In this document: positions 1-64,000 of the stretch, in pieces | Layout: each line of letters begins with the position of its first letter | How positions within the stretch are numbered: the first letter of the stretch is position 1 | DNA from: Elusimicrobiota bacterium | Lineage (GTDB): Bacteria; Elusimicrobiota; Elusimicrobia; F11 | DNA: 64,000 bases | Direction of reading: 5' to 3' | NCBI GenBank assembly: GCA_003140895.1 | Contig: PLLH01000012.1 | Span: 3,661 to 67,660, forward strand | Notes under the pieces: model-generated | Seen by the model: only the letters and a program-made list of their open reading frames with translations | Told to the model about the DNA's origin: nothing | Database searches by the model: none | Position numbers and translations under genes: made by a program

Positions 1-567
1 CACGCAAGGCGCCCCGGCCGCCACCACATCGTCAATCGTCGACTCATCTATGCTGCCAATCACAACAAAGGGAATTCGAAGAGCCGCTTTGTACAACCCG
101 ATGAGCGACAACCCCACTTCCGGATATCCCGGCTTGGTCGGCGTGGCCCAAATGGGACCGCAGCTCACATAATCCGCCCCGGCCTTTTGGGCATCCAACG
201 CCTGATTCAAGGAGTGAGTGGAAGCTCCGATGATCTTCCGATGCCCCAAAATGTCCCGCGCGACTCCAACGGGCATGTCGTTATGCCCCAAATGAACCCC
301 GTCGGCGCCGGTCGCCAAGGCGACATCAACGCGGTTGTTGACGATAAAAAGCGCTCCCGCCTTCTCGCACCGGTCCTTCAGCTTTCGGCCGAGAGCAATC
401 ATCTCCCGGTCCATTCCCCCGTAGCCCCGCAACTGGAGAGCATCGATGCCGCCCCGAAGCATGGCGTCCACTTTCTCCAGCATCGTGGCTTCGTCTTTGG
501 CGAAGGAGGTGATGCCGTAGAGCAGCACATCCGAAAAATTGAGACGTCGGAAAAGTTTGGGGGTCAT
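1..567 (-). CDS. thiE: thiamine-phosphate synthase ThiE (C-terminus runs off the window at position 1)
   Basis: Reverse-strand translation from ATG at 567-565 gives MTPKLFRRLNFSDVLLYGITS...GADYVSCGPIWATPTKPGYPEVGLSLIG...IDDVVAAGAPCV, a classic ThiE/TMP-TENI signature (GADYV..GPI..T.TKP). No stop before position 1. The ORF track lacks it because it is truncated. Confidence 0.85.
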   Translation of the reverse strand, partial: MTPKLFRRLNFSDVLLYGITSFAKDEATMLEKVDAMLRGGIDALQLRGYGGMDREMIALGRKLKDRCEKAGALFIVNNRVDVALATGADGVHLGHNDMPVGVARDILGHRKIIGASTHSLNQALDAQKAGADYVSCGPIWATPTKPGYPEVGLSLIGLYKAALRIPFVVIGSIDESTIDDVVAAGAPCV

Positions 568-989
568 AATCTCTTCAGGAGCCTCTTTTCCTCCGTGTAA
601 AGTTGATAACGAATTTTTTTAAACTCCGGCGCGGCGGCCGGCGAAAAAACCTTGCTGAATTCTTCAAGAACGCGAACCGCTTCCTGGGCTCGCCTCATAT
701 TGGCGGCCGCCACATCCGAAAGACGCGTCCGGCCGGTTTCAACCACGGTTCGCCCGACGTCGGCTCGGCTGTCCCGGGCTTGAATTAATTCGCTGTAGCG
801 CGCCGCCGTAATCCGATGAAGCCCGTGACGAATCGCCCGTAAGCGAACGACCATCGGTTTATCATTCCACAGAAACCGCGCCGTGTCTTCAAGGACCCGA
901 AGTCCCTCGCGGGCCCGGTTTAAATTGGCGTCCAACAGACGCGCCGTGCTCAGATCAACAGGCCGTTTTTTTGTTCGAGCGACGGCCAT
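564..989 (-). CDS. hypothetical 141-aa protein translationally coupled to thiE (possibly a ThiD2-like ThiE-associated domain protein)
   Basis: ORF-track ORF. Its TGA stop overlaps the thiE ATG (ATGA at 564-567). Arg/Ala-rich with a conserved-looking LDANLNRAREGLRVLEDTARF motif. No confident family assignment by eye. Confidence 0.4.
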   Translation of the reverse strand: MAVARTKKRPVDLSTARLLDANLNRAREGLRVLEDTARFLWNDKPMVVRLRAIRHGLHRITAARYSELIQARDSRADVGRTVVETGRTRLSDVAAANMRRAQEAVRVLEEFSKVFSPAAAPEFKKIRYQLYTEEKRLLKRL

Positions 990-1458
990 ACCGTTTCACA
1001 ATCAGATCAATCAGCCCCGAGGTGGACCGCCCCTTAAGAAGCGGAATCCGAACCACTTTCTTCGCGAACTCACGTCCTTTAATGGAATCCGCTTTCCAAT
1101 CGCCGCCTTTGGCCAGCACGTCCGGCTTGACCATGCGGATCAGCTTCTCCGGCGTATCCTCATTAAAAAAAACAACGTAATCGATCAAGGCCATCGCCGC
1201 CAAAAGCGCCCCCCGCTCGTTTTGGGTGAGGATGGGCCGCTTGGGCCCCTTTATCCGTCGGACCGAGGCGTCCGAATTAAGCCCCACGACCAGAACATCG
1301 CCCCATTTCCGGCACTGTGAAAACACTTTCAGATGGCCGGCGTGAACCAAATCGAAACAGCCGTTCGTGAAAACAATTTTCTTTTTCTTCCGGCGTTCCT
1401 GAACCAGCCGCCTGTCTAATTCACGCCACGACAAAAGTTTCCGCTTCATCAAATCCAC
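955..1458 (-). CDS. rfaE: D-glycero-beta-D-manno-heptose 1-phosphate adenylyltransferase (RfaE domain II / HldE C-terminal type cytidylyltransferase)
   Basis: 167 aa. Contains the nucleotidyltransferase motif IVFTNGCFDLVHAGH typical of RfaE-II and the cytidylyltransferase superfamily. Adjacent to gmhA. Confidence 0.8.
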   Translation of the reverse strand: MDLMKRKLLSWRELDRRLVQERRKKKKIVFTNGCFDLVHAGHLKVFSQCRKWGDVLVVGLNSDASVRRIKGPKRPILTQNERGALLAAMALIDYVVFFNEDTPEKLIRMVKPDVLAKGGDWKADSIKGREFAKKVVRIPLLKGRSTSGLIDLIVKRYGRRSNKKTAC

Positions 1459-2046
1459 TCAAGCCGTCGCTTCTTCAACGAGAGCGCACAAAATATGGCC
1501 CACGGTGATATGCGCCTGTTGAACATAGGCTGTGTTTTTTGAGGAAACGCACAGACAAAAATCGCACTCGGCCTTGAGCGTCCCGCCGGTTTCTCCGGCA
1601 AAACCGATCACCAAAGCTCCTTTGGACCGGGCCGCTTTGGCGCCTTCAATCACATTGGCGGACATACCGCTGGTCGAGAGCGCGATCACGACATCGCCGT
1701 CGTTCACCAGGGATTCGACTTGCCTCGAAAAAATCTTCTCAAACCCAAAATCATTGCCGATGGCCGTGAGGACGGAGGTATCCGTCGTGAGGGCCAACGC
1801 CGGAAGGCTTTTCCGCTTCCGATTGGCGTAAGCGCACACAAACTCGGCGGCCATGTGCTGGGCGTCGGCGGCGCTTCCCCCATTTCCAAACAACACCACC
1901 TTCTTGCCTTTTCGTAGAGCTTCCATGAGCGCAACAGCCGCTCTTTCTATTAACTCCGTTTGGGACGCGAGGTTCCCAATGACCGCGCTGGATTCTTTGA
2001 GGCGATCTCCGATTCGAAAGTTATTTGGCATGGCTGTTCGCTCCAT
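1459..2046 (-). CDS. gmhA: phosphoheptose isomerase (SIS domain)
   Basis: 195 aa with SIS-domain motifs (VVLFGNGGSAADAQHMAAEF, VVIALSTSG). Heptose-pathway neighbour rfaE. Confidence 0.85.
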   Translation of the reverse strand: MERTAMPNNFRIGDRLKESSAVIGNLASQTELIERAAVALMEALRKGKKVVLFGNGGSAADAQHMAAEFVCAYANRKRKSLPALALTTDTSVLTAIGNDFGFEKIFSRQVESLVNDGDVVIALSTSGMSANVIEGAKAARSKGALVIGFAGETGGTLKAECDFCLCVSSKNTAYVQQAHITVGHILCALVEEATA

Positions 2047-3394
2047 TCGGGCTGAAATATTTGTCGATGAAATCCGTCGAAAATTGCCCTTTCCGGAAGG
2101 CCGGATGAGCCATCACTTTTTGATGGAAGGGAATCGTCGTTTTAATCCCCTCAACCGTGAATTCACGAAGCGCCCGGGCCATGCGGGCCACGGCGGCATC
2201 CCGCCCCCGCGCCGATCCCACAATCAGTTTCCCCAAGAGACTGTCATAATGAGTCGGCACCGTGTATCCCGCGTAAATGTGCGTGTCCACGCGAACCCCA
2301 GGTCCCCCTGGAAGAATGAGCCCCGTGATTTTCCCCGGCGACGGCGAAAAATTGTTATCCGGATCCTCGGCGTTGATGCGGCATTCCATGGCGTGCCCCA
2401 AAATCCGGACATCGTCTTTGTCGTAGCCGAGTTCTTCCCCCGCCGCCAAACGAATCTGTTCTTTGATGAGGTCGATCCCGGTGACGATTTCCGTCACCGG
2501 ATGCTCCACCTGGATCCGCGTGTTCATTTCCAGAAAATAAAAATCACTTTCCCCGTCGTAGAGAAATTCCACGGTTCCCACCGTCACGTACTTCGCCGCT
2601 CGAGCGGCCCGGCGGGCGGCCTTGCCCATCTTTTTCCGGAGGCGATCCGTCACGAGAGGCGACGGGGATTCCTCCACCAATTTCTGATGCCGGCGCTGAA
2701 TGGTGCAGTCCCGTTCGGGATAGCTCACCACGTTGCCTTCCATGTCACCCGCAATTTGCACCTCAATGTGATGCGGGGACTCCAAATATTTCTCAAGAAA
2801 AACGCCGGCTTCTTTGAACGACAACTTGGCTTCGCCTTGAGCGGCCAAGATGGCGTCTTTGAGCTGGCCTTCTTCAAAAACGATTCTCATCCCTTTCCCG
2901 CCGCCGCCGGCCCGGGCTTTGACCATAATGGGGTAACCGATCTTCTTGGCGATTTTAAAAAGCCCCGGGTCCTCCGCGGACACAGGGCCGTCCGTTCCCG
3001 GAAGAACGGGCACGCCGTAACGCTCAACCAGCTGGCGCGCCATCACTTTGTCTCCCATGTTTTTGATGGAGTCGGGGCTTGGTCCGATAAATTTGATGCC
3101 GCAGGACTCGCACACTTCGGCGAAATGGGCGTTTTCAGAAAGAAATCCATACCCCGGATGAATGGCGTCGGCTCCCGTGATCTCCGCCGCCGAAATGAGC
3201 GCCGGAATATTCAAATAACTGTCGGTGGCGGGCGCGGGGCCAATACACACGGATTCATCCGCCAAGCGGACGTGCAACGATTCCCGGTCCACATCCGAAT
3301 GAACGGCCACCGTCGGAATCCCCAGCTCCCGGCAGGCCCGGATCACGCGAACGGCAATTTCCCCGCGATTGGCGATCAAAACTTTTTTAAACAT
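2021..3394 (-). CDS. accC: acetyl-CoA carboxylase biotin carboxylase subunit
   Basis: 457 aa: MFKKVLIANRGEIAVRVIRACRELGI..., ATP-grasp motifs, EMNTRIQVEHPVTE. Immediately downstream of accB. Confidence 0.95.
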   Translation of the reverse strand: MFKKVLIANRGEIAVRVIRACRELGIPTVAVHSDVDRESLHVRLADESVCIGPAPATDSYLNIPALISAAEITGADAIHPGYGFLSENAHFAEVCESCGIKFIGPSPDSIKNMGDKVMARQLVERYGVPVLPGTDGPVSAEDPGLFKIAKKIGYPIMVKARAGGGGKGMRIVFEEGQLKDAILAAQGEAKLSFKEAGVFLEKYLESPHHIEVQIAGDMEGNVVSYPERDCTIQRRHQKLVEESPSPLVTDRLRKKMGKAARRAARAAKYVTVGTVEFLYDGESDFYFLEMNTRIQVEHPVTEIVTGIDLIKEQIRLAAGEELGYDKDDVRILGHAMECRINAEDPDNNFSPSPGKITGLILPGGPGVRVDTHIYAGYTVPTHYDSLLGKLIVGSARGRDAAVARMARALREFTVEGIKTTIPFHQKVMAHPAFRKGQFSTDFIDKYFSPNGANSHAK

Positions 3395-3843
3395 TACTCT
3401 TCCCCTTCCCCCGTCGATTCCTCCATAGGACCCATCTCAAAGAGAGGCTGGCCGTATTCCACTTTCTGGCCATCGTCGACTAAAATTTTCGATATGATCC
3501 CTTCGCAAAAACTCGTCACGTCCGTCGGAATTTTCATGCATTCCACGACACCCAACCGGTCGCCCGGTTTGACATGCTCTCCCTCAACAATCAAAGGGGG
3601 TCTGTCTTTCGATACGGAGCGCCGGAACGTGCCCACCAACGGAGAACGAACCGTAAAGTCCTTCTTTTCTTCCTCCTTGGCGGCTCCATTTTTAGAGCCG
3701 GCCTTGGGGGACTGCGCTTTAACCAAACTGCCGCGCTTAAACGACACTCGAAACCCTTTGTCCTGCCATGTCACTTCGGTCAGCCCATGGCTCTCGGCAA
3801 ACGTCAGCAGTTCGCGGATTTTTTCTTCAACAATTGGTTTCAT
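3394..3843 (-). CDS. accB: acetyl-CoA carboxylase biotin carboxyl carrier protein
   Basis: 149 aa. C-terminal biotinyl domain with the ...VVECMKIPTDV... lysine motif. Stop and start overlap with accC. Confidence 0.85.
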   Translation of the reverse strand: MKPIVEEKIRELLTFAESHGLTEVTWQDKGFRVSFKRGSLVKAQSPKAGSKNGAAKEEEKKDFTVRSPLVGTFRRSVSKDRPPLIVEGEHVKPGDRLGVVECMKIPTDVTSFCEGIISKILVDDGQKVEYGQPLFEMGPMEESTGEGEE

Positions 3844-3891
3844 TCTTATTCCCCCTTTGGAAGTGAACCGGCGTTACGATTGCGTCGGGCT

Positions 3892-4449
3892 TTAAGCCCG
3901 CTCGAGATATTCTCCCGAACGCGTGTCGACTTTCACGACATCGCCTTCGGTGATGAAGAGTGGAACCGCCAACTCAAGCCCCGTTTCCAGCGTGGCCGGT
4001 TTCACCATGTTGGACACGCTGTCTCCTTTGACACCCGGAACCGTCTGGGTCACTTTAAGTTGGACGGAGGCCGGCAATTGGATGTTGAGAAACTCGCCAT
4101 CCAGATACAGGGCTTCCACGTCCATGTTTTCCATGAGATATTTTTCTGAACCGCCCAACTGGACCACGTTGATTTCAAGATCCTCATACGTTTCCGCGTC
4201 CACGAAATGGTATTTCTCGCCCTCTTTGTAGAGGTACTGCTTTTTCTTCCGGAGCAGTTCCACGCCCCGGAATTTTTCGCCGGACTTGAAGGTCCGTTCG
4301 ATGATGGCGCCGTTACGCAGATTTTTGAGTTTGAGGCGCATCATCGCGCCGCCTTTCCCCGGTTTGTGATGCTGAAACCAAACCACCTGCCAAATGTTGT
4401 TGTCGTATTCGAAGACGGTCCCGTTTCTGAATTCAGATGTATCAATCAT
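3892..4449 (-). CDS. efp: elongation factor P
   Basis: 185 aa. KPGKGGA loop with a lysine at the modified-residue position. Three OB domains recognisable. Confidence 0.9.
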   Translation of the reverse strand: MIDTSEFRNGTVFEYDNNIWQVVWFQHHKPGKGGAMMRLKLKNLRNGAIIERTFKSGEKFRGVELLRKKKQYLYKEGEKYHFVDAETYEDLEINVVQLGGSEKYLMENMDVEALYLDGEFLNIQLPASVQLKVTQTVPGVKGDSVSNMVKPATLETGLELAVPLFITEGDVVKVDTRSGEYLERA

Positions 4450-4622
4450 TGTTCACTCCGTAAGTCCGTCCAACCTGCCAAACGCCCCACATTCCCCAGA
4501 GTTGTCATGCAATTGTGTTCAGGGCGGCTTTGCCGCTTAAGAGCCAAGCACACAAAACCGATTCGGGATGAGATGCGAAACGAAAATTCCTTTAATTTGG
4601 ATTGTTAGCGGAAAATTAATAT

Positions 4623-5663
4623 CTACCTGGTTAAAATTTCTGAGCCAAAGGGCGTAACGAGAAGAGTGTCTTCAATCCGGACCCCGAAACGACCCGGGAT
4701 ATAAATCCCCGGTTCAACCGTAATAACCATGCCGGCTTTCAGCTTATCTTTGGCCCCCGGTCCAAGGCGTGGATGCTCATGAATATCAATCCCAACGCCA
4801 TGCCCCGTGCTGTGAACGAATTCTTTGCCAAACCCATGCTTCTTTATGACATTTCGAGCGGCCTCATCAACCGACCCCGCCGTGACACCGGGTTTAATGC
4901 GACAAATACCTTCGTTTTGAGCCTTTTCAACGATCCGAAAGACCCGTTGAAAAGAAGGGCTGATCCTACCTAAAGGGAACGTTCGGGTCAAGTCGGAACG
5001 ATACCCCTCTACCATGGCGCCGATGTCACAAATAACCGGTTCTCCGGCCTTCATTTTATAGTCCGAGGTGACATGATGGGGGTGGGATGAATGAGGGCCG
5101 GCGGCAATAATGAGGTCAAACGCCACCCCATCTGATTTCTTATTGAAAAAATGAGCCAAATCAGCCGCCGCCGACCTTTCGGTCCGGCCCGGTTTGAGAC
5201 GTTTCTTGACAAAATCGGCGCCCAAAGCGGCCAAATGGTTGGCCCGGCGCATCCGATCCAGTTCTAAGGCGTCCTTCACAGCTCGCAATTGAGTCACCAA
5301 CCCCCGTTTGGGAATAAACCCCATCTTCTTCAGCGCCGCTCCCAACGAATAATCCAGTTGATCGGGGTCAAAACCGATCTTTTTGATCTTATGGGCCTTG
5401 GTCACCTTCTGGAGGGAAGGGAAAAAAGTCCCTTGAATACACTCAAACCCGGAGGTGTGGGCCTTGGTTTGCTGAAAAAGAAGGCTCGGCACGAAAAGCC
5501 AGGCGTCTTGGAGCCCGATGAACGCGTAATACCCTTCTGTCTTGAAATCCGTGAAATAATAAACGTCCGAGAGGTTCGTTAACAGGTAAGCCTCCAGCTT
5601 GTTTTCCCGAAGCACATCGCGGAGCGCTTCCATTCGAAGGGAGAGAAAAGGAGACGAAACCAT
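4623..5663 (-). CDS. M24-family Xaa-Pro aminopeptidase / prolidase
   Basis: 346 aa. Pita-bread metal-ligand motifs HGVGIDIHEHP and GMVITVEPGIY. Creatinase-like N-terminal domain. Confidence 0.75.
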   Translation of the reverse strand: MVSSPFLSLRMEALRDVLRENKLEAYLLTNLSDVYYFTDFKTEGYYAFIGLQDAWLFVPSLLFQQTKAHTSGFECIQGTFFPSLQKVTKAHKIKKIGFDPDQLDYSLGAALKKMGFIPKRGLVTQLRAVKDALELDRMRRANHLAALGADFVKKRLKPGRTERSAAADLAHFFNKKSDGVAFDLIIAAGPHSSHPHHVTSDYKMKAGEPVICDIGAMVEGYRSDLTRTFPLGRISPSFQRVFRIVEKAQNEGICRIKPGVTAGSVDEAARNVIKKHGFGKEFVHSTGHGVGIDIHEHPRLGPGAKDKLKAGMVITVEPGIYIPGRFGVRIEDTLLVTPFGSEILTR

Positions 5664-6779
5664 TTAGACCGACATCCGTCTATAAATGGCCTTCAGGAGA
5701 GCGGTGGGAATACCGCTTTGAACAGTCGCATGCCCGATTTTTGTCGGCAGAACAAACCGAAGACGCCCGGACACATTTTTTTTATCGGATTTGAGAGCTT
5801 TCCAAAAAGAGGACGCTTTCACGCCGCGTGGAATTCGGATGGGCAAGCCCACCGCGTCCAGCAGAGAAAGGAGACGAAGTTGATCTTGATGACCCCACAG
5901 CCGGAGCGCGCACGACACCCATCCCGCCGCCGCCATGCCGATACTGACCGCCTGTCCGTGCGTCAAGGTGGAATAACGCGTGGCGGCTTCCAGCGCGTGG
6001 CCGGTGGTATGTCCAAAATTCAAAATCTCACGCCCGCCTTTGAGCGGCGTTTCCCGTTCATCCGCGCTCACCACCTCCGCCTTCATTTGAGCCGACCGAA
6101 CAAGGATTTCCTCGATCGACGCCGGCGGCCACGTCATGACCGAAGCGTTTTTTCGGATCTGGTTCTCCAGCCACTGAAAAAAGGAGGCGTCTTTGATAAC
6201 GCCATATTTCACCACTTCCGCGAATCCGGTTTTCCATTCCCGTTCCGGCAAGGTGCGCAAAAAGGCCGGGTCGATCCAGACGAGTTTGGGATGCCAAAAC
6301 GCCCCCACTAAATTTTTCCCTTCGTTACGGTCAATCCCCGTCTTCCCGCCGATAGAAGCGTCCACCATCCCCAAAAGAGTGGTGGGCAGGGAAACGTACG
6401 AAAGTCCCCGCATATACGTGGCGGCAAAATACCCGGCCAGATCCGTGATGACGCCGCCCCCCAGCGCCAGAACGAGCGTTTTTCGATCCACGCCCAGCTG
6501 AAGAGCTGTCCGGTACAGCCGATCCAGCGTTCCGGAATTTTTCTGAGACTCTCCGTTCGGAATCACCAGCGATTCGACAGAAAATCCCCCCTGTTTTAAA
6601 ACGCCTTCGACCCTTCGAAGATGACCCTTTTTCTGAAGGGCGCGTGAGGTTATCAAGAACACGCGAGAGGAGGAGAACCCGGCTTTTTTAAGCGCGAGAA
6701 CAAACGGACGGCCCAGCGGGGCCACAACGAGTGGATAAGACGAATCCGCTTTTTTCAAACGAACCGAAAGACGCTTCAT
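5664..6779 (-). CDS. aroB: 3-dehydroquinate synthase
   Basis: 371 aa. GGGVITDLAGYFAATYMRG NAD-binding motif and metal-binding His residues. Confidence 0.9.
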   Translation of the reverse strand: MKRLSVRLKKADSSYPLVVAPLGRPFVLALKKAGFSSSRVFLITSRALQKKGHLRRVEGVLKQGGFSVESLVIPNGESQKNSGTLDRLYRTALQLGVDRKTLVLALGGGVITDLAGYFAATYMRGLSYVSLPTTLLGMVDASIGGKTGIDRNEGKNLVGAFWHPKLVWIDPAFLRTLPEREWKTGFAEVVKYGVIKDASFFQWLENQIRKNASVMTWPPASIEEILVRSAQMKAEVVSADERETPLKGGREILNFGHTTGHALEAATRYSTLTHGQAVSIGMAAAGWVSCALRLWGHQDQLRLLSLLDAVGLPIRIPRGVKASSFWKALKSDKKNVSGRLRFVLPTKIGHATVQSGIPTALLKAIYRRMSV

Positions 6780-7291
6780 TTGGGAGACGGTGAGATGGGG
6801 ATCATTTGGAGAATTTTGGAGACAATCTCCTCCGGCGACAGGAGATCTGACTCAATAATATGGTCGGCCTGGGCATACACTTGTTCCCTCTCTTTGAGCC
6901 GGGTTCGAATGGACGAAAGCGGATCCTTCGGATCAATCAACGGACGAGAGGCGATATTTTTGATTCGCTTCAGAACCGTTTCCGGAGACACTTTCAACAA
7001 CACCACTTCTCCGTTTCGGCGGAGGTTTTCCATGTTGACGGGGTCCAGCGGAGCGCCGCCGCCGGTTGAAATCACGCATTGATCCATGAGACCCACGAGC
7101 GCCATCGCCTTTTTCTCCATTTCACGAAAAGCCGCTTCCCCTTGGGAGTTGATGATATCCGCAATGGAGGTTCCCACTTGTTTCGTGATCATCTCATCCG
7201 TGTCGTAATGGAACCAATCCAACTTTTTGGCCAACAATTGGCCCACTCTGGATTTGCCGGACCCCATAAAACCAATCAGAACGATTTTCAA
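6776..7291 (-). CDS. aroK: shikimate kinase
   Basis: 171 aa. Walker A at the N-terminus (MKIVLIGFMGSGKS). Overlaps the aroB start by 4 nt. Confidence 0.9.
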   Translation of the reverse strand: MKIVLIGFMGSGKSRVGQLLAKKLDWFHYDTDEMITKQVGTSIADIINSQGEAAFREMEKKAMALVGLMDQCVISTGGGAPLDPVNMENLRRNGEVVLLKVSPETVLKRIKNIASRPLIDPKDPLSSIRTRLKEREQVYAQADHIIESDLLSPEEIVSKILQMIPISPSPK

Positions 7292-7292
7292 A

Positions 7293-8459
7293 TTAAAAAT
7301 TCCGAACGGCGGCCTGGTATCGATCGAAATTGTCGCGTGTCTCGCGAATCGAATCCCCGCCGAATTTTGACAGGAACACCTGAGCCAAGGTGATGGCTGT
7401 GACCGCTTCGCCGATCACCGCCGCGGCCGCCACCGGCGCCACGTCCGAGCGGACAATCTCCGCCTTGATCTCTTCCTTCGTTTTGATGTGAACGGAATGA
7501 AGAGGCCGCCCTAAACTCGCCAACGGCTTGAAGGTCGCTCGAAGAACAACCGGCTCTCCATTGGTCATGCCGCCTTCAATGCCGCCGGCGTGATTCGTTT
7601 TTCTAAAAAAACCTTTGTCCATGTCGTAGAAAATCTCGTCATGCGCCTTGGATCCTTTAACGGACGCCAAATGAAGTCCGTCTCCCACCTCGACGGACTT
7701 GTGAGCCTGGATCGACATGAGAGCCTGGGCCAAAAGCCCGTCCAGTTTCAAATCCCATTGAATGTGCGATCCAAGTCCCACCGGAAGACCGGTAGCCACT
7801 ACTTCATAAAGTCCGCCCAGCGTATCGCCGGCTCTCTTGGCGACTTGAATGGCCGCCATCATTTTCTTAGTGGCCTGCGCGTCGGCGCAACGCACGGGCG
7901 ATTCCTCGGCCTGAGCATGAATCTCCGCCGCAGGCAAGGGCGGCCGTTTGGATTTAACGCCGCCAATCTCCAACACCCAGGAATAAATGTGGATATCGAA
8001 AAGAGACAGAAATTTTCGGCAGACGGCGCCCACCGCCGTGCGAGCCGCCGTTTCGCGGGCGCTGGCTCGTTCCAAAATATCCCGCGTGTCCCGCCGGTTA
8101 AATTTGAGAACGCCCGCCAAATCGGCATGGCCCGGACGCGGGCGGACGAGGCTGTATTTCTCGTCGAAGGCGTCAGCTTCCACCGACATGATTTTTTCCC
8201 AGTGCACCCAATCCTTGTTCTCTACCGTCAGGGTGATGGGAGAGCCCAGGGTCTGACCGAACCGAAGTCCGGAGACGAATTCGACGGCGTCATTTTCGAT
8301 GTACTGCTGCCGTGCCCCCCGCCCAAACGTGTGCTGGCGACGAGCCAGTTCCACGTCCACTTCTTTTTTCGTGACCGGAACGCCGGCGGGAAGGCCTTCC
8401 AGAATGGCCGTGAGACATTTCCCGTGTGATTCGCCTGATGTGAGATATCGAAGTCCCAT
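7293..8459 (-). CDS. aroC: chorismate synthase
   Basis: 388 aa: MGLRYLTSGESHGKCLTAILEGLPAGVP..., full-length chorismate synthase signature. Confidence 0.95.
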   Translation of the reverse strand: MGLRYLTSGESHGKCLTAILEGLPAGVPVTKKEVDVELARRQHTFGRGARQQYIENDAVEFVSGLRFGQTLGSPITLTVENKDWVHWEKIMSVEADAFDEKYSLVRPRPGHADLAGVLKFNRRDTRDILERASARETAARTAVGAVCRKFLSLFDIHIYSWVLEIGGVKSKRPPLPAAEIHAQAEESPVRCADAQATKKMMAAIQVAKRAGDTLGGLYEVVATGLPVGLGSHIQWDLKLDGLLAQALMSIQAHKSVEVGDGLHLASVKGSKAHDEIFYDMDKGFFRKTNHAGGIEGGMTNGEPVVLRATFKPLASLGRPLHSVHIKTKEEIKAEIVRSDVAPVAAAAVIGEAVTAITLAQVFLSKFGGDSIRETRDNFDRYQAAVRNF

Positions 8460-8466
8460 AATTTCT

Positions 8467-9348
8467 TTATACCTTTTTTATCGCATTTTGGAGCGCCAAA
8501 CGCATCACTTCGACGGGCGCGGGAGCGCCCATCCAAATCCGAAACGACGCGGCGCCTTGATACAACAACATCCCCAACCCGCCCGACACGCGCGCTCCGC
8601 GTTCCCGCGCCCGTCGCATAAATTCGGTCTCTCGATGATAAATCACGTCGAACACCGACTGCCCCTCTCGGAAGGCCAACTCCGGCAAGGAAGCCTCTTT
8701 TTCAGGAGAAAGCCCGACGGAGGTGGCGTTCACGACAAGATCCGCCGCCCCCATGGGTTCCCTTAATGAATCGCCGTGAGTGAGAAACCGGATGCGTGGT
8801 TCGGAATTTGTGAACGATCCCCGCTCACGCTGAGGCGACCGGTTCCACCAAAAAATTTCTCTAACTCCCAAATCGAGCAGTTTCGCCACAATAACGCGCC
8901 CCGTCCCCCCCGCTCCGAGAACCAACGAGGACCGGTTCTCCGCCTCAAATTCCAAATCCAGCTCAATCGCGTCTTGAAAACCATTTCCATCGGTGTTGGT
9001 CCCGCCCACGCCCTGAGAATCGAACACGAGAGTATTCACAGCCCCCACCGCTTTCGCGAAGGGGTCCAACCGGTCAACATGCTCGCAAACCGCCCCTTTA
9101 TGCGGCACAGTGACATTGATCCCGCGAAGCTTAAACCGGCGGGCCAGCTCAACCGCCTCAGCCAGCTCCTGGGGCTTTACCTGGAACGCGTGATATTGCG
9201 GAGACCGTCGATCCTCCTTCTGCAGCACCATCGACCACGTCTTCAGGGCCGCGCTGTGCATGAGAGGAGAGAGCGAATGACCGATCGGATCGCCGATGAT
9301 CCCCAAATCTCCCGGCTGTGTTTTTTCAAATTGTTGTTCCAACACCAT
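8467..9348 (-). CDS. aroE: shikimate dehydrogenase
   Basis: 294 aa from an internal ATG at 9348: MVLEQQFEKTQPGDLGIIGDPIGHSLSPLMHSAALK...NTDGNGF. The ORF-track ORF extends 142 aa further upstream in a frame that overlaps the TPR gene, so the upstream part is judged spurious. Confidence 0.85.
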   Translation of the reverse strand: MVLEQQFEKTQPGDLGIIGDPIGHSLSPLMHSAALKTWSMVLQKEDRRSPQYHAFQVKPQELAEAVELARRFKLRGINVTVPHKGAVCEHVDRLDPFAKAVGAVNTLVFDSQGVGGTNTDGNGFQDAIELDLEFEAENRSSLVLGAGGTGRVIVAKLLDLGVREIFWWNRSPQRERGSFTNSEPRIRFLTHGDSLREPMGAADLVVNATSVGLSPEKEASLPELAFREGQSVFDVIYHRETEFMRRARERGARVSGGLGMLLYQGAASFRIWMGAPAPVEVMRLALQNAIKKV

Positions 9349-9349
9349 G

Positions 9350-9847
9350 TTAATGTTGACCTTCTTCAGGCTGAGGAAATTTGCCCAAAATGCTGCGCCC
9401 AAACGGGTGTTGCGGATTAAGCCGCAGGAGGGATTCGGCCGCTTGACGCGCCTTTTGTTTTTCACCCAGAGAATGCCAGGACATCGCCAACAGTTCCCAC
9501 GCTTGCGCGTCTTGCGGATTTGACCGAACCAACACCTTGCAACGATTGATGACCCGCGTGTAATGCCGGACTTTAAAATCCCGCCGGGCTTGTTCCAGCA
9601 GGGAGGCCGCCATACTGGGTTTGATCTGCTGGATGTTAATGACTTGTTCAAGACCCGAGAAGAACGAAACGGCGCCCAACACCAATAAAAGAACCGCCAC
9701 GCGCTTCCCGGAAAACAAAACAAATTGATCGGAAAAAATGCGTTCGCGCATCCAGGCGTTGAATTTAAAAACAAGGCCGGATCGAAACACCACCACCCAC
9801 GCCAACAGCAGGGCGAAAAGTCCCAACAAGATTTTTAAAAAATGCAT
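9350..9847 (-). CDS. membrane-anchored TPR-repeat protein
   Basis: 165 aa. N-terminal TM helix, then TPR-like helical repeats. Sits at the head of the aro gene string. Confidence 0.5.
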   Translation of the reverse strand: MHFLKILLGLFALLLAWVVVFRSGLVFKFNAWMRERIFSDQFVLFSGKRVAVLLLVLGAVSFFSGLEQVINIQQIKPSMAASLLEQARRDFKVRHYTRVINRCKVLVRSNPQDAQAWELLAMSWHSLGEKQKARQAAESLLRLNPQHPFGRSILGKFPQPEEGQH

Positions 9848-10006
9848 GATTGAGACTGATCATAAGAAAGTTAGCGACGAGGTGGAAACTTAAAATCATA
9901 ATTTGTCCCTTATTTTTCAACTCGAATCCGCGCCCCGCGCGCCAGCCCATGAGTTTTCTTTGAATTGTCACCTCTTTGACACAGCCCTTTTCTACACTAG
10001 ACCATC

Positions 10007-11095
10007 ATGGAAAACTCAGGAAAACATATGGATTCGCCGGCTTTTTTAAGGTATGTAACCCGTGTGAAGAGATCCTCCCTTCTTTTTCCCTTGATCTTGT
10101 TCTTCGGCATGGCGACGTCCGGTCTTGGGTTCGCCCAGGCCTCGCCGGTTTCAGCTCTCGTGATTTCTGCCGACACTGTTCCGTTTTCCGATTTTGTTCG
10201 GTCCATCGAGGCGGAAGGAGGAAAAATCCAGAAACGGATTCCCCCGCGGATTCTCATCGCCTCTTGGTCCGACGGCACTCCGCCGGCCGTGAGCGCCATC
10301 ATCCGATCTATCACCACCACATCGGTCCCCATAAATGAATTAAAACAATTTGGACCGGCGGCGGTGGCCGCGGGGCTTGAGTGGAACCGGAACACTCTGA
10401 CCACCCAGCGCAAAGGGTTGGGCCTCATGAGCGCCCAAGCGGTTGAAAGAGTGAGTCCGGCCCCGGCGGGCCTTCGAACTGAGGTGAGAGGCGCCGTCCT
10501 TCACTGCGAATGGCAACCCGGCGAGGGAGCCCTTTTCTACGAGGTTCGGCTCGCCAACAATCCGTCCTCCGTCTGGGCGAAAACGGCGACGGAGCGAACC
10601 CAAGCCGACCTGCCGCTTCCGAGCTCCACCGGCCCTCAAACCCTGACTCTTTCTGTCCGGGCATCGGACTCAATCCGAACTCCGGAAACGCAAACCGAAC
10701 CCTTGAACAGCGCTTGGAGCGACATCGCCGTTTCGATTCCCCCTCTTTCCTTCGACACAAGCGATCAACCGGCGGTTTTGACCTCTCCCGCCGATGACGT
10801 CGAATCGGAAGGGCTTCTTGTGATTTTGGAATGGGCCAACGCTCAAAATACACCGGTTCGACTCCAAGTCGCGCTGTCGGAGTCGTTTGAATCTCCGTTG
10901 ATCGATGAAGTGGTCACTGGAGGAGAATTCACGTGTCCCGCTTCCGTCTTGACCGTGGGACAACGATACGTGTGGCGCGCCAAGCGATGGGAGTCGGGGA
11001 GCGTTGGACCCTGGTCGGGACTGAGACATTTCCGAACCGGTTCTCCCGGCAGCATCGCGAACGATATGAAAATGAACCCCGAGGCCCCCCGATGA
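10007..11095 (+). CDS. secreted hypothetical protein (signal peptide, beta-rich/Fn3-like)
   Basis: 362 aa. Hydrophobic signal region LLFPLILFFGMATSGLGFAQA, rich in Ser/Thr/Pro. Stop overlaps the ATG of the downstream protease (ATGA). Confidence 0.5.
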   Translation: MENSGKHMDSPAFLRYVTRVKRSSLLFPLILFFGMATSGLGFAQASPVSALVISADTVPFSDFVRSIEAEGGKIQKRIPPRILIASWSDGTPPAVSAIIRSITTTSVPINELKQFGPAAVAAGLEWNRNTLTTQRKGLGLMSAQAVERVSPAPAGLRTEVRGAVLHCEWQPGEGALFYEVRLANNPSSVWAKTATERTQADLPLPSSTGPQTLTLSVRASDSIRTPETQTEPLNSAWSDIAVSIPPLSFDTSDQPAVLTSPADDVESEGLLVILEWANAQNTPVRLQVALSESFESPLIDEVVTGGEFTCPASVLTVGQRYVWRAKRWESGSVGPWSGLRHFRTGSPGSIANDMKMNPEAPR

Positions 11096-12564
11096 GGCGG
11101 GCGCTCGTGTTCCCGCTTCTACTCCTGGCCGCTGCCCCGCTGCGAGCCTCGCTCTTTTCCGTCGGACTGGACACCAACGCGTTTACCAGCGATTACATGA
11201 TCGGCAACGTCGTTGTCGCCATCGTTTTCCCTGAATCAGACGGTTCTCTGGATCAAAAATCAGAGACGTGGTCGGAAGAACGGAAGTCCAAGGCCATCGG
11301 TGAAATCATGGCCGGACATGACTGGTGGACGAAGCAAAACAAAAAAAGCGCTCTGAGTTTTACGTATGTCACGGAAACCGTCAGCACCAAATACGAACCC
11401 ATCACGCGTCCGTACTATCAAGAAACGCTCTGGATTCCGGATGTCATGGGGAAATTGGGCTATTCTGGGAGCCGTTTTACCTCCACGAAAAATTACATCA
11501 ACCATTTGCGCCAGCAGTACAACGCCGATTGGGGATTCGTCATTTTTGTCATCGACAGCCAGAACGATCCCAATGGAAAATTCTCGGACGGCTATTTCGC
11601 CTACTCTTATCTGGGCGGACCATTCATGGTGATGACCTACACCAACGGCGGCTATGGAATTTCGAATATGGACGTGGTCGCCGCCCATGAAATGGGCCAT
11701 ATTTTCAACGCGCTGGACGAATACGCCGGCGCCAGCTCTCCCTATGACTATTCGGCCGGTTATTTCTCCGTGATCAATGGAAATCATGCCTGGTCGAGCA
11801 TCGCCAACGATCCCAACTCCGTCATGCGGGGCGGAATCCGGTGGGGCCTGGACAAATGGGCGAGAGAAATGATCGGCTGGCGCGATTCCGACGGAAACGG
11901 ACTCGACGATATTCTTGACACAACCCCGATCGTGCAAGTCAACCAACAAATCGTCTCGCTGGCTCAAGGGCGCTCCCGCCTCTCCGGCATCGCGCGCGTG
12001 AGCGTTCTCCCCCGTCAAAACAACGCCGACGGCAACGGCATCACATTGAACACCATCGCCAAAGTCCAATTCCGGATCGCCAACGGAGAATGGGCGGAGG
12101 CCACCCCCTCCGACGGAAAGTTCGATTCGCCGGAAGAGAATTTCATGATCGAAGTGGCTTCCAACGTCATGAGCGCCCAATCCTTCAGCGCCGCCAGCGT
12201 GGAAGTGCGAGCCATCACCGATTACACGCTCGCCTCGGGTGCCAACTCCGGCGGAACGCGCCCCACGGCCGTGACCATCTCGACACTGGAGAACGCGCAC
12301 GCGTTTCCGAATCCGTTCAAACCCAATTCGGGAGTGGGCCATTCAAATATTACTTTCACCAATTTAACCTCCGGGGCCAAAGTTCAGATTTTTTCTCCCG
12401 ACGGAACCGGTCTCTTTGAATCAGAACCCACCTCCAGCAGCTCCTCTCTCACGTGGGACGGCCTCGACAAGGACGGATCGACGGTCGCCAGCGGCGTTTA
12501 TTACTATCTCATCACCGATCCATCGGGACAAAAGAAAAAAGGAAAAATCGCCATCATTCGGTAA
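11092..12564 (+). CDS. secreted zinc metalloprotease (HExxH, possibly M6/InhA-like) with C-terminal T9SS type-A-like sorting domain (Por_Secre_tail / FlgD-Ig-like)
   Basis: Starts MRRALVFPLLLLAAAPLRA (signal peptide). Active-site VVAAHEMGHIFNALDEY. Last ~90 aa FPNPFKPN...KVQIFSPDGTG...LTWDGLDKDGSTVASGVYYYLI...KGKIAIIR match the T9SS CTD consensus (PNPF, WDG, SGVYYY, basic K-x-x-I-I-R end). Confidence 0.6.
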   Translation: MRRALVFPLLLLAAAPLRASLFSVGLDTNAFTSDYMIGNVVVAIVFPESDGSLDQKSETWSEERKSKAIGEIMAGHDWWTKQNKKSALSFTYVTETVSTKYEPITRPYYQETLWIPDVMGKLGYSGSRFTSTKNYINHLRQQYNADWGFVIFVIDSQNDPNGKFSDGYFAYSYLGGPFMVMTYTNGGYGISNMDVVAAHEMGHIFNALDEYAGASSPYDYSAGYFSVINGNHAWSSIANDPNSVMRGGIRWGLDKWAREMIGWRDSDGNGLDDILDTTPIVQVNQQIVSLAQGRSRLSGIARVSVLPRQNNADGNGITLNTIAKVQFRIANGEWAEATPSDGKFDSPEENFMIEVASNVMSAQSFSAASVEVRAITDYTLASGANSGGTRPTAVTISTLENAHAFPNPFKPNSGVGHSNITFTNLTSGAKVQIFSPDGTGLFESEPTSSSSSLTWDGLDKDGSTVASGVYYYLITDPSGQKKKGKIAIIR

Positions 12565-12586
12565 CCGCCAAAAACGCCATTTTGAC

Positions 12587-12608
12587 CTGATTTATCAATG
12601 TAAATCAG
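12587..12608 (+). terminator. perfect 8-bp inverted repeat CTGATTTA-tcaatg-TAAATCAG followed by a T-rich tract. Candidate weak intrinsic terminator or operator.
   Basis: Read directly in the sequence 23 nt after the protease stop. The stem is AT-rich with only 2 GC pairs, so terminator strength is doubtful. Confidence 0.25.
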
Positions 12609-12699
12609 TTATTTTGGCCGACATCCTCCCTCTCAAAGAATCTTAGTCCTTTCTTATATTTGTCACACATTTGTCACGGCTCGCACGTAGGCTTGGAAT

Positions 12700-13629
12700 A
12701 TGAAAACACCGACGAGCGGATGGACAAGAAAAGCGTGTTTGGCAGCGATGCTGCTGATGTCTTACGTCACGCTCTCCAACGCCTCCGCCACCTCCTCCGC
12801 GCAATTTCTGAAGATGGGAGCGGGCGCTCGCGCCGCCGGCATGGCGGATGCCTTCTCCGCCGTGGCGGATGATGTGACCGCCGGCTACTGGAATCCGGCG
12901 GGACTTCAGCAAATTTCGAGCCCTGAGATGTCCGTCATGCAAAACAATTCTCTGGTCGAGACACAATACCAGTACGCGGGAGCCGCGCTTCCCATGGGGC
13001 GCAGCGCCATTGGCCTGTCCCTCTTCAGCATGAACTATGGCTCCATCGACCGCTACAGCGCTTCCGACGCGAAAGACGGTTCTTTCTCGGCGGGCTCCAT
13101 GGCGGGAAGCCTCACGTTGAGCAGCCAACTCCGAGAGGGACTCAATTTCGGCATTTCCACGAAATACATCCAGGAAAAAATCGAAAATGAAAGCGCCACG
13201 GGATTCGCCGCTGACATCGGTTTGTTGATGAAAACCGGCGCCGCCCGATGGTCCGCCACAGTTCAACATCTGGGCCCGCAGATGAAATTCATTCAAGAAA
13301 AAAGTTCTCTCCCGCTGACGTTTCGGCTTGGATCCTCCGCCACCGTGATGAACAAATCCCTCACCGTCGCGCTTGATGCGATCAAACCGAACGACTCAGC
13401 TCTCTCCATCGCGGGCGGAGTCGAGTACAAACCGGTTTCAATGATCACCTTCCGTGGCGGATATAAATTGCAGACCAGTAACTCTGTCAAAGCAGATAAT
13501 TCAACCGGTTTAACGGCCGGCCTTGGGGTCAACGTGGGGGCATTTATTCTTGATTATGCGTTTGTCCCCTTTGGTGATCTTGGCAACACTCATCGATTTT
13601 CCCTCCTCGTCAAATTCCACCAAAAGTAA
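12700..13629 (+). CDS. FadL-like outer-membrane beta-barrel of the PorV/PorQ/UPF0164 type (paralog 1)
   Basis: 309 aa. Signal peptide, then the family-typical N-terminal motif GAGARAAGMADAFSAVADDVTAGYWNPAGL. Alternating amphipathic beta-strands. C-terminal aromatic residue. Confidence 0.55.
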   Translation: MKTPTSGWTRKACLAAMLLMSYVTLSNASATSSAQFLKMGAGARAAGMADAFSAVADDVTAGYWNPAGLQQISSPEMSVMQNNSLVETQYQYAGAALPMGRSAIGLSLFSMNYGSIDRYSASDAKDGSFSAGSMAGSLTLSSQLREGLNFGISTKYIQEKIENESATGFAADIGLLMKTGAARWSATVQHLGPQMKFIQEKSSLPLTFRLGSSATVMNKSLTVALDAIKPNDSALSIAGGVEYKPVSMITFRGGYKLQTSNSVKADNSTGLTAGLGVNVGAFILDYAFVPFGDLGNTHRFSLLVKFHQK

Positions 13630-13757
13630 ATCTAAAGCTACAGTTAACAGCTTAATTAATCCAATCTTATAATTCGCCTCTATAAATCAATCAATTATAC
13701 CCATGAATTATTTGTGACAGCCTTGAATTTCTGCACATCCCCTGCCAAACTTAAAAT

Positions 13758-15323
13758 ATGAAGTTAACTGTTGAGTTCAAATTTCTAAGCCTTCTGACCA
13801 GCGCATTCCTGGCGCTATCAACTTCTATGGCTTCATTCGAACCCCTTCCCGTTGGCGGCCGAGCGGCCGGAATGGGCGAGGCCTACTCAGCGGTGGCCGA
13901 TGATGTCTTTTCTCTTTACTACAACCCCGCCGGCGTTCTGCAAATGAGCCGGCCGGAGTTTGGAACGTACTATTCCAGACTGTTTGTGGGGCTCACCGAC
14001 AACTCACAGATCAGCCGCACCTTTGTCGGTTATGCTCAACCGCTTGGAAGAGCCGGCCGGCTGGGAGGCATTGGAGCCAGTTACTTGGCGCTGGATCTAC
14101 CGGGGCTTTACAAAGAAGAAGCCATTGGGTTGACGTATGGAAGAGAGTTCGCCCATCTCTGGAACATCGGCGGCTCCCTGAAACTCCTTCGGAAAGCCAT
14201 CGGCTCCGACGAATACACAACGAACGCCATCAACCCCAATACCGGCATGGCCACGGGATCGGCGGATCCACTTCTCGCCGCCGGACGGTCTCAATCGGCG
14301 ATGGGCCTCGACTTGGGAGTTCAATATCGCTTTACGAGAGCGTACGCGCTGGGCGTTGCCGTCCGCAACATCAACGCCCCCAATATGGCGCTGGGAGACG
14401 GCACGGACAAAGCCCCCGCCGTGTGGACCGCTTCCATGGCGCGTAAACTTCGCGCCGGTTCCCTGGACCTGGAAATCATGAATTGGAAATCGACGGAAAA
14501 CAACATGCGCTTCTCTCTCGGCGGAGAAACCTGGTTTAAAAATGGCTTCGGCTTAAGAGCCGGCGGAAGCCTGGGGTCCCGGAATTACTCGACGGCGTCG
14601 TTCGGCGGCTCCTTCAAGTCGGAATCCTTCCAGTTTGATTACGCCATGATTTATCCCCTCCAGGGCGTTCAAGGGACGATCGGCATGCAGCAAGTCTCTG
14701 TGACGATTCGCTTGGGCAAACCCCCGGTCGACCCCCTGGAGAAACAACTCATTCAAGAAAAAGAAGAACGGATCCGTGCCGAGACCGAAGCCCGCTACGC
14801 CAAAGCGGAAAGCGACCGCTTGAAGAAACAGCTTTTCGCGCTCACGCAAGAAAAAACAACCGCTCAAAAAGATCGCGAGGAACGCGCCGCCCAGCAAACG
14901 CTTGAGGAAGCCCAAACCCAGCGAACGCGCCGCTCACGAACCACGAACGAAACGCAGACCGCCGCCGAAACCCGAAACCGTCTCTTCGCGGACTACACGA
15001 CGGCTCTGGCCGAATACAACACCAACGTTCGGCAAGGCGTCGGTCTTAAAGAGAAAAGGAAAATGCTCGAGAAGATTTTGGCCAAATTTAAAGACACCGG
15101 CGTGGACACCGCCACCCTCTCACGCGAGATGAAGAGCATCGACGCCGAAGAAACGCGCTCCGTGAAAGATTTCGAGCTCTCCATGAGCTTCTACCAGAAA
15201 CTGGTCCAACAAGGGGCGAGCGTCGAAGACCGAAGCAACATGCTGAAACGAATCATTCAGAAATACAAATGGACCGGCATTGACATCAATTCGGCTGAAA
15301 AAGAGATGAACAACTTAAAGTAA
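13758..15323 (+). CDS. FadL/PorV-like outer-membrane beta-barrel (paralog 2) with ~170-aa C-terminal coiled-coil extension
   Basis: 521 aa. Same N-terminal motif VGGRAAGMGEAYSAVADDVFSLYYNPAGV. C-terminal third is charged and coiled-coil-like (EKEERIRAETEARYAKAESDRLKKQL...). Confidence 0.55.
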   Translation: MKLTVEFKFLSLLTSAFLALSTSMASFEPLPVGGRAAGMGEAYSAVADDVFSLYYNPAGVLQMSRPEFGTYYSRLFVGLTDNSQISRTFVGYAQPLGRAGRLGGIGASYLALDLPGLYKEEAIGLTYGREFAHLWNIGGSLKLLRKAIGSDEYTTNAINPNTGMATGSADPLLAAGRSQSAMGLDLGVQYRFTRAYALGVAVRNINAPNMALGDGTDKAPAVWTASMARKLRAGSLDLEIMNWKSTENNMRFSLGGETWFKNGFGLRAGGSLGSRNYSTASFGGSFKSESFQFDYAMIYPLQGVQGTIGMQQVSVTIRLGKPPVDPLEKQLIQEKEERIRAETEARYAKAESDRLKKQLFALTQEKTTAQKDREERAAQQTLEEAQTQRTRRSRTTNETQTAAETRNRLFADYTTALAEYNTNVRQGVGLKEKRKMLEKILAKFKDTGVDTATLSREMKSIDAEETRSVKDFELSMSFYQKLVQQGASVEDRSNMLKRIIQKYKWTGIDINSAEKEMNNLK

Positions 15324-15338
15324 CCAAATTTAACTAGA

Positions 15339-15815
15339 ATGGCGATTCAATTGAGGCTCGTAATGAAGCAAAGTCAAAACGCATCCATCGGAATCCGGCG
15401 GGGACCCGCCCGACTAAGGAAAATCGCTTCCTGGCTTGTTTTTTCCGGCGTGATTTTTCTTGTGGCGGGGCTCTTGAACGCGGCCCTTCGCCTCCCCCTC
15501 TGGGCCGCTCCTCAATCCTTCGGAGAGATCAACCTCACTGAAGTGGCTCCGCGAATTATCACGCCCAACGGCGACCTCCAAAACGACGTCGCTTACTTTC
15601 GATTTGACGGGAGCCTGGCCGGACTTCCCATCGACACGTCCGTTCTCGATGTGAACGGCGCTAAGATTGCCAGCCTCAAACTCGACAGCTCGGAGACCAA
15701 CCTGCTTTGGGACGGAAAAGATGAAAGCGGGCGGGCCCTCCCCTCGGGCATCTACATCTACCAAATCTCCATTGGGAACCACCGCGCCACCGGCACTCTC
15801 GCCATCGCTCGATAG
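15339..15815 (+). CDS. small membrane-anchored protein with FlgD-Ig/T9SS-CTD-like C-terminal domain
   Basis: 158 aa. N-terminal TM helix. C-terminal ITPNGDLQNDVAYFRF...LLWDGKDESGRALPSGIYIYQI...TGTLAIAR matches the (T/S)PNGDG.ND ... WDG ... SG.Y.Y pattern of FlgD Ig-like sorting domains. Confidence 0.45.
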   Translation: MAIQLRLVMKQSQNASIGIRRGPARLRKIASWLVFSGVIFLVAGLLNAALRLPLWAAPQSFGEINLTEVAPRIITPNGDLQNDVAYFRFDGSLAGLPIDTSVLDVNGAKIASLKLDSSETNLLWDGKDESGRALPSGIYIYQISIGNHRATGTLAIAR

Positions 15816-15847
15816 AATTCTTCCCCCTTTACACTTTCTCCCCGCAT

Positions 15848-17482
15848 ATGGCACCATACACGCGTCCGATGAAGAAATTCCGTTCCGCGCCCTTTGTCTT
15901 GGGCTTTATCTCCCTCACCGTTCTCTTTTCCCGGTTGCCGCGCCTCGCCTGGAGCGCTGAGCCGCCGGCCCCCCGGATCTCTCGCATCACCATCGACGGA
16001 TCCAGCATTTTCGATCTCAACAGGCAAATCACTCTTCGACATTTCCCCTACACGTGGATCAACGTCCTTCATATTCAAACCAAGGAACAGATTATCCGCC
16101 AGGAACTCCTGTTAAAAGAAGGGGACCCCGTGGACGAGTTTCTTATTCATGAAACAGAACGGAACCTGCGCGCGCTGTCTTTCATCCGGTCCGCCCAAAT
16201 CGAACAACTCCCGCAAACCGATGGAACGGTGGCGTTGATGGTCCATGTGGGCGACTCCTGGACCACCGAACCTCAAATCAATACGTCAGGGATCAATAAA
16301 ATCGACACGGTGGAGGTAGGCTTTAAAGAGAAAAATTTCCTCGGATATGGGAAATCGGTGGGCGTTTTCTATCAGAAGGGCGTCGACTCAATCCAACGGG
16401 AATACCGCTATTTTGATCCCCGTTTTTTAGGAAGTCGATGGCAACTCACGGGGAACTACATCTCGCGCACCGGAGGGCTGGAAAAATTCGCCGAAATCAA
16501 CCGGCCCTTCTTCTCCGCCGATACCCGGTTCTCCGCCCGCACCTCTTACAACCAAATTGTCCAGCCCGTGGACGTGTTCCAAAACAACGTCAAAGTCTCG
16601 CAATTTGAACAAACCAAAGACATCAACGAAAGCTACATCGGAACGAAGGTGGGCGGAGGGCGCTCGTGGGTGGCTCATGAAGGAATCCGCTACAAATATG
16701 AAAGCCAGCATTTCGCGGCCACGGACAAAACAAACGGCGCTATTCCGATCCCCGAAAAATTTAAAACTCTTTTCTCCGATCTGGATATCAGCCGAACCCG
16801 GTTTATCGTTCTCACGCGCGTTGAAAAGATGACGCGCGTTGAAGACATCAACCTGGGCCCGCAATTTTCTCTCTCCCCAGGTTACTCTCCGAAACAATTC
16901 ACGGGCACCCGCGACAGCAGCGAATTCGAATCCACGTATGGCCAAAGTTTTCTCATCAATCAAATGCATCTGGCAACGACCCGATTTGAGATGAAAGGCC
17001 GGAATATTTTCACCCAACCCGAAAATGAACGCTATCTGGCCTCGGCGCAATACTACGACCGGCGTTACCATTTTCAAACCATGACGGCCAAAACCCGGCT
17101 GGAATGGGGGCAGCACTTGGACTCCGACAACCAAATCACGCTCGGGGGCAACAACGGCCTTCGCGCCTTCGCCGTGAATGACTTCAGCGGGAACAAAAGT
17201 TTTCTCTTTAACGCGGAAGATCGTATTTTTATCGTCGATGAAGCCTTTGAGCTGTTCGCGATCGGCGCGGCGGTCTTTTATGACGCCGGCTCGGTGTGGT
17301 CGGAAGGACAAACCATGTGCCTCTCGGACATCCACAGCGATGTGGGAGCAGGGCTGCGACTGGGACTCACGCGTTCCTCCTCTGAAGTCATCGTCCGGCT
17401 GGATTTCTCTTATCGCCTCCAACGATCGCCGGCCAACAGTGACAAATTTATCATCACCTTCGGGACCAGCCAGGCGTTTTAA
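15848..17482 (+). CDS. Omp85-family outer-membrane protein (BamA/TamA/TpsB-like; POTRA plus 16-strand barrel)
   Basis: 544 aa. Signal peptide. POTRA-like ISRITIDGSSIFD...LLLKEGDPVDEF. C-terminal beta-barrel region ending in aromatic-rich strands (...IITFGTSQAF). Confidence 0.65.
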   Translation: MAPYTRPMKKFRSAPFVLGFISLTVLFSRLPRLAWSAEPPAPRISRITIDGSSIFDLNRQITLRHFPYTWINVLHIQTKEQIIRQELLLKEGDPVDEFLIHETERNLRALSFIRSAQIEQLPQTDGTVALMVHVGDSWTTEPQINTSGINKIDTVEVGFKEKNFLGYGKSVGVFYQKGVDSIQREYRYFDPRFLGSRWQLTGNYISRTGGLEKFAEINRPFFSADTRFSARTSYNQIVQPVDVFQNNVKVSQFEQTKDINESYIGTKVGGGRSWVAHEGIRYKYESQHFAATDKTNGAIPIPEKFKTLFSDLDISRTRFIVLTRVEKMTRVEDINLGPQFSLSPGYSPKQFTGTRDSSEFESTYGQSFLINQMHLATTRFEMKGRNIFTQPENERYLASAQYYDRRYHFQTMTAKTRLEWGQHLDSDNQITLGGNNGLRAFAVNDFSGNKSFLFNAEDRIFIVDEAFELFAIGAAVFYDAGSVWSEGQTMCLSDIHSDVGAGLRLGLTRSSSEVIVRLDFSYRLQRSPANSDKFIITFGTSQAF

Positions 17483-17486
17483 TTGC

Positions 17487-20400
17487 TTAGGCCTGAATCA
17501 ATATTTTCCTGAAGGTTTCAAACATCCCCAATTGAGACGGCGCCAGCCGAATCGCCTGAAGCGTGTTAAGAATGACGAGGACGTCAAAACTGCGCTGCAG
17601 CGCTTCCCGGGTTGAACGGCCCAGCCCAAGCCCATCGAGATTAAAGAAATTTTCCGCCAGCGGGGCCTCATTTCGGAGACGGAAGCGGTTCACGCGCCCA
17701 GACACCTCTTTGGCCAGCGCTTCATCAGTCATGTCGGGTCCGTTCACCGCTCTCAGCAAACTCCACACTGAGGAATGCGCCTTCCCATTCTCAATAAAAA
17801 TATGTTGTTCCCGGATCGATGTTCCCAGCGTTTTTTCGATTTCACGCGTCAAGACCTCCACGTCCATTTGAGGATCAACAACCAAAATCAAACGGCCCAG
17901 ATGATTCCCCCGGCTTTCTCGCTGCCGTTGCGAGATGGATTGAAGGGCTTGCTCAGCCGCCGCTTTCAGCGTGACGGGAAGCCACTCGTAACTATCCAAA
18001 GGCTGCCCTGTTTCCGTCGTATAACCAAGGCTCTCAACGGAAACGAGGAAGCGGCTGACATCGTTCTTAGAAAGAATCATCGCCAAAATGCCCGCCAGAA
18101 ACGGCGCCACGCGAGCCACGTCGCCCCGCGTCATGGTTCCCTCGCCCACTTTTTTCCTTATCTCATCCCGTAACGCCTTCGCCAATTCCGACCCCGACAC
18201 CAAGGGATCCCCAGTTCCCCCCGCCATTTTTTCTCCAACGTTCAACGAGCGGATGGTTTCCTGATCCATGAACACCGCCAACACCTGATTCAACATCTGA
18301 GCTTTATTGCCATTGTTTTCCTGAACGATTCCGATGAGTTTCGAGGCCAAGGATGAACCGGGCGTCAGTTGGGGCGCGCTATTGTTAACGACGAGATGGA
18401 AAGCGGTGGAGACGAGAATGGGAATGGAAAAGAGGGAGAAAGTGGGAAACGCCATGATGAGCGGGATCGTGACGGCCGCGATCAAAATGGAAAGACCGGC
18501 GTTCACGGGAAGCGGAGGACCCCGCTCCGCGCGAGCCTCTTTATCAAGAGCCCACATGGACAAAACGATCACCCATTCCAGAATATGAATGGCCGCGAAG
18601 ACACCCCACACCCACCACGTCGCCGCTGTCAAATCCATCCCCTGCCCATTGAGAAGCGCCATCGCCCCAAAGGCCAGGCCATTTTCAAGCACAGGCGCGA
18701 CCCACCGGTCATACGCTCCCGACGAGAGCCGGCCGCTGAACATCGGAAGAACAATCGCTTTAAGCCCGATCAGGAGGCCGCCCCTTGAAACCGATTTCAA
18801 TTTTCCCAGAGTAAACCAGTCCTCCGCGTAAGGAAGCCAATTCTCGTTTCGGTGCAACACGGATCTCACGTCCCGGAGTTCGTGAATCGCCGTAGACAAA
18901 GACATCTCGCCCGCTATCATTTTTCTCATGGCCATATGAATTCGCAAATTATTCTTCAAATGATCCGGGAATGTATTGTTCAGGATGCAAGCGAGAGAAA
19001 AAATATCGGATTCGATCGTGGCGATTCCTCCGTCAAAACGATTTTTCGGCGTGTACCCGTCTGAGTGAATCGAGTCTCCAATTTCGTATGTGTGAACGAC
19101 GGGCACAACCGACATGACATCCAGAATCCGGACCCGAATTTTTCCGTCAGACCCTTTTTGAATTTTGATGTTACCTGGTTTCAAATCGCCGTGAAGGAAC
19201 CCGGCTTCGTGCCATTTCTGCATCGTCTCCAAAATGGCGATGGCCTCATCCAACGTCAACGGCTCTTCTTGCGCCCTGTTCCATAAATCTTTTTCCTCGA
19301 TCCACTCCATCAATAAGAAAGAACGGGGGAATTTTTTCCCGACCCCCATTCCGAGAAATTCCGGAGCGGAAACAACCCCTTTGTCGCTAAGATCCTTCAA
19401 TTTTCTCCCTTCGATCCGATTGAAAGCGATGGCATAAACCAACTCCGACAAAAATCGGGGCTCCCCATTGGACATGAGTTGACTGACCGCCCCCACCTTC
19501 ACGGCGATGGCCGGGCCATTGGGACCTCCCACTTCATACGCCTTATAGACCCGTCCAAACCCGCCTCCGTAGGGGCGTCCTTTGATTTCATACGTCTTAT
19601 TTTTTACGGTGACCTTGGTCCCTTGTGGGAGAGCCATGAGCGCTTTATCTATTTCTGTTTGATTCTTTTCCAAGATATACCAGAAGTTTTTTATGGCAGA
19701 CACGTCGTCCAGTTTCTTTTGAAACGGCATATTTCTCTGAGACCAAATAAATTTTTCGTCATAACGCGGGGATACCGTTTTCATCTCCGCATGAATGTCC
19801 CTCACCTCTTGATCCGACAATTGCGCCAATAAAAGATCCCACAATTCCCGCATTTCGCTTGGTTTGGTTTCCGGGACGGGTCCAACCGGGAGAGGAGGAG
19901 GCGATGTCCGAGTAGGCTTGGCCACCGCATCTCTGCCCAACAATTTGTCAAGCGAAGGTCCATAGGTCAGAATGCTGGCAAATGGCCTCCATCGCGGCGA
20001 AACGCCTTTCAACACGCCAGCGTTGTAAAGGACGTGGATTCCCGCTGAACACCAGAAGGCGTAATCGGAAATAAAAACCGGCATGAGAGAAGTGAAAGAA
20101 AGGGAGAAGACGGCGCCGAGGAAAGAACGAACAGTGAAATCCAAGACATCTTGCCGAAGATGAATCTGATTAAAAGCTTCGCGCCATCCACGCTCTTTAG
20201 CCCGCACAATCCACGCCACAATGGTGTGGGCAAATGAAAACGTAACGGTGGCCCAACCAAAACCAACCCCCAGTGCCAACGCAGGACTTAAACCAAATCC
20301 CGTCAAAACTGTTGGAATTGAGGATACCCCCCACTGATGGAAAACTTTGGCCTCCCATAAGGAAGAGACGACAACAATCAAATTCCAATAGAGAAAGGGA

Positions 20401-23400
20401 TGTGACATTTTGAGCCTCTGAATCAACGGCAACTCTGCCAAGACAGCCATCGGCTTCGGCTTATTTTGAGATATGAACTTCTCCAGTTCCCGAATGACCT
20501 GCGCGACATCTTCTGACTGAAGCGCGGGTTCCCCCCGTTCTGCTCTATCCTTTTGCTTTCGCAATGCGGGTGAACCGGCTTTTTTTCCACGCATCTCGTC
20601 ATATCGGATTTGCTCCTTGAGATAGTTCAAATTCTCCTCCAAAAGAGTCAAACCATCGGTAGAACTTCCAGAAAACGTTTTCAAAAAAGCTTTAAAAATA
20701 AACTCGTTATTCTCCTCCGTCTCTCCATAATTTCCATAAAAAGAGATCATCCGCAGAAGACATTTATCCAAACTGACTCTTCTATCCCCCAAATCGACCA
20801 TAACAGCCATCTCAGGAGGGGCAATAAGCGCCCAGGGGAGAAACTTAGCCAAAGGACCGACGGGCGCAGTGAGTTGGGAGCCAAGGCGACTCATCCCAAA
20901 AAAACGGGATTTACTCCTACCGGTTGTCCGAGTGATAATGAAATTTTTCTCGTGGATATCTTTTGGCATCTCGCCCAAGATCCTTGAAATTTCAAGAAGG
21001 CTCTCAACAGCCAACTGCCGATGCCGGGGCAGCAATTCCCTCTTTTCCTTGAGCTCTCTTAATGTCGGGCCGTCAATAAACTCTTCTAAATAAAATTCAA
21101 GATCCCCCCCTTCGTCGACTATTGAAAAATATTTTCCAAAACGCGGAACAAAATCTGTCTCTTCGGACAACAACTCAAGATCTGTCAACTCTATTTTCCT
21201 AATGTCACCGGGAGTTTTGGGCTTCTTGACGGCAACCATGACTTTAAATGGAGATGATTTTTTTAACTCAAAATCCACTCTAAAAACCAACTTATGTGTT
21301 CCCTCCTGATGAAATTTAAGACTAACTTTGCCGGTAAAATCTTCAAGCGCAATGTTATTTCGGGTTAGGTGATTTAAAAAATCCACCACAACTGCTGACT
21401 TATTCTTGAATATAAGATGGGAAATGGCGTGCGATAGACGCACGCTCAAAATGGCGATGTCTAATTCTTTAGGGTCAGTTGTAATGTCATGTGAATAATT
21501 AACTTCCAGTCGATGAAAAATGGATGCCAGCGGCCAATTCTTAAGTAATTGATTGAGCCGCTCCGTTCCCTTTTGAAGAACTCCGAAGTTGTATCCCCGG
21601 TGACTGAACCAAGCCCAGCCAAGGGCAAGGAAAAGGATTGCCGAGGAGACAAGGAGGAAGAGAGAAAAAGACGAAATCAGCGGAAGAGCGAAGAAGACGG
21701 CAAACAAGGGTGTGTGAAAAACGGTACCGGCAACGAAAAGCTTGGTGAGTCGCCACGGGGTTGGCGGAGCCTGGACAGGCGGCGCCTGAGCGTCCGGCGA
21801 TTGTCTCTGTATGTGAAGCGAGGTGAACACCAAGTTGCTCATCACACCTGCGAACACCGCCGCCGATTTATGATCGAACGTGGCTCCAAAGAAACCCAGA
21901 GCCCCTGCGTAGAACGCGGCGAAGAAGACAGCCACCAGCGCCGTCTCAAACAGCGGCGCGACCCGCGTCGAGATTTCATCATCAAGAATGGCTTCCGCGC
22001 CAAAAAGATTCCGAAGCGGATTCAGCAGGAACCGGGTGAATAACCGCGTGAGGCCCCAGGTGGCGGTAGGTGAAGAATTCCTAAATTTGGCGGGAAGACG
22101 GAAATCGGCAGGAGGCGCCCGGTCTTGAGCTGCTTGTTTTACCGCATTCAAAATCCCAAGCCCCGCGCCACCATCTCGAAACCGCTCCAGCACCGCATTC
22201 AAAACTGTTAACTGATCTTTAAGGAACTCTCGATCATGCGTCCACTCCATTTCGGGTTCGCCCCGTTGGATATGGGTTCGCTCATGAGTGGTGGCTTCGA
22301 TAAGTGTATAGAGAAGCCGCTGAAAATTTTCCCTCTCGGAGTTTGAAAAGGAGCGACCGCCCTTAATGAGAAGTTTGTGCAGGGTTTGGAGATCCTCATA
22401 GATGGCGCCCACATCCCAAGCGATATTAAACTGCCCTACCTGCGTATAGGCAATGGCGCCCCTTTTGGCTGACGAAAAGAACTCATGTCGGCATGCTTTT
22501 GCCACTGGCATAACAGCGTCAATCGGAGCCAACACCGCCTCAACCAATCTCTGCCAGGCCAAAAGAATGGACGCCTCGGGATCATTCGGGGAAACGGGAG
22601 AGGCGTTCACTTCCTCTCGGATATTCGCGGCAAAACCGCGGGCCTTGATGAGCAACTGCCCCATTTCTGCTTCGGCTTGAGCGCGCTTAATTTGTTCTTT
22701 CAGCCAATCGGGAAGTTGTTCCAAAATCTCCTTATTCTTGAGGCCCAAAATAATGGCATCAAAACATGAAATTTTCGTTCCTTGAATGGGAATCATAGGA
22801 AGAGACATTAAAAGCAGAATGGAATTTATTTCGGCATTGAGGCCGCGCGCATAAATCGACACATCATTGACTGGTTTCCCTTCCGCCACCCGCTTTGCAT
22901 CCTCGGCAATTCGGGTACCCTCTTTCGGCTTATACGTCGCGGCATTAATAATATAGTCATACGGCAACCGATCCTTAAGATCCAAACGTCCCAGTCCCAA
23001 AAGACGCCCTACGGCGGCCATCCCCGCCAAAGCCAAGGCCGGCTTCAATTCCTCTATCTTTTTTGCGCGCCCCACAAAATCTGTCCGTCCTTCGATGGGT
23101 TCAACATCCGCTTCCAGATTTAGAACAAACCCAAATTCCGAAAGGAGTTCTAAAAACAATCGAGGAATGGGATAGGTGAATTCACCGTTTAACTGGCACA
23201 TGTAAAATTGATTTAAATTAAATGCCTGTTCGCCCACGGCGGCATAAATCTGGATCGCTTCGCCGGTGGAACTTCGCTTTACTTCAGCCAAGGGTTCCAC
23301 CTTATCATTGACCAAAATGTTATTCCATACGACCCTCATCTTTTTCTTATCAAAGAGCCCCACATAGGAGCCTAAACGAACAAAAATTTCAGAAGCAAGA

Positions 23401-26400
23401 AGTCCCGGGTTGTCTGAGGTCTTGCGCCATTCCACCGTCGTGCCGGATTTTTGATTTGTCTGGTTTTGAACGACACGCATACGGACATCGACAAGACGGT
23501 CTCCCTGTCGGACCGGCGTCAAATAAACCACCGTGGTCACGCCGTTTTTGGTGGACCTGACCCTGACATCATCTCCAGAGCGGAATAACGTGTAGAACCC
23601 CTGGCCGAAATGAAGCCAATCCGACGACCACCCGCTGGCGCTTGGCTGGAGCAGTTTGCCGATGATCTCTTGAAGGTCCATTCCAATTCCTTCATCGGAC
23701 ATGGACACCGCCAGTTCTCCGCTATCTTCGACCCAGCTGTTCACCTGGAAAACCGGAACGCTCCCGTCCTTTGAACGCCTGCTTCGGCTCGCTTCATAGG
23801 CGTTGGTGACCACTTCTCTCAAGAAAGCGTATTCGTCGGTCGTCTGTTCATAGGCGCGGCGGATACTCACGCGCGCGCGTTCCTTTAATTCTTGGGGGGC
23901 GCGCCTTGATTTTTCAGACAGGGTTGGAAGATCGCCGGCATTCGTCACCGATTTGAATTGGGATTCGCTCTCTCTATTTTGACCCATCGCCAAAATCAAA
24001 TCAGAAACTTCGACTTCAACACTCTGCTGATCTGCGGCGCCAATGGCGGAGGGCGGTTTCGAGCCGAGAGGAGGGGAATCGCTGTAGGATTGATGAAGAT
24101 GAGCCGCCAATCGGGCGCTCAGCATTCCCCTGGTTTTAAGAATCTCTTGTAGATCCTTTAACTGAAAACGGTATAGATTAGAAATAATATCAGCTTGACC
24201 CCTTCGATTATCGGAGTTCAAAAAAGAAAACTCTTGTAAGAGATCCTTTGCTTCATTCTCGCTCAAACCCGACACCAAAGACTCAAAAAGCATATTGGCT
24301 TTTTTTACTAGACTCCAAATGCCCTTGTTATCGTTAGGACCAACAGGTTCCTTTTGATACAGGGAAAAAAGCAAACTCTTGTATACTTCAACCCAACCCA
24401 TGTTAGTCAGATATTCTGGAAGATGTCGAAACCGGGTTTTGAAATAATCTGTTTTCGATCGTTCATCAGGAGGCATAAAATAGTCCAGCAGGCTTTTAAT
24501 GAAGAATCCTCTTTCAGAAAATACAGTAAAGACTGCATCATGCATTCCCACCCCCCCATACCGGTGCCCAAGCCAATACATTTCAAAGACCAGAGGATTG
24601 TCAATTTTGTACCAATCTGCTTTCCCCTCAAGGTTTTTTTGGTACCTATCCATCAATTCACGATAGACCAAGTAGAGAACAACATCTTGAATAATGACGT
24701 TGCTGTAGCTCAGCAGGGATCCTTCTTCAATGAGGAGATTAAATTCATAAAAATTTTTATTTTCAATATGATATTTGCGTATCAACTCCTTCGCTTCAGC
24801 GGAGATAACCGGCATGATCGGTTTTCCACCGCTCGTAAACAGCGAGCGAAATCGGTCAGGGAAGGACTCCCAAAAACTCCGAGGAAGAAGATTTACAAGC
24901 TCATCGGGTGGATACAAAACATTCGATAATCTATCCCAAAGTATAAATTCCTCTCTCGTCCTTGCATCTTTAGTCCCTTGTGAAAAAAATCTGTGAAAAT
25001 TAAAAGAAGAATCATTCCCCTTGAGGCCGGCCGTCTCAAATCCTTCGGTCTCATGTGCGGATTGAAGAAGTAAAGGTTTTTCTGTCTGAATGAGAGGATC
25101 GATATCGTCCCCTTCCTGCGCGGCCCGGGCCACATCCGCCACCGCTTGAAGAGCCGCCAGCGCTTCATCTTGGGTCTCCGAATTTTGAATCGCTCCTCTA
25201 AGGGATGGATCGACCAGAAGGATTCCGCCTTTGGCCAACCTCGCCCCCATAGGTCCCTTGGATTGACTCAAACGAACATAGACAATCTGGCGGAATTGAC
25301 TGTCTCGCATCGAGTCCGGGATTATCTGTTGACCGCGAGGCAAAAGTTCTTTTCTGATGAAAAAGAGGTTGGCCTGGTTCGGCACCAACGACTCTCTTAA
25401 ACTCACGTCGTCCTCCAATACCAGCCAACTATTCTTAACCGATGATCGCTGGAGGAATCCCTCTACGTGAGACCTTAGGTTCTCCATTGGATCTGAAGAC
25501 ATTACTCTCGTTTTCCCCGGAGGCGTATCTTTTTGGAGAGATTCAACAACGGGATAAAGGAGGTTCGCCATTCGGCAAAAAAGATCGGGTCGAGAATCGA
25601 ATCTCTCAGCGAGGGTGTCGATAAGGCGTTCCAACGCTTTTAAAACCGCTTGAGTCGATTTGATTTTGTCTCTGTCGCGGGCATAGTCAAAAAGATCCTT
25701 GTGAAAATCCAACACGGCCTCACCGAACTCACCAAAGGTTTCAAACCGAACAGTGGTGAAATAGACCCCGTTGATCAGGATATGGACTCCCGTTTCTTGG
25801 CCCCGGCGGGTCGTGGCCGTCTGAGGAGGAACTCTCATGCTGACGGCGCCGTCGACATCCGCAATTCTCTTAACACCCTCCTGAGAATTCAATATCCACG
25901 GTTTTCCATCCATCACCTCAATGACGGCATCTGACTTATGACGTAAAACTTTCTTGGCTTCCGTTAAGACGGAGTCTCTTTGAATTTGAGATGAAATGAT
26001 TTCAACTTCAGAACCATGACCAAGACGCGCCGCCTCTCCGGGAGAAAGTTTTAAGCAACTCATCATCAACTGACCGTTGTCTCCAAGAGAAAATTCAAAA
26101 CGATTGGCTTCCATGCCGGACACCGTCCAGATGACGACTTTGTCATCAGGTCCGGTCAAATAAGAAAAAATAGACAAAAATCCAGTGCCAAACCGGCCCG
26201 TGGTTCCTGACTGCTTAAAATTTCCACCCTCTCCGGGGTTCAAGAGCTTGGTCAAATCAGCGAGGGAAATACCCTCTCCCCAATCACGGACAACGGCCCG
26301 GCCATCTTGAATGGTGAATTGCACCTTTTTTTCCGAGTTAAATTTACTTCTGAAATTAAGACGCTCCTCCGTATCAATCGCGTTAAGAAGAATTTCAATA

Positions 26401-28958
26401 ATGGGACGGGCGCTCAAATTGGTGAACTGTTTATGAGTGAGGGAACGGATGGCGCGTCCAAACGTAACCACAGCCGACTCCGAAACGCGCGTCAATAGCT
26501 TGAGGACGGTATTCTTGCCCCGCCGGACGGCTTCGCCAATCAATTCAGTCGGGGTTCCTTGCACGGCCGCCACGAATTCGACGACGGGGAACCTTTCCTC
26601 CCGCGCTGCACGTTGGGCTATGGCATCCACGATCTGCGACTTTAATTCTCCGGATTTTCCCGTTGGCATTCCGGCCGGTTTGACGGCCGCCATGATTTTA
26701 TCCGCCAACGTATCAAAATTTTCGGGATGATCTTTATCGATGGGGAAATTTTGGAGAGCCTGTTCAATTTCTCTGCCCAACAATTTTCTGGGCGGAAGCC
26801 CGTGGGCCATAATGCTGGCCAACGGCATCCACCGCGGCAAAACGCCCGTCAAAATGCCCAAATTGGTAGAGGAATGGATCGCCATGGAAATCATTGCGGC
26901 CCACCCCAAACTCATTCCCGGGATGAGGAAAGGCGTCCCCAGACCCAACCCCACCAAGAAAAGAAGGGCCATCCGCGACGGTGTGCGATTGGGGTGAGCC
27001 CAGGCAAAAAAGGCGGCACTTAAGAGGAGAGCCACGGGTCCCACAAAAGGAACAGAGGGCAATAAGGTCTGCGCCAAGGGCAAAATCAATTGAAACACCA
27101 ATTCCCAATTGACCCCGAGAACCAAATAAATTTTTTCTTTTAAAGATGTCTGAATTTGGACATTGTCTCTGGCCGCGTCCGCCTTATCCAGAATATCCAC
27201 ATGCGCTTTAAAAAGCCGTTGTCCCATTTGAATAACAACATCGGAGGTATTTTGTATCCGGGCTGTCAGACTCGCCATCACTCGGAAAAATGTGGAGGGG
27301 TGCGTGCTATGAACAAAATCCGGACATACAAAAAGTTTTTCGCCGGAGAGTATTTTGTCGAGGGGCGTTTTCTCGCGGGCGAAAATGGATAAGTAGGCCG
27401 TTCCACTGCCCTCTTCAACTTTGGTGATTTTGGGAGAAACAACGACGTAGGAAATTTTTTGTTCTTTGAACATCTGGGCGATTTCGGGGGTGTGAAAACC
27501 GCCGGTGACGAGGACAACGGATTTCCCCCTCTCCCCCTCTCCCTTAAATAGCTTCTCCACCATTTTCTCGCTGCGGATTTCGGCTTCGCGGTAGAACGTC
27601 TCGAAAGGCGACAAATCCATGCTGTGCGAGAGCGCTTGGTACTTTTTCCATTCTTTGGGTGTCAGCGCAAACTCAATCAGTTTTCCGGCGAGTGAAAGAT
27701 ATTCGCTTCGCTTTATCAAATTCTTCTGCTCATCCGTTTGAACCAGGCGCTGAACGATGACGTTCTCAAGCTTTTCCACCGCATCAAATAGTTTGTCCGC
27801 TTTGATCCCATCGGTCAGAAGCACATAGCGGATGTAGTCATCAAACGCCGGGGTTTGCCTTAAATGGATTCCTTTCCGTTCGCAAAGCCGTTTTAATCCT
27901 TCGTAATAATCTCCAAAACTGAGTCTCCCCGTGCGATAAGCCAAGCTATTGGCGACAAGACTCGAAATCTCTTTTTCATTTAATACCCGGGTTAATTTTT
28001 CCAGAACTTGTTTTCGCTCATTCTCAACCCTCTTGAAATCGAGTGTCGATTCCATCTTAAACGCTTCAAGAAATTGGTCGACGACAACGTCATTGTCGAG
28101 ACGACCGGCGGAGAGTTTCTTAACGTAAGACCCAAGACCGACATCCCCCCGCTGATAGGCGTCCCGTAAATTGTCGAACTGGGTGAGTTCTGTCGAAAAA
28201 ACGGTTCGTTTGGACTCAGTCAGGTTTCGTTTAAATTCACCCATTTGTTTGATGACGTTCTTTTTCAATTCCCGCGAGGTCAAATACGCCTGGACGTTCG
28301 CTTTGTAGTGCTCCTGATCATCCACGCCCACGAACAAAGGCGGCTCATTGGCACTTGTCATCCCGACGAAGGAAGGGGCGGACAGGAGATTCTTATCGAG
28401 GTACGCCTCCGCGACTTGTTTTGTGATCTCTTTATCGGAGAAGGCCCGAAAGCGCGTGAAATCAAACCGGCTGAAAGCGCCTTCCACGCCGACGAGACCG
28501 ACTTGCCCCTGATCCATCAACTCTTGCAGAACGGAGACGATGTTGGTTTGCGCTTCGGGGTTTAAATGAACGTCTTGGACAAGAACCACCGCCGGCTTCG
28601 CCGAATCCCCGGAATCATAAACATCCTGAATGGAACCCGTGTTGGAAGGGATTGAAGCCACGAGCTCTTGGATTTTCTTTGAATACGTGGACGTTTTTCC
28701 TCTCAACGAGGGGTTCCATTTGAGCGCCGAGGGAAGAGTGGAATCGACACCCGGCATTTGATTGAGGAGTGTTCTCGTGGAGAGCGCTGAACCGGCCAGG
28801 GAGGCGGGAAGTGACGCCAGCTGCTTTTCTTGCCGCTCCATCGCGCGGCGGCGCTCCGTCCAAATATTCGTTTCGGAAGCGGATCCCAACACCACTTGAG
28901 AGGTGAAGAAGAAAACAGCAAGAGAAAGGGCTAGGACTTTCTTTGGTGTGTTTTCCAT
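17487..28958 (-). CDS. giant (3,823 aa) polytopic multidomain membrane protein: signal peptide + TraB/GumN-like domain + 4 TM modules + 2 Hsp90/sacsin-type GHKL ATPase modules + degenerate kinase-like + Ser/Thr kinase domain
   Basis: Single uninterrupted 11,472-nt ORF with no competing long frames. Motifs read directly: EILLNAIDTEE / DWGEGIS / GRFGTGF; EVVTNAYEAS / SDEGIGM / HFGQGFYTLF; GRPYGGGFGRVYKAYEV...AIAVK...HGDLKPGNIKI...DSIHSDGYTPKNRFDGGIATIESDIFSL; DIHEKNFII; TM modules ending in PRW(M/R)P(L/F)ASI...KLLGR. Confidence 0.8.
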   Translation of the reverse strand: MENTPKKVLALSLAVFFFTSQVVLGSASETNIWTERRRAMERQEKQLASLPASLAGSALSTRTLLNQMPGVDSTLPSALKWNPSLRGKTSTYSKKIQELVASIPSNTGSIQDVYDSGDSAKPAVVLVQDVHLNPEAQTNIVSVLQELMDQGQVGLVGVEGAFSRFDFTRFRAFSDKEITKQVAEAYLDKNLLSAPSFVGMTSANEPPLFVGVDDQEHYKANVQAYLTSRELKKNVIKQMGEFKRNLTESKRTVFSTELTQFDNLRDAYQRGDVGLGSYVKKLSAGRLDNDVVVDQFLEAFKMESTLDFKRVENERKQVLEKLTRVLNEKEISSLVANSLAYRTGRLSFGDYYEGLKRLCERKGIHLRQTPAFDDYIRYVLLTDGIKADKLFDAVEKLENVIVQRLVQTDEQKNLIKRSEYLSLAGKLIEFALTPKEWKKYQALSHSMDLSPFETFYREAEIRSEKMVEKLFKGEGERGKSVVLVTGGFHTPEIAQMFKEQKISYVVVSPKITKVEEGSGTAYLSIFAREKTPLDKILSGEKLFVCPDFVHSTHPSTFFRVMASLTARIQNTSDVVIQMGQRLFKAHVDILDKADAARDNVQIQTSLKEKIYLVLGVNWELVFQLILPLAQTLLPSVPFVGPVALLLSAAFFAWAHPNRTPSRMALLFLVGLGLGTPFLIPGMSLGWAAMISMAIHSSTNLGILTGVLPRWMPLASIMAHGLPPRKLLGREIEQALQNFPIDKDHPENFDTLADKIMAAVKPAGMPTGKSGELKSQIVDAIAQRAAREERFPVVEFVAAVQGTPTELIGEAVRRGKNTVLKLLTRVSESAVVTFGRAIRSLTHKQFTNLSARPIIEILLNAIDTEERLNFRSKFNSEKKVQFTIQDGRAVVRDWGEGISLADLTKLLNPGEGGNFKQSGTTGRFGTGFLSIFSYLTGPDDKVVIWTVSGMEANRFEFSLGDNGQLMMSCLKLSPGEAARLGHGSEVEIISSQIQRDSVLTEAKKVLRHKSDAVIEVMDGKPWILNSQEGVKRIADVDGAVSMRVPPQTATTRRGQETGVHILINGVYFTTVRFETFGEFGEAVLDFHKDLFDYARDRDKIKSTQAVLKALERLIDTLAERFDSRPDLFCRMANLLYPVVESLQKDTPPGKTRVMSSDPMENLRSHVEGFLQRSSVKNSWLVLEDDVSLRESLVPNQANLFFIRKELLPRGQQIIPDSMRDSQFRQIVYVRLSQSKGPMGARLAKGGILLVDPSLRGAIQNSETQDEALAALQAVADVARAAQEGDDIDPLIQTEKPLLLQSAHETEGFETAGLKGNDSSFNFHRFFSQGTKDARTREEFILWDRLSNVLYPPDELVNLLPRSFWESFPDRFRSLFTSGGKPIMPVISAEAKELIRKYHIENKNFYEFNLLIEEGSLLSYSNVIIQDVVLYLVYRELMDRYQKNLEGKADWYKIDNPLVFEMYWLGHRYGGVGMHDAVFTVFSERGFFIKSLLDYFMPPDERSKTDYFKTRFRHLPEYLTNMGWVEVYKSLLFSLYQKEPVGPNDNKGIWSLVKKANMLFESLVSGLSENEAKDLLQEFSFLNSDNRRGQADIISNLYRFQLKDLQEILKTRGMLSARLAAHLHQSYSDSPPLGSKPPSAIGAADQQSVEVEVSDLILAMGQNRESESQFKSVTNAGDLPTLSEKSRRAPQELKERARVSIRRAYEQTTDEYAFLREVVTNAYEASRSRRSKDGSVPVFQVNSWVEDSGELAVSMSDEGIGMDLQEIIGKLLQPSASGWSSDWLHFGQGFYTLFRSGDDVRVRSTKNGVTTVVYLTPVRQGDRLVDVRMRVVQNQTNQKSGTTVEWRKTSDNPGLLASEIFVRLGSYVGLFDKKKMRVVWNNILVNDKVEPLAEVKRSSTGEAIQIYAAVGEQAFNLNQFYMCQLNGEFTYPIPRLFLELLSEFGFVLNLEADVEPIEGRTDFVGRAKKIEELKPALALAGMAAVGRLLGLGRLDLKDRLPYDYIINAATYKPKEGTRIAEDAKRVAEGKPVNDVSIYARGLNAEINSILLLMSLPMIPIQGTKISCFDAIILGLKNKEILEQLPDWLKEQIKRAQAEAEMGQLLIKARGFAANIREEVNASPVSPNDPEASILLAWQRLVEAVLAPIDAVMPVAKACRHEFFSSAKRGAIAYTQVGQFNIAWDVGAIYEDLQTLHKLLIKGGRSFSNSERENFQRLLYTLIEATTHERTHIQRGEPEMEWTHDREFLKDQLTVLNAVLERFRDGGAGLGILNAVKQAAQDRAPPADFRLPAKFRNSSPTATWGLTRLFTRFLLNPLRNLFGAEAILDDEISTRVAPLFETALVAVFFAAFYAGALGFFGATFDHKSAAVFAGVMSNLVFTSLHIQRQSPDAQAPPVQAPPTPWRLTKLFVAGTVFHTPLFAVFFALPLISSFSLFLLVSSAILFLALGWAWFSHRGYNFGVLQKGTERLNQLLKNWPLASIFHRLEVNYSHDITTDPKELDIAILSVRLSHAISHLIFKNKSAVVVDFLNHLTRNNIALEDFTGKVSLKFHQEGTHKLVFRVDFELKKSSPFKVMVAVKKPKTPGDIRKIELTDLELLSEETDFVPRFGKYFSIVDEGGDLEFYLEEFIDGPTLRELKEKRELLPRHRQLAVESLLEISRILGEMPKDIHEKNFIITRTTGRSKSRFFGMSRLGSQLTAPVGPLAKFLPWALIAPPEMAVMVDLGDRRVSLDKCLLRMISFYGNYGETEENNEFIFKAFLKTFSGSSTDGLTLLEENLNYLKEQIRYDEMRGKKAGSPALRKQKDRAERGEPALQSEDVAQVIRELEKFISQNKPKPMAVLAELPLIQRLKMSHPFLYWNLIVVVSSLWEAKVFHQWGVSSIPTVLTGFGLSPALALGVGFGWATVTFSFAHTIVAWIVRAKERGWREAFNQIHLRQDVLDFTVRSFLGAVFSLSFTSLMPVFISDYAFWCSAGIHVLYNAGVLKGVSPRWRPFASILTYGPSLDKLLGRDAVAKPTRTSPPPLPVGPVPETKPSEMRELWDLLLAQLSDQEVRDIHAEMKTVSPRYDEKFIWSQRNMPFQKKLDDVSAIKNFWYILEKNQTEIDKALMALPQGTKVTVKNKTYEIKGRPYGGGFGRVYKAYEVGGPNGPAIAVKVGAVSQLMSNGEPRFLSELVYAIAFNRIEGRKLKDLSDKGVVSAPEFLGMGVGKKFPRSFLLMEWIEEKDLWNRAQEEPLTLDEAIAILETMQKWHEAGFLHGDLKPGNIKIQKGSDGKIRVRILDVMSVVPVVHTYEIGDSIHSDGYTPKNRFDGGIATIESDIFSLACILNNTFPDHLKNNLRIHMAMRKMIAGEMSLSTAIHELRDVRSVLHRNENWLPYAEDWFTLGKLKSVSRGGLLIGLKAIVLPMFSGRLSSGAYDRWVAPVLENGLAFGAMALLNGQGMDLTAATWWVWGVFAAIHILEWVIVLSMWALDKEARAERGPPLPVNAGLSILIAAVTIPLIMAFPTFSLFSIPILVSTAFHLVVNNSAPQLTPGSSLASKLIGIVQENNGNKAQMLNQVLAVFMDQETIRSLNVGEKMAGGTGDPLVSGSELAKALRDEIRKKVGEGTMTRGDVARVAPFLAGILAMILSKNDVSRFLVSVESLGYTTETGQPLDSYEWLPVTLKAAAEQALQSISQRQRESRGNHLGRLILVVDPQMDVEVLTREIEKTLGTSIREQHIFIENGKAHSSVWSLLRAVNGPDMTDEALAKEVSGRVNRFRLRNEAPLAENFFNLDGLGLGRSTREALQRSFDVLVILNTLQAIRLAPSQLGMFETFRKILIQA

Positions 28959-29079
28959 AGATAGGCATAGTCTGCGGGTGAACGCCTTAAGAAAGCCTTT
29001 AGAAGAGATTAAGATTTGCGGAAGAGTGGGATGCTAATTTGATTCTATTTATAGATGTGTTTTTATAAGGAAGCCGGTT

Positions 29080-30114
29080 TTAACTTCCCATGTACGCGTA
29101 GGCTTTTTGGCCCACGGAGGCGATGACCCCTTTGGCTTTTCGGTAGTTCCCCAGGTGCCCGGTCAAAACGCAGAGGATGTAATCCCCGTCGGGTGAAAAC
29201 ACAATCCCGACATCATGGCAATTCCGGCGGAGAAGCCCTGTTTTATGCGCCAATTTCCACGTTCGAGGAAGATACGTGGACAGCCGGCTATGGCTGTTAA
29301 CGCCCTTAAGAATCTCAAGCATCGCGTCGCTCAAGGCGCTATTGACCATCTTACGATTGTAAATCTGTTCCAGGAGAAACCCCATTTCCCGGGCGGTGGT
29401 GTAATTGTCTTTATCGGAACGCAGGCGATCGGCCAAACTCATGCCGGAGGGGTTGATCCGCGTCGTCATAAGACCCAATTTTTCAAATGTTTGATTCAAA
29501 TAATCATACCCCAGCCGGTCAATAACCATGGCGGTGGCGGTGTTGTCCGAACGCGTGATCATCTCGTAAATGAGAGAGGAAACCGAGTACGCGGAGCCGG
29601 AACGCGCCCACTTAAGACGTCCGGATCCTCCTCGACGGAAATTTCTCTTGAGCGCCATCCGGGAACTGAGGGACAACCGTCCCTCATTGATGGCTTCAAA
29701 CGCTGCCACCATGATCGGCAGTTTGATAAGACTGGCGCTCACAAACGGCTTGTCGGCATCCTTTTCAAAGGTCCGGCCTGTTTTCAAATCTTTAATATAG
29801 AGTCCCACGTCGCCGTCGTAATGGGAGATCACCCCTGAAATAGACCCGATCATTTGAGCCCACCGGCGGTCGTCAGCCTGAATGGGAACCGGTTCCACTG
29901 AAATCGCCACGGGGCGAGGACACAGGCCAAAGAAGAGGCCGACGAGAAGGAGTACCATCCCGACCCATCCCCAAGAAGCGCTAACAGCGAACGTGGGGAC
30001 CGGTTTCTCGTTGACCTTCGAATAATGAATCGCGTGGTTTCGTGGCATGTTCACTAGAGAATGTACCAGCCAAAACCGTAAATTTCCAACATTTCTTATA
30101 AGAAACAACTTCAT
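29080..30114 (-). CDS. membrane-anchored class A beta-lactamase-like serine hydrolase
   Basis: SxxK (FVSASLIK), SDN (RSDNTA) and KTG (HKTG) motifs in canonical order. N-terminal hydrophobic anchor WGWVGMVLLLVGLFFGL. Start codon choice uncertain. Confidence 0.65.
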   Translation of the reverse strand: MKLFLIRNVGNLRFWLVHSLVNMPRNHAIHYSKVNEKPVPTFAVSASWGWVGMVLLLVGLFFGLCPRPVAISVEPVPIQADDRRWAQMIGSISGVISHYDGDVGLYIKDLKTGRTFEKDADKPFVSASLIKLPIMVAAFEAINEGRLSLSSRMALKRNFRRGGSGRLKWARSGSAYSVSSLIYEMITRSDNTATAMVIDRLGYDYLNQTFEKLGLMTTRINPSGMSLADRLRSDKDNYTTAREMGFLLEQIYNRKMVNSALSDAMLEILKGVNSHSRLSTYLPRTWKLAHKTGLLRRNCHDVGIVFSPDGDYILCVLTGHLGNYRKAKGVIASVGQKAYAYMGS

Positions 30115-30126
30115 TTTTAGACTCGT

Positions 30127-30417
30127 TTATCTCTCAATTTTCACTAACAACCGTATATCTTCCAAAACCATGGCCACCGCTTCGCAGCGCTCAAAGTGAC
30201 CCGAATACACCACCGCGCTCCCATTGTGATGAACCTCGGCGGCCAGCTCCAAACCGCGGGTGACGGTGCAGCCAATGGCTTTGACCAATTGCACGGCCAC
30301 TTCATCAAATGTGTGAACGTCGTCGTTAAACAAAACGGTCCGGGCGCCGTACCCGCGGACGGTTTGCGTGTCGTTCTGTTTCTCTTGAAGCGGATTTTGA
30401 CTCACAGGGCAACTCAT
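30127..30417 (-). CDS. clpS: ATP-dependent Clp protease adaptor ClpS
   Basis: 96 aa. Core VLFNDDVHTFDEV...V resembles the ClpS signature (V.L.NDD.T.M.FV). Confidence 0.8.
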   Translation of the reverse strand: MSCPVSQNPLQEKQNDTQTVRGYGARTVLFNDDVHTFDEVAVQLVKAIGCTVTRGLELAAEVHHNGSAVVYSGHFERCEAVAMVLEDIRLLVKIER

Positions 30418-30438
30418 GACACCCTTCTCCGACCGAGC

Positions 30439-31203
30439 CTACTGATCTTCCGAGGGTTCAGAACCGGACTCTTCCGCCGGGGCCATTGGCCCCTCACTCT
30501 TAATCAATGTGATTTCAACCCGTCTATTCTGCTCCCGTCCTTTGACAGTTTTATTGGTGACCAGGGGGCGGTACTCGGAAAAAGAGGCCAGGATCAACTT
30601 GCGCGGATCAAGGCCCCCTTCCTTCTGAAGAGCGCGCACAACCGCGGACGAGCGCGCGGCGGCCAAATCCCAGTTCGATGGGAATTTTTGCTGGAGAGAC
30701 GGCGCGATCCGCACGTTGTCGGAATGGCCGTCAATCCGGATATCGTATCCCTTGATTCCTTTGAGCGACTGGGAAATCCGGGACAACACGGGGCGCCCCT
30801 CGCTTTTCACATCCGCTTTACCGGAAGCGAAAAGAATGCGCTCTTCCATGGCGATCGTGAGCCGCCCGCCGGCTTGAGAAACGCGGATGGAGCCCTTCGA
30901 GATATCGTCCTTTAACTTGTTGATCAGATCGTCATAGGTGCCGCGTAAATCCGTGATCACGTCCTCTTGCACCGCCACCTCTTGAGACAAACGCTCTTTC
31001 TCCTTCGTGGCATGGCCGTAATCCGTCTCCAAGTCTTTATTCTTCTGTTTGAGCGAAGCCACTTCCTGTTCAAGACCCGACGACGTCGTCTGAAGCTCCC
31101 GGCATCGCTTCATTTGGGATTCATAGGTGTTAATCGAGACACACCCCGTACCCAGAACGGCAACGACCACGCTCAGCACTATTAGTCTGCGATTTAAATT
31201 CAT
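30439..31203 (-). CDS. OmpA/MotB-domain peptidoglycan-associated (lipo)protein with coiled-coil N-region
   Basis: C-terminal OmpA-like domain (IDGHSDNV...NRRVEI). Probable start at MNLNRRLIVLSVVVAVLGTGC (lipobox-like). Confidence 0.7.
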   Translation of the reverse strand: MNLNRRLIVLSVVVAVLGTGCVSINTYESQMKRCRELQTTSSGLEQEVASLKQKNKDLETDYGHATKEKERLSQEVAVQEDVITDLRGTYDDLINKLKDDISKGSIRVSQAGGRLTIAMEERILFASGKADVKSEGRPVLSRISQSLKGIKGYDIRIDGHSDNVRIAPSLQQKFPSNWDLAAARSSAVVRALQKEGGLDPRKLILASFSEYRPLVTNKTVKGREQNRRVEITLIKSEGPMAPAEESGSEPSEDQ

Positions 31204-31213
31204 ACGCCCTCCC

Positions 31214-32092
31214 TCATTGAACGGACCCATTTTTTTTGAGATTCAAAAATATTTCCCGAGTGGACTGCGATTTATTGAGCGTGAAGAAATGAATCCCGGG
31301 GGCGCCTTTCTTCAGAAGCTCCGTGCATTGAGCCGTGGCGTAGCGAATACCAGCCTCAATAACGCGGGCCTTGTCGGACTTGACCTTTTCCAGTTCGGCG
31401 AGGAGGGTCGGCGGAATCGTCGCGCCCGACATCGACGTAAAACGTTTAATTTGGTCCACGTCCGTGATGGGCATGATGCCGGCGATGACCGGCGTTGTCA
31501 CGCCGATGGAGCGAAGCCGCTTCACAAAATTGAAATAGTCCCGGTTATCGAAGAAAAGCTGAGTGACCACGAAATCGCCGCCGGCGTCAACTTTGGTTTT
31601 AAGGTGTTCCAAATCTTTTTCCAGGGTCGGCGCTTCGGGATGTTTTTCCGGGTACCCGGCCACGCCGACGCAAAAGTTAAATTCCTTTCGGATGAATTGC
31701 ACCAGTTCCGACCCGTACCGGAAGCCGTCCGGCGCCTGGACAAAACGGGTTTGCCCTTTGGGCGGGTCTCCCCGGAGCGCCACGATATTTTCGATTCCTT
31801 CTCCTTCGAGTTCTTTAAGAAGCCCTCGAAGTTCCGACTGGGAATGCCCCACGCACGTGAGGTGCGCCACCGCTTCAAGGACAATCTTATGTTTGATGGC
31901 CGAGACCAGGGACACCGTCCTCTCGCGCGTGCTCCCGCCCGCGCCGTAGGTCATGGACACGAACGAGGGCTTAAGCTCTTTCAGCGCTTGAATCGTTTCC
32001 ATCAACGTAGCGACGCCTTCATTTGTTTTCGGCGGGAAAAATTCAAACGAGACGAGCGGCTTTTTTCCGTTGAGAAATTGTTTCACTTTCAT
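31214..32092 (-). CDS. metF: 5,10-methylenetetrahydrofolate reductase
   Basis: 292 aa. N-terminus LVSFEFFPPKT and TIM-barrel MetF motifs. Confidence 0.9.
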   Translation of the reverse strand: MKVKQFLNGKKPLVSFEFFPPKTNEGVATLMETIQALKELKPSFVSMTYGAGGSTRERTVSLVSAIKHKIVLEAVAHLTCVGHSQSELRGLLKELEGEGIENIVALRGDPPKGQTRFVQAPDGFRYGSELVQFIRKEFNFCVGVAGYPEKHPEAPTLEKDLEHLKTKVDAGGDFVVTQLFFDNRDYFNFVKRLRSIGVTTPVIAGIMPITDVDQIKRFTSMSGATIPPTLLAELEKVKSDKARVIEAGIRYATAQCTELLKKGAPGIHFFTLNKSQSTREIFLNLKKNGSVQ

Positions 32093-32159
32093 GGCCCGTG
32101 GATTCTACAGGTTTGGGAGAAGAGTTCAAACAAGTGATCAAAAAGCTACAATCCCGCTT

Positions 32160-32693
32160 ATGAAACTCAAAGAAACGATGATTCGCCGAACGAAAGAAGT
32201 GAGAGGCGTGGCCGTCGGTTTTCGCATCGATCACGTCCGTCTTCCCAATGGGAAAACCGCCGTTCGGGAATATTTGGATCACCCCGGCGCCGTGGCCGTT
32301 GTTCCCATCGTCGAAAAAGACAAGATCGTCATGGTCCGGCAATACCGCCATCCGGTTCGGAAAATCACGTGGGAAATTCCCGCGGGAAAATTATCCAAAG
32401 GAGAAATTCCCCTCCACTGCGTGAAACGGGAACTCAAAGAAGAAACCGGCGCCACCGCGAAGAAAATCACCAAACTCCTGTCCTTTTGGCCGACGCCGGC
32501 CTTCGCCAATGAAATCATTCACATTTACGCCGCCGAGCAATTGACGTTTGGCAAATCTCAGCTCGATTTCGACGAGTTTTTGGACGTGGCCGTCTGGCCG
32601 CTCAAGAAAGTGCTGAAGGAAATCAAGGAAGGACGAATCAAGGATTCAAAAACCGTGATCGGACTTCTGGCTTACGAATCCTGGCGGCGTTAA
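32160..32693 (+). CDS. NUDIX hydrolase (ADP-ribose pyrophosphatase-like)
   Basis: Nudix box GKLSKGEIPLHCVKRELKEETGA. Start taken at MKLKETMIRR (32160). The ORF-track ORF begins further upstream at 32070. Confidence 0.75.
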   Translation: MKLKETMIRRTKEVRGVAVGFRIDHVRLPNGKTAVREYLDHPGAVAVVPIVEKDKIVMVRQYRHPVRKITWEIPAGKLSKGEIPLHCVKRELKEETGATAKKITKLLSFWPTPAFANEIIHIYAAEQLTFGKSQLDFDEFLDVAVWPLKKVLKEIKEGRIKDSKTVIGLLAYESWRR

Positions 32694-33199
32694 TCAAGGG
32701 CCAATATATCAACTCGTTCGGCCTTGAGTTGATTGTTAATGATGACGCTCACCCCGTGACCGCCCAAACAAATTCGCCCCGCTGAATCAACCCAGCTTGA
32801 GCCCTTTTTTTCGCACCCCGGCATAAACCTCCAAGAGACGATGACGCGGTCATTCATAAACTCATGGAGTTTTTCCCATTTCCCCGCTGGGTTATACCCA
32901 ACGTTGGGAGCGTGGGTCATGAACCACTGGGGATCAAAACCGATTCCCTTTAGTTTGGGATCGGTCGACGAGATGAGCGATCTCTCGAAATAGATGACAG
33001 GTTTTTCGGATAAATACCGGCGGGCGATTTCAATCCACTCTTGATTCTTTCGGCCATTGGTTAACCGATTGTCTAATAGACTCTTGTTGGCGTGCGATTT
33101 TCTCCTCTCCCAAGCGACCTTGTTCCTCGCAAGGAAATATCCTCTCGTGCCTAAAAGTGTCAACACTAAGATAAGCGCAATCAGTTTAGCTTTCTTCAT
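32690..33199 (-). CDS. hypothetical membrane-anchored protein
   Basis: 169 aa. N-terminal TM/signal MKKAKLIALILVLTLLG. No recognisable family. Confidence 0.4.
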   Translation of the reverse strand: MKKAKLIALILVLTLLGTRGYFLARNKVAWERRKSHANKSLLDNRLTNGRKNQEWIEIARRYLSEKPVIYFERSLISSTDPKLKGIGFDPQWFMTHAPNVGYNPAGKWEKLHEFMNDRVIVSWRFMPGCEKKGSSWVDSAGRICLGGHGVSVIINNQLKAERVDILALD

Positions 33200-33265
33200 A
33201 TCGTAAGACGGCTAACGGAAGAAGTTAACCGGCCCGTGCCGGCAGGGTCAGAGTTGAACGAAGAG

Positions 33266-33655
33266 TTAGGTATCATTCCAGGGTTTCTTGGTTACAAGGA
33301 CCTTGCATTTTGTCGTGATCTTTTTGTTCCGGATGGGATTCCACTGCTTGATGAGTTCTTGTTCGTATGACTCCGCGTCGGTGTAAGCCAACTCGCCAAT
33401 CGGAGCGATGTAGAGAGAGAATCCGGATCGAAGCATTCCAACCAAAAGATGAAGGTAACCACTGTTGTAGCGGGCTGAGCGTTCGTAGTGGGCGGGCTGC
33501 TTTGTACCAAAGTATTTTGCTTTGCCGATGTAGAACGGCCTATCACCATCTTGCGGATGATGGAACGCATACAAGCAGAAAGACTGTGACAGTGCTCCTT
33601 CGATCGAATCGAAGTCGAAACGCTTCCAGATAAGATGCATGTGTTCTCCTGACAC
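33266..33655 (-). CDS. GIY-YIG-like nuclease-domain protein (low-GC islet)
   Basis: CLYAF...PFYIGKAK (GIY...YIG-like spacing), downstream Arg residues, and E.ELIKQWNPIRN matching the C-terminal E..LI....N motif. Local GC is clearly below the window average. Confidence 0.4.
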   Translation of the reverse strand: MSGEHMHLIWKRFDFDSIEGALSQSFCLYAFHHPQDGDRPFYIGKAKYFGTKQPAHYERSARYNSGYLHLLVGMLRSGFSLYIAPIGELAYTDAESYEQELIKQWNPIRNKKITTKCKVLVTKKPWNDT

Positions 33656-33914
33656 CCAACATATGTTCTTCTGCGTTTTTGGCAGCCATGAGTTTGGAAC
33701 AATCGCGCTGGATTTTCCATAAAAATTGCTGAAAAGATCAGCCTGAAAACTGAAATTCCCTCACGAGGCCTCAAAATTTTATTATCCTTAAAGTCCCTCA
33801 ACACAATCCCTCCACGTAATTCACATACCCCCCAAGGAGAAATTGATGCGCATTCAACCTCATCTGATCTATAGCTATGCCTCAAATGCCCAGAAACTCC
33901 CGCCAAAAGTCCCC

Positions 33915-33943
33915 TTGACCATGTGTAGCCGATAGGATACAAT
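33915..33943 (+). promoter_or_regulatory. sigma70-like promoter TTGACC-17nt-TACAAT immediately upstream of the toxin gene
   Basis: -35 TTGACC at 33915-33920, 17-nt spacer, -10 TACAAT at 33938-33943. The ATG at 33947 is only 3 nt downstream, implying a leaderless or near-leaderless transcript. Confidence 0.3.
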
Positions 33944-33946
33944 CCG

Positions 33947-34273
33947 ATGACAATAAAAAAAGTTGTTTACTACCGAACAGCAAACGGACGAATCCCGTTT
34001 CTAGAGTGGCTGGAATCATTGAAAGATAATCAAACCAAAGATCGAATCATCAGTCGCCTCGATCGATTGGGACTAGGAAATTTCGGGGATTATAAATTTA
34101 TCGCTGGAGGCTTATTTGAACTTAGGTTCCACTTTGGGCCGGGGTACAGAATTTACTATGGGCAAGATGGAGATATTCTAGTGGTCTTACTCTACGCCGG
34201 TGATAAATCATCGCAAGGGAATGACATTTTGAAGGCTTTTGAGTATTGGCTGGATTATAAACGAACTGTTTAA
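33947..34273 (+). CDS. type II toxin, RelE/ParE-superfamily addiction-module killer protein (HigB-like, TIGR02683-type)
   Basis: 108 aa, ~42% GC. Typical family text IPFLEWLESL....RI..RLDRL..GNFGDYK.I..GL.ELRFHFGPGYRIYYG. Immediately upstream of an HTH antitoxin. Confidence 0.7.
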   Translation: MTIKKVVYYRTANGRIPFLEWLESLKDNQTKDRIISRLDRLGLGNFGDYKFIAGGLFELRFHFGPGYRIYYGQDGDILVVLLYAGDKSSQGNDILKAFEYWLDYKRTV

Positions 34274-34310
34274 TGGAACAGCCCTTGTACTTGAAAAACA
34301 GGAGAAATAT

Positions 34311-34625
34311 ATGAAACCTTATGTAACCCATCACGCATTTCTAATGAAATATTTAAAGGATCCTGAACATGCGGCGGGATATCTAAACGTCTCGCTAGAG
34401 GAAGGGACTCGGGAAAGTTTTCTGCTCGCAATGAGAAACGTCCTTGAAGCCTATGGCGGAATGACGAAAATTTCACGACTTTCAAAGCTTCACCGCGTGA
34501 GCCTCTACAAAATGCTCTCCAAAAAGGGAAATCCCGGCATCAACAGCCTCATGACTCTGCTTAATTCAATTGGATTCCAGCTGGTGATCTCGGCAAAGAA
34601 CCCGAAGTTGCGCAAAGCCGCATAA
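34311..34625 (+). CDS. type II antitoxin, HTH-type addiction-module antidote protein (HigA-like, TIGR02684-type)
   Basis: 104 aa from MKPYV. GGAG Shine-Dalgarno 7 nt upstream. Helix-turn-helix region ...MTKISRLSKLHRVSLYKMLSKKGNP. Toxin-upstream, antitoxin-downstream order as in higBA. Confidence 0.7.
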   Translation: MKPYVTHHAFLMKYLKDPEHAAGYLNVSLEEGTRESFLLAMRNVLEAYGGMTKISRLSKLHRVSLYKMLSKKGNPGINSLMTLLNSIGFQLVISAKNPKLRKAA

Positions 34626-34636
34626 GGAAGCTTGGC

Positions 34637-35230
34637 TTAGGCGGAAGGGTGACGGGGCGGTTCGGGAGGGTAGACGGGAGGGCCGGAGGGTTCGTTGGGC
34701 ACCATCGGCTCGGCGGTAGACATAAACGCCTCGGCCATTTTAGAGAGCTTCTGTGATTTCTTCTTCAAATGCAGCACGAGCGACGTCTCAATACAACTCT
34801 CAGGGAAATACGGGCATCGAACGCATTCCGTCCACACTTTGTGCGGTAAAACGCTTTTCTTGGCCTTTTTAAATCCGAACTTCTTGAACAATCCTTCCCG
34901 AATCGTGAGAGTAAAAAGAGTGGAAACGCCCAGCTTCCTCGCCTCTTCCACGATCGTTTCTAACAACCATTTCCCAAGACCTCGCCCTTGGTATTCTGGC
35001 GCCACCGCCAAGGCTTTCACTTCCGCGAGACCCTCCCAGGTCACGTAAAGAGCGCAGCACCCCACCACCTTTTCGTCCTTCGTGACGACGAAAAATTGCT
35101 GAAGGTTCTCATAGACTTCGGAGAGGGAACGTGGCAGAAGCTCCCGCTGATCGGCGAAAAAGTTGAGAAGGCTGTGGATGGGCCGCACATCCGACATCAG
35201 GGCTTTTCGTAACTTGAAGTGCTTGTTCAT
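34637..35230 (-). CDS. GNAT-family N-acetyltransferase (N-acetylglutamate-synthase-like) with Pro-rich C-terminal tail
   Basis: Acetyl-CoA-binding motif LAVAPEYQGRGLGKWLL. C-terminal PNEPSGPPVYPPEPPRHPSA tail. Confidence 0.7.
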   Translation of the reverse strand: MNKHFKLRKALMSDVRPIHSLLNFFADQRELLPRSLSEVYENLQQFFVVTKDEKVVGCCALYVTWEGLAEVKALAVAPEYQGRGLGKWLLETIVEEARKLGVSTLFTLTIREGLFKKFGFKKAKKSVLPHKVWTECVRCPYFPESCIETSLVLHLKKKSQKLSKMAEAFMSTAEPMVPNEPSGPPVYPPEPPRHPSA

Positions 35231-35233
35231 AAA

Positions 35234-38200
35234 TTAGAGGCGGGGCGCTTTTTTTGAAGCCGGGTTGATCGCCAGCGACGGCTGATAAGCGGCGATGCGA
35301 CTTAAGGCTGTCCGGGCCAGCTCCCGCGCTTTATTCATCCGTTCGGAGCGAATTTCGCGGTACCCTTTCACGTCATCCACCACCGCCAGCGCTTTCACGT
35401 ACGACTCATAATCCTCTTCGGACTTGAAAAACTCAAAATTGTCGACCAGAACCATATACCAGTCCCGGAAATCCTTCTCCTCTTTGTGCCACCCCGGCAG
35501 GAGCCGCCGAAGGAATCCGGCGTGGCTCATGAGGAGAAGCATGGGATCAATGGTGTTTAAGTCAAACTCGTACGCCTTCCCGAACACGACAAAACGCGGG
35601 CGATTGAAATGAAGATAACTAATTTTATCCCCCCGCTTGGGATCAATATTATAGCGCTCCCGGTCCCGCTCGTATTTTTCCGGCGACGTCAAAAGGCGCG
35701 GAACCCAGATTTCATCTTTGATGGCCATCACGCGAAACAGGTTCATGATCACGCTCCGCGTGGCGCGGAACCCGAATTTCTTCTGATCCTTGCGATAGGT
35801 GTTCCAAATCCGAAGAACGTATTGGTGCGCCATGGGGGGGCCGCCGTAGCGGATCAAATCGTAAATCGTACGGGCCATGAGGAGGCCGCAATCTTTGGGC
35901 AAGTCCAGCCACCGAAACACCTGATCCATGAGTTTCCGGTACTCGCTTGCACGGCGCTTGCCCGTGAAAAAGAAAGTTTGGGTGAGATAACGGGCGTTTT
36001 TATCTATCAGTTCTCCCAGCGTTTCCGTCTTGAACGCCGGGCGGGCGAACTCCGGATGAACCACAATGTAGCGCCCCAAATAAAACGCCTTGTGATTGGC
36101 CGGAACGTCCGCCTGGCGGACCGTTTCATCGATGGCCAAGAGAAGGTTTTCTTCGGACAAGGGAATCCAACCGCTTTGAAACGCCGACCCCAAGACCATC
36201 ATATTGGCGTAGAGTTTGGAGCCCAGGTATTTTTCAGAGAGCTGCGAGAAATCCGCCGAGAGATACCCGTTCGAAATGACTTTGGCCCGAATGACCTCTT
36301 CCAATTTCGCCGGATCAAAATCCTGCCGCCCCATAAGAGAGAGAACCGTCTCATTTTTGTGCGTGTTGATCACGCCGTGCGTCCGAACCGGATGCGCCAC
36401 CCGGAGGTTCATTCGAGCGTCCAGCGCGCGCGCCGCCTCAAGCAAGTCCAACCCAATCAAGAGGTCGGCTTTCCCATAGGGAATGACCGGAGAACACACC
36501 GGCTCCCGCTTTGAAAAAACAATATGCCCGTAAACGCCGCCGTTTCGAATGGCGAGCCCTTTCTTATCCAGAAAACTCACCTCGTAACCCTGCCGCATCC
36601 CCGCCCGGACCAAGACCGCGTTCACAATACCGGCTCCCATGCCCCCCACCGCCGCCGTGTACGCCTGCCAGCGCTCTTCTTTCATGCCGACCGCCGGCAT
36701 GGGCAAATCCGTCAAATTCAAATGCTCAATGTCCGTCGGCGGAACGGCGCGTTTCCGTTTGATGACGACTTTTTCGAACGACGGGCAGGCTTTCGTCCGG
36801 GCGCAGGCGCCGTCGTCCACGCACGCCGACAAATCCGTCGCTATCTTCCGGCCGTACGCCGTTTCCTCCACCGTGAGCCCAGGGCAGCCGGTTTCCGTCG
36901 TGCAGGCGAGGCAATACTCGCACACCTCGGGCGTGACATTGATTTTCTCTTCCCGCGCCAAAAAACCCTTCTTCTTGAGAACTTTTTTCTTCTCGGCGGA
37001 GAGGCGCCGGTGAAGCGTGATGGCGCATTCTTTGTCGGCGATGATCACTTTGACGCCGGGTTTGACCACGGTCTGTTCAACGAGCGTCTGATAGGTGACG
37101 CGGTCGGACGGGTTGGCGCGCGCGATAAAAAGACCGTCCGGGATCATGCCGCGAAGCACGCGCTCAATATCTTGCGCCACGGTTTTACGCCCCACCACGT
37201 CAAATTCGTTTCCGGGCGTGGGCTGGTGGCCGGTCATGGCCGTCGTTTTGTTTTCCAAAATAATATAGGTGATTTCCTGATCGTTCTTGATGGAATCGGA
37301 AATCGCGATCATGCCGGAATGAAAAAACGTGGAATCGCCGAGGAACACGACCTGTTTGTTCGCGATAAACGGAGACATCCCGGCGCCCGTCCCGCCGCCC
37401 AAACCCATGCCGGAATAACTTTGCATGAGGCCTTCATTGGGCGCGAACTGAAGCATGGAGTGGCAGCCCGACTCCCCGTGAAAAATAAGATCCATCGGCC
37501 TGGACCCTTGGGCGGCCATGGCATCGGCGTTCATAAATTTTTTCTTCATGCGAAGGCTGACGGTGGCGGAATCCCGGTGAGGACACCCCGGGCAAAACGT
37601 GGGCGTCCGGAGAGGAACATCGTACGAGGCGGACTCCGTGTGGCGAATTTCTTTTAATTCGTTTTGAATCCGGTCGATCTGAAGCGTTGGGAAATACTCT
37701 TTCCACCGCAGGAACGCCGGCCCCAACACTTCGAGCATAATGGACACGTTAAGGCCTCGCGTCGCCGGAAAACCAGGTTCCCCGTCCGGAAATTTCTTGC
37801 CCCACAAGGCCGGCGGCTTGGGAAGGCGACCCGCTTGTTTCAAAGACACCAGCGCCTCGGAAATCTGTTCCTCTAAAAATCCCCGCTTTTCTTCCACCAC
37901 AACCAAATGTTCGACGTGGTCGGCGATCTCCAAAATATCGTCGGGACTGATGGGATAGGTGAGTCCCAATTTAAGAACAGGCGTCCGTTCCCAAAGCCCT
38001 ATCATCTTGAGCACTTCTTCCAAATAGCTATAGGAAAGCCCGGAGGAAACAAACCCCACCGGCATTCGCACCCTTTTCGGCCCGTGCCGCTTATTGATGC
38101 CGATATCCCGCGCCCGACTTAACAGGCGCGCGTGACGTTCTTTTAAAGTGGCTTCCCGCCAGGAGGTGTGCGGCGGGATCATAACGGTATCGCTGATGTT

Positions 38201-38905
38201 CATGGCGGCGCTGGAGAGCGTTGTTTTGGAAAGGGCGCTCACCGCGATATCCGGGTGAGGCCCCACGGCCACGGTTCCGCCGCCATCCACCTGATTGGTG
38301 GTGACGATATAGGTCAAATACAAATCGGAGGCGCCGGACAAATCAAACGCCAGTTTGATCCAATCTTTGATTTCCTGGAAGGTGGAAGGTTCAATGATGG
38401 GCATGTTCAAATGTTTGGAGAGGTAGCGGGAGTCCGAATTGATCTGAGTGGTTTCGTTCCAGGGGTCGTCTCCAACGACGCAAAGGGAGCCGCCCTGGCG
38501 CTGGCGCGTTTCCATGAGGTTCCCGATCGCCAAGCCGTCGGCGGCCACGTGCATTCCGACGGATTTCATGACCGCCATGGCGCGCAGACCCACCTGGCGG
38601 GCGCCGTTGAGTCGAGCCGCGGCCAACCCTTCGTTGTTCGCGATTTGAGCGACGATCCCGCGCTGGGTGATGTAGGGCGCGATGTCGGTGATCACTTCAA
38701 ACACGTCCGACACCGGAGACCCGGGATAGCCGGTGATAAGCCCCACACCGGCCTCAAGAGCCCCTTTCACCAGGAGCTCGTTCCCGGTGTAGGCTTCCAC
38801 GCCGGAAAATGTGAGGAAACGGCTGTCCACCCCTTCCCGGGTCCGAGGTTTATACGTCGGACCGGAACGATTGGGAGCCGTTTTCGTGAGCGGGGAAAAT
38901 TTCAT
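35234..38905 (-). CDS. indolepyruvate/2-oxoacid:ferredoxin oxidoreductase family protein (fused IorA-IorB with DUF6537-like C-terminus)
   Basis: 1,223 aa. TPP motif GDSTFFHSGM. Two Cys clusters CEYCLACTTETGCPGL / CVDDGACARTKACPSF. IorB-like AVGGMGAGIVNAVLVRAG region. Confidence 0.8.
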   Translation of the reverse strand: MKFSPLTKTAPNRSGPTYKPRTREGVDSRFLTFSGVEAYTGNELLVKGALEAGVGLITGYPGSPVSDVFEVITDIAPYITQRGIVAQIANNEGLAAARLNGARQVGLRAMAVMKSVGMHVAADGLAIGNLMETRQRQGGSLCVVGDDPWNETTQINSDSRYLSKHLNMPIIEPSTFQEIKDWIKLAFDLSGASDLYLTYIVTTNQVDGGGTVAVGPHPDIAVSALSKTTLSSAAMNISDTVMIPPHTSWREATLKERHARLLSRARDIGINKRHGPKRVRMPVGFVSSGLSYSYLEEVLKMIGLWERTPVLKLGLTYPISPDDILEIADHVEHLVVVEEKRGFLEEQISEALVSLKQAGRLPKPPALWGKKFPDGEPGFPATRGLNVSIMLEVLGPAFLRWKEYFPTLQIDRIQNELKEIRHTESASYDVPLRTPTFCPGCPHRDSATVSLRMKKKFMNADAMAAQGSRPMDLIFHGESGCHSMLQFAPNEGLMQSYSGMGLGGGTGAGMSPFIANKQVVFLGDSTFFHSGMIAISDSIKNDQEITYIILENKTTAMTGHQPTPGNEFDVVGRKTVAQDIERVLRGMIPDGLFIARANPSDRVTYQTLVEQTVVKPGVKVIIADKECAITLHRRLSAEKKKVLKKKGFLAREEKINVTPEVCEYCLACTTETGCPGLTVEETAYGRKIATDLSACVDDGACARTKACPSFEKVVIKRKRAVPPTDIEHLNLTDLPMPAVGMKEERWQAYTAAVGGMGAGIVNAVLVRAGMRQGYEVSFLDKKGLAIRNGGVYGHIVFSKREPVCSPVIPYGKADLLIGLDLLEAARALDARMNLRVAHPVRTHGVINTHKNETVLSLMGRQDFDPAKLEEVIRAKVISNGYLSADFSQLSEKYLGSKLYANMMVLGSAFQSGWIPLSEENLLLAIDETVRQADVPANHKAFYLGRYIVVHPEFARPAFKTETLGELIDKNARYLTQTFFFTGKRRASEYRKLMDQVFRWLDLPKDCGLLMARTIYDLIRYGGPPMAHQYVLRIWNTYRKDQKKFGFRATRSVIMNLFRVMAIKDEIWVPRLLTSPEKYERDRERYNIDPKRGDKISYLHFNRPRFVVFGKAYEFDLNTIDPMLLLMSHAGFLRRLLPGWHKEEKDFRDWYMVLVDNFEFFKSEEDYESYVKALAVVDDVKGYREIRSERMNKARELARTALSRIAAYQPSLAINPASKKAPRL

Positions 38906-39465
38906 TACTTCTCCATCGGCCTAATTGCGGGAATGTAATACCGAATACCGACGGCGAAATCGCCGTTAAAACCAAAACTCTGCGTGAGCCGCATCACGGG
39001 GGCCACTTCGGCAAATCCTTCCCAGGGCGAATTTTTCGGCAAGTAACTGAGTCCGACGGGAAACCGGATGCCCACTTCCCGATTGTGTTCGAACAGAATG
39101 CGGGGGCCGGCTCCAAAATAGAGAGGCAATTCTCCATCCTGGATGAGTTGGCTCAGTTGATCCGTTTGCCCTTTCGCGGACGGGAGCCAGTTAAATACAT
39201 GCCAAAGAAAAGTGGCGTGAAGGTCAAATTCTCCCCGGTCGATACCGACAGCGCCGTCAACAGCGGCATTCTCATCCAACCAAATTTTCGCGGAAAGCCC
39301 GCTGGGATTTCCCGCCATGACGCCGTACCCCTGGTCGCCCCGGCGCTCGGCTTTAACCGGCACGGCAGCCAAAAGAAAAAGCGGAAGAGCCGCCAAAACG
39401 ACTTTCCGAATGGAAAAAAGATGTGATTGTGTTAAGTGCGGCATAAGATTTATCGTCCTCCCCAA
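38905..39465 (-). CDS. small outer-membrane beta-barrel protein (hypothetical)
   Basis: Signal peptide VVLAALPLFLLAAVPVKA. Alternating hydrophobic strands. C-terminus ...AVGIRYYI. Confidence 0.45.
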   Translation of the reverse strand: MGRTINLMPHLTQSHLFSIRKVVLAALPLFLLAAVPVKAERRGDQGYGVMAGNPSGLSAKIWLDENAAVDGAVGIDRGEFDLHATFLWHVFNWLPSAKGQTDQLSQLIQDGELPLYFGAGPRILFEHNREVGIRFPVGLSYLPKNSPWEGFAEVAPVMRLTQSFGFNGDFAVGIRYYIPAIRPMEK

Positions 39466-40295
39466 GATAATTTTTCTCGTAATACTTCAAAATACGACAC
39501 GCTAGGATCCGAAATCAACTGCAGCGTGGCATTGGCTCGGCGGACGGACACGCAATCTCCCGATTTTAAGGAAAAAACCCGCTGTCCATCTAAACAGAGT
39601 TGAACTTCCGTACGTTCCCGGATATCCCGGAGTTGAAGATCCAGCGTCTGATGCGCCGGAAACACCACCGGCCGCTGCGTAAAGCTATGAGCGCAAATAG
39701 GAGTCAACATGAGCGCTTCAACCCCCGGATGCAGCACCGGCCCTTGAGCCGATAGAGAATAGGCCGTTGAACCGGTCGGAGTGGCCACTATCACGCCATC
39801 TCCCACGAAACATCCGACATCCTCCTTTTCAATGGAGGCGAACACCGTTGTCACCCGAGAGGTGGCTCCAATTCGAATCACCGCGTCATTTAAAGCCAAT
39901 TGCGGCGCCTTGATCCGGGGCGCCACCACCTCTAGCATCATTCGCTCGTCAATCACAAGGCGGCCTTTGAGCCACGCCTCAAGAAAAGGGTACATCCGCT
40001 TCTGTTCAACCGACGTCAAAAACCCCACCCTCCCCACATTGATGCCCAAAACCGGGACGCCGGCCGCGGCCGCCTGTGGCGCGATGGAAAGAATGGTGCC
40101 ATCCCCCCCCAGCGTAATAATTCCATCAGCTCGTGAGATGGAAGACGCGGGAAGGGTTGCGATATGTTTTCGTTTAAGCCACTGGCGAAGGCGAGGCGTT
40201 TCTTGTCTCGCTTTGTCCTTATCGGGATTCGCGACAATGACCACCGAACGGATGTCTGAAGCCTGGTTTTTGAGACTCATATGCGGGGTTTTCAA
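39450..40295 (-). CDS. nadK: NAD(+) kinase
   Basis: 281 aa. GGDGTIL motif and NDAVI motif. Confidence 0.85.
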   Translation of the reverse strand: MKTPHMSLKNQASDIRSVVIVANPDKDKARQETPRLRQWLKRKHIATLPASSISRADGIITLGGDGTILSIAPQAAAAGVPVLGINVGRVGFLTSVEQKRMYPFLEAWLKGRLVIDERMMLEVVAPRIKAPQLALNDAVIRIGATSRVTTVFASIEKEDVGCFVGDGVIVATPTGSTAYSLSAQGPVLHPGVEALMLTPICAHSFTQRPVVFPAHQTLDLQLRDIRERTEVQLCLDGQRVFSLKSGDCVSVRRANATLQLISDPSVSYFEVLREKLSWGGR

Positions 40296-40355
40296 GATCG
40301 GCGAGATTATACCACCTCTAAAGGGTTCCGGATACGGTAATTGGAGAGATTTGAC

Positions 40356-41684
40356 TTATTCCCCGGCGAGGGTGAGGGACTTGAAAAAGATGCCTTGGGG
40401 GACGAGAACGCGCTCACGTTGGACTCGTTCTTTTGAGAGCCGGCAGTCCTTAATAGCTTCTTGAAGAACGCCGGTCACGGACCCGCCTTTAATCGGGCGC
40501 ACCCCTTTCCGGCTAATCTCAAACCCGGCGCGAATTTCGGCGGAAAAAGCCCCTGTCATCACGTTGGGCTCAAACGCGGAGAAAGCTTGAAGATGGTAGA
40601 GAACATCGCCGTCAGCGCCGCCGCCCAAGCGCTCCGGATCCAATAAATGGTTAAACGGAATGGATCCGGGACCCACTTCAATGTTCCCCTCCTCGCCCGT
40701 CACGGGAACATTTAGATAATCGGCGTACCGCTTCTCCGCCAGAAAAGCCCGCACGATATTGTTTTCAATGAGACGCACGCGCGCGCCCGGGGTGCCAAAC
40801 CCGTCAAATCGATACGACCCCAAGCCCCCTTTCAGCAGAGCGTTGTGCCACACGTGGATGGAATCGCCTTTGATCTCACCGGGAGAAGCCACGGAGGACC
40901 CCAATTCGGTTTCCACCATGCGGTTGTATTTGAGCCGCGCGCTCGCCCGCGCCACGAGAGGATTAAACAAATGATCCAACGGCTCGCCGGAAAGAAGAAC
41001 CGGGAATGGCCCTGTTTTGGGGAGCGTGGCGACAGTGGCCTCCCGCGCGAATTGGGCGCTCTGTTTCACCTCCCCCTCCAAATCAAAATCCGAGAGAAAA
41101 CGCCGTTTATAACGGTTAATGTATTCATTTTCACGGGATCCGGATTCAGCCAAAAGAATAAATTCCGTTTCCAGGACGGTTCCTTCCTGCTCAACGTCCA
41201 ACCCATGGTGGTTCACAAGACGAGTCTGGACGCGATCCATAAAAAATTCCGCCGCCGACAAGCGGATTTGTTTCTCGTTCGAAACCGCCTTTTTAATCCG
41301 CTCTTCGCATTCATCCAGCGTTTTCACGCTCAAGGAAGGATCCATTCGTTCGACGACCGGAAGGGACTCAGGCTGGGAAGGAAGTTCAAAGAGCTGATTG
41401 TTGACGAGGGACGCCGAGAAGATCGCTTCGTCAATCCGTTTCTCAAGCGCCGGCAACTCCGCCGCCCCGATTTGGAAGGACGCGATCCCCAAAACGTCGT
41501 TGCGCGCCCCGGCGGATTTCCGCCTTTGATAAAGCGTCACCCGGAAAAGCTGTGTCTCCACGCTTCGGACGCATTCGCGCTCTTCCTTGGCGAGGAAAAG
41601 CTGATGCGACGTCTCCCGGGTCTCCCGAATTTGCCAACCGCTTAATTTTTTCCCGGTGATCGCGTTTTTAATTTTTTCAATCAT
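40356..41684 (-). CDS. pmbA: PmbA/TldE-family metalloprotease component
   Basis: 442 aa. PmbA_TldD family architecture, adjacent to tldD. Confidence 0.8.
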   Translation of the reverse strand: MIEKIKNAITGKKLSGWQIRETRETSHQLFLAKEERECVRSVETQLFRVTLYQRRKSAGARNDVLGIASFQIGAAELPALEKRIDEAIFSASLVNNQLFELPSQPESLPVVERMDPSLSVKTLDECEERIKKAVSNEKQIRLSAAEFFMDRVQTRLVNHHGLDVEQEGTVLETEFILLAESGSRENEYINRYKRRFLSDFDLEGEVKQSAQFAREATVATLPKTGPFPVLLSGEPLDHLFNPLVARASARLKYNRMVETELGSSVASPGEIKGDSIHVWHNALLKGGLGSYRFDGFGTPGARVRLIENNIVRAFLAEKRYADYLNVPVTGEEGNIEVGPGSIPFNHLLDPERLGGGADGDVLYHLQAFSAFEPNVMTGAFSAEIRAGFEISRKGVRPIKGGSVTGVLQEAIKDCRLSKERVQRERVLVPQGIFFKSLTLAGE

Positions 41685-41691
41685 AAAAATC

Positions 41692-43092
41692 TCAAGCGAG
41701 GCGGGCGGTCATCTTTAAATGCGGCCCGCCCGTCGTGTTTTTGATCCATTCTTTATGGCCTTTCCCGCACATCCCCAGACCTGAAATAAAACAGTCATTC
41801 CCCACCATCGTGATGGAGGAAAGCAAATCCGGCACAAACCCGGTCATAATGACCGGCGAATAGACGGTTCCCGTCAACTTGCCGTTTTTGATTTCTTCCG
41901 CCCAGAGGCCTTCCACTTGAATGCCCCACGCCTGTGGATCTTCCATGCCGTTCGTGGCGTGGCGAAGATAGAGGCCGTCTTTAACAGAGGCGATGATCTC
42001 CTCTTTGGAGGAGGCGCCGTTTCCAAAAAACGTGTTGGTCATGCGGGCGTAGGCCTTCCGGTCGAACCCTTCCCGACGCCCGTTGGCGGAGCGTTCCAGT
42101 TTCAATTTGTGGGCCGAGGCCAAATCGGTGAGCCCGCGCTGCAATATCCCGTTTTTAATGATGTGCGTCGGCGACGCCAATTGCCCTTCATCGTCGAAAA
42201 AGAACCCGCCGGCTTCCGTGACGGCGGACGGGTCGTCGAACATGTTCACGATGGAGGAGGCCACTGATTTCCCGATAAACTCCTGGCTCTTGGCGCGACC
42301 CCGAACATAAAGATCGGTTTCCATGCCGTGGCCGAAACATTCGTGTGCGATAATCCCAGACCATTCGGGATCCGTGACCACGTCAAACAAGCCCGGGCTC
42401 AAGCGCTCCGCCGCGTTCAATTTCTTTCCGTCCGCCACCATGGCGCGGATCTCATCGTCGGAAAAACGAACCGCTTCCAGCCCGCCGTTTTTACACGTCC
42501 CCTGATGAACCTGGGTGACTTTGCTTCCATCCGACACAAAAACAACCATGATGATTTCAACGCGCGTGAGGGTTTGAAAGAGAATTTTGTTCCGGTTGAC
42601 ATAGAGGTCTTCTTGCGTCACGTCTTCCAGGAGCGACAAGGCGTTCACCACCTGCGGATCGATGGCGAGCGCCGTGTTAAGGCGCTTGCGCGCCTCGGCA
42701 AGCCGGTCATTCAATGAAACCGCCGACGGAGGCTGAACCACCTTGGTAAAAAAATCTTTCGCGAGCGGAGGTCCCGGGTCAATCTCGGAGCACGGGCGCG
42801 TCTTATCAACAGAGGCCGCCGCTGTTTTCGCCCGGTTGATAAGATCCGCCTCCAAAGCCGGCCACTCCCACCGATTGAAGGCATATTCAAAGAAGCTCTG
42901 CCCATTCCACAACGTCACGACGAGCCCTTGCGCGGGATCTTGCGGTTCCACCGATTCCTGCAGACGATTGACGCGAATCGTTGTGCCGGAACTTTTTTTA
43001 TAAAGCGCGCAGGCCGTGGGAACGATTTGTTCCAGACGGCGAATGAGGTCGGGAAGTTTTGTTTTTAATTCAGAGAGGATGGGATCGCTCAA
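41692..43092 (-). CDS. tldD: TldD-family zinc metalloprotease
   Basis: 466 aa. HECFGHGME catalytic motif. Confidence 0.85.
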   Translation of the reverse strand: MSDPILSELKTKLPDLIRRLEQIVPTACALYKKSSGTTIRVNRLQESVEPQDPAQGLVVTLWNGQSFFEYAFNRWEWPALEADLINRAKTAAASVDKTRPCSEIDPGPPLAKDFFTKVVQPPSAVSLNDRLAEARKRLNTALAIDPQVVNALSLLEDVTQEDLYVNRNKILFQTLTRVEIIMVVFVSDGSKVTQVHQGTCKNGGLEAVRFSDDEIRAMVADGKKLNAAERLSPGLFDVVTDPEWSGIIAHECFGHGMETDLYVRGRAKSQEFIGKSVASSIVNMFDDPSAVTEAGGFFFDDEGQLASPTHIIKNGILQRGLTDLASAHKLKLERSANGRREGFDRKAYARMTNTFFGNGASSKEEIIASVKDGLYLRHATNGMEDPQAWGIQVEGLWAEEIKNGKLTGTVYSPVIMTGFVPDLLSSITMVGNDCFISGLGMCGKGHKEWIKNTTGGPHLKMTARLA

Positions 43093-44078
43093 TGCCCGAG
43101 GCCCAATCTTTTTCGGATCTCCCGCAGCCGAGGCGAGGCGAGATCTTTGGCCTTTTGGGCGCCTTGATCCAAAATCCGTTCCACCTGGCCCAAATCGGAT
43201 TCGTAATCGGCAATCTTCTTTTGAAGCGGCGCCAAGGCGGCCACCGCCACTTCCGCCAACTCTTTTTTGAAATCGCCATATCCTTTGCCGGCATATTTCT
43301 TCACAATCGAGTCAACCGGCTCGCCGGAGAGAAGGCTATAAATCTGAAGAAGGTTGGACACCGCCGGTTTCTTCTCCTCGTCATACGAAACCTCAGAGCC
43401 CGAATCGGTCACCGCTTTCTTAAACTTGTTCCGGATTTGATCCGGCGTGTCGGCAAAGGACACGTAGTTGTATTGGCTTGGGGCCGACTTGCTCATTTTG
43501 ACCGTCGGGTCGTCCAACCCCATAATGCGAGCGCCAGCCTTACCGATAAACGCCTCCGGAACTTCGAAGAGGCCGGGATGTTGTTGATTGAGGCGGTTGG
43601 CCAGCATGCGCGTGAGCTCCAAATGCTGGCGCTGGTCGTCACCGACGGGAACGGCATGCGTTCCATACAGAAGAATGTCGGCCGCCATGAGGGCCGGATA
43701 ATTGAATAGGCCGGCGGAGGTTCCGACGCCGCGCGAAGTGGATTTATCTTTAAATTGCGTCATGCGGCTGAGCTCCCCGAAATAGACGAAGCAATTGAGG
43801 ATCCAGGCAAGTTCTGAATGTTCAGGAACGTCGGATTGAACGAAAAGAATGCTCTTAGACGGGTCGATGCCGACGGCCAGCGTGGCCGCGGCGGTGCGGA
43901 GGACGGCGTCATGAAAGGCTTTCGGCTCCTGCGGAACCGTGATGGCGTGCAGATCGACGATACAGTAGACGCAGTCGTGCGTGTCCTGCATGGCCGCCCA
44001 ATTTTTCAACGCGCCCAGGTAATTGCCCAAATGAATGACGCCGGTGGGTTGGATGCCGGAGAAAACACGCTTTTTCAA
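43089..44078 (-). CDS. trpS: tryptophan--tRNA ligase
   Basis: 329 aa. HIGH-type N-terminus (SGIQPTGVIHLGNYLGAL) and KMSKS motif. Confidence 0.95.
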   Translation of the reverse strand: MKKRVFSGIQPTGVIHLGNYLGALKNWAAMQDTHDCVYCIVDLHAITVPQEPKAFHDAVLRTAAATLAVGIDPSKSILFVQSDVPEHSELAWILNCFVYFGELSRMTQFKDKSTSRGVGTSAGLFNYPALMAADILLYGTHAVPVGDDQRQHLELTRMLANRLNQQHPGLFEVPEAFIGKAGARIMGLDDPTVKMSKSAPSQYNYVSFADTPDQIRNKFKKAVTDSGSEVSYDEEKKPAVSNLLQIYSLLSGEPVDSIVKKYAGKGYGDFKKELAEVAVAALAPLQKKIADYESDLGQVERILDQGAQKAKDLASPRLREIRKRLGLGH

Positions 44079-44154
44079 TGAAGACCGCCTTTTTTTCGTC
44101 TTGAGTTATTAATAAGTTAAGATATATTTAATAGAACATTTGAGCAACCACAGA

Positions 44155-44243
44155 GGGGCCCCCGGACGTAAGTCCCGGGGATCTGCTTCGTGGTACTTTT
44201 CCGGGGACATTATCCACGGAAAAGTGGCAGCCCGAAGGGCTGA
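44155..44243. promoter_or_regulatory. cluster of three stable hairpins in the divergent trpS/hpf intergenic region (structured leader or regulatory RNA element)
   Basis: Hairpin 1 GGGCCCCCGGAC-GUAA-GUCCCGGGG (GNRA tetraloop). Hairpin 2 CTTTTCCG-13nt-CGGAAAAG. Hairpin 3 AGCCC-GAA-GGGCT. All read directly from the sequence. Confidence 0.3.
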
Positions 44244-44285
44244 CCTTGACAAGCAGGCAAACGCATCACATCACTGGAGGCACAC

Positions 44286-44639
44286 ATGCACGTTCACATC
44301 AAAGGTCATCAAACCGACGTTCTCCCCCGCTGGGAGAGTCATATTTTTGACCGCCTTTCAAAACTGGAGCGTTTTGAAGAACGAATCGTCAAAATGGAAT
44401 ACACTCTCACCGCCAGTCATCACCATCTGAAAGGAAATGAAACCTGCCACATCAACGTGAAAGTTCCTCGAAAAACAATCGTGATCAAAAAAAGCGCGGA
44501 AACCATGATTGAAGCCATCGATTTGGCGTCGAAAGTCCTGGAGAAACAAATTCACGAGCTTTGGAAAGATATCAAAGACCGGCATCGTCACGCCGGAAAA
44601 CTTCGCGAAGCCAAACGCGGCGGAGAGGATCTCTCTTAG
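44286..44639 (+). CDS. hpf: ribosome hibernation-promoting factor (HPF/RaiA, short form)
   Basis: 117 aa. MHVHIKGHQTDVLP...IVKMEYTL...VKV...TIVIKKSAETMIEAIDLASKVLEKQI is the typical sigma54-modulation-protein/S30EA fold. GGAGG Shine-Dalgarno upstream. Confidence 0.8.
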   Translation: MHVHIKGHQTDVLPRWESHIFDRLSKLERFEERIVKMEYTLTASHHHLKGNETCHINVKVPRKTIVIKKSAETMIEAIDLASKVLEKQIHELWKDIKDRHRHAGKLREAKRGGEDLS

Positions 44640-45391
44640 AATTTTGAAATCCTAAACTTCTTTGGATTGAGCCGCTTGGTAAATTCATCTCTAAACGACT
44701 TGTTTTGAAACAATCCCCCCATGAGCGCCACCTTTGCCGGGCCGGTCCAGCGAAGTTTTTTCCGAAGGGCGTCCAGCAAATCCAACAAATGACCGCGTGA
44801 CATCGTCACGATTTTCCTGAGCGCTTTCTTCTTTCGCGCTCCTCTTAAAACCAAGGTGGAAAGTCCCGCGATCCGCCGAACCGCGTCGGGATGAGTGGCA
44901 AACGAACGAACCCACGTTAAATCATCTGTTTCGGCGTACACGTGCTTCAAATACGCGCGCCCCATCCAAAACGCCGATCCCTCGTCTCCCAATAGAAACC
45001 CCAATCCGCCCTGTCGTTCGGTCCGTCCAGCCGGATTTCTCCCATAGGCAATGGATCCCGTCCCGGCATTGAGAAGTATTCCGGCGCCTCGACCAAAAAT
45101 CCGCCGATGAGCCAATTCCACATCTGACATCACTTCAACTCGAGAAGCCAGGCCTCGCAATTTTTTCTTCCAAGTGGATTTTTCTGGCGCGGTCCAAACG
45201 CCCCGACATCCCATCAATAAAGCGTCCGGCTTGAAGAGAGGCTTTAAAAAGCGCCGAATCTGAGGCACGAGAGAAGAGAGATCGGTTGGGAACGAGGCCC
45301 GTTTTAGAACACGGATTTTGTCGTCGTTTAATTGAAGAGAGGTTTTGCTACCGCCGACATCGACAAACAGGGTGAGTTTATTCTTCGCCAT
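44636..45391 (-). CDS. BadF/BadG/BcrA/BcrD-type ATPase-family sugar kinase (GlcNAc or MurNAc kinase, MurK/NagK-like)
   Basis: 252 aa from MAKNKLTLFVDVGGSKTSL (ASKHA phosphate-1 motif), ...LNAGTGSIAYG..., ...LLGDEGSAFWMG. The ORF-track ORF extends 82 aa further upstream, overlapping nagZ. The internal start is preferred. Confidence 0.65.
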   Translation of the reverse strand: MAKNKLTLFVDVGGSKTSLQLNDDKIRVLKRASFPTDLSSLVPQIRRFLKPLFKPDALLMGCRGVWTAPEKSTWKKKLRGLASRVEVMSDVELAHRRIFGRGAGILLNAGTGSIAYGRNPAGRTERQGGLGFLLGDEGSAFWMGRAYLKHVYAETDDLTWVRSFATHPDAVRRIAGLSTLVLRGARKKKALRKIVTMSRGHLLDLLDALRKKLRWTGPAKVALMGGLFQNKSFRDEFTKRLNPKKFRISKF

Positions 45392-46907
45392 ACAGGCGGG
45401 AGACCACCGCTTCCAGTTGGCACTTGCGGAAACCGAAGGCGGTGATTCCGACGTCTTTGGAACGAAGAAAAGTTTTATCGTAAGGATCTCGCATAAAAAT
45501 AACCACGAGTTTCCGGGCCGCGGACTGAAGCGCAGCCAACAATTTTTGCTCCGCCGGATAAAGATGCGCGTCAAAACAAAAGAACAACGTGACCGTGGAG
45601 CGGTGCGCCAAATTCGTCGCGCACTCAATATCTTCATCGCTCGGCTCGATGCCGTAGACCTCGGTCACGTGATTCCCCGGAAAAGGACCCATCAAATGAT
45701 GAAAGTACGATACCTCGTCTTCAAATTCCCGTTCGATCATAATTTTGGGAGCGAAACTGGAGAGCTGCGGGAAAATAACCCCGACGTCGCGGGCCAGCGC
45801 GTTCGACAACGGCAGCATTTTTTCCGTGTCATGAACTATATGCACCGCCCGTTTGGAAATTGTTTGAGCGAGAGCAGCTCCCTTCGGATCTGGTCCGACG
45901 GTTCCCTCAAAACGCTGCGGGCGCTTCGCTTTGAGTTTTTCAATTCGCTCCACGCTTTCCTCGAGTTCTTTGGCAGGCAATTGTTTGGATTTATACGCCT
46001 CCAAGAGCGCTTGATACACCGCCCGCTGATCGGCGAAAGAATGGCACGACAACACAAGGTCGTGACCGGCGGCCACTGTTTGCACCGCGGCGGTTCCAAT
46101 CGGACAAATTTCTTTAATGGCGCCCATCTCCAAGTCGTCACTCGAGACAACGCCTTTGAAGTTGAGCTCATTTCTCAAACAATCGGTGATGATACGGCGT
46201 GAAAAGGTGGCGATATGCCCCGGCACGTCATCGAGATGAGAATATTTTGGGTGGGATGACATAATGACATCCACCCCCACCTGGATGGCCTTTATAAAGG
46301 GTTGAAGATGAACCGCTTTCATCTCATCCCAGGTAGATGTGATGGTCGGGAGTTTAAGATGGGCGTCCACCGGCGCATGACCTTTTCCCGGAAAATGTTT
46401 GGCCGTGGCCGAAACGCCGCCCGCTTGAAGCGCGGTAATGTACGCCGCTCCCATGTCGCAGACAAGCTTCCAATCTTTGCCAAAGGAGCGGATGCCGATA
46501 TTGGGAGAATAGGCGTCCGTGAGCACGTCGAGAACCGGGGCGAAATTGACGTCCGTTCCCAGCGCGCGAAGTTCTTTCGCCGCGATGGCTCCGGCTTCTT
46601 TGGCAAGAGTCACATCCTGCGTTTGGCCGAGCGCCAGGTTGTCCGGGAAAATGGTCACGCCATCCCGGTACATAATCACCCGCCCGTTTTCATGGTCGAC
46701 GCACACGAGGAGCCGCCGGCCCAGCGCGGATTCAAGATCGGAAATGACTTTCCGTATTTGCTGAGGAGATTCGAAATTAATGCGGTAGAAAATGACGCCG
46801 CCGGCGTGAATGTCTTTGAACTGTTTGACGACCTCCGGAGTGACTTTGGTGCCGGGAAATCCGATGACGAGCTTTGAACCGATCAACTCTTCCAATGATG
46901 TGGACAT
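45378..46907 (-). CDS. nagZ: beta-N-acetylhexosaminidase, GH3 family (NagZ-like) with C-terminal extension
   Basis: 509 aa. GH3 N-domain motifs (VVSDDLEMGAI, KHFPGKGH). Confidence 0.8.
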   Translation of the reverse strand: MSTSLEELIGSKLVIGFPGTKVTPEVVKQFKDIHAGGVIFYRINFESPQQIRKVISDLESALGRRLLVCVDHENGRVIMYRDGVTIFPDNLALGQTQDVTLAKEAGAIAAKELRALGTDVNFAPVLDVLTDAYSPNIGIRSFGKDWKLVCDMGAAYITALQAGGVSATAKHFPGKGHAPVDAHLKLPTITSTWDEMKAVHLQPFIKAIQVGVDVIMSSHPKYSHLDDVPGHIATFSRRIITDCLRNELNFKGVVSSDDLEMGAIKEICPIGTAAVQTVAAGHDLVLSCHSFADQRAVYQALLEAYKSKQLPAKELEESVERIEKLKAKRPQRFEGTVGPDPKGAALAQTISKRAVHIVHDTEKMLPLSNALARDVGVIFPQLSSFAPKIMIEREFEDEVSYFHHLMGPFPGNHVTEVYGIEPSDEDIECATNLAHRSTVTLFFCFDAHLYPAEQKLLAALQSAARKLVVIFMRDPYDKTFLRSKDVGITAFGFRKCQLEAVVSRLYGEE

Positions 46908-46967
46908 GTGCTGAAATCTATCAAAGTCGGAGCCGGTTTTAAAAGTCTTGTGAAGATATTTCTAATT

Positions 46968-47045
46968 CCCCTCCATGTCTCACAATGGAGAGCTTGCCCG
47001 CCACGGCGAGCGAGCCCGCCGTGGCGGGGGCTAGGGGAGGTTTCC
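46968..47045. repeat. GC-rich hairpin repeat element copy 1 (CCCCTCCAyG..ACArTGGAG + 12-bp GC hairpin insert + GGGGCTAGGGGAGGTTTCC)
   Basis: Read directly. A second copy lies at 48091-48132, on the other side of rsgA. Confidence 0.4.
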
Positions 47046-47066
47046 TTATGTTGATATAATCGGGGC

Positions 47067-48080
47067 ATGAGTGAAATCCAGACAGTCAAAGCACGGGTCA
47101 CGGCCGTTTTCAGAGACAAATGCCTTCTTCAATTTTCCGATCAAGAGCGAACAGCGGAGGTGACAGGACGTTTTCGTTTCGAGGCAGAGGAGTGGTCTGA
47201 CTTCCCAGCGGTGGGAGATTGGGTACTGGCCTCCATCGATGGACCCGATGTTGCCCTTATTCATTCCATCTTGCCCCGGACATCGGTCCTCTCACGCAAA
47301 GTGGCGGGATCAACAACAGAGGAACAAATATTAGCGGCCAATGTGGACCTCGCCTTCCTGATCACGGCGTTTGATGGTGATTTTAATCTCCGGCGGCTCG
47401 AACGTTTCCTGGCGTTGATCAAGGAATCGGGTGTCGAGCCCGTCATTTTATTGAACAAGTCGGACTTAGCAAACAGTGCCGACGACCGGTTTGACGAGGC
47501 GTCCCGCATCGCGAATGGCGCTCCGGTTTATCGGGTTTCCACGATCACCGGCGAAGGCTTTGATGCTATTCTGTCCCACTTACAAAATTTGGCAACGGGA
47601 ACCTTCCTTGGAAGCTCGGGAGTGGGAAAATCAACCATCTTAAACCGGCTTCTTGGGAAAGAAGTCCAAGCGACACAACCGATTCGACTCTCCGATTCTC
47701 ACGGGCGTCACACGACCACCTCCCGCCAAATGTTCGCTCTTCCCAGCGGTGGATTTGTGATTGATTCGCCAGGGATTCGAGAAATACAGCTCTGGGCGGA
47801 TTCGTCCGTTCTCCCTCAAGTCTTCACCGATATTGCTCAGCTGGCGGAGCGGTGCCGTTTTCGAGACTGCCGCCATCAGACTGAGGCAGAATGCGCGGTC
47901 ATCCAAGCGCTGGGAACCGGAGAACTCCCCAAAGGCCGATGGGAAGGGTATATTAAGTTGCAGAAAGAACTGGCCTATTTAAAACGGAAACAGAATCCGC
48001 AGGATCGCGCCAATGTAAAGCGGCGGTGGAAAAAAATTCACAGCCAGTCGCGCGACATCATTAAGCGGAAGCGCGGCTGA
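47067..48080 (+). CDS. rsgA: ribosome small-subunit-dependent GTPase A
   Basis: 337 aa. OB-fold N-terminus. Circularly permuted GTPase (GSSGVGKSTILNRLLG). C-terminal zinc knuckle CRFRDCRHQTEAEC. Confidence 0.9.
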   Translation: MSEIQTVKARVTAVFRDKCLLQFSDQERTAEVTGRFRFEAEEWSDFPAVGDWVLASIDGPDVALIHSILPRTSVLSRKVAGSTTEEQILAANVDLAFLITAFDGDFNLRRLERFLALIKESGVEPVILLNKSDLANSADDRFDEASRIANGAPVYRVSTITGEGFDAILSHLQNLATGTFLGSSGVGKSTILNRLLGKEVQATQPIRLSDSHGRHTTTSRQMFALPSGGFVIDSPGIREIQLWADSSVLPQVFTDIAQLAERCRFRDCRHQTEAECAVIQALGTGELPKGRWEGYIKLQKELAYLKRKQNPQDRANVKRRWKKIHSQSRDIIKRKRG

Positions 48081-48090
48081 AAATTCTTTC

Positions 48091-48132
48091 CCCCTCCACG
48101 TTGTACAGTGGAGGGGCTAGGGGAGGTTACCT
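48091..48132. repeat. GC-rich hairpin repeat element copy 2 (CCCCTCCAC-gttgtacag-GTGGAGGGG followed by CTAGGGGAGGTTACC)
   Basis: Perfect 9-bp stem followed by the same 15-19-nt tail as copy 1, immediately after the rsgA stop. May double as a terminator (no U-tract). Confidence 0.4.
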
Positions 48133-48182
48133 TCATCGGGCAGGATCACTCGAATTGCTTTTAAAATTGCCAACGGAGAAAT

Positions 48183-48410
48183 ATGACTTTAATTGAAGTG
48201 GCCCGCATTTATACGGATCTAGTCAATGCTGAAAATCAGATTCCGGAGAGTGAATCTGTGGCGAAAGATGAGGTCAATGCGCTTAGGACAAAGTACCATC
48301 AACTACTAATGGACAAAATGCGGGAAGAGGGCATTCAATTTTCCGACCGGTTTGATGCGATGAACAAAGCTTTCGAACTCGTAAAAAATGAGGATTCGAT
48401 TCGAAGCTAG
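48183..48410 (+). CDS. hypothetical small protein (75 aa)
   Basis: ORF only. Acidic helical protein with no recognisable family. May be non-coding. Confidence 0.3.
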   Translation: MTLIEVARIYTDLVNAENQIPESESVAKDEVNALRTKYHQLLMDKMREEGIQFSDRFDAMNKAFELVKNEDSIRS

Positions 48411-48449
48411 AGTTCATTTCTCGCACATAGATCCAGATTCCTTCGTTTT

Positions 48450-49373
48450 TTGGTATGTTCACTCACTGAAATGAGCTCAATTCGCTACGACAAATTACCG
48501 ACCGAACAAAACAATCCAGCGACGCGCCGTATTGATCAACTGTCCACCCTCCGCGCCCTCCGCCTTATTAATAAAGAAGACGCTAAAGTAGCGAAGGCTG
48601 TTTCGTCTCAAATTCGCCCCATGGGAAAAGCGGTTCGGATGATTGTGGCTTCCCTTCGAAACGGCGGCCATCTCTTTTTCATCGGCGCCGGCACCAGCGG
48701 TCGCCTCGGCGTCCTGGAAGCCGCGGAATGCCCCCCCACTTTCAACACGCCACCCTCTCTCATTCGAGCGTTTATGGCCGGCGGAAAACCTTCGGTTTTC
48801 AAATCCAAAGAAGGAGCCGAAGATAGAGGTATGGATTCGGCCCGGCTCATTCGGAAAAACGTGAAACGAAATGACGTGGTCATCGGAATTGCCGCGAGCG
48901 GCGTCACGTCCTTCGTGAAAGAAGGACTTCGAGTCGCAAAGAAAAGAGGTGCCAAAACAATTTTGGTGACGTGCAACCCGCGTCAAACGTCACATCTCGC
49001 AGACGTGGTAATCGCCCCGCGTGTTGGGCCGGAAGTGATCGCGGGTTCAACCCGTCTTAAAGCCGCCACCGCGACCAAGCTGGTGCTCAACTCTCTCACC
49101 GTCACGTCGATGATTCAACTGGGGAAAGTCTATGGAAACCGGATGGTGGACCTTCAACCCAAATCCAACAAATTAAAAGCGCGCGCACTTCGCCTGATCC
49201 AATTGTTGGCGAAAGTCTCTCCCAAGAAAGCCGAAACTCTCTATATCCAATCCGGGAAAAACGCGAAAACAGCCATTCTCATGGGGAAAAAGAACCTCAA
49301 GCAGTCCGACGCCGTCCGGCTTCTCAAGAAAACAGCGGGCCATCTTCACGCCGCTCTCACGCTAAAACGATGA
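48450..49373 (+). CDS. murQ: N-acetylmuramic acid 6-phosphate etherase (SIS domain)
   Basis: N-terminus LPTEQNNPATRRIDQLSTLRALRLINKEDAKVAKAV and SIS motif FFIGAGTSGRLGVLEAAECPPTF. An alternative start at 48471 is possible. Confidence 0.85.
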   Translation: MVCSLTEMSSIRYDKLPTEQNNPATRRIDQLSTLRALRLINKEDAKVAKAVSSQIRPMGKAVRMIVASLRNGGHLFFIGAGTSGRLGVLEAAECPPTFNTPPSLIRAFMAGGKPSVFKSKEGAEDRGMDSARLIRKNVKRNDVVIGIAASGVTSFVKEGLRVAKKRGAKTILVTCNPRQTSHLADVVIAPRVGPEVIAGSTRLKAATATKLVLNSLTVTSMIQLGKVYGNRMVDLQPKSNKLKARALRLIQLLAKVSPKKAETLYIQSGKNAKTAILMGKKNLKQSDAVRLLKKTAGHLHAALTLKR

Positions 49374-50476
49374 CAACACTCGCCCTGGGCCTTATGTCGG
49401 GCACATCGGCGGATGGCGTCTCAGCGGCGCTCGGCGCATTTGGCGCGCACTCCTTCAAATTGATCGGACATCTCACAGATCCATACCCTCCTCAAATCCG
49501 CGAACGGATTCGACGAGCCAACACGCTTTCGGCCGCAGAACTGTCATCTCTGAACGTTGAAATAGGCGAAGCTTTCGCAAAAGCAGCCATACACCTTTTC
49601 AAGAAGACAAAGATTAAGGCCACGAAGGTGGCCTGTGTGGGGTCGCATGGACAGACGATTTATCATGGGCCGAGAGACAAACATCCCAACACACTTCAAA
49701 TCGGAGAGCCGGCCGTGATCGCCGAAAAAACAGGAATCCCCGTGATTTCCCATTTCCGTCAGAAGGATATTGCTGCTGGAGGCGAAGGGGCGCCGCTCAT
49801 TCCGTTTTTTGATCACTTCTTTTTTGGAAACGGTTCCGTCCGGGCGTTTCAAAATATTGGCGGAATTTCAAACGTGACGGTCGTCGGGAAAGGGATTAAA
49901 TCCCCCATCGCTTTTGACAACGGCCCGGGAAATGGCCTGATGGATGCGGCTGTCCGCCTTATCACGAGAAGGAAAGAGAGTCTTGACGCGCAGGGAAAAC
50001 GGGCCGAACGAGGAAGCATCGACCTCGTGATCCTTCACGCCATGATGAAAACGCCCTACTTTAAAAAAGCGCCGCCCAAATCAACGGGACTCGAACTCTT
50101 CGGCGAAAACTTCGTCAAACAATATTTCGGACGAAGGCTAGTTTCACATCCCAATGACGTTTTGGCCACGCTCAACTTTTTCACGGCGCTCACGATTCAG
50201 GAAAGTTATAAATCCTTTGTTTTCCCCAAACACCACGTGTCGGAGATCGTTGTCTCGGGAGGAGGCATCCACAATACGATGTTGATGAAAAACCTCGCCT
50301 CCCTTTTCGCGCCAATTCCGGTGAAGCGTATTGACGCGTTTGGAATCCCCTCTCAAGCGAAAGAACCGCTGACCTTCGCTTTCTTCGGGCTTCGCGCTTT
50401 TCAAAACAAAATCAACCACATCCCCGCCTGCACGGGCGCCAAACGGGCGTGTGTTCTAGGGAGCCTGACACGATGA
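49370..50476 (+). CDS. anmK: anhydro-N-acetylmuramic acid kinase
   Basis: MTTLALGLMSGTSADGVSAAL N-terminus typical of AnmK. ATGA overlap with murQ stop. Confidence 0.85.
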   Translation: MTTLALGLMSGTSADGVSAALGAFGAHSFKLIGHLTDPYPPQIRERIRRANTLSAAELSSLNVEIGEAFAKAAIHLFKKTKIKATKVACVGSHGQTIYHGPRDKHPNTLQIGEPAVIAEKTGIPVISHFRQKDIAAGGEGAPLIPFFDHFFFGNGSVRAFQNIGGISNVTVVGKGIKSPIAFDNGPGNGLMDAAVRLITRRKESLDAQGKRAERGSIDLVILHAMMKTPYFKKAPPKSTGLELFGENFVKQYFGRRLVSHPNDVLATLNFFTALTIQESYKSFVFPKHHVSEIVVSGGGIHNTMLMKNLASLFAPIPVKRIDAFGIPSQAKEPLTFAFFGLRAFQNKINHIPACTGAKRACVLGSLTR

Positions 50477-51978
50477 TCGAAAAATGGTTTTTAGGATTTT
50501 CCAATCTCACGATGGTGGATTATTCCGTCTTGTTTGCTTCCCTCGCCATCATGATCCTGATCGGGTTCTACGCCGGACGAAAAGAAGATTCCACCCACGA
50601 TTTTTTTCTTGGGGGCCGCGGAATTCCCAGATGGGCGGCCACGCTTTCTTTTGTGGCCACCGAAATAAGCGCGGTGACCATCATCGCCGTTCCGGCCACC
50701 GCTTACAAAGAGAACTGGGCGTATCTGCAACTCTTCATCGGCTCCTTCGCTTCCCGTTTTGTTCTGGCCGCGATTTTTATCCCCGCGTTCTACCAATACA
50801 ACTGCACCACCATTTATGAATATCTGAAACACCGCTTTGGCGCAGCCACCCAATACACCGCCACCTGTTTTTTCTTCGTGACGCGGCTCTTGGGTTCCGG
50901 CGTGCGGCTCACCGTGGCCTCCCTGGCCGTTTCCCTGCTTCTCGGCTGGGATTTAAGACCCACCATCTTTCTTTTTGTCCTGATCGGCATCCTCTATATC
51001 GGCTACGGCGGCATTAAGGCCATCGTCTGGACCAACGTTTGGCAAACCACCACCTTCCTCATCGGCGGGATCGGCACCATTTGGTTTCTCTCAACCGTCG
51101 TGGACGGCGGCTTGATCGGCATTTTCAAAACGGCGGCTCATGCCGGGAAACTCACGGTGTTCGACTGGGGCCCGTCCATCCGAGAACCCGGGTTTTGGAC
51201 CGCGATCCGGACCAATCCCAACATCTGGTGGCTGGCGATCCTGAATGGCTTTTTCGGTTCCATGGCCGCCTACGGCACGGATCATGAACTCATGCAGCGG
51301 CTTCTCACCGTCGAAACACGAAAGAAAAGCCAACAAGCCACCTTGGCCACACCTCTAGCGGGGTTTGGCGTGATGATTTTGTTCCTTATTATTGGTGCGG
51401 GGCTCTACGCCTTTTACAGCCAGCATCCATCCATTCCCCTCCCGCAAAAATTGGATGACATCTACCCGTTTTTCGCCAACACGCAGATGCCAGGTCTCTT
51501 ACGTGGCATCATTCTTTCCATGGTGATCATGGCGAGCATCGATTCCCCGCTCGGATCTCTCACCGCTTCCTTCGTCACGGATATCTATAAACCGCTCATT
51601 CAAAAAAACCGCGACGAGCGGCATTACCTGCGCGTGTCTCGAATGATGGTCGTGGTCTTCGGCGTGATTCTGGGCCTCCTGGCGTACATGTTCAGTTATT
51701 TGGAAGGTTTTCTCTGGTGGGCGTTTAAAATCGGCGGCGTCACCTTCGGCTCGCTCCTCGGCGTGTTCCTCCTCGGCTTCTTGACCAAAAAACACAGCAA
51801 CATCGTCAATATTTTCTCCATGATTTTTTGGGCCGTTGTCAACGCCGTCCTCCTTATTCTCACGGAGAAAAAAATCTTCGTGGTCGGCTGGACCTGGCTC
51901 ATTCTCCTCGGCACCTTCGGAACCTTTATGACGGGCTATCTCCTGGGGCCGCTCTTGGAGAAACCAAAAAAAGAATGA
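50473..51978 (+). CDS. sodium:solute symporter family (SSS) transporter, probably for MurNAc/GlcNAc-type peptidoglycan fragments
   Basis: ~13 predicted TM helices and SSS-family sequence character. Embedded between anmK and namZ with ATGA overlaps on both sides. Substrate is inferred from context only. Confidence 0.75.
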   Translation: MIEKWFLGFSNLTMVDYSVLFASLAIMILIGFYAGRKEDSTHDFFLGGRGIPRWAATLSFVATEISAVTIIAVPATAYKENWAYLQLFIGSFASRFVLAAIFIPAFYQYNCTTIYEYLKHRFGAATQYTATCFFFVTRLLGSGVRLTVASLAVSLLLGWDLRPTIFLFVLIGILYIGYGGIKAIVWTNVWQTTTFLIGGIGTIWFLSTVVDGGLIGIFKTAAHAGKLTVFDWGPSIREPGFWTAIRTNPNIWWLAILNGFFGSMAAYGTDHELMQRLLTVETRKKSQQATLATPLAGFGVMILFLIIGAGLYAFYSQHPSIPLPQKLDDIYPFFANTQMPGLLRGIILSMVIMASIDSPLGSLTASFVTDIYKPLIQKNRDERHYLRVSRMMVVVFGVILGLLAYMFSYLEGFLWWAFKIGGVTFGSLLGVFLLGFLTKKHSNIVNIFSMIFWAVVNAVLLILTEKKIFVVGWTWLILLGTFGTFMTGYLLGPLLEKPKKE

Positions 51979-53180
51979 AAAAAAAGACGCTCTTTTTGAT
52001 CGCCGCCTTCACAACCGCCTGTCTCATTCAAATCCAGGCGAGCGCCGCCGTTCTCTGCGGCATTGATGTTCTTGAGCGGGACCGTTTCGCCCTTCTCTCA
52101 GGCGCTCACGTGGCGTTGATCACCAACCAAACCGGCGTCGACCGGAAGGGCGTGAGCACCGTTGATCTGCTGTCAAAAGCGCCCGGCGTCGCCCTCCTTT
52201 GTATTTTGACTCCCGAACATGGATTCCGAGGCGTGGCGAAGCACGGCGAAGTCGTTCAAAACTCAATCGACGAAAAGACCGGCGTCCCGATTTACAGCCT
52301 CTACGGAAAAACAACCCGCCCAACGGTAGACATGCTGCAAGACGTGGATACCATCGTGTTTGACATTCAAGACAGCGGAACCCGCTTCTACACCTACATC
52401 GCCACGATGGGACAAGCCCTTGAAATCGCGGCGGAGCGGAAGCTTCGCTTCATTGTCCTGGACAGACCGAACCCTATTCGGGGGGATATTTTGGAAGGAG
52501 ACGTGTTGGATCCGGAGGTAAAACGCCTCACCGGTTATTTCCCCATCCCGACGCGGCATGGATTCACCGTCGGAGAACTGGCGGAGTGGATGAACAAAAC
52601 CCAAAATCTTCAGGCGCCCCTCACGGTGGTTAAAATGGAAGGATGGAAAAGGTCCCTCTGGTTCAACCAAACGGGGCTCGCCTGGATTCGCCCCTCTCCC
52701 AATCTTCCGACCCCCACGTCGGCTCTTCTTTACTCTGGTGTCGGATGCTTTGAAGCGACCAATGTGTCGGTGGGTCGCGGCACCAAAACGCCGTTTGAAC
52801 TCTTCGGAGCCCCCTGGATGGATGGGAAAGCGCTCGCCAAAGCGCTGCGGGACAAAAAAATTCCCGGTCTCTCGGTGACTCCCGTTCAATTCACTCCAAA
52901 AACCGACCTCTACCAAAACGAGCGTTGCGAAGGGGTTCGAATTCGCGTGACAAATCGGGATCAGGCGCGACCCTTCCTCCTCTTTGTCCATTCCTTCCTG
53001 ACGCTCTCGAAAGACAACCCAGCCTTCAAACCCAACTGGGAGGAGGTGAGAGTCGTTACGGGATCCAACCGGGTGAAGGACGCCGTTGATGGAAAGTGGC
53101 CTCTCGAGGAGCTGCTGCGCGTTCTGGGTCAACGGCTGGATGAATTCAGGAACCAAGTCAAATCTTTTTATCTTTACTAA
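51975..53180 (+). CDS. namZ: DUF1343-family exo-beta-N-acetylmuramidase (NamZ-like), secreted
   Basis: Signal peptide MKKKTLFLIAAFTTACL. DUF1343 motifs VALITNQTGVD, IVFDIQDSGTRFYTYIATM. Confidence 0.7.
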   Translation: MKKKTLFLIAAFTTACLIQIQASAAVLCGIDVLERDRFALLSGAHVALITNQTGVDRKGVSTVDLLSKAPGVALLCILTPEHGFRGVAKHGEVVQNSIDEKTGVPIYSLYGKTTRPTVDMLQDVDTIVFDIQDSGTRFYTYIATMGQALEIAAERKLRFIVLDRPNPIRGDILEGDVLDPEVKRLTGYFPIPTRHGFTVGELAEWMNKTQNLQAPLTVVKMEGWKRSLWFNQTGLAWIRPSPNLPTPTSALLYSGVGCFEATNVSVGRGTKTPFELFGAPWMDGKALAKALRDKKIPGLSVTPVQFTPKTDLYQNERCEGVRIRVTNRDQARPFLLFVHSFLTLSKDNPAFKPNWEEVRVVTGSNRVKDAVDGKWPLEELLRVLGQRLDEFRNQVKSFYLY

Positions 53181-53217
53181 TATAGCGCCGACACCTTATT
53201 CAAGGAGACCTGAACAC

Positions 53218-54105
53218 ATGAACACATCATTTCATCACCGACACAAACGGATCAATTCCACAGCCCTCCTCTCTTTCGGCCTTTTTCTATTCGCGGGAGC
53301 CGCGCGGGCCAGCATGCTTCAAGCCGTTCCTGAAAAATTTGATTTCGGATGGTGCCCGGACGACGCGAAAGTGAGCTGCACCTTTGTTTTAAAAAACACC
53401 GGGGGCGACATGATCCCCCTCCAGTCCCTCCAACCCAGCTGCGGGTGCACGGCCGCCACTTTCTCGCCGGAAAATTTGGCGTCTCATGACGAGACAAAAA
53501 TCGGCCTCACCTTCAACACACGTGGATACGCGATGTCCCCGTTTCATAAAACAGCCGTTCTCAAAACCGGATCCGGCAAAGAAGAGCTCACGGTCGCCAT
53601 GCTGGGGTTCGTCAAAAATCCGAAGGCCAACGTGCTCCCAACCGGAACAGGCGTCGCTTCGTTTGAACCGAAATCGAAATCATCCCAAACCATCACGCTC
53701 CAAAATAAAACGGATAAAGATCTAACGCTTTCCCTTGTTCAAGAACCAGCCAATTGGGCTCACGTCAACGCGGAAGGACCCCTCCTCAAAGCCAAGGGAA
53801 CCGCGGAGATCAACATCAAAATAGACGGCGCCCTCGATGAGAATAGAAACACCTCTTGCACGTTTGAAGCCGTGGGCGACACCGAACCTTATCGCGTCAC
53901 CATTGCCATTCAATCAGGCCCGCCGGCTCCAACCTACCAACACATCCAAGCGCCGGCTCCGCAAAAATCGTCAGACCCGGCCAAACCGACGGTTAAACCG
54001 TCGGTCAAACCGTCGGCAGGGAAAACAGCAGTGAAATCATCGACAAAGAAGGCCAAAACCAAGAATTCGAAGCCCCACAACACATTATCCAACACAAACC
54101 AGTAA
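53218..54105 (+). CDS. DUF1573 domain protein with Lys/Pro-rich C-terminal tail
   Basis: Signal peptide. PSCGCT motif characteristic of DUF1573 (ASH/MSP-like beta-sandwich). Tail PAKPTVKPSVKPSAGKTAVKSSTKKAKTK. Confidence 0.65.
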   Translation: MNTSFHHRHKRINSTALLSFGLFLFAGAARASMLQAVPEKFDFGWCPDDAKVSCTFVLKNTGGDMIPLQSLQPSCGCTAATFSPENLASHDETKIGLTFNTRGYAMSPFHKTAVLKTGSGKEELTVAMLGFVKNPKANVLPTGTGVASFEPKSKSSQTITLQNKTDKDLTLSLVQEPANWAHVNAEGPLLKAKGTAEINIKIDGALDENRNTSCTFEAVGDTEPYRVTIAIQSGPPAPTYQHIQAPAPQKSSDPAKPTVKPSVKPSAGKTAVKSSTKKAKTKNSKPHNTLSNTNQ

Positions 54106-54115
54106 CGTTGATTAC

Positions 54116-54595
54116 ATGATAAAACAAGCCGCCCTTTTTCTCGCGCTTTCCCTTGGATGCGGCGCGCTTCGTCAACTCGCTCCCAACGGCCTCTCCTGGA
54201 TGGGCCGCTGGCCCACCTCCTCCACCTCCGCCCAGGAGGCCTACACCATGATGACCCAAGAAGGTGATCCCGCTTTTGTTGATTTGGCCACCGCCATTCG
54301 ATTGGAGGAATCGAAAGCCGCCTTTTTTATCGACGCGAGGTCTTTGGCGGACTACAAAGCGGGACATGTGCCCGGCGCGCGAAGCCTTCCCTTCTATGAA
54401 CTTGATACAACCCGTGAGAAAGCCTTAGCGGGGTTACCGATGGATTCCCCTCTCGTCCTTTACTGCGAAGGGATTGACTGCGAACTCAGCATCTTCCTGG
54501 GGCGGGAACTGAAAAAATTCGGATACACGAACCTGAAAATCTTTTACGGCGGCGCCCCGGAATGGAAAAACGCCGGTCTCAGGATGGAAAAATGA
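54116..54595 (+). CDS. rhodanese-domain (sulfurtransferase-like) lipoprotein
   Basis: Lipobox-like LALSLGC. Rhodanese fold with catalytic Cys loop LVLYCEGIDC. Confidence 0.7.
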   Translation: MIKQAALFLALSLGCGALRQLAPNGLSWMGRWPTSSTSAQEAYTMMTQEGDPAFVDLATAIRLEESKAAFFIDARSLADYKAGHVPGARSLPFYELDTTREKALAGLPMDSPLVLYCEGIDCELSIFLGRELKKFGYTNLKIFYGGAPEWKNAGLRMEK

Positions 54596-55020
54596 AAACG
54601 TCGTTTTCCAAATGGAGTTGGACGGCACTTCGAATGCTTCTGGGCGGCATCTTACTCTATTCCAGTCTCTACAAAATCCATTCTCCCGCCGCCTTCGCCC
54701 ACCAAATCTACAATTTTAAACTTCTTCCCGTTTGGGCCATCAATCCCGTGGCGATAACGCTGCCTTGGCTCCAGTTTATATCCGGAGGGGCGCTCATTCT
54801 GGGACTCGGGACTCAGGGGGCCAGCGCGTTGATATTACTCATGATGCTCACGTTTCAATCGGCCGTCGCGTCGGCGCTCCTGCGAGGACTCAACATCTCC
54901 TGCGGGTGTTTTGAAAGCGGAGGGAACCCCGCGACCTGGCTTTCCTTTGGCCGGGATTTTCTAATTCTTCTTTTGGCGGCGGTTGTTTTTCTACGAGAAA
55001 GGAAACGTGCAACTCTCTGA
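54592..55020 (+). CDS. MauE/DoxX-like membrane protein
   Basis: 4 TM helices. CGCF motif (NISCGCFESG). ATGA overlap with the rhodanese gene. Confidence 0.6.
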   Translation: MKTSFSKWSWTALRMLLGGILLYSSLYKIHSPAAFAHQIYNFKLLPVWAINPVAITLPWLQFISGGALILGLGTQGASALILLMMLTFQSAVASALLRGLNISCGCFESGGNPATWLSFGRDFLILLLAAVVFLRERKRATL

Positions 55021-55222
55021 TTTTTCAAAAGACGTCCGGAAGCTGCTTCTGGAACACTGGACGTTTGGCGAGATTGAGTCCCGGTTATCGGACCCGGCTT
55101 ATTTTTTTGAACAGGTGGTACTTCCGCGGCTGGCGTATCTTCGTCGAAACGGCAAAGACGTCCCCACGCTTCGCCTTCAGCAATCTCCCAACAACCCGCT
55201 GCGCGTGATTCTGATCCCTTAG
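55007..55222 (+). CDS. hypothetical small protein (GTG start, 71 aa)
   Basis: AAGGAAA Shine-Dalgarno 4 nt before GTG 55007. No family assignment. Overlaps the MauE stop. Confidence 0.25.
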   Translation: MQLSDFSKDVRKLLLEHWTFGEIESRLSDPAYFFEQVVLPRLAYLRRNGKDVPTLRLQQSPNNPLRVILIP

Positions 55223-58200
55223 GCGTTAAGACGGACCAGAGACGACGTCTTGATCAACATCTCAAGACCGGCGCCTTTGAACGAGGAGAAGAAACGATCC
55301 GTTTCCGCGGTGTTGAGTAGAATTTTAAGCAAAGCCCGCGCCAGGCTCAATTCATCCTTCACGTTGAAATTCCGAATATCAATCTGATTTTTCCACGCCG
55401 CGGGGAATTCCGAAATCGAGATCAGCCCGGCCAACGTTTCCGGAACGAACAGGCTGTACGGCTGGCTCAGTTTCTGCGCCGTCGTCTCCGGGCGACCCAA
55501 CCGCCGGCTCGTCTCTTCCACCAGAGTCTGCCCCACATCGTTCGCTTTGAGATCGATCGAGATAAGGTTCACGGAATCCAGCTTGAGAGCCGCCCATTGA
55601 TCCCGCATCCGTTCATAGAGCGATTGTTCAACAAAAATAAATTTGGCTCTGGACGCCACTTTCTCCTGACCAATCATCTGAACCGCTTGGATGGATTTCG
55701 CCGCGTTTCGAAGCTCTTCTTCCGTCTGAACCACCAGCACAAGAGGCCCGATCGCATTTAAATCCTTCGTTTTGGCCTCGATCGCGACAAAGAGCGCGGT
55801 CATCGCGCTCAAGAATTTCTCCGGTATGCTGGCGCGCGGAACGGCCCGAAACGCCTCAGCGCCTGAAATTTCCCCTGTCCGGTCGACGTGGTTCCACGCA
55901 TCTTCGGGCTCAACAACGGAATCGTCATCTAACGAGGCGGGCCTCTCGACCACTTTTTCCGACGGAGTTTTCTTGAAGCTGAGAGCTCTTCGGAGCAGGA
56001 TCGCCCCATACGTCAGGAACCCAACCACGGCAAAGAAAACGACAGAGGAACTCAGGGGAGACCCTCTGGAAGGTCCGCTCATTGAATCAAAAGACATTCC
56101 AAATGATGTTTCCGCCATCATGATCCACAACAAACCTCCCAGGACCAAAATATGCGCCTTCAACAACGTGTCTCTTGTCTTCACAACCAATCCGTGGACA
56201 ATGTCCATAAATTCGTGCCACCGCGTCCGGCTTTCTCGATCGAAATAATGCGCCGGGTTGTCATACGTTTCCAAGGCTTCTTCCATATCTCTCAAGTACT
56301 TTGATCCTTTGAGAGGCGCCCGCGTATCGCGCGCGACCCAAACCCCTTGGATTAACGCTTCAATAACGGACGTCATGTCATAATTAATGGTATCTCGATT
56401 TTCTTGTTTTTCCTTAAACCACCGGTAGAGCGTCCGGAATTGCCGCGAATTGGCCCACGTGTATAAACGCATCGTGGTGAATCCGAAGATGAAGATAATG
56501 CTGAGCGCGATGACCGTGATCCCCAAGGATTGCCCGATCTGAAGGTAGTTAACGGTCATGTTGAAATCCAAGACGCGGGCGGTCACCAACGCCGGGGTCG
56601 GGTTGAGAGCCAGCCAGACCAGACCCACCATTCCCAAAATGGCGCTGCGGCGGATGGTTGGCAGCGTGAAAGGGTCCTTCAAGAAAAGCGGAGCGTGTTT
56701 AACATAAGACGTTCGAACCATTTTTCTCACCGAGGCCCGGCTCTGCCGGAAAGGACCGCCGATGTGAAGCATCCGCGACAAAATGGCCATGGACGTAAAG
56801 AACGGCACCAAACCGATAAGCGCTCCCGTGACAATCGCCTGCGTCCCGGACAAGGGGAGACTCACGCCCAAACTGGCCAATAGTCCAATGCCAACCCACA
56901 TAACGAGAACCCAGAAATTATGGAGACGTTCCCTGGGAGTCGCCCCGTTGGTGACGATAAAGGTCCCGGGGAAAAGGATGAAGAAAAGAAAAAAGCTGGC
57001 CCCCAATAAAATGGGCGCCACGATCACATCGTTCGAAAAAAGGCCCAAACCAAGCGACATCCCAATCATAATGAGAGCGGCCAACCCCACGCCAATCATT
57101 TTGGGAGTCCACCGCCGCCAACCTAGAAGCGATTGTTTCTTCGGTCCTTTTTGATGGAGATAAATATACGACCCAATCACCAAACCCGTCGTAAACACCA
57201 ACATCGGATACAACATCAACGCGTTCAGCAAGTCCAACCGAGAAATAGCATAGAGGTTGACGAGCGTCGTGATGACCCCCGTCCCGAACATCCAACGGAA
57301 TATGTCATAGGGACCGTTTGTTTTCAGCATCCCTGGAAGAACGTTGGGGTTGTAATCTTCCATTTTGGCTCCACCGGACAAATTGAAGATAAAGCCATAC
57401 CGGACATCTTTGATGAGCGTTTCCATCACCCCGTAGAATTCAATGAACGTGAGGGGCGCAAAAAGAATCATGTCCCTAAATCTCTGGGAGAGCCAAATAG
57501 AAAGACCGGCCCAGAAACCGGCCCGGTCGATATACGACGCCAACCCATTCAACGTCAGAACCTGGTTGGCCACAATACCGATGACCCAGAACAAGAGGAG
57601 AATGCCGGCGAACGGAGTGTAGCCGGTCATAATGAGAAGAGGAGTGAAGGTGACATTGATCATGCCCAAGGGAGCCGTGAGATAATAGCGGGCGCGATTT
57701 CTCTGCATCTCCCTCATAAAAATGGAATCCGACCCGTAATCCCGTAATCGCTGGGCCAGGATATCGCGTCCTTTTTGTCCGGGGTCACCGCCGCCCGACC
57801 AGCGCGGACGCGCCAACACCATCTCCATCATCGTCGAGTGTTCCCGCAATTTGTAGTGCATGCCTCGAGAGGTGAGAAGGCGAGGCGTGATTCCCATGCT
57901 CTTCATCCCTTCGGCGGAAAATTGAATTTGGAGAAAATCTTCACTCACGTGAGGCAGATTCAGAAACCCGTGAATGCCTCCGAACGATCGATCGAGGGAC
58001 GAATTCCCCACATTAAACCGATAGGGAAACGCGGGATCCGAAAAAGCCACAAAGAGATCGTTGTAGGGCAACGCCACCAAATTCCCCCATCCAATCGCCA
58101 CCATTTCTCCAACGGTTCCCCCCAAATAATTCACCAACGCGTCTTCAAACATTGAAAAACCATATTCTCCCATATCGGATTGGGATCCGACGGGGAACGC

Positions 58201-61200
58201 GATATTGGGCGTGGTCCGAATCGGGAATATGCCGGCGATGGTCGGATCCGTCAGAAGCGAATTAATATCGTCGACGGTTTCTTCCAACGTAAAGCTCTGC
58301 GCGTTCCGATCCAAGACATACGTCTTTTTTAAATTTCTGAAGGAACCGGAATTACCGTTTTGAGCGCCTGATTTACACGCGTTAAAGGTCCAGTTATGGT
58401 CCACTTCGGCTGAGATGCCCGTCGTTATCGTGATAAATCGCGCGGCCGCCAAACGCTCGTCCATCTCCTTTTTCTTGGCTCCATCGAGATCAAACAGTTG
58501 ACTCGGGGCCTTATCATCCGGATTGTTTTCGGATGGTTTCGTTGGATCGTATTTATTGGATTGGATATAAAACTTGGGAGCCTGGGTGAGCCCCCGCGCC
58601 CGTAACGCATGCGCCAATTGAATCGCATACACAAGAGTGTCCCGTTGGCTTCCTCGAATCGGAATCCGCGTCACCATCAACCGCTCAAGGCGATACCCCA
58701 ATCGGAGGAGTTCCGCTTCTCTCGGATCGTTCACTCGAACGATGAGATTCAGGTTCCGCCCATTTTCATCGGTGGCCTGATCCAATTCCATTTGAACAGG
58801 AGTCAGCGGTTCTCCCAAAATGGCGATGGCCTCTTCTCCAAAAATAGTTCGCTGGTGTTCGTTCTCCGTTTGAAACAGAAAACCCAACGCCTCTTCAACT
58901 TCCGCATCCGTCACCGGGTGCTTTCCGGTCACATCCAGGATGTCCTGAGGAGAATGAAAAGCGTTTGGTTTGATGACGGTTCTCCAGAGAGTCATATAGT
59001 AGAGAAGTGGATTGTTGACACTCTTCAACGCTTGGCTGGACATGGGCTGGCCCCCGGTGATCCAAATGCCGAACGCGGCGGGTTGACTATCAACCGCCGC
59101 GTGATTATTGCTCCGCCTAACAAGATAAGCGATGAAGCGCACCGCGCGGACCAACACCGCGAGAGAAATGAGTCCGAAAAAGAGCCCTTGGGCATAAGAG
59201 GTTCCGAACCACATGGGAACATAAAAAGCCGCAATACCCGCCCCCAGAATTCCCGTCGAGAACGCAGGATCGCCCGCCGACATGGCCGTGAGCATCAGCA
59301 ACATTTGAATGATGACTCGAATCCCCATGACGGCCGCCCATAAGGCGAAACTGGACGAATTGGACCCCCCAATCAAATAAAGAATGCCTTCCAGAACAGC
59401 CAGGCCGACGCCGATCTCCAACAGGTTTCTAAATTTTCCAATCTTGGACGTGATCGCCGTGAGCCCGATCACCAACACGAAAATGGCGTAATGAGCCAGG
59501 TAAAGCGCTGAGAAAAGGGCAAACCCGCCGATCACCATTCCTCCCACGGGACGATAAATGTCCAAGAAGAAAGAAAGGGCGAAGAAGACCAATGTGACGA
59601 GAGGAAACACTTTCAGATACCGTTTGTAGGGTTCTGGATTTCTACTGGGGTCGGCCAATCGAAACCGCGTGAGCTCATAGATAAATAATGAGATCGCCCC
59701 GGCAATCACCAGGGCGCCGATCGCGTGAGTGGAGAAATTGAACCCCGGTTTCAAGAAATCCTGGTATCCCCACGCCGAAACGAGATACCCTTCAAAAAAC
59801 GGAACCACATACGACGTCACCCACCACGCGAACGCGAGGAAAAGCGCGTATTGCATCGCCATGAAAGCCACGGCTCTGGGATGTCCAAAAATCGCCGTGG
59901 TCCGGAATTGATAGAAACGCATCGTGCCAAGGAATGAGATCCTGTTTGTGAGAAGCGCCAGGATCTCCATAAACATAATCCCCGCCACAACGGCGGGCAG
60001 AAGCAGGCTCGTGATCTCAAGGGACGTCACGCTAAAGTACCCGAACACGCCCGGAATAAACATCAGCGTCCCGAGGCACCCGATCGCCAAACTGAGCATC
60101 AACGCCGCCCGGCCCGTGTTAGAGAGGACGAGACGCTGTATTCGTCCGAAGGTGGTTTTATCCTTCAAAAAGTTTCCTTCGAAATAAAACCAATAGGAGA
60201 CGCAAAGCGCCAGAAGTCCGATCAAGAGCCCAGTCGCGCCCAAACCGCTCCACCACGAGGGCACGTTGAAAAAGTTGTTCGATAACAACTGGAGCGGGGA
60301 CAAGGAGTCACGGGCGTATATAAAGGCAAACGTCACGGCAAAAAGGATGAGGCGGGGAGCGAAACTAACGATCTCCGTCCAATACGGGTGGATGGAAATA
60401 AGGTTGTGCCGATCCGCGTGGGCCTCGATTTTGGCCCCAAATTCCTCCGGCTGAATGGTGTCCGCTTCCAAGAGGCCCAACTCGCCCAGAACCATCTCGA
60501 AAGCGGCTCGATCGTCCGCTGATAAGACTTTTGTCCCATCCTCCATCAGCGGCCGGGCCAGGATTTTCCGCAGTTTTTCAGCCATGTGAGAAAAATACAA
60601 TTCTGTTTCGGCATAGATGTGCGAGTTCACATTCGGGCGAGAAATCTGATCTCTGAACCACCAACCCGCGCGGCGTAGATAACGGTCCAACCGCATCAGT
60701 TCGGGCTTGTCCACTCCCGGATTCAACGCGTTGGGATCCAGCATGATGGGAGCGGCCGCAGCGGCCAACTCCTCCTGTGTCCATCCCGGATGAAGCCGTC
60801 TGTAATACTCCAACGTGAGAATATGAATGTACGCCAAACCCGGAAGGAACGGGATTTCACCGGTCCCGACGTGCTGATTCGCCGCCAAAGCCGGATCTGC
60901 CGAGACATATTCATTGGGAACGGAGGCGCCAAAGATATCCGTGGGGACGCCGTCCCGAACCACCTGATAGGTTCCCAGAACCCGCTTGTAGTACCGGTCT
61001 GTCGCCGCCTCAATCAAGGCATCGTCATAAATGCGTTGTCCGTTCTCTAAGGCACGCCATTTTCGAAGTCGCAAAGCCGCATACCCTTCAAAACGACGAG
61101 CGCCGATGCCGGAAGTGATAATTTGTGAAGCCGGGTAAAGCCACGCCGCCGAGAGAGAAACCCCCAGCCCGGTCAGGCCAAATCCATAGAGAAGAATGGG

Positions 61201-64000
61201 AATGGGCAGAAGAACAAGGAAGGCGATAGCGACATCCAACAAGGCCTGATGAGGCGAATAACTCCGGTTGCTGTTCCAGAACCATGTGACCCCTTTCCAA
61301 ATTAATACCGCCAGGGAGAAGAGGACCCCCAGGATAATCAGGGCTTGACCGCTCACGAAAGAGAGGGGATCCCGAATCATGATTGAAAACCGATCCGGCT
61401 GCGATGCCTTTGACAGATCGAGATCAGGCACTTTAATATTCTCTTGAAGATCTTTTTTGGCGCCGGTTCCAGAAACGTCGCTCGTGAAACGCAAGGCTTT
61501 CACCGTCGACGTCATCGACACGCCGAAATCGGATTTGTCCAGTTTCGGAAGAATGACCCGCCCATCCCCCGTCGGAACGCCCAAGTCCACATCCAACCCG
61601 GTGGGATCAACGCCGCTGGCTTCCCTGAGAAGTCCGGTCTTGTTGTCCGCGAAGTCGCGAAGGCTGTTCAACGCGAAATTCACCCCATTGGGATAGTGGA
61701 TCCGCTGGGATAATTGGCCAAAGCGGACCGAAAGCTCGGACGAGAACAATTTTCCCTCAGTGCGCCCCATTGTTTCGGGAGAGAAATCCAAGCCGGAGGC
61801 GCCATTCCCTTGTCCGTAAAAGACTTTGAGATAGTTTTCCATCCACTGACGCACGGTGGATTCCTTCTCGCCCAACAAGAGGGCCGCCTCGGCGCCGGCC
61901 AAAGAGGACTCCAGCGGCGTCCACCGGCTCGGGATGAGAACATAGGGTTGGTTTTTCCCTTCCGTTCCGGTCGGTTTCACGCCGGTGATCCAAAGTTGTT
62001 GCCTGAAATGAGCCGGGGTAAATCCCTCTCCCTTTTTCACATGGGGAAGAATATTGCCTTTAAACCAACGCTCGAGATTCCGGCGGCTAACAAGAATTTC
62101 TGTTTGAAAATCGCCGAGCGAAGTCGGAGGCTGCCCGTGGGTTAATACCGTTTCCCACTCCCGTAGCAGAATCAGGGCTTCTTTGTTGGTGCCAACGCGG
62201 TAATTGTCCGGCTCCGGCGTCAACGTCACGCCCATTTCCCGAAGGAGATAGAGATTTCGAGGTTTGTATTCGGAGAACCCTCCGCTGACCGTCAGAATTC
62301 CCGTCAAAGATTCCACATCTTGCGGGGTTTTAGCTAGCCGCATGACCAGCGCGTCGATGGCCCCCCTCTGAATGACCTCAACCTGCCGAGGAGTCTCGGC
62401 CGATTGGCGGCGCGCCGTTTCCAACGTTTTTTCGATAAAGTTCAGATCATCCGCCGACAATTCTCTCTCTTTTTGATCGCTCCGAAGATTGTCCCAGACC
62501 TCCACCAACCGTTCCGCCCGCTCTTTCGACGCCCCTTTAAACCAAAAGAAATTATTGTCCGGCAAAAACTCCAGACTTCTCTGCGTCAATCGGACCGCCA
62601 ACTCCCAATATTTTTTATCGCCGGTTTTCTCAGCCAGCGCCAACGCAGCCCGCGCCACCGCCACGTTGCTTTCCGCCGTTGGGATGGCGATACCCGGCTT
62701 CCCGTATTCATCGCTGAATTGGCGACGGGCCCCGGAACCGATGTCATAAGCGGAAAGGACGTATTGTTCTCCTCCCGTCGTGGCTCTGTCGTAAAAGCCC
62801 ATCATCTCTTCGGCAAGAGAAACCTCGCCCATATCAAGAAGACCCCGGATGATCTCAGAGACGTTGCTTGATTGGGGAAAAGCGGATCGGCGCGTCCCCA
62901 TATCGGTTTCCGGCAATCGAGTGGAATCTCCCATGGACGATTTAATAGAGGCGATCAAGGTCTCCTGATCCAAATTCCACGCAGGACCCTTGTTTCGATC
63001 AAACTCGGGAACGGAGCGATCTTTCCACGACGGGATTAAATTGAGCGGCGTCCCTTCCACAAGAGCTTTAACCGCATAGGGATTCAACTGTTCCAAAACA
63101 AAACGCTGCGGATTATTTTCCCCACCAAACCTGCTGTATTCTTTCTCTAGAGAGGGATTAAGAGTGCGGAGAACGCCATTAACAATGTTGGCATTGATGC
63201 GAGGGAATTTTGCCTTCGGATCAAACAATCCCATCGGAAAATACAATGTGGCCGGGTTGTTCGTGTCCTCCGTGTCATTTGGGAAGAGAACGATGGCCAC
63301 CGCTTTATCCACGTTCGCGACGTTCACTTGGAGCCGGCCGCCGCTCACTTGATGGGTTGTGATCACGCGACTCAACCATCCTCCGAAATAGGATTCCACA
63401 TATTCGGGAATCTGGAGGTAAGGAGAAATAGCGTGGGCGAGATAAAACCGAACGCAATCGTACGTTTCTCCGTTCTTTTGCCAATACGTCACGGACACGG
63501 GGAGGCCGTTATCAAACACCGTAATTTTGGTTTGATCTCCTTTCCCGCGGGTCACCTGGACCACCCCATTCCCCAAATCCACAACCTGTGATTTAAGATC
63601 GGGAATTTTGACGTGCAGCGTTGCTTTCGGGAAAAATTCTTTCTGAATTTTGTCAGTCATCTTCCAATCGTTTTCGTTCTCAGATTGTCCCAACCGTTCA
63701 ACCGAGCTCACTTCCACGTTCCCTTTCGCTTGGACTTCAAACCGGAGGGACGAAAGGTCTAGGCCGGTCCCCCTCAGCTTCTCGACTGGAATAATAAAGG
63801 AACGGGTCGCGTTGTCGATAGGGAACCTGAGCGAATGCCCCTGCATGGGACGAACATCGACAAAGCGGACCTCTCGACGCCCATCCGCCCGAAGCCGTTC
63901 TTCCACCAACGGATCATTAAAAAATGGAGACCAGAATTTAAATCCATTGGAATTAGAGAAGTCATTGTCCACAACGACGGACCGGCCTTTGGCGTCCGTT
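55219..64000 (-). CDS. giant polytopic membrane protein, >2,917 aa, N-terminus off-window (function unknown; synthase/exporter-like alternation of TM blocks and large soluble domains)
   Basis: Uninterrupted reverse-strand frame from 55219 to the window edge. The frame is still open upstream of the GTG at 63972 (TDAKGRSVVVDNDF...). TM blocks at roughly aa 870-960, 1200-1625 (~12 helices), 2100-2510 (~10 helices) and 2605-2660, separated by soluble domains of 240-475 aa. Confidence 0.75.
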   Translation of the reverse strand, partial: TDAKGRSVVVDNDFSNSNGFKFWSPFFNDPLVEERLRADGRREVRFVDVRPMQGHSLRFPIDNATRSFIIPVEKLRGTGLDLSSLRFEVQAKGNVEVSSVERLGQSENENDWKMTDKIQKEFFPKATLHVKIPDLKSQVVDLGNGVVQVTRGKGDQTKITVFDNGLPVSVTYWQKNGETYDCVRFYLAHAISPYLQIPEYVESYFGGWLSRVITTHQVSGGRLQVNVANVDKAVAIVLFPNDTEDTNNPATLYFPMGLFDPKAKFPRINANIVNGVLRTLNPSLEKEYSRFGGENNPQRFVLEQLNPYAVKALVEGTPLNLIPSWKDRSVPEFDRNKGPAWNLDQETLIASIKSSMGDSTRLPETDMGTRRSAFPQSSNVSEIIRGLLDMGEVSLAEEMMGFYDRATTGGEQYVLSAYDIGSGARRQFSDEYGKPGIAIPTAESNVAVARAALALAEKTGDKKYWELAVRLTQRSLEFLPDNNFFWFKGASKERAERLVEVWDNLRSDQKERELSADDLNFIEKTLETARRQSAETPRQVEVIQRGAIDALVMRLAKTPQDVESLTGILTVSGGFSEYKPRNLYLLREMGVTLTPEPDNYRVGTNKEALILLREWETVLTHGQPPTSLGDFQTEILVSRRNLERWFKGNILPHVKKGEGFTPAHFRQQLWITGVKPTGTEGKNQPYVLIPSRWTPLESSLAGAEAALLLGEKESTVRQWMENYLKVFYGQGNGASGLDFSPETMGRTEGKLFSSELSVRFGQLSQRIHYPNGVNFALNSLRDFADNKTGLLREASGVDPTGLDVDLGVPTGDGRVILPKLDKSDFGVSMTSTVKALRFTSDVSGTGAKKDLQENIKVPDLDLSKASQPDRFSIMIRDPLSFVSGQALIILGVLFSLAVLIWKGVTWFWNSNRSYSPHQALLDVAIAFLVLLPIPILLYGFGLTGLGVSLSAAWLYPASQIITSGIGARRFEGYAALRLRKWRALENGQRIYDDALIEAATDRYYKRVLGTYQVVRDGVPTDIFGASVPNEYVSADPALAANQHVGTGEIPFLPGLAYIHILTLEYYRRLHPGWTQEELAAAAAPIMLDPNALNPGVDKPELMRLDRYLRRAGWWFRDQISRPNVNSHIYAETELYFSHMAEKLRKILARPLMEDGTKVLSADDRAAFEMVLGELGLLEADTIQPEEFGAKIEAHADRHNLISIHPYWTEIVSFAPRLILFAVTFAFIYARDSLSPLQLLSNNFFNVPSWWSGLGATGLLIGLLALCVSYWFYFEGNFLKDKTTFGRIQRLVLSNTGRAALMLSLAIGCLGTLMFIPGVFGYFSVTSLEITSLLLPAVVAGIMFMEILALLTNRISFLGTMRFYQFRTTAIFGHPRAVAFMAMQYALFLAFAWWVTSYVVPFFEGYLVSAWGYQDFLKPGFNFSTHAIGALVIAGAISLFIYELTRFRLADPSRNPEPYKRYLKVFPLVTLVFFALSFFLDIYRPVGGMVIGGFALFSALYLAHYAIFVLVIGLTAITSKIGKFRNLLEIGVGLAVLEGILYLIGGSNSSSFALWAAVMGIRVIIQMLLMLTAMSAGDPAFSTGILGAGIAAFYVPMWFGTSYAQGLFFGLISLAVLVRAVRFIAYLVRRSNNHAAVDSQPAAFGIWITGGQPMSSQALKSVNNPLLYYMTLWRTVIKPNAFHSPQDILDVTGKHPVTDAEVEEALGFLFQTENEHQRTIFGEEAIAILGEPLTPVQMELDQATDENGRNLNLIVRVNDPREAELLRLGYRLERLMVTRIPIRGSQRDTLVYAIQLAHALRARGLTQAPKFYIQSNKYDPTKPSENNPDDKAPSQLFDLDGAKKKEMDERLAAARFITITTGISAEVDHNWTFNACKSGAQNGNSGSFRNLKKTYVLDRNAQSFTLEETVDDINSLLTDPTIAGIFPIRTTPNIAFPVGSQSDMGEYGFSMFEDALVNYLGGTVGEMVAIGWGNLVALPYNDLFVAFSDPAFPYRFNVGNSSLDRSFGGIHGFLNLPHVSEDFLQIQFSAEGMKSMGITPRLLTSRGMHYKLREHSTMMEMVLARPRWSGGGDPGQKGRDILAQRLRDYGSDSIFMREMQRNRARYYLTAPLGMINVTFTPLLIMTGYTPFAGILLLFWVIGIVANQVLTLNGLASYIDRAGFWAGLSIWLSQRFRDMILFAPLTFIEFYGVMETLIKDVRYGFIFNLSGGAKMEDYNPNVLPGMLKTNGPYDIFRWMFGTGVITTLVNLYAISRLDLLNALMLYPMLVFTTGLVIGSYIYLHQKGPKKQSLLGWRRWTPKMIGVGLAALIMIGMSLGLGLFSNDVIVAPILLGASFFLFFILFPGTFIVTNGATPRERLHNFWVLVMWVGIGLLASLGVSLPLSGTQAIVTGALIGLVPFFTSMAILSRMLHIGGPFRQSRASVRKMVRTSYVKHAPLFLKDPFTLPTIRRSAILGMVGLVWLALNPTPALVTARVLDFNMTVNYLQIGQSLGITVIALSIIFIFGFTTMRLYTWANSRQFRTLYRWFKEKQENRDTINYDMTSVIEALIQGVWVARDTRAPLKGSKYLRDMEEALETYDNPAHYFDRESRTRWHEFMDIVHGLVVKTRDTLLKAHILVLGGLLWIMMAETSFGMSFDSMSGPSRGSPLSSSVVFFAVVGFLTYGAILLRRALSFKKTPSEKVVERPASLDDDSVVEPEDAWNHVDRTGEISGAEAFRAVPRASIPEKFLSAMTALFVAIEAKTKDLNAIGPLVLVVQTEEELRNAAKSIQAVQMIGQEKVASRAKFIFVEQSLYERMRDQWAALKLDSVNLISIDLKANDVGQTLVEETSRRLGRPETTAQKLSQPYSLFVPETLAGLISISEFPAAWKNQIDIRNFNVKDELSLARALLKILLNTAETDRFFSSFKGAGLEMLIKTSSLVRLNA

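What the first reader, a model, noticed from the sequence alone, without database searches (positions are those of the whole stretch)
10007..17482. Plus-strand surface/secretion locus: signal-peptide protein, HExxH protease and small protein with T9SS-type C-terminal sorting domains, two tandem PorV-like barrels and an Omp85
Six co-directional genes encode only exported proteins. The metalloprotease ends in a textbook T9SS type-A CTD (PNPF...WDG...SGVYYY...KIAIIR). The small 158-aa protein ends in a (T)PNGD.QND...WDG...SGIYIY Ig-like tail. Two paralogous FadL-like barrels carry the G.G.RAAGMG.A.SAVADD....YWNPAGL motif of the PorV/PorQ/UPF0164 group. The second has a long coiled-coil tail, unusual for this family. 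An Omp85 protein closes the cluster. Together this looks like a cargo-plus-shuttle module for a type IX-like secretion or attachment pathway outside the classical Bacteroidetes context. The core translocon (SprA, PorKLMN) is not in this window.
Basis: partly seen in the sequence, partly recalled or inferred. Interest (0 to 1): 0.6.

Follow-up and report, generated by a model that had tools for sequence, protein, structure and literature searches.

The report
Elusimicrobial surface-anchor operon with PorV-like barrels
A conserved six-gene operon in an uncultured Elusimicrobiota bacterium encodes two proteins carrying type-IX-secretion-style sorting domains, each apparently matched to its own PorV-like outer-membrane barrel, plus an Omp85 protein. 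This shows that the outer-membrane "tag and carrier" part of type IX secretion occurs outside the phylum it is said to be confined to.

Summary
Window 10007-17482 carries six co-directional genes for signal-peptide proteins: g1 (FN3-like, no family), g2 (HExxH zinc protease with a C-terminal sorting domain, CTD), g3 and g4 (14-strand PorV/FadL-type barrels), g5 (a CTD and nothing else) and g6 (single-POTRA Omp85).

HMM thresholds are met for g3 (PorV/PorQ family), the g2 CTD (TIGR04183) and g6 (Omp85). They are not met for g4 or g5. The g4 model nevertheless has PorV as its best structural match.

The organism is an Elusimicrobiota MAG; its closest named relative is Ca. Obscuribacterium magneticum. 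The operon is syntenic in six genomes.

"CTD protein next to its own PorV-family barrel" is a strongly enriched gene pair in non-FCB phyla, and the pairing is type-specific. PorZ-like CTDs sit next to g3-type barrels; CHU_C-like CTDs sit next to g4-type barrels.

I read the locus as two cognate anchor pairs, resembling PorZ-PorQ and type-B-CTD/PorP, that display a protease on the cell surface. The periplasmic tail on g4 and a dedicated Omp85 would serve tethering and assembly.

No T9SS core gene lies in the window. Whether one exists elsewhere in the genome could not be tested, so the route across the outer membrane is unresolved. Verdict: new variant of a known kind, moderate interest.

The parts
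9350..9847 (-). 165-aa TPR protein with an N-terminal hydrophobic segment, transcribed divergently from the operon. Possible accessory component; membership is uncertain.
   Evidence: Present at the same position in all six syntenic genomes. Weak sub-threshold similarity to BamD/YfiO (E 1.2e-3, 18 bits vs cutoff 81).
10028..11095 (+). g1: 355-aa (362 from the ATG at 10007) signal-peptide protein with an N-terminal domain, two FN3-like domains and an invariant C-terminal ...NPEAPR/K. Its stop overlaps the g2 start by 4 nt.
   Evidence: No Pfam or NCBIfam hit. Weak FN3 hits in PDB. Orthologue alignment A9 shows 31-42% identity with a conserved C-terminus. The overlap is shown.
11092..12564 (+). 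g2: 490-aa secreted zinc metalloprotease (HEMGH at aa 199-203), followed by an Ig-like beta-sandwich, a disordered linker and a PorZ-like type-A CTD (aa ~405-490).
   Evidence: TIGR04183 25.9 bits (cutoff 23) and PorZ C-terminus E 1.4e-13. PDB 5M11 E 2e-7, or 2.5e-9 with a profile. AF2 pLDDT 85.8. Foldseek finds zincin folds: OgpA, PAPP-A, ADAM17, fragilysin. The catalytic domain belongs to a large family without a Pfam model: 802 cluster representatives at E<=1e-30.
12700..13629 (+). g3: 309-aa PorV/PorQ-family outer-membrane barrel. Closest equivalog-level model is PorQ.
   Evidence: NF033709 179.9 bits (cutoff 90). PorQ 108, PorV2 77.5, PorV 67.6, all below their equivalog cutoffs. PDB PorV 6H3I_F E 2.8e-4.
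13758..15323 (+). g4: 521-aa PorV/PorP-like 14-strand barrel (aa ~27-318) fused to a conserved ~200-aa helical tail (aa 326-520). The tail is inferred to be periplasmic and contains an internal ~46-aa repeat.
   Evidence: PorV_fam 61 bits (<90) and PorP/SprF 35 bits (<90.55). AF2 pLDDT 85.7 with 14 strands and 6 helices. Foldseek best match PorV 6H3I_F, E 1e-12. Internal repeat. About 70 homologues share the architecture; variants carry TPR or OmpA C-termini instead.
15363..15815 (+). g5: 150-aa (158 from 15339) signal-peptide protein whose mature ~100 aa are a single CHU_C/type-B-like CTD (FlgD_ig fold). It has no passenger domain.
   Evidence: CHU_C 24.6, FlgD_ig 24, TIGR04131 23.8, all below cutoff. 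6 of 7 family members hit TIGR04131. The same domain forms the C-terminus of 587-983-aa proteins encoded immediately upstream of g4-like barrels in L091-L094.
15848..17482 (+). g6: 544-aa Omp85-family barrel with one POTRA domain. It is not a canonical five-POTRA BamA.
   Evidence: PF01103 37.3 bits (cutoff 24) and weak POTRA. BamA model TIGR03303 matched only over POTRA5 plus the barrel start, 66 bits vs cutoff 297. It follows g5 at -14 to +157 nt in six genomes.

Best explanation
The locus is an operon for an outer-membrane surface-display assembly built from two cognate 'sorting-domain plus barrel' pairs.

Proposed steps:
1. All six products are exported by Sec. This is inferred from signal-like N-termini.
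2. g3 and g4 fold as 14-strand PorV/FadL-type barrels in the outer membrane. This is shown at HMM and model level.
3. The zinc protease g2 is held at the cell surface by non-covalent binding of its PorZ-like, probably uncleaved, CTD to the PorQ-like barrel g3. This is the way PorZ is held by PorQ and PorU by PorV. It is inferred from homology and from recurrent gene pairing.
4. The CTD-only protein g5 binds the PorP/PorV-like barrel g4, as type-B CTD proteins bind PorP/SprF-like carriers. It is inferred from type-specific pairing in four other loci.
5. The helical tail of g4 reaches into the periplasm as a tether or oligomerisation arm. This role is filled by TPR or OmpA-like domains in sister proteins, and by the separate protein PorE for PorP. 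It is inferred.
6. The single-POTRA Omp85 g6 assembles the barrels or barrel-CTD complexes. The evidence for this step is weak: conserved adjacency only.
7. g1, translationally coupled to g2, is a partner of the protease, for example a chaperone, an inhibitor or an adhesion module. This is a guess.

How the CTD proteins cross the outer membrane is not established. It could be through an unlinked T9SS-like translocon, or during barrel assembly with help from g6.
For: Family and fold assignments:
- g3 passes PorV_fam, and its best equivalog-level hit is PorQ.
- The g2 CTD passes TIGR04183. Its best matches are PorZ, by NCBIfam E 1.4e-13 and PDB 5M11.
- The g4 model is a 14-strand barrel whose best PDB match is PorV. 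47 of 66 sequences in the g4-centred alignment A4 also hit PorP/SprF.
- 6 of 7 g5 family members hit the type-B CTD model.

Operon conservation:
- Gene order is identical in six genomes at 41-56% g3 identity.
- Spacing is tight: -4, 135, 128, 39 and 32 nt.
- At least 23 g3-like/g4-like protein pairs list the same longest-contig length.

Pairing rule:
- Among 23 non-FCB loci where a co-directional ORF directly precedes the PorV-family gene, that ORF has a C-terminal CTD in 14. Only 5 of 248 other ORFs do (Fisher p 9e-14).
- In the remaining loci the figures are 30/47 versus 39/456 (p 1e-17).

Type specificity:
- All four distant g4-like barrels examined (L091-L094) are directly preceded by a protein with a g5-type CTD. 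The ctdB HMM gives 1e-22 to 4e-32; ctdA gives 1.5e-5 to 2.5e-10.
- g3-like barrels in Firestonebacteria, Aerophobetes, Nitrospira and several Elusimicrobia follow PorZ-like CTDs.

Periplasmic extensions:
- Sister barrels carry TPR repeats or an OmpA-like domain in place of the tail.

Literature precedents:
- PorU-PorV and PorZ-PorQ anchoring, and type-B CTDs bound to cognate carriers (PMC12365241).
- PorP-PG1035-PorE and SprF-SprB complexes (PMC9143113).
Against: - No protein-protein interaction was tested, and multimer modelling was not available.
- g4 and g5 fail every curated HMM cutoff. The g5 domain belongs to the broad FlgD_ig fold, which also occurs in Gram-positive surface proteins (C5a peptidase), so it is not diagnostic of T9SS.
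- In this operon g5 lies downstream of g4. In the other loci the CTD protein is upstream.
- The six syntenic genomes also share their flanking genes, so part of the conservation is general synteny.
- The Omp85 link is seen only in this clade. My g6 HMM found no Omp85 next to PorV-like genes elsewhere.
- Signal peptides were judged by a crude script.
- My ORF calls and the three-sequence CTD HMMs are rough.
Confidence: 0.55

Rival explanations
1. Cargo plus dedicated carriers for a complete T9SS-like machine encoded elsewhere in the genome (SprA/Sov translocon, PorKLMN-type motor and ring). This is essentially the first reader's model. The barrels would collect the CTD proteins at the translocon.
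For: All the homologous parts (type-A and type-B-like CTDs, PorV/PorQ/PorP-like barrels) work this way in Bacteroidota (PMC12365241, PMC9143113). Only 64 kb of a genome of roughly 3 Mb was seen; the size estimate comes from the 2.9 Mb, 76%-complete relative DUR003.
Against: No core gene lies in the window. Published surveys place T9SS only in Bacteroidota or the FCB group (PMC4793230: none in the other clades among 1,528 diderm genomes; PMC12365241). The genome paper on the closest named relative reports only GldAFG and no T9SS. Full-text searches link Elusimicrobia to T9SS in no paper. All of this is absence of evidence, not a direct test.
Confidence: 0.22
2. A self-contained surface-display system that does not use a T9SS translocon. 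The CTD protein would be exported together with, or through, its own barrel during assembly by the dedicated Omp85 g6, as in type V or two-partner secretion logic.
For: An Omp85 is conserved in the operon. Minimal two-gene CTD-barrel modules stand alone amid unrelated genes in several phyla. [quoted passage not shown]
Against: The stand-alone pairs elsewhere have no adjacent Omp85. No precedent exists for transport of a folded passenger by a FadL-type 14-strand barrel. Absence of a T9SS core from the genome is unproven.
Confidence: 0.2
3. An ordinary nutrient-acquisition locus. The barrels would be FadL-like channels for hydrophobic or peptide substrates and the protease would feed them. The Ig-like C-terminal domains would be generic surface or adhesion domains with no sorting or anchoring role.
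For: FadL and TodX are the next-best structural matches after PorV. Weak Toluene_X hits. The FlgD_ig fold is widespread.
Against: This does not explain why a C-terminal CTD sits specifically on the gene next to the barrel (p 9e-14). It does not explain type-specific pairing, or a protein that is only a CTD (g5). g3 scores far better on PorV/PorQ models (180 bits) than on FadL (15 bits).
Confidence: 0.08

Closest known systems
T9SS attachment complex PorU-PorV-PorQ-PorZ of Porphyromonas gingivalis (PMC12365241; PorZ structure 5M11)
   Same: It has two PorV/PorQ-family 14-strand barrels, each holding one CTD-bearing surface protein by its retained CTD, and one partner is a peptidase. The best matches of the g2 CTD are to PorZ, and the best equivalog-level match of g3 is to PorQ.
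   Different: The peptidase here is an HExxH zincin, not a C25 cysteine sortase. The second partner is a 100-aa CTD-only protein, not the PorZ beta-propeller. One barrel has a 200-aa helical tail. An Omp85 and an FN3 protein are co-encoded. The host is Elusimicrobiota. All equivalog cutoffs fail. No Sov/PorKLMN was seen.
Type-B CTD proteins with cognate PorP/SprF-like carriers (SprB-SprF, PG1035-PorP-PorE; PMC9143113)
   Same: A CHU_C/TIGR04131-like CTD is encoded next to its own barrel. Pairing is one-to-one and type-specific. A periplasmic tether is associated with the barrel: PorE (TPR plus OmpA_C-like) as a separate protein there, a fused tail, TPR or OmpA domain here.
   Different: g4 is nearer PorV_fam (61 bits) than PorP/SprF (35 bits), and both are below cutoff. 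g5 has no passenger. Dependence on a T9SS translocon is unknown.
PorA (PGN_0123), a small CTD protein of P. gingivalis (PMC7712824)
   Same: A small CTD-bearing protein that is a component rather than an enzyme cargo. [quoted passage not shown]
   Different: PorA has a FimH-like lectin domain and acts in PorXY-SigP signalling. g5 has no extra domain. No homology beyond the CTD fold was tested.
FadL/TodX hydrophobic-substrate channels; UPF0164 of spirochaetes
   Same: Same 14-strand barrel with an N-terminal plug and the NPA-like motif.
   Different: The sequence models favour PorV/PorQ. The genomic partner is a CTD protein, not a catabolic operon.
Omp85 superfamily (BamA, TamA, TpsB)
   Same: g6 has the Omp85 barrel plus a POTRA5-like domain.
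   Different: It has one POTRA instead of five (BamA), three (TamA) or two (TpsB). It is far below the BamA cutoff (66 vs 297 bits). Its substrate is unknown.

Membership tests
Type IX secretion system (whole system) | SprA/Sov outer-membrane translocon | tested here: not met
   No SprA family hit in any large ORF of the 64-kb window, including the 2917-aa and 3823-aa ORFs. The rest of the genome could not be searched.
Type IX secretion system (whole system) | PorK/L/M/N (GldK/L/M/N) motor and ring | not testable with these tools
   Absent from the window. No whole-genome access. The genome paper on the closest named relative lists only GldAFG.
Type IX secretion system (whole system) | PorU C25-type sortase | tested here: not met
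   NF033707 matches only the CTD portion of g2 and g5 (17-18 bits vs cutoff 420). There is no C25 domain in the window.
PorV/PorQ family (NCBIfam NF033709) | Score at or above 90 bits over the full-length barrel | tested here: met
   g3 scores 179.9 bits over aa 31-306 against model positions 1-326.
PorV/PorQ family (NCBIfam NF033709) | The same threshold applied to g4 | tested here: not met
   g4 scores 61 bits (E 1.4e-16), below 90. The fold is nevertheless PorV-like: 14 strands, Foldseek best match 6H3I_F at E 1e-12.
PorQ (NF033711), PorV (NF033710) and PorV2 (NF052325) equivalogs | Equivalog cutoffs of 220, 250 and 325 bits | tested here: not met
   g3 scores 108.3, 67.6 and 77.5. g4 scores 17, 22.8 and 34.4.
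PorP/SprF family (TIGR03519; Pfam PF11751) | Score at or above 90.55 bits | tested here: not met
   g4 scores 35.4 bits. 47 of 66 sequences in alignment A4 hit at E<=1e-3. PF11751 is precomputed on several homologues.
T9SS type-A CTD (TIGR04183) | Score at or above 23 bits at the C-terminus, with PNP..., G.Y and K...K motifs | tested here: met
   g2 scores 25.9 bits over aa 405-487. The motifs are visible in the sequence. g5 scores 17.2 bits and does not pass. Pfam PF18962 gave no hit for g2 and 14.1 bits (<27) for g5.
T9SS type-B CTD (TIGR04131) and Pfam CHU_C (PF13585) | Score at or above 35 bits or 27 bits respectively | tested here: not met
   g5 scores 23.8 and 24.6. g2 scores 15.5 and 24.8. 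6 of 7 g5 family members hit TIGR04131 below cutoff.
T9SS CTD function | The CTD directs transport or anchoring through a PorV/PorQ/PorP-type barrel | not testable with these tools
   Only genomic association was measured: enrichment p 9e-14 and type-specific pairing.
Omp85 superfamily (PF01103) | Score at or above 24 bits, with POTRA plus a 16-strand barrel | tested here: met
   g6 scores 37.3 bits over aa 163-544. POTRA is weak at 17.4 bits (<21.3). The BamA equivalog TIGR03303 gives 66 bits vs 297 and is not met.
Zinc metalloprotease (zincin) | HExxH motif in a zincin fold | tested here: met
   HEMGH at aa 199-203 is invariant in orthologues. The AF2 model matches OgpA, PAPP-A, ADAM17 and fragilysin. 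The M6 model TIGR03296 gives 24 bits vs 110.8 and is not met. No Pfam family reaches its cutoff.

The most novel reading that the evidence does not exclude
CTD-plus-PorV-type-barrel pairs, here bundled with a dedicated Omp85, form an autonomous outer-membrane display pathway. It works without SprA/PorKLMN in Elusimicrobiota and in other non-FCB phyla (Aerophobetes, Firestonebacteria, some Nitrospira-labelled MAGs). The Bacteroidota T9SS would then have been built on top of an older, simpler 'tag and carrier' module.
Probability: 0.2. Interest if true: 0.8.

Novelty: new variant of a known kind. Interest (0 to 1): 0.55.

Why it matters
T9SS is described as exclusive to Bacteroidota or the FCB group. 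Its outer-membrane end is understood only in that setting: the CTD signal, the PorV/PorQ/PorP carriers and the attachment complex.

This locus, and the gene-pair rule found around it, show that the signal-carrier unit is modular and type-specific, and is widespread in phyla not known to have the translocon or motor.

If those genomes truly lack SprA/PorKLMN, the pairs become a tractable minimal system. They could be used to ask how a CTD is recognised by a FadL-type barrel and how a folded protein reaches the surface. They would also bear on how T9SS evolved.

If the genomes do have a core, the known range of T9SS extends to Elusimicrobiota.

Either way, the result gives a function hypothesis for hundreds of 'hypothetical' barrel and CTD proteins in candidate phyla.

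Tried and rejected
1. A homologue search with the g2 CTD alone found one hit, because the word index is unsuited to a 104-aa divergent domain. One capped search was lost.
It was used as a survey of PorV-family contexts instead.
3. I expected the ~1050-1230-aa CTD proteins upstream of PorV-like genes in Ignavibacteria, Caldithrix and Marinimicrobia to be PorU.
   - They have no NCBIfam or Pfam hit.
   - They sit behind TonB-dependent-receptor-like genes.
   - The 'g2-g3 equals porU-porV by position' argument was therefore dropped.
4. The promoter/terminator scan gave counts no different from shuffles (4 vs 3.6; 16 vs 11.9). Only one strong promoter-like site was found, between g3 and g4.
5. PDB sequence and profile searches gave nothing useful for g6 or g1.
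7. No way was found to obtain T9SS core query sequences or whole-genome access, so the presence of a core could not be tested.
8. The giant 3823-aa kinase gene downstream was considered as part of the module and rejected. It is absent from this position in L003, L005, L088 and L090; L089 ends just past g6 and is uninformative.
9. Pure chance adjacency was rejected because of six-genome synteny and the Fisher tests.

Full report
**What is there**

Window 10007-17482 holds six co-directional + strand ORFs. An independent gene call on the same metagenome contig gives the same six (ENA ERZ27254256 k141_250476, 150 kb).

Spacing is tight. g1 and g2 overlap by 4 nt, and the following gaps are 135, 128, 39 and 32 nt. 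A simple hydropathy script finds a signal-like N-terminal segment and no other TM-like segment in all six. This is not a dedicated signal-peptide predictor.

A consensus promoter/terminator scan is no better than shuffled sequence. The exception is one 11/12 promoter-like site at 13644-13673, between g3 and g4.

**The proteins**

- **g1 (355 aa).** It has no family hit and only weak FN3 similarity. Orthologues are 31-42% identical but keep an invariant C-terminal ...NPEAPR/K.

- **g2 (490 aa).**
  - It carries HEMGHIFNALDEY, invariant in orthologues.
  - The AlphaFold model (pLDDT 85.8) shows an alpha/beta catalytic domain, a beta-sandwich, a disordered linker and a C-terminal beta-sandwich.
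  - Foldseek matches the catalytic part to zincins (OgpA, PAPP-A, ADAM17, fragilysin) and the C-terminus to PorZ.
  - The catalytic domain belongs to a large family with no Pfam model: 802 cluster representatives at E<=1e-30. It is embedded in many multi-Ig surface proteins.
  - The CTD passes TIGR04183 (25.9 bits vs 23). It matches the PorZ C-terminus much better: NF052228 E 1.4e-13, PDB 5M11 E 2e-7, or 2.5e-9 with a profile.

- **g3 (309 aa).** It passes the PorV/PorQ family model (179.9 bits vs 90). Its best equivalog-level score is to PorQ, though below that cutoff.

- **g4 (521 aa).**
  - It is below the PorV_fam cutoff (61 bits) and has a weak PorP/SprF hit (35 bits).
  - Its model (pLDDT 85.7) is a 14-strand barrel followed by six helices at aa 326-520.
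  - PorV (6H3I_F, 8GL6_F) is the best PDB match, ahead of FadL.
  - The tail contains an internal 46-aa repeat. g4 as a whole is more conserved than g3 (58-71% identity).

- **g5 (150 aa).** It is a signal peptide plus one CHU_C/type-B-CTD-like domain. It is sub-threshold on every model and lies within the broad FlgD_ig fold.

- **g6 (544 aa).** It passes Pfam Omp85 and aligns to POTRA5 plus the barrel start of BamA. It is far below the BamA cutoff.

**Whose genome**

The best named homologues of g3 and g4 come from Elusimicrobia/Elusimicrobiota MAGs. The 56%-identical orthologue lies in GCA_020523905.1. A second contig of that assembly is titled Ca. Obscuribacterium magneticum DUR003. That species is placed in Elusimicrobiota. 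Its genome is 2.9 Mb with 52.8% GC.

Flanking genes are housekeeping: the shikimate pathway, pepP, efp and accBC on one side; beta-lactamase, OmpA and MTHFR on the other.

**Conservation**

- The same six genes, in the same order, occur in L003, L005, L088, L089 and L090. g3 identity is 41-56%.
- At least 23 g3-like and g4-like proteins list the same longest-contig length.
- The flanks are also conserved, so part of this is general synteny.
- HMMs for the g4 tail, g6, the g2 catalytic domain and g1 hit nothing outside these clusters among 87 loci. The full operon is therefore specific to this clade.
- The 3823-aa kinase gene after g6 is absent in the relatives that extend past g6 (L003, L005, L088, L090; L089 ends there). 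It is not part of the module.

**The wider pattern**

A scan of GTDB species genomes with a PorV-like alignment returned 80 loci. They come from Elusimicrobia, Aerophobetes, Poribacteria, a Nitrospira-labelled MAG, Zixibacteria, Calditrichia, Ignavibacteria, Marinimicrobia, Bacteroidota and others.

Using my own ORF calls and small CTD HMMs, I looked at the co-directional gene immediately upstream of the barrel.

- In non-FCB loci it ends in a CTD in 14 of 23 cases, against 5 of 248 other ORFs (Fisher p 9e-14).
- In the remaining loci the figures are 30/47 against 39/456 (p 1e-17).

The upstream proteins are very diverse (365-3300 aa). Curated models confirm PorZ-like or TIGR04183 CTDs on several of them.

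**Type specificity**

Four distant g4-like barrels were examined. Three have the helical tail and one has TPR repeats. All are directly preceded by a protein with a g5-type CTD: the ctdB HMM gives 1e-22 to 4e-32, far better than ctdA. L092 additionally has a stand-alone 142-aa g5-like protein.

g3-like barrels in Firestonebacteria, Aerophobetes, Nitrospira and several Elusimicrobia instead follow PorZ-like CTDs.

Other PorV-family barrels carry TPR repeats or an OmpA-like domain in place of the g4 tail.

**Interpretation**

The parts and their pairing mirror the anchoring side of T9SS.

- PorU and PorZ are held on PorV and PorQ by their CTDs. Type-B CTD proteins bind cognate carriers (PMC12365241).
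- PorP binds PG1035 and the periplasmic TPR/OmpA protein PorE. SprF binds SprB (PMC9143113).

I therefore read g2-g3 as a PorZ/PorQ-type pair that displays a zinc protease. I read g5-g4 as a type-B/PorP-type pair with a built-in periplasmic tether. g6 would be a dedicated assembly factor, and g1 a partner of g2. Only the homologies, the fold models and the genomic associations are shown. Binding, topology and the role of g6 are inferred.

**What remains open**

No T9SS core family is present in the window. The literature restricts T9SS to Bacteroidota or the FCB group (PMC4793230, PMC12365241). The DUR003 paper reports only GldAFG. No paper in the library links Elusimicrobia to T9SS.

I could not search the rest of the genome, however. 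An unlinked translocon therefore remains as likely as an autonomous, possibly Omp85-assisted, route. PorA, a small CTD protein that reaches the surface without the T9SS machinery (PMC7712824), shows that the second option is not absurd.

**Verdict**

The locus is a new variant of a known kind. It is already labelled 'PorV/PorQ family' by automated annotation in some MAGs, but I found no published description of it. Interest is moderate. It would be high if the genomes prove to lack a T9SS core.

Noticed in passing
window 17487-28958 (-): Giant 3823-aa ORF with a Ser/Thr protein-kinase domain (aa ~3130-3330), two HATPase/sacsin-like ATP-binding regions and several hydrophobic stretches. It is inserted between g6 and the beta-lactamase gene only in this lineage; it is absent at this position in L003, L005, L088 and L090.
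   Followed up: partly
window 55219-63972 (-): 2917-aa ORF with no Pfam or NCBIfam hit at all.
   Followed up: partly
window 9350-9847 (-): 165-aa TPR protein transcribed divergently from the operon and conserved there in all six genomes. It has weak sub-threshold similarity to BamD (E 1.2e-3), which is intriguing next to an operon that ends in an Omp85.
   Followed up: partly
window 13644-13673 (+): The only strong sigma-70-like match (TTAACA-18-TATAAT, 11/12) lies in the g3-g4 intergenic gap. It could be an internal promoter for g4-g6. The overall scan is not above chance.
   Followed up: no
window 40356-43092 (-) versus L003/L005/L088-L090: In the relatives a pmbA/tldD-family gene sits between the TPR gene and aroE. 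In the window that slot is empty, and a tldD/pmbA pair lies about 30 kb away. This is a local rearrangement.
   Followed up: no
window 44636-53180: Apparent peptidoglycan/MurNAc recycling cluster: BadF-type sugar kinase, GH3 (NagZ-like), RsgA, SIS-domain MurQ-like protein, AnmK, sodium:solute symporter and NamZ exo-muramidase.
   Followed up: no
L049, L064, L084 (Ignavibacteriaceae, Neomarinimicrobiota, Caldithrix): In L049 and L064 a three-gene pattern is seen: a TonB-dependent-receptor-like protein (CarboxypepD_reg plus Plug), then a ~1050-1230-aa CTD protein with no Pfam or NCBIfam hit (not PorU), then a PorV-like barrel. In L084 and other FCB loci the same layout is inferred from gene sizes only. 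This looks like a distinct, undescribed module.
   Followed up: partly
L011:12899-15799 (Ca. Obscuribacterium magneticum): 966-aa protein fusing Peptidase_MA_2, PD40 (TolB-like) repeats and an Omp85 barrel. It lies two genes downstream of another pair formed by a 3300-aa CTD protein and a PorV-like barrel.
   Followed up: no
P0192-P0199, P0204: PorV-family barrels fused C-terminally to TPR repeats (~650-680 aa) or to an OmpA-like peptidoglycan-binding domain (497 aa). The periplasmic extension is modular.
   Followed up: partly
L088:10985-11488: An extra 167-aa signal-peptide ORF sits between g3 and g4 in one orthologous cluster. It is absent from the window and has no hit to my HMMs.
   Followed up: no
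L005:7376-8423: The g1 orthologue is split into two ORFs (177 and 150 aa) in the nanopore-derived 429-kb contig. This is probably an assembly frameshift.
   Followed up: no

Follow-up and report, generated by a model that had tools for sequence, protein, structure and literature searches.

The window, a stretch of 64,000 nt, carries on its minus strand a stop-free reading frame for a protein of 3,823 aa, with its ATG at 28958 and its stop at 17487. The parts discussed below are as follows, in order from the N terminus.

17487..28958, minus strand: complete ORF, 3,823 aa plus stop; unbroken frame with family-typical N and C termini
28875..28958, minus strand: signal-peptide-like or anchor segment, aa 1-28; two Lys, 21 uncharged residues, small-x-small box (G-S-A-S)
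28845..28874, minus strand: motif E-x-N-x-W-x-E-R-R, aa 29-38, directly after the hydrophobic segment
27384..28691, minus strand: putative hydrolase head of the TIKI/TraB/ChaN fold, aa 90-525; D129, H131, E159, R462, G486, G487, H489
26799..27143, minus strand: membrane module 1, CPBP/Rce1-like, aa 606-720; E619, F651-x3-H655, H695-x3-N699, tail P-L-A-S at 712-715; PF02517 E 0.007
21999..26798, minus strand: region with both GHKL modules, aa 721-2320
26157..26408, minus strand: GHKL ATPase module 1, sacsin/Hsp90-type, aa 851-934; N-box 855-862, G1 892-898, G2 921-927
23430..23837, minus strand: GHKL ATPase module 2, aa 1708-1843; N-box 1715-1722, G1 1755-1761, G2 1783-1788
21507..21986, minus strand: membrane module 2, CPBP/Rce1-like, aa 2325-2484
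20394..21503, minus strand: conserved region, aa 2486-2855; VAVKK 2575-2579, KDIHEKN 2666-2672, RFFGMS 2685-2690, lacking the Asp of DFG
19959..20393, minus strand: membrane module 3, CPBP/Rce1-like, aa 2856-3000
18969..19607, minus strand: Hanks-type Ser/Thr kinase, aa 3118-3330; G-loop 3131-3137, K3154, D3258, N3263, D3280
18327..18725, minus strand: membrane module 4, CPBP/Rce1-like, aa 3412-3544
17490..18323, minus strand: C-terminal domain, aa 3546-3823, ending ...FRKILIQA-COOH

The initial annotation, made from the letters of the window, had described a single unbroken 11.5-kb frame, and this description holds: four assembled contigs, including one of 150 kb, encode the identical 3,823-aa protein. 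Furthermore, the ORF starts with the N terminus and ends with the tail (...LIQA-COOH) that are canonical for its family, which indicates a complete gene and no frameshift fusion. At about 50% GC, simple arithmetic puts the chance of 3,823 stop-free codons at ~(61/64)^3823, about e^-183. An assembly chimera, or sequencing errors joining separate genes, might be suspected from the metagenomic source of the assembly and from the GC content, which varies from 0.434 to 0.583 between modules of the gene; however, the four identical copies, the canonical termini, the stop-free length and the occurrence of complete relatives of 2,200 to 3,850 aa in independent metagenome-assembled genomes (MAGs), with library proteins of up to 7,525 aa, make such an artefact scarcely credible. 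Thus, 17487-28958 is confirmed as a genuine, complete Elusimicrobiota gene. Two plus-strand ORFs of 164 and 191 aa overlap it, so the earlier statement that no competing ORF exceeds 140 aa was slightly off. A second giant ORF in the window was considered as a relative and rejected, being unrelated to the head-defined family, and no Rfam family matched anywhere in the 64,000 nt.

Domains of the 3,823-residue protein

The protein begins, as had been claimed, with a segment resembling a signal peptide, the layout of which is conserved. Across the family, the hydrophobic stretch is fixed at 20 to 22 residues, with K/R at positions -22/-23, N/Q at -8 and an [AG]-[HSY]-[AST] box at -4 to -2. The E-x-N-x-W-x-E-R-R motif that follows occupies fixed positions, with E present in 106 of 107 sequences and both W and R in all 107.

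The head, which takes in broadly the N-terminal ~520 aa, shows a TIKI alpha/beta fold with a parallel beta-sheet core, modeled confidently by AlphaFold and interrupted by a helical insertion of ~260 aa (about 215-470). The seven residues listed above are invariant in 15 diverse relatives, and D129-x-H131, E159 and H489 (plus R462) are also kept in 12 to 27 further members. The fold is that of a superfamily comprising ChaN, TraB/PrgY/GumN, the erythromycin esterases, RRSP, PMT and HopBA1, and the head shares with it the two His, two acidic residues and the Arg. The residues essential in RRSP are E3900-x-H3902, E3930, R4001 and H4030 (PMC6254334); the head mirrors this set in its spacing (D-x-H, 28 aa, E ... 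R, 27 aa, H), with the 2His/2Glu catalytic set of PMC6254334 present as two His and two acids, Asp standing in place of Glu as the first acid. It differs from the superfamily, moreover, in the helical insertion and in being always N-terminal in very long proteins, where it follows a conserved hydrophobic segment. The closest structural relative is ChaN, a lipoprotein. ChaN, Tiki and PrgY are extracytoplasmic. The head had previously been called TraB/GumN-like; the broader assignment to the TIKI/TraB/ChaN fold stands, whereas the TraB/GumN model itself (PF01963) did not match the 3,823-aa protein and PF04187, to which the relatives also match weakly, scored 13.9 bits against a cut-off of 27.7. 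The head of this protein thus lies below every Pfam threshold. Given its complete catalytic constellation (Asp/His, Glu, Arg, His), the head is a putative hydrolase, and retention of the full set suggests an enzyme rather than a ligand sensor.

The four repeated multi-helix membrane modules reported in the initial annotation proved to be homologous copies with four helices in each. We collected 71 copies from 42 relatives, up to five per protein, over which Glu is kept in 67, each of two His in all 71, Asn in 66 and Phe in 66. Motif 2 (F-x3-H) and motif 3 (H-x3-N) occur in all four copies of the 3,823-aa protein. PF02517 was the only Pfam family matched by more than one of 36 module copies (9 of the 36 at E ≤ 0.1, best E 3e-4), and module 1 reached 17 bits against a cut-off of 22.4. 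In a structural search, SpdC, APH-1 and Rce1 were among the top matches, yet they scored no better than unrelated helical bundles; a PDB sequence search with the module profile was uninformative. The conserved Glu, the F-x3-H in the next helix and the H-x3-N two helices on are those of the CPBP proteins (Rce1, SpdC/LyrA and the myxosortase MrtX; PF02517). Judging from this motif pattern, each module is probably a remote relative of the CPBP/Rce1 intramembrane proteases, with a similarity below the Pfam threshold. Unlike CPBP proteins, which are stand-alone proteins of ~200 to 300 aa, the modules comprise a four-helix core only, are repeated up to five times inside a giant chain, and are each followed by a conserved P-L-A-S tail; their Glu lies in the context A-P-x-[WL]-E-[TN], with no second Glu or Arg, in place of the E-E-x3-R of motif 1.

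Two Hsp90/sacsin-type GHKL modules had also been proposed, and both bear the N-box, G1 and G2 motifs of the Bergerat fold, as in sacsin, Hsp90 and MORC. Their profile scores are marginal: HATPase_c_3 matched module 1 at 884-934 with 26.7 bits against 25, HATPase_c matched module 2 at 1713-1843 just under its cut-off (26.3 against 26.4), and the sacsin-type model NF047352 of NCBIfam scored 36.2 bits at 851-933, below its cut-off of 50. In contrast to sacsin, Hsp90 and MORC, neither module has a recognizable middle or transducer domain, and the surrounding ~1,600 aa (721-2320, 42% of the chain) yielded no detected homologue outside the ATP-binding motifs. Pattern scans of genome contigs for aa 1650-2330 and of metagenome contigs for aa 730-1300 detected no relatives, and PDB sequence searches with the two modules were uninformative. 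Recent internal duplication of the GHKL modules was rejected, as they share only the ATP-binding motifs.

Toward the C terminus, Pkinase matched aa 3132-3329 with 32.0 bits in the whole protein and 37.7 bits as a segment, above the cut-off of 31.7. With its catalytic Lys, Asp, Asn and Asp in place, aa 3118-3330 looks like an active Ser/Thr kinase, in agreement with the earlier description of an intact one. It resembles bacterial kinases of the PknB/Stk1 type in its G-loop, Lys, H-G-D...N loop and Mg-binding Asp, and departs from them in having D-V-M in place of D-F-G, no attached PASTA or other sensor domain, and a position between two CPBP-like modules. The region at aa 2486-2855, previously annotated as a degenerate kinase-like domain, could not be confirmed as such: it had no Pfam match at E ≤ 10 and no PDB match, and hhalign against the family kinases gave a weak match (E 0.031) that aligns the hinge and catalytic-loop motifs. 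It is 33% identical to aa 1447-1809 of one relative, P0160 (E 6e-54), has the lowest GC content in the gene (0.434) and may represent a protein-kinase-like domain that has degenerated. No significant similarity links the two kinase-type regions, and recent internal duplication was rejected here as well.

The chain closes with the ~270-aa C-terminal domain noted before, which we found to be a conserved unit of ~280 aa in five relatives (P0020, P0070, P0075, P0110 and L013); together with module 4, it forms a unit common to P0110 and P0075. It had no match in Pfam or the PDB, including a PDB search with the domain profile. Complete family members end in a conserved, near-universal ...x-x-Ala tail.

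A large Elusimicrobiota family with shuffled cargo

Word-indexed searches with aa 721-2000 and aa 2460-3823 returned no match. The database used listed nothing above ~2,040 aa, did not return the query itself and probably omits very long proteins; we therefore turned to DNA-level loci and to an exhaustive search of a protein library. The locus scan used a 5-sequence alignment, since 15 aligned sequences proved too diverse. With the head profile, the exhaustive search recovered 10,298 cluster representatives, of which 7,007 had E ≤ 1e-30. Among the best 150 of these 10,298 matches, the head begins within the first ~30 residues in almost all, and lengths range from 539 to 7,525 aa; many family members are 2,000 to 7,500 aa long. 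The locus scan identified 20 related GTDB loci, all in Elusimicrobiota MAGs and several per genome, with ORFs that include one complete ORF of 3,848 aa and others of at least 3,908, 3,547 and 3,215 aa. Every named or located member is from the Elusimicrobiota. Thus, the 3,823-aa protein belongs to a very large and as yet unnamed family of long modular proteins in the Elusimicrobiota, which comprises more than 10,000 sequence clusters and has been missed by curated domain libraries.

Behind the head, the family members differ widely. The N-terminal 546 aa used as a query matched 53 Elusimicrobia proteins of highly varied Pfam content. The cargo is of cytoplasmic type and mostly metabolic or regulatory, much of it metabolic and not signaling: kinases, PP2C, LMWPc, GGDEF, receiver, NUDIX, methyltransferase, GNAT and ADK domains, and also PFK, PPDK_N, glycogen synthase/phosphorylase and AAA_5. 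Different pieces of the 3,823-aa protein are common to different relatives, and the spread of GC content between its modules agrees with such mosaicism; the cargo between head and tail is shuffled as modules from paralog to paralog. One relative, L004, combines the head, HATPase_c and three Pkinase domains, so the combination of domains is not unprecedented, contrary to the initial annotation. Multi-enzyme, multi-helix long proteins have, moreover, already been described in Omnitrophota (bioRxiv 10.1101/2023.11.21.568195 and 10.64898/2026.06.07.730766).

Membrane topology and possible working

Because each membrane module has four helices, both of its ends lie on the same side of the membrane. 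In the 71-copy alignment, the density of K plus R per residue is 0.166 in the b-c loop and 0.12 to 0.13 in the flanks, compared to 0.007 in the a-b loops and 0.040 in the c-d loops; in the 3,823-aa protein, 29 K/R lie on the flank side and 1 on the opposite side. We relied on the aligned CPBP-like modules since a crude, hydropathy-based test of charge bias over all family helices showed no bias and was uninformative. Furthermore, in several relatives the head is followed by regions of PP2C, NUDIX, HD-like or GNAT-like type with no intervening membrane segment.

Our preferred reading, to which we give a probability of about one-half, is an array of cytoplasm-type enzymes that is stapled to the membrane and may also process itself. 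Each four-helix module would insert as two hairpins, so that the chain would be stapled at several points to the cytoplasmic membrane with all soluble domains on one face; the cytoplasmic face is favored both by the loop charges and by the cofactors that the enzymes require. The outcome would be a membrane-tethered, ATP-dependent array of phospho-signaling or regulatory enzymes. Since catalytic residues are conserved both in the head and in the CPBP-like modules, proteolytic processing may take place at the membrane surface; it could act on client proteins or on the chain itself, with the conserved P-L-A-S segment behind each module as one candidate site. A bolder version, which we consider quite unlikely, would make the family a class of self-processing membrane polyproteins in which the N-terminal signal with its E-x-N-x-W-x-E-R-R motif, a TIKI-type protease head, the CPBP modules and the tail act as a sorting grammar, with cuts at P-L-A-S or CAAX-like trimming of ...[LA]-x-x-Ala; it might underlie the Omnitrophota giants as well.

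The N terminus speaks against a cytoplasmic placing, as its basic residues, hydrophobic stretch and small-x-small box are typical of either a Sec signal peptide or an N-in signal anchor and conflict with the positive-inside pattern that the modules show. Read literally, this signal would place the head outside the cytoplasm and all other domains with it. The extracytoplasmic location of ChaN, Tiki and PrgY likewise speaks against a cytoplasmic head. The array would then be exported, with the head and enzymes in the periplasm, on the outer face or delivered to another cell, the hairpins serving to anchor or insert it and the protease-like modules to release cargo. Such export is a possible, if somewhat unlikely, alternative. 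It agrees with the shared sidedness of the head and all soluble parts, with the many divergent paralogs per genome and their shuffled cargo, and with the occurrence of TIKI folds in the toxins RRSP and PMT and the effector HopBA1 (PMC6254334); its logic resembles that of autoprocessing MARTX toxins or of Omnitrophota proteins with a signal peptide and transmembrane segments (SP+TM), and for the latter, DeepTMHMM has likewise placed the enzyme content on the outer face (10.64898/2026.06.07.730766). On the other hand, enzymes dependent on ATP, S-adenosylmethionine (SAM), acetyl-CoA or sugar phosphates, and receiver domains, have no obvious extracellular supply; the basic loops would be trans, against the positive-inside rule; in 24% of members, the putative cleavage site is followed by Pro; and neither a type I/IX secretion signal nor an adhesin, lectin or cell-wall hydrolase domain was detected. 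Elusimicrobiota are not known to be predators. The protein also lacks the marks of a MARTX-type autoprocessing toxin, with no RTX repeats or cysteine protease domain (Pfam/NCBIfam) and no adjoining secretion genes. The initial annotation had instead seen a self-contained transmembrane signaling machine, which can be read as a receptor whose extracytoplasmic TraB-like domain senses a signal and passes it through the membrane to GHKL and kinase outputs in the cytoplasm. The signal-peptide-like start followed by a TIKI/ChaN-type domain would suit such a receptor, as would the kinase, phosphatase, GGDEF and receiver domains among the family cargo, which resemble signaling outputs. It would, however, need an odd number of spans before the first cytoplasmic domain, and module 1, just as the three modules homologous to it, comprises four helices; several relatives have no span at all after the head, the catalytic set of which fits an enzyme, and much of the cargo is metabolic. 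We regard a receptor as a poor fit and very unlikely.

A "conflict machine" had been offered as well, which can be read as an anti-phage or inter-genomic conflict system with the GHKL and kinase modules as sensor and effector. Sacsin/MORC-type GHKL modules do occur in conflict systems, the family evolves as a mosaic, and the kinase is weakly similar to the MADS6, PD-T4-6 and MkoA kinases (NCBIfam, PADLOC). Nonetheless, the PADLOC matches, with E values down to 9e-15, are to generic kinase models and confined to the kinase core (aa 3098-3372), and no defense-specific model was matched. Neither the protein nor its neighbors include a nuclease, HEPN, TIR, methylase or other defense partner, the family cargo is mostly metabolic or regulatory, and the genes around it have chromosomal housekeeping roles (MTHFR, 2-oxoacid:ferredoxin oxidoreductase, Omp85 and OmpA). 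Thus, a role in conflict lacks specific support and is highly improbable. Directly upstream on the same strand, as noted earlier, lies a beta-lactamase-like gene (29080-30114; Beta-lactamase2, E 1e-59) at a distance of 121 nt. A search for orthologs and conserved synteny had been suggested; relatives were found, and the linkage to the beta-lactamase-like gene was conserved at none of the 20 related loci. Among these loci, a conserved neighborhood of beta-lactamase, Omp85 and OmpA genes was likewise rejected; only an MTHFR gene was seen again, a single time and differently arranged.

Comparison with Omnitrophota giants

The closest described kind of protein is the multi-enzyme, multi-helix long proteins of Omnitrophota ("Archaeovorin"-type and "class 1 multi-enzyme" SP+TM giants). 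The likeness is one of architecture and repertoire: a single chain that starts with a signal-peptide-like segment and is interspersed with many membrane helices, the same paradox of cytoplasm-type enzymes predicted outside the cell, and a common set of domains that comprises HATPase_c, methyltransferase, GNAT, HD, NUDIX, GGDEF, starch/glycogen synthase, PPDK_N, AAA_5, HEAT and kinases. The 3,823-aa protein, in contrast, is from the Elusimicrobiota, measures 3.8 kaa compared to at least 10 and up to 147 kaa, and lacks the SecA_DEAD and C39 peptidase domains frequent in the Omnitrophota giants. Conversely, the TIKI-fold head, the CPBP-like four-helix modules and the Ala-terminal tail are unmentioned for those giants in 10.1101/2023.11.21.568195 and 10.64898/2026.06.07.730766, and the words "CPBP" and "CAAX" are absent from the text of the former. 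No mechanism is known for the Omnitrophota multi-enzyme giants; the 3,823-aa protein offers a small, tractable example of a protein with a similar architecture. The TIKI-fold head, the repeated CPBP-like modules with their strongly conserved catalytic residues and the near-universal Ala tail are three concrete handles that make two questions experimentally simple: where the cytoplasm-type enzymes of signal-peptide-bearing megaproteins sit, and whether the chains are cut. The Elusimicrobiota are, moreover, reported to be unusually rich in huge, unannotated proteins (PMC11573180).

The megaprotein gene and its surroundings

The megaprotein gene and the genes around it are arranged as follows.

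ATG 28958 to stop 17487, minus strand: megaprotein ORF, a single open frame of 3,823 aa
29080-30114, minus strand, upstream of the megaprotein gene: class-A-type beta-lactamase/PBP-like gene (PF13354, E 1e-59)
Above about 30115 (542-832 in locus L001), just upstream of the beta-lactamase-like gene: ClpS-like adaptor gene
31214-32092: MTHFR gene
35234-38905, minus strand: fused 2-oxoacid:ferredoxin oxidoreductase gene (POR, TPP_enzyme_C, DUF6537; 1,223 aa)
Downstream of the megaprotein gene, convergent: Omp85 gene

As the initial annotation had stated, the frame is unbroken from 28958 to 17487 and encodes 3,823 aa; its claim that no competing ORF exceeds 140 aa was slightly off, as two plus-strand ORFs, of 164 and 191 aa, overlap it. 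By our own arithmetic, the chance of 3,823 stop-free codons is (61/64)^3823, or about e^-183, and a stop-free stretch of this length is not expected by chance. The neighbors are ordinary chromosomal genes, encoding OmpA, MTHFR, GNAT, 2-oxoacid:ferredoxin oxidoreductase, Omp85, and a CHU_C-domain protein; the oxidoreductase and MTHFR genes mark the region as ordinary anaerobe chromosome. The beta-lactamase-like gene indeed lies on the same strand across a gap of 121 nt. None of the immediate neighbors recurs beside family members at 20 related loci; thus, the link of the beta-lactamase-like gene to the megaprotein gene is incidental. The ClpS-like adaptor gene (96 aa), two genes upstream of the megaprotein, lies between the OmpA-family and beta-lactamase-like genes.

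A family defined by its head and tail

Residues 1 to 546, which include the head (the N-terminal ~520 aa), matched 53 proteins of 700 to 2,040 aa, from Elusimicrobia wherever the source names them. Beyond the head, the domains of these relatives differ widely, with a Pfam content of NUDIX, LMWPc, PP2C, methyltransferases, PFK, glycogen synthase/phosphorylase, GNAT, adenylate kinase, GGDEF, EamA, Metallophos, and HEAT. The word-indexed protein database searched gave no protein above ~2,040 aa and did not return the query itself, which understates giant relatives; therefore, the family was sought at the DNA level. A scan of GTDB species representatives identified 20 head loci, all in Elusimicrobiota MAGs and at most five per genome. 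Head-starting ORFs at these loci included one complete ORF of 3,848 aa and others that ran off the contig after at least 3,908, 3,547, 3,215, and 3,152 aa. Furthermore, an exhaustive HMMER search with a head profile recovered 10,298 cluster representatives at E<=1e-3 (7,007 at E<=1e-30); among the best 150 of the 10,298, almost all have a head that begins no later than residue ~30, and lengths range from 539 to 7,525 aa. Judging from these searches, the megaprotein is of ordinary size within a very large family for which Pfam and NCBIfam have no model. At the loci L007 and L008, on a 99-kb contig (JAJAPZ010000004.1, Ca. Obscuribacterium magneticum), a family gene (2,748-aa ORF) was reported at both contig ends in opposite orientation, with identical coordinates and scores for the two copies; the pair reflects an inverted terminal duplication or else an artefact of assembly.

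Ala is the C-terminal residue in 113 of 185 family proteins, with the consensus ...R-x-[IAV]-[LA]-x-[AQSN]-A-COOH. In the GTDB loci, each of the four complete ORFs terminates in x-N-A or x-Q-A, and 14 of the 15 ORFs running off a contig end lack the terminal Ala. Nearly all complete family members end in Ala, as does the megaprotein:

17490-17522, minus strand: megaprotein tail, ...FRKILIQA

The family tail, together with a canonical start, shows the megaprotein ORF to be one complete family member. The Ala tail may serve in sorting, as a degron, or as a site of CAAX-like processing.

Catalytic and membrane regions

Across 15 diverse heads, D129, H131, E159, R462, G486, G487, and H489 are invariant. 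The sole Pfam match of the head was PF04187, far under threshold. Its structural relatives (scores in parentheses) were a TraB-family protein (8.4), the MARTX effector RRSP (8.3), two Ere-like "succinoglycan biosynthesis" proteins (8.1), EreC and HopBA1 (7.2), and PMT (6.4), which are recognized members of the TIKI superfamily (PMC6254334). In RRSP, E3900-x-H3902, E3930, R4001, and H4030 are essential (PMC6254334). The head has D129-x-H131, E159 28 residues on, and R462 27 residues before H489, with spacing equal to that of RRSP, but differs in a ~260-residue helical insertion. Thus, the initial label of "TraB/GumN-like" is right at the superfamily level. With these residues, the head is more suggestive of an active hydrolase than of a passive sensor.

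The four repeated multi-helix transmembrane modules described initially were recovered as four hydrophobic blocks homologous to one another (modules 1 to 4, at aa 606-720, 2325-2484, 2856-3000, and 3412-3544), and an AlphaFold model of module 3 contained four long helices (pLDDT 73). Each module carries a Glu on helix 1, F-x3-H ending helix 2, and H-x3-N on helix 4, a pattern that we take to be that of CPBP/Rce1 intramembrane proteases; a P-L-A-S segment usually lies ~15 to 25 residues past H-x3-N. Module 1 matched PF02517 (E 0.007), the only Pfam family matched by more than one of 36 module copies (9 of 36, best E 3e-4), with all nine matches under the gathering score. Of ~205 family proteins, 42 yielded module copies in iterated searches, 71 in total and at most five in any one protein; both His residues are kept in every copy, the Glu in 67, and the Asn and Phe in 66 each. 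We conclude with moderate confidence that the module is a minimal, remote CPBP relative.

Profile searches recovered most of the other domains proposed, as listed here.

aa 851-934: GHKL module 1 (HATPase_c_3 and a sacsin-type NCBIfam domain)
aa 1713-1843: GHKL module 2 (HATPase_c)
aa 3132-3329: Pkinase domain (32.0 bits versus a cut-off of 31.7; 37.7 bits as a scanned segment)

The exception was the "degenerate kinase-like domain," a region at ~aa 2486-2855 that had no Pfam or PDB match. Both GHKL modules keep the N-box, G1, and G2, beyond which they have nothing in common, and residues 721 to 2320, which hold both, had no relative detectable in any search. The kinase retains the G-loop, K3154, D3258, N3263, and D3280 and was matched by PADLOC kinase models, down to 9e-15. 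A family-kinase profile weakly matched aa 2486-2855 (E 0.031), with EEFIDG falling at the hinge, KDIHEKN at the catalytic loop, and RFFGMS at the DFG position; this alignment would fit a putative pseudokinase without the DFG Asp. The region is a real conserved unit, as a 387-aa stretch matches part of the family protein P0160 with 33% identity (E 6e-54).

The last ~280 aa form a domain common to the family proteins P0020, P0070, P0075, and P0110 and the GTDB relative L013, with no fold match in Pfam or PDB. The match to P0075 and P0110 extends over the CPBP-like module preceding this domain. P0070 combines it with counterparts of module 3 and the kinase, P0160 has the kinase-like region in common with the megaprotein, and P0063, P0059, and P0144 have only modules in common with it. 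GC content along the gene varies by segment from 0.434 (kinase-like region) to 0.583 (module 4), with a window mean of 0.529. Such piecewise sharing and uneven GC point to module shuffling and are consistent with a mosaic origin. The domain combination, initially considered unique, recurs in kind in L004, from another Elusimicrobia MAG, which joins the head to HATPase_c and three Pkinase domains.

Topology, mechanism, and comparison with known giants

Each module has four helices, and therefore both of its flanks lie on one side of the membrane. Loop charges agree: in the 71 copies, K+R per residue was 0.166 in the b-c loop and 0.12 to 0.13 in the flanks, versus 0.007 in a-b and 0.040 in c-d loops, and the megaprotein has 29 K/R on the flank side versus 1 on the opposite side. 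The positive-inside rule would place the K+R-rich flanks in the cytoplasm, and with them every soluble domain, the head included. In several relatives, no membrane span separates the head from PP2C, NUDIX, HD-like, or GNAT-like regions, and cargo across the family is almost all of cytoplasm type, including receiver domains, PPDK_N, ADK, and PFK; both fit a cytoplasmic placement.

The N terminus, however, points the other way, as it resembles a Sec signal peptide or an N-in anchor.

28845-28958, minus strand: signal-peptide-like segment and the motif after it, as at family N termini

Family N termini have K/R at -23/-22, then an uncharged stretch of a constant 20 to 22 residues, T/S then N/Q at -9/-8, and an [AG]-[HSY]-[AST] box at -4 to -2, just past which E, W, and R are invariant. 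The segment is far better conserved in sequence than ordinary signal peptides, and its length is also constant (21 uncharged residues); in 24% of members, the residue after the putative cleavage site is Pro. This conservation and the Pro suggest a dedicated anchoring or sorting role, and the segment resembles a dedicated sorting signal more closely than it does a generic Sec signal peptide.

As our best model, with a probability of about 0.5, we propose a membrane-stapled array, in which the four-helix modules would insert as hairpin pairs and hold the GHKL ATPases, kinase-type domains, and C-terminal domain at one face, most likely the cytoplasmic one; the catalytic sets kept in the head and modules suggest membrane proteolysis, possibly of the protein's own chain at P-L-A-S. 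The main rival takes the signal peptide at face value and puts the entire array outside the cell, in line with the proposal for Omnitrophota giants; the N terminus speaks for it and the charge pattern against it, and we consider it a good deal less probable. The signaling machine originally envisaged, with a sensor outside and outputs inside, is unlikely, as it clashes with the even helix count per module and with those relatives in which no membrane span follows the head. A role in defense has little support and is improbable. Least credible is an artefact, which likewise has little support: the identical megaprotein was called on four assembled contigs, one of them 150 kb (ENA sample ERZ27254256).

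Among described proteins, the nearest in kind are the multi-enzyme, multi-helix long proteins of Omnitrophota (10.1101/2023.11.21.568195; 10.64898/2026.06.07.730766), in which cytoplasm-type enzymes are predicted outside the cell, the same paradox. The megaprotein has the domain repertoire and the topology puzzle in common with them, but it is not a member of that set, because it comes from another phylum, is much shorter, and lacks both SecA and C39 domains. Huge, unannotated proteins are reportedly abundant in Elusimicrobiota (PMC11573180). The literature searched described neither the TIKI head, nor the repeated CPBP-like modules, nor the Ala tail. The single megaprotein is less exceptional than initially claimed, but it reveals a family grammar that is new and can be tested.

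The window contains one more giant ORF, at 55219-63972 on the minus strand; it spans at least 2,917 aa, with its frame open to the window end at 64000. It had no Pfam match and no similarity to the megaprotein. Its many hydrophobic peaks, with clusters at ~aa 880-1600 and 2130-2650, point to some 20 helices or more. The same genome thus has a further "dark" polytopic megaprotein.

Follow-up and report, generated by a model that had tools for sequence, protein, structure and literature searches.

Giant multi-enzyme proteins have been described in Omnitrophota, and the relevant passages of two preprints (bioRxiv 10.1101/2023.11.21.568195; bioRxiv 10.64898/2026.06.07.730766) report membrane-anchored proteins with many transmembrane segments set between enzyme domains of diverse kinds, which include HATPase_c and clusters of kinases/phosphotransferases, and many segments that carry no annotation. 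Here we analyse a 64,000-nucleotide stretch of DNA (the window) from an Elusimicrobiota bacterium, in which one gene encodes a giant modular polytopic membrane protein, with soluble enzyme domains strung between repeated four-helix membrane modules. Two of these soluble domains have a protein-kinase-like fold. The reading that we favour, with somewhat better than even confidence, is that a Hanks-type kinase domain and a separate, likely active kinase-like family (the upstream domain, 'upK') are independent modules of this membrane protein.

Architecture of the giant protein

All features noted in this study are housed in one uninterrupted open reading frame, which was listed and translated, and every motif quoted in an earlier sequence-only reading of this DNA could be located in its translation. 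The identical protein is found on 3-4 public metagenome contigs.

17487..28958, minus strand: giant open reading frame, 3,823 aa
26784..27173, minus strand: membrane module 1, aa 596-725
21519..21998, minus strand: membrane module 2, aa 2321-2480, directly upstream of upK
20409..21446, minus strand: upstream protein-kinase-like domain (upK), aa 2505-2850, unannotated family
19959..20408, minus strand: membrane module 3, aa 2851-3000, separating the two kinase domains
18819..19658, minus strand: Hanks-type Ser/Thr protein kinase domain, aa 3101-3380
18324..18803, minus strand: membrane module 4, aa 3386-3545, downstream of the Hanks-type domain

The modular architecture is established. Each membrane module was delimited by hydropathy, by an alignment of modules and by a module HMM, and the HMM finds four copies of the four-helix module within the reading frame. 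Module 3 comprises about four helices with E, FxxxH and HxxxN motifs, and its hydrophobic character across aa ~2851-3000 bears out the earlier proposal that a TM module lies between the two kinase domains. Across an alignment of 12 modules, the P, H and N residues and the HxxxN motif are invariant, most modules have FxxxH, and one Glu is found in place of EExxxR; 3-4 repeats of the same module type occur in the proteins P0047 and P0065. A match to the Pfam Rce1-like family (PF02517) was obtained for module 1 only of eight modules, covering profile positions 20-89 of 93 at E 0.0059 (17.3 bits versus a gathering score of 22.4), and a PDB profile search gave no matches. These modules are at most tentatively assigned as CPBP / CAAX-protease-like.

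The placement of the soluble domains relative to the membrane can be read in two ways. When modules 1 and 3 are read as four helices, every K/R residue falls in the flanks or the middle loop, which is consistent with cytoplasmic soluble domains beside the modules. However, the N-terminus of the protein resembles a cleavable signal peptide, and such a peptide combined with even-numbered membrane modules would place all soluble domains, including the kinases, outside the cytoplasm. There is no ATP outside the cytoplasm. Tentatively, we take the kinase-fold domains to be cytoplasmic.

The downstream Hanks-type kinase domain

Judged by its sequence, the region spanning aa 3101-3380 is a bacterial Ser/Thr protein kinase domain of the Hanks type, though a divergent one. 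Its homology is established by Pfam Pkinase (PF00069), by the kinases StkP and PknA and by a profile built with its relatives. The Pkinase model covers profile positions 10-190 of 263 with E 1.1e-7 and a score of 32.0 bits, which is just above the gathering score of 31.7. A phmmer search of the PDB returned StkP at 4.8e-7 and PknA at 1.3e-5 (StkP, PknA and PknB together span 5e-7 to 5e-3), and in the alignments the motifs of the G-loop, VAIK, HxDLKPxN and αF fall into register. Far stronger values were reached when the domain and nine related domains of other giant proteins were combined into one profile (StkP 6e-43, PknB 2e-39), and PADLOC kinase models matched at up to 9e-15. The following elements were located in the domain.

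19536..19580, minus strand: glycine-rich loop GRPYGGGFGRVYKAY, aa 3127-3141, aligned with the PknA G-loop
19497..19499, minus strand: VAIK lysine K3154, invariant column K54 of alignment A2, aligned with VAVK of PknA
19161..19193, minus strand: catalytic loop HGDLKPGNIKI, aa 3256-3266, with D3258, K3260 and N3263; D, K, P and N invariant in A2
19113..19121, minus strand: DVM in place of DFG, aa 3280-3282, with metal-binding Asp D3280, invariant column D180 of A2
18993..19013, minus strand: αF motif ESDIFSL, aa 3316-3322, with D3318, aligned with SDIYAMG of StkP; column D218 invariant in A2

The AIAVK motif that contains the lysine occupies aa 3150-3154, and the segment DSIHSDGYTPKNRFDGGIATIESDIFSL corresponds to aa 3295-3322. 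The catalytic loop was correctly recognised in the sequence-only reading, but the range 19150-19195 given for it is out of frame when read from 19195; nucleotides 19104-19196 read LHGDLKPGNIKIQKGSDGKIRVRILDVMSVV. That reading also called this kinase intact. Its family and its catalytic residues (the VAIK Lys, the catalytic Asp and the metal-binding Asp of DVM) are upheld by the Pkinase HMM and by the alignment, whereas the domain is less intact than that wording suggests, given the DVM and HGD motifs and a degenerate APE region. Specifically, the DVM aligns with DFG, DLG and DPG of the relatives, such that the Asp is kept and Phe-Gly is changed to Val-Met. No APE motif was found, since the region reads GYTPKN, without Glu at the aligned position. 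In addition, an 11-residue insertion in the αC region leaves two candidates for the αC Glu, with E3183 chosen by HMMER and E3172 by MAFFT.

Because the catalytic loop carries HGD, with Gly replacing Arg, this domain is a non-RD kinase. Still preserved in it are the Lys that anchors ATP, an αC Glu, the Asp and Asn of the catalytic loop, the Lys typical of Ser/Thr kinases and the Asp that binds Mg. It would most likely phosphorylate Ser/Thr, and phosphorylation of its activation loop would not be needed. Nevertheless, DVM in place of DFG together with the degenerate APE region means that the domain could itself be impaired, and it seems appropriate to ask whether the roles of the two kinase-fold domains are the reverse of those first proposed, with upK as the active enzyme and the Hanks-type domain as an impaired scaffold or pseudokinase. 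Both of these departures, the αC insertion with its two candidate Glu residues, and a Pfam score just 0.3 bits over threshold would fit such an arrangement. However, K3154, D3258, K3260, N3263 and D3280 are all present and in invariant columns, and the His of HGD and the hydrophobic residue after the Asp would fill regulatory-spine positions. We regard the reversed arrangement as quite improbable, and we continue to treat the Hanks-type domain as a divergent kinase.

The upstream kinase-like domain

The upstream domain is a separate, hitherto unannotated family of the protein-kinase-like (PKL) superfamily, and thus a new family in a known superfamily. The window copy matched nothing in Pfam, NCBIfam or a PDB sequence search, including at E <= 1 for curated families, and no member of the family reached a curated family threshold. 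An exhaustive HMMER search recovered 83 cluster representatives, 11 of them below 1e-30. Many of these representatives are fragments, and the family is almost confined to very long multi-domain proteins, with most hits in giant proteins. Weak matches of individual members were to kinase families only, led by ABC1 (7 of 24) and followed by Pkinase, APH, RIO1, RfaY, LanL, Bud32 and UbiB. The best E for the ABC1 model (PF03109) was 3.5e-5, with the window copy unmatched and none of eight members matching when re-scanned singly.

The kinase-like fold that had been proposed for this domain is established by structure prediction and by profile comparison. An AF2 model (pLDDT 84.3, pTM 0.83, from an input alignment of only 24 sequences) has the two lobes of a kinase, including a five-stranded N-lobe with αC, a hinge and a helical C-lobe. 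Foldseek returned 575 PDB matches to this model at E <= 1e-3, and the best 50 of the 575 are all protein kinases. The best structural matches include Bud32, RIO and kinases of the APH/CAK type, and PknB, Bud32 and YtaA are tied as structurally nearest, so that no one known family stands out. When the family was compared by hhalign with the Hanks-type alignment, the probability was 96.6% (E 6e-10, 158 columns), with all catalytic motifs in register.

21282..21305, minus strand: β1-β2 loop EGTHKLVF, aa 2552-2559, a degenerate glycine loop with conserved G2553, K2556 and V2558
21225..21227, minus strand: β3 lysine K2578 (VAVK motif)
21189..21191, minus strand: αC glutamate E2590
20943..20966, minus strand: catalytic loop PKDIHEKN, aa 2665-2672, with D2667 and N2672
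20934-20960, minus strand: DIHEKNFII, aa 2667-2675, the upstream motif quoted in the sequence-only reading
20808..20921, minus strand: ~38-aa insertion between catalytic loop and DxG, aa 2680-2717
20787..20795, minus strand: DxG motif DLG, aa 2722-2724, the DFG equivalent, with D2722

Members of the family begin with an extension of two helices at the N-terminus and have a nucleotide loop with one glycine and a conserved Lys. Their catalytic loop is P-x-D-x-H-x-x-N, metal would be bound by V-D-x-G, the helical C-lobe is distinctive, and the signatures EG-x-H-K-x-V-F, Y-x-EEFI-x-G, P-x-D-x-H-x-x-N-F and V-M-V-D-I-G recur among members. A clear glycine loop is indeed lacking, as had been noted: EGTHKLVF has one Gly and lies between model strands E37-48 and E53-61. 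Its G, K and V are conserved in 74, 75 and 69 of 78 copies, respectively. A loop with one glycine is unusual.

This domain had been called degenerate and likened to a pseudokinase, with DIHEKNFII in place of HRDLKPxN. We find that DIHEKN, rather than being a decayed HRDLKPxN, belongs to the conserved D-x-H-x-x-N catalytic loop of the family, which hhalign aligns with the Hanks-type H-x-D-x-K-P-x-N, and that the catalytic Lys, the catalytic Asp and the DFG-type Asp are all kept, each in 73-74 of 78 copies. Specifically, K2578, which hhalign aligns with the Hanks-type VAIK Lys, is Lys in 74/78; E2590, within model helix H84-96, is Glu in 73/78; D2667 and N2672 are conserved in 74/78 and 73/78; and both the Asp and the Gly of the DLG, which aligns with DFG, are conserved in 73/78. 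Given that every phosphotransfer residue is conserved across the family, upK is probably catalytically active, as an atypical kinase or an ATPase, and not a pseudokinase. The upK of a near-identical environmental strain, with 7 synonymous substitutions and 1 conservative one relative to the window copy, is in line with this.

The domain also lacks an activation loop, because only ~8 residues separate the DxG from the next helix in both alignment and model. In this same material, the activation segment, the P+1 loop, the APE motif and the αF/αG substrate-binding platform are all absent. These absences weigh against upK being a genuine protein kinase, possibly one that phosphorylates the giant protein itself at other sites, as does the catalytic-loop His (D-x-H-x-x-N) at the position where Ser/Thr kinases have Lys. 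The profile-profile match to Hanks-type domains from the same proteins, and the recruitment of the upK family by jackhmmer from the Hanks-type domain, point the other way, and we consider a protein-kinase role unlikely, though deserving of some weight. As an atypical enzyme, upK would either phosphorylate a small molecule or work as a self-contained ATPase, much as APH/CAK, Bud32 or RIO do. The suggestion that this domain is APH-like came closer, given the missing activation loop and the APH/CAK-type kinases among the best structural matches. The APH model (PF01636) yields nothing for the window copy at E <= 1 and matches only 2 of 24 members, with a best E of 0.2.

Relationship of the two kinase-fold domains

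The sequence-only reading also saw in this locus a pair reminiscent of receptor-kinase regulation. On such a model upK, as a dead pseudokinase or regulatory APH-like domain, would control the downstream kinase across the membrane module, much as in receptor-kinase or JAK-like pairs. Some evidence is in keeping with this arrangement. The two domains are neighbours here, ~10 relatives combine both, and upK lacks the canonical GxGxxG loop and the His and Arg of HRD. Furthermore, the lineage-specific insertion beside the active site, which among aligned relatives occurs only in P0002, is common only to the window copy and its closest relative, has a model pLDDT < 50 at residues 180-193, and might disturb the active site. 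However, GxGxxG and HRD are missing in many active atypical kinases (RIO, Bud32, APH), and the presence of all five catalytic residues in the window copy, with conservation in ~94% of the 78 family copies, is not what a family of pseudokinases would show. Nor is a regulatory pair supported by the distribution of the domains. Additional Hanks-type domains occur in only ~10 of 83 upK representatives, counts that are lower bounds because many representatives are fragmentary; most copies have no such partner, and where both types are present their order and copy number vary, with some reversed. We judge control by a dead upK to be very improbable. The two domains would instead be independent modules that are merely neighbours in this protein, rather than a conserved regulatory pair.

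Comparison with known systems

Relative to the Omnitrophota giants, which exceed 10-100 kaa in the passages cited, the window protein is small (3.8 kaa), and no SecA-DEAD domain was detected in it. Unlike those proteins, its neighbour gene and closest homolog point to a relative of Candidatus Obscuribacterium magneticum, in Elusimicrobiota. Neither the upK family nor the E / FxxxH / HxxxN module is described in the passages searched in the two preprints (bioRxiv 10.1101/2023.11.21.568195; bioRxiv 10.64898/2026.06.07.730766). The modules differ from CPBP / Rce1-like intramembrane metalloproteases in having one Glu rather than EExxxR and a sole Pfam match that is below threshold, but they share the motif order of these enzymes (type II CAAX prenyl protease, Abi), with Glu in helix 1, FxxxH in helix 2 and HxxxN in helix 4.

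The Hanks-type domain resembles StkP, PknA and PknB in that the G-loop, VAIK Lys, αC, H-x-D-L-K-P-x-N, metal-binding Asp and αF Asp all align; its DLKPGN is of the Ser/Thr type, and like PknB-type kinases it adjoins the membrane. It departs from these kinases in carrying HGD rather than HRD, DVM rather than DFG, a degenerate APE and the αC insertion, and in having no PASTA or other known sensor domain. Instead of preceding a single transmembrane helix, this domain lies deep in a 3,823-aa protein amid multi-helix modules.

For upK, the appropriate comparison is with the atypical PKL families that lack an activation loop, namely Bud32, RIO, ABC1/UbiB and the APH/CAK-type kinases (YtaA/CotI, MTR kinase, homoserine kinase II and NahK). 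It shares with them the β3 Lys / αC Glu pair, a D-x-x-x-x-N catalytic loop, a D-x-G metal site and a chain that runs straight from DxG into a helix, and its N-terminal helical extension is like that of RIO and ABC1. What sets it apart from all of these families is a set of sequence signatures and a C-terminal helical bundle of its own.

The kinase-fold domains of the giant protein

All of the motifs under study reside in one uninterrupted minus-strand ORF of 3,823 codons (17487..28958), and the exact giant protein is found in three or four public metagenome contigs. Translation places every motif quoted in the sequence-only reading at the amino acid position given for it there. The claim that the catalytic loop of the downstream domain can be verified on the DNA holds for the in-frame read, LHGDLKPGNIKIQKGSDGKIRVRILDVMSVV, although the range cited for it (19150-19195) is out of frame. 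Amino acid numbers below refer to the giant ORF.

Kinase-fold domains and quoted motifs of the giant ORF
nt 20409-21446 (aa 2505-2850), minus strand: upstream domain, here called upK
aa 2667-2675, minus strand: DIHEKNFII of the upstream domain
nt 18819-19658 (aa 3101-3380), minus strand: downstream Hanks-type domain
aa 3127-3141, minus strand: downstream-domain motif GRPYGGGFGRVYKAY
aa 3150-3154, minus strand: AIAVK of the downstream domain
nt 19161-19193 (aa 3256-3266), minus strand: HGDLKPGNIKI catalytic loop of the downstream domain
aa 3295-3322, minus strand: DSIHSDGY...DIFSL segment of the downstream domain

The upstream domain gave no match to Pfam or NCBIfam at E <= 1, its sequence matched PDB entries only at the level of chance (e.g. 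histone H2A, E 0.2), and word-indexed searches returned zero homologs both with upK alone and with its family alignment. Exhaustive HMMER searching with upK recovered 83 representatives at E <= 1e-3 (clusters at 50% identity), 55 of them below 1e-10 and 11 below 1e-30. Their hosts are uncultured bacteria, and the domains are carried mostly by proteins of 1,000-7,691 residues. The shared motifs run from the nucleotide loop to αC as E-G-x-H-K-x-V-F-K-V, (L/V)-A-x-K and E-x-x-D-L, and onward as Y-x-E-E-F-I-x-G, P-x-D-x-H-x-x-N-F-I and V-M-V-D-(I/L)-G. When searched against the PDB, the family profile produced a single alignment, to LIMK1, that was sub-significant (E 0.56) but correctly registered.

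AlphaFold prediction of upK from the single sequence was unusable (pLDDT 37.5), and prediction with the family alignment yielded a confident model (pLDDT 84.3, pTM 0.83). From the N-terminus onward, this model comprises a pair of helices, a sheet of five strands accompanied by an αC helix, and a hinge, followed by helices αD and αE, the catalytic loop, a β7-β8 pair and a helical C-lobe. A Foldseek comparison with the PDB returned 575 matches at E <= 1e-3, the best 50 of which are all protein kinase domains. Profile-profile comparison of the upK family alignment with an alignment of the downstream domain and its relatives gave a probability of 96.6% (E 6e-10, 158 columns), with the nucleotide loop, β3 Lys, αC Glu, hinge, catalytic loop and DFG/DxG all aligned. 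Weak matches obtained by scanning the family member by member were exclusively to kinase families, including ABC1 in 7 of 24 scanned members (best 3.5e-5) as well as Pkinase, APH, RIO1, choline kinase, RfaY, LanL/LanKC kinase domains, MAD6, UbiB and Bud32. We set aside a precomputed ABC1 match of the family representative P0002 because it is located outside the upK domain of that protein. The kinase-like fold proposed for the upstream domain is therefore borne out by the model, the Foldseek search and the profile comparison, and the alternative of a non-kinase fold fails.

Catalytic residues of the upstream domain

A second part of the original proposal was that upK might be a pseudokinase. 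Residue conservation was counted over 78 copies of the domain.

Conserved residues of upK (copies retaining the residue, out of 78)
G2553, nucleotide loop: 74
K2556, nucleotide loop: 75
K2578, β3 Lys: 74
E2590, αC Glu: 73
D2667, catalytic Asp: 74
N2672, catalytic Asn: 73
D2722, DxG Asp: 73
G2724, DxG Gly: 73

All eight residues are present in the window copy. Retention of the catalytic set both there and in the family argues for selection for catalysis, and we no longer apply the pseudokinase label to a domain whose key residues are kept in 73-75 of 78 copies. More generally, a domain should not be called a pseudokinase simply because its catalytic loop is non-canonical and it lacks GxGxxG.

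Compared with classical protein kinases, upK has a nucleotide loop with a single Gly and a conserved Lys (G-x-x-K), a Pro at the position of the HRD His, and a His at the position of the Ser/Thr-type Lys, which gives D-x-H-x-x-N. The next helix begins only about 8 residues after DxG, so that upK is without an activation loop, a P+1 loop or an APE motif. Our best reading of these sequence features is that upK would be an active phosphotransferase or ATPase of an atypical, activation-loop-less kind. Between the catalytic loop and DxG, about 38 extra residues are inserted in the window copy and in P0002, its closest relative; this insertion is absent from the other aligned members and was modelled at pLDDT < 50.

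A near-identical environmental contig from another metagenome (ENA ERZ28656406 scaffold_16653, positions 1-2764) corresponds to window 18837-21640 at 99.2-100% identity. Across aa 2468-2839 it shows seven synonymous changes and a single V-to-I replacement relative to the window, a small sample that points the same way as selection acting on upK. Split gene calls on this contig might be mistaken for frameshifts and pseudogenisation, but we reject this explanation because they trace to a stretch of N and a gap of 41 nt.

The downstream Hanks-type domain

Assignment of the downstream domain is straightforward. Its Pfam Pkinase match scores 32.0 bits against a gathering score of 31.7 (E 1.1e-7), and PDB sequence searching recovers StkP (4.8e-7), PknA (1.3e-5), PknB and others, with the G-loop, VAVK, H-x-D-L-K-P-G-N and the αF 'SDIxSxG' in register. 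A word-indexed homology search with this domain as the query returned only a 95%-identical fragment. Nine related Hanks-type domains were retrieved from other giant proteins, and the profile built from these ten sequences matches StkP at 6e-43 and PknB at 2e-39 in the PDB. PADLOC Ser/Thr kinase models match the same residues (up to 9e-15). A role in a defence system, as might be suggested by the PD-T4-6, MkoA and mad6 matches among them, was rejected because all fall within the generic Ser/Thr kinase domain and thus reflect kinase homology.

This domain had been described as an intact Hanks-type kinase, and for the most part that description holds. No residue that bears the chemistry is missing, and the columns invariant among the ten domains are K3154 (β3 Lys), D3258, K3260, P3261, N3263, D3280 (DFG Asp) and D3318 (αF Asp). 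However, the domain departs from the canon in three places. It reads HGD in place of HRD and is thus a non-RD kinase, its DFG position is DVM (DFG, DLG or DPG in relatives), and its APE position reads GYTPKN. In addition, αC carries an 11-residue insertion, which makes both E3172 and E3183 candidates for the αC Glu. From the retained residues, we infer that the domain is catalytically active. Hanks-type kinases are commonplace among bacteria, and this domain taken alone is routine.

Co-occurrence of the two domain types

The suggestion that the two domains form a pseudokinase/kinase pair reminiscent of receptor-kinase regulation is not supported by the family. With an HMM of the upK family, a single copy is detected in 75 proteins and a pair of copies in 3. 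About 10 of the 83 representatives also have additional Hanks-type domains: four in P0052, two in P0059, and one each in P0068, P0007, P0037, P0006, P0056 and P0069. These counts are lower bounds, as many representatives are fragments. The domain order of the window is reversed in P0052 and P0059, where the Hanks-type domains precede the upK-type domain. The two domain types look like shuffled modules rather than a fixed unit, and this pattern leaves the receptor-kinase analogy unsupported.

Membrane modules and topology

Four hydrophobic modules, each readable as four helices, punctuate the giant protein, and the third lies between the two kinase domains. Three of the four are followed by a juxtamembrane motif, W/R-x-P-[L/F]-A-S-I-[F/L/M], which is also found after modules in the relatives P0003 and P0004.

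Hydrophobic modules and juxtamembrane motifs
aa ~596-725, minus strand: module 1
nt 26805-26825 (aa 712-718), minus strand: juxtamembrane motif after module 1
aa 2321-2480, minus strand: module 2
nt 21519-21539 (aa 2474-2480), minus strand: juxtamembrane motif after module 2
aa 2851-3000, minus strand: module 3
nt 19968-19988 (aa 2991-2997), minus strand: juxtamembrane motif after module 3
aa 3386-3545, minus strand: module 4

P0047 and P0065 contain three or four modules of the same types, and P0034 contains two. Alignment with the modules of relatives shows that a Pro and H-x-x-x-N are invariant, and that a helix 1 Glu and a helix 2 F-x-x-x-H are mostly conserved. This order (E / FxxxH / HxxxN) is that of CPBP/Rce1-like intramembrane proteases, to which the modules can be assigned only tentatively. 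A Pfam Rce1-like match occurs in module 1 only and is below threshold (E 0.0059, 17.3 vs 22.4 bits), and a profile of the modules had no matches in the PDB. The juxtamembrane motif follows 6 of 12 modules, compared with about 0.01 expected by chance, and may either form an interfacial helix or mark a processing site. One speculative scenario is that the giant protein is a membrane polyprotein whose CPBP-type modules would cut at the juxtamembrane motifs, freeing or re-positioning enzyme cassettes that include active upK kinases. The motif order of the modules and the enrichment of the juxtamembrane motif agree with this scheme, which we nevertheless consider improbable.

Topology predictions point in two directions. 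When modules 1 and 3 are read as four helices, every Lys and Arg falls within the middle loop or one of the flanks and the other two loops have none, a distribution that agrees with flanking domains in the cytoplasm. The N-terminus of the giant protein, however, resembles a cleavable signal peptide, a feature conserved in relatives, and such a start combined with even-numbered modules would put all soluble parts outside the cytoplasm.

Other regions and the genomic neighbourhood

Beyond this signal-peptide-like start lies an N-terminal domain (window 27339-28661, aa ~100-540) that is common to the N-termini of about 25 other giant proteins; its sole family hint is a faint ChaN/Tiki match (PF04187, E 0.056). 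If this domain is exported, a cytoplasmic location of the ATP-using domains would be in conflict with it. Two GHKL-ATPase-like domains score near or below curated thresholds.

GHKL-ATPase-like domains
nt 26157-26408 (aa 851-934), minus strand: HATPase_c_3 / sacsin N-terminal-like
nt 23430-23822 (aa 1713-1843), minus strand: HATPase_c

The otherwise unannotated stretch from the second of these to membrane module 2 contains a single HExxH motif (HERTH, window 22272-22286, aa 2225-2229). The C-terminal domain (window 17490-18323, aa 3546-3823) has no family match and is shared with the C-terminus of P0002 (5e-50), a 5,218-aa 'hypothetical protein' of Candidatus Obscuribacterium magneticum.

The window is that of a diderm bacterium, and among the neighbours are a class-A β-lactamase-like gene, Omp85, OmpA and MTHFR; no tRNA or Rfam features were found within it. 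The MTHFR shares 67% identity with its counterpart in the MAG 'Candidatus Obscuribacterium magneticum', a member of Elusimicrobiota according to NCBI. This MAG also holds the closest homolog of upK, so that the window probably derives from a relative of its lineage. No relatives of the whole giant protein were found in a scan of GTDB genomes. ORFs adjoining the giant gene on the plus strand (12700-17482) have weak outer-membrane or type IX secretion-like matches (PorV, TraF_2, CHU_C / FlgD_ig), and this stretch also encodes the Omp85 family protein, whose convergent gene ends 5 nt from the giant ORF stop codon. A second very long ORF (55219-63972, minus strand) encodes at least 2,917 aa and is open at the window end; it has no Pfam match at E <= 0.01. 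We rejected the idea that it is a paralogue of the giant ORF, as blastp was empty and the kinase and module HMMs did not match it.

Novelty and comparison with known systems

Divergent kinase-like families turn up regularly, and it is appropriate to ask what distinguishes this one. No model of upK is present in the 2025 Pfam-A or 2026 NCBIfam copies, and its closest NCBI member (MCB4756477.1) is labelled 'hypothetical protein'. We rate upK as a probable new family inside the protein-kinase-like superfamily. The family is notable for combining a well-conserved catalytic set with an unusual nucleotide loop, and for residing mostly in very long membrane-punctuated proteins. If active, upK would constitute a new branch of the microbial kinome and would provide a handle on the role of these proteins.

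Its setting is less novel. Two reports on Omnitrophota (bioRxiv 10.1101/2023.11.21.568195; bioRxiv 10.64898/2026.06.07.730766) describe long proteins in which many transmembrane segments separate diverse enzyme domains, with HATPase and 'kinase/phosphotransferase' content. The general architecture of the giant protein is thus already known, from another phylum and at larger sizes. Compared with the Omnitrophota giants described there, the protein studied here belongs to a different phylum and is smaller.
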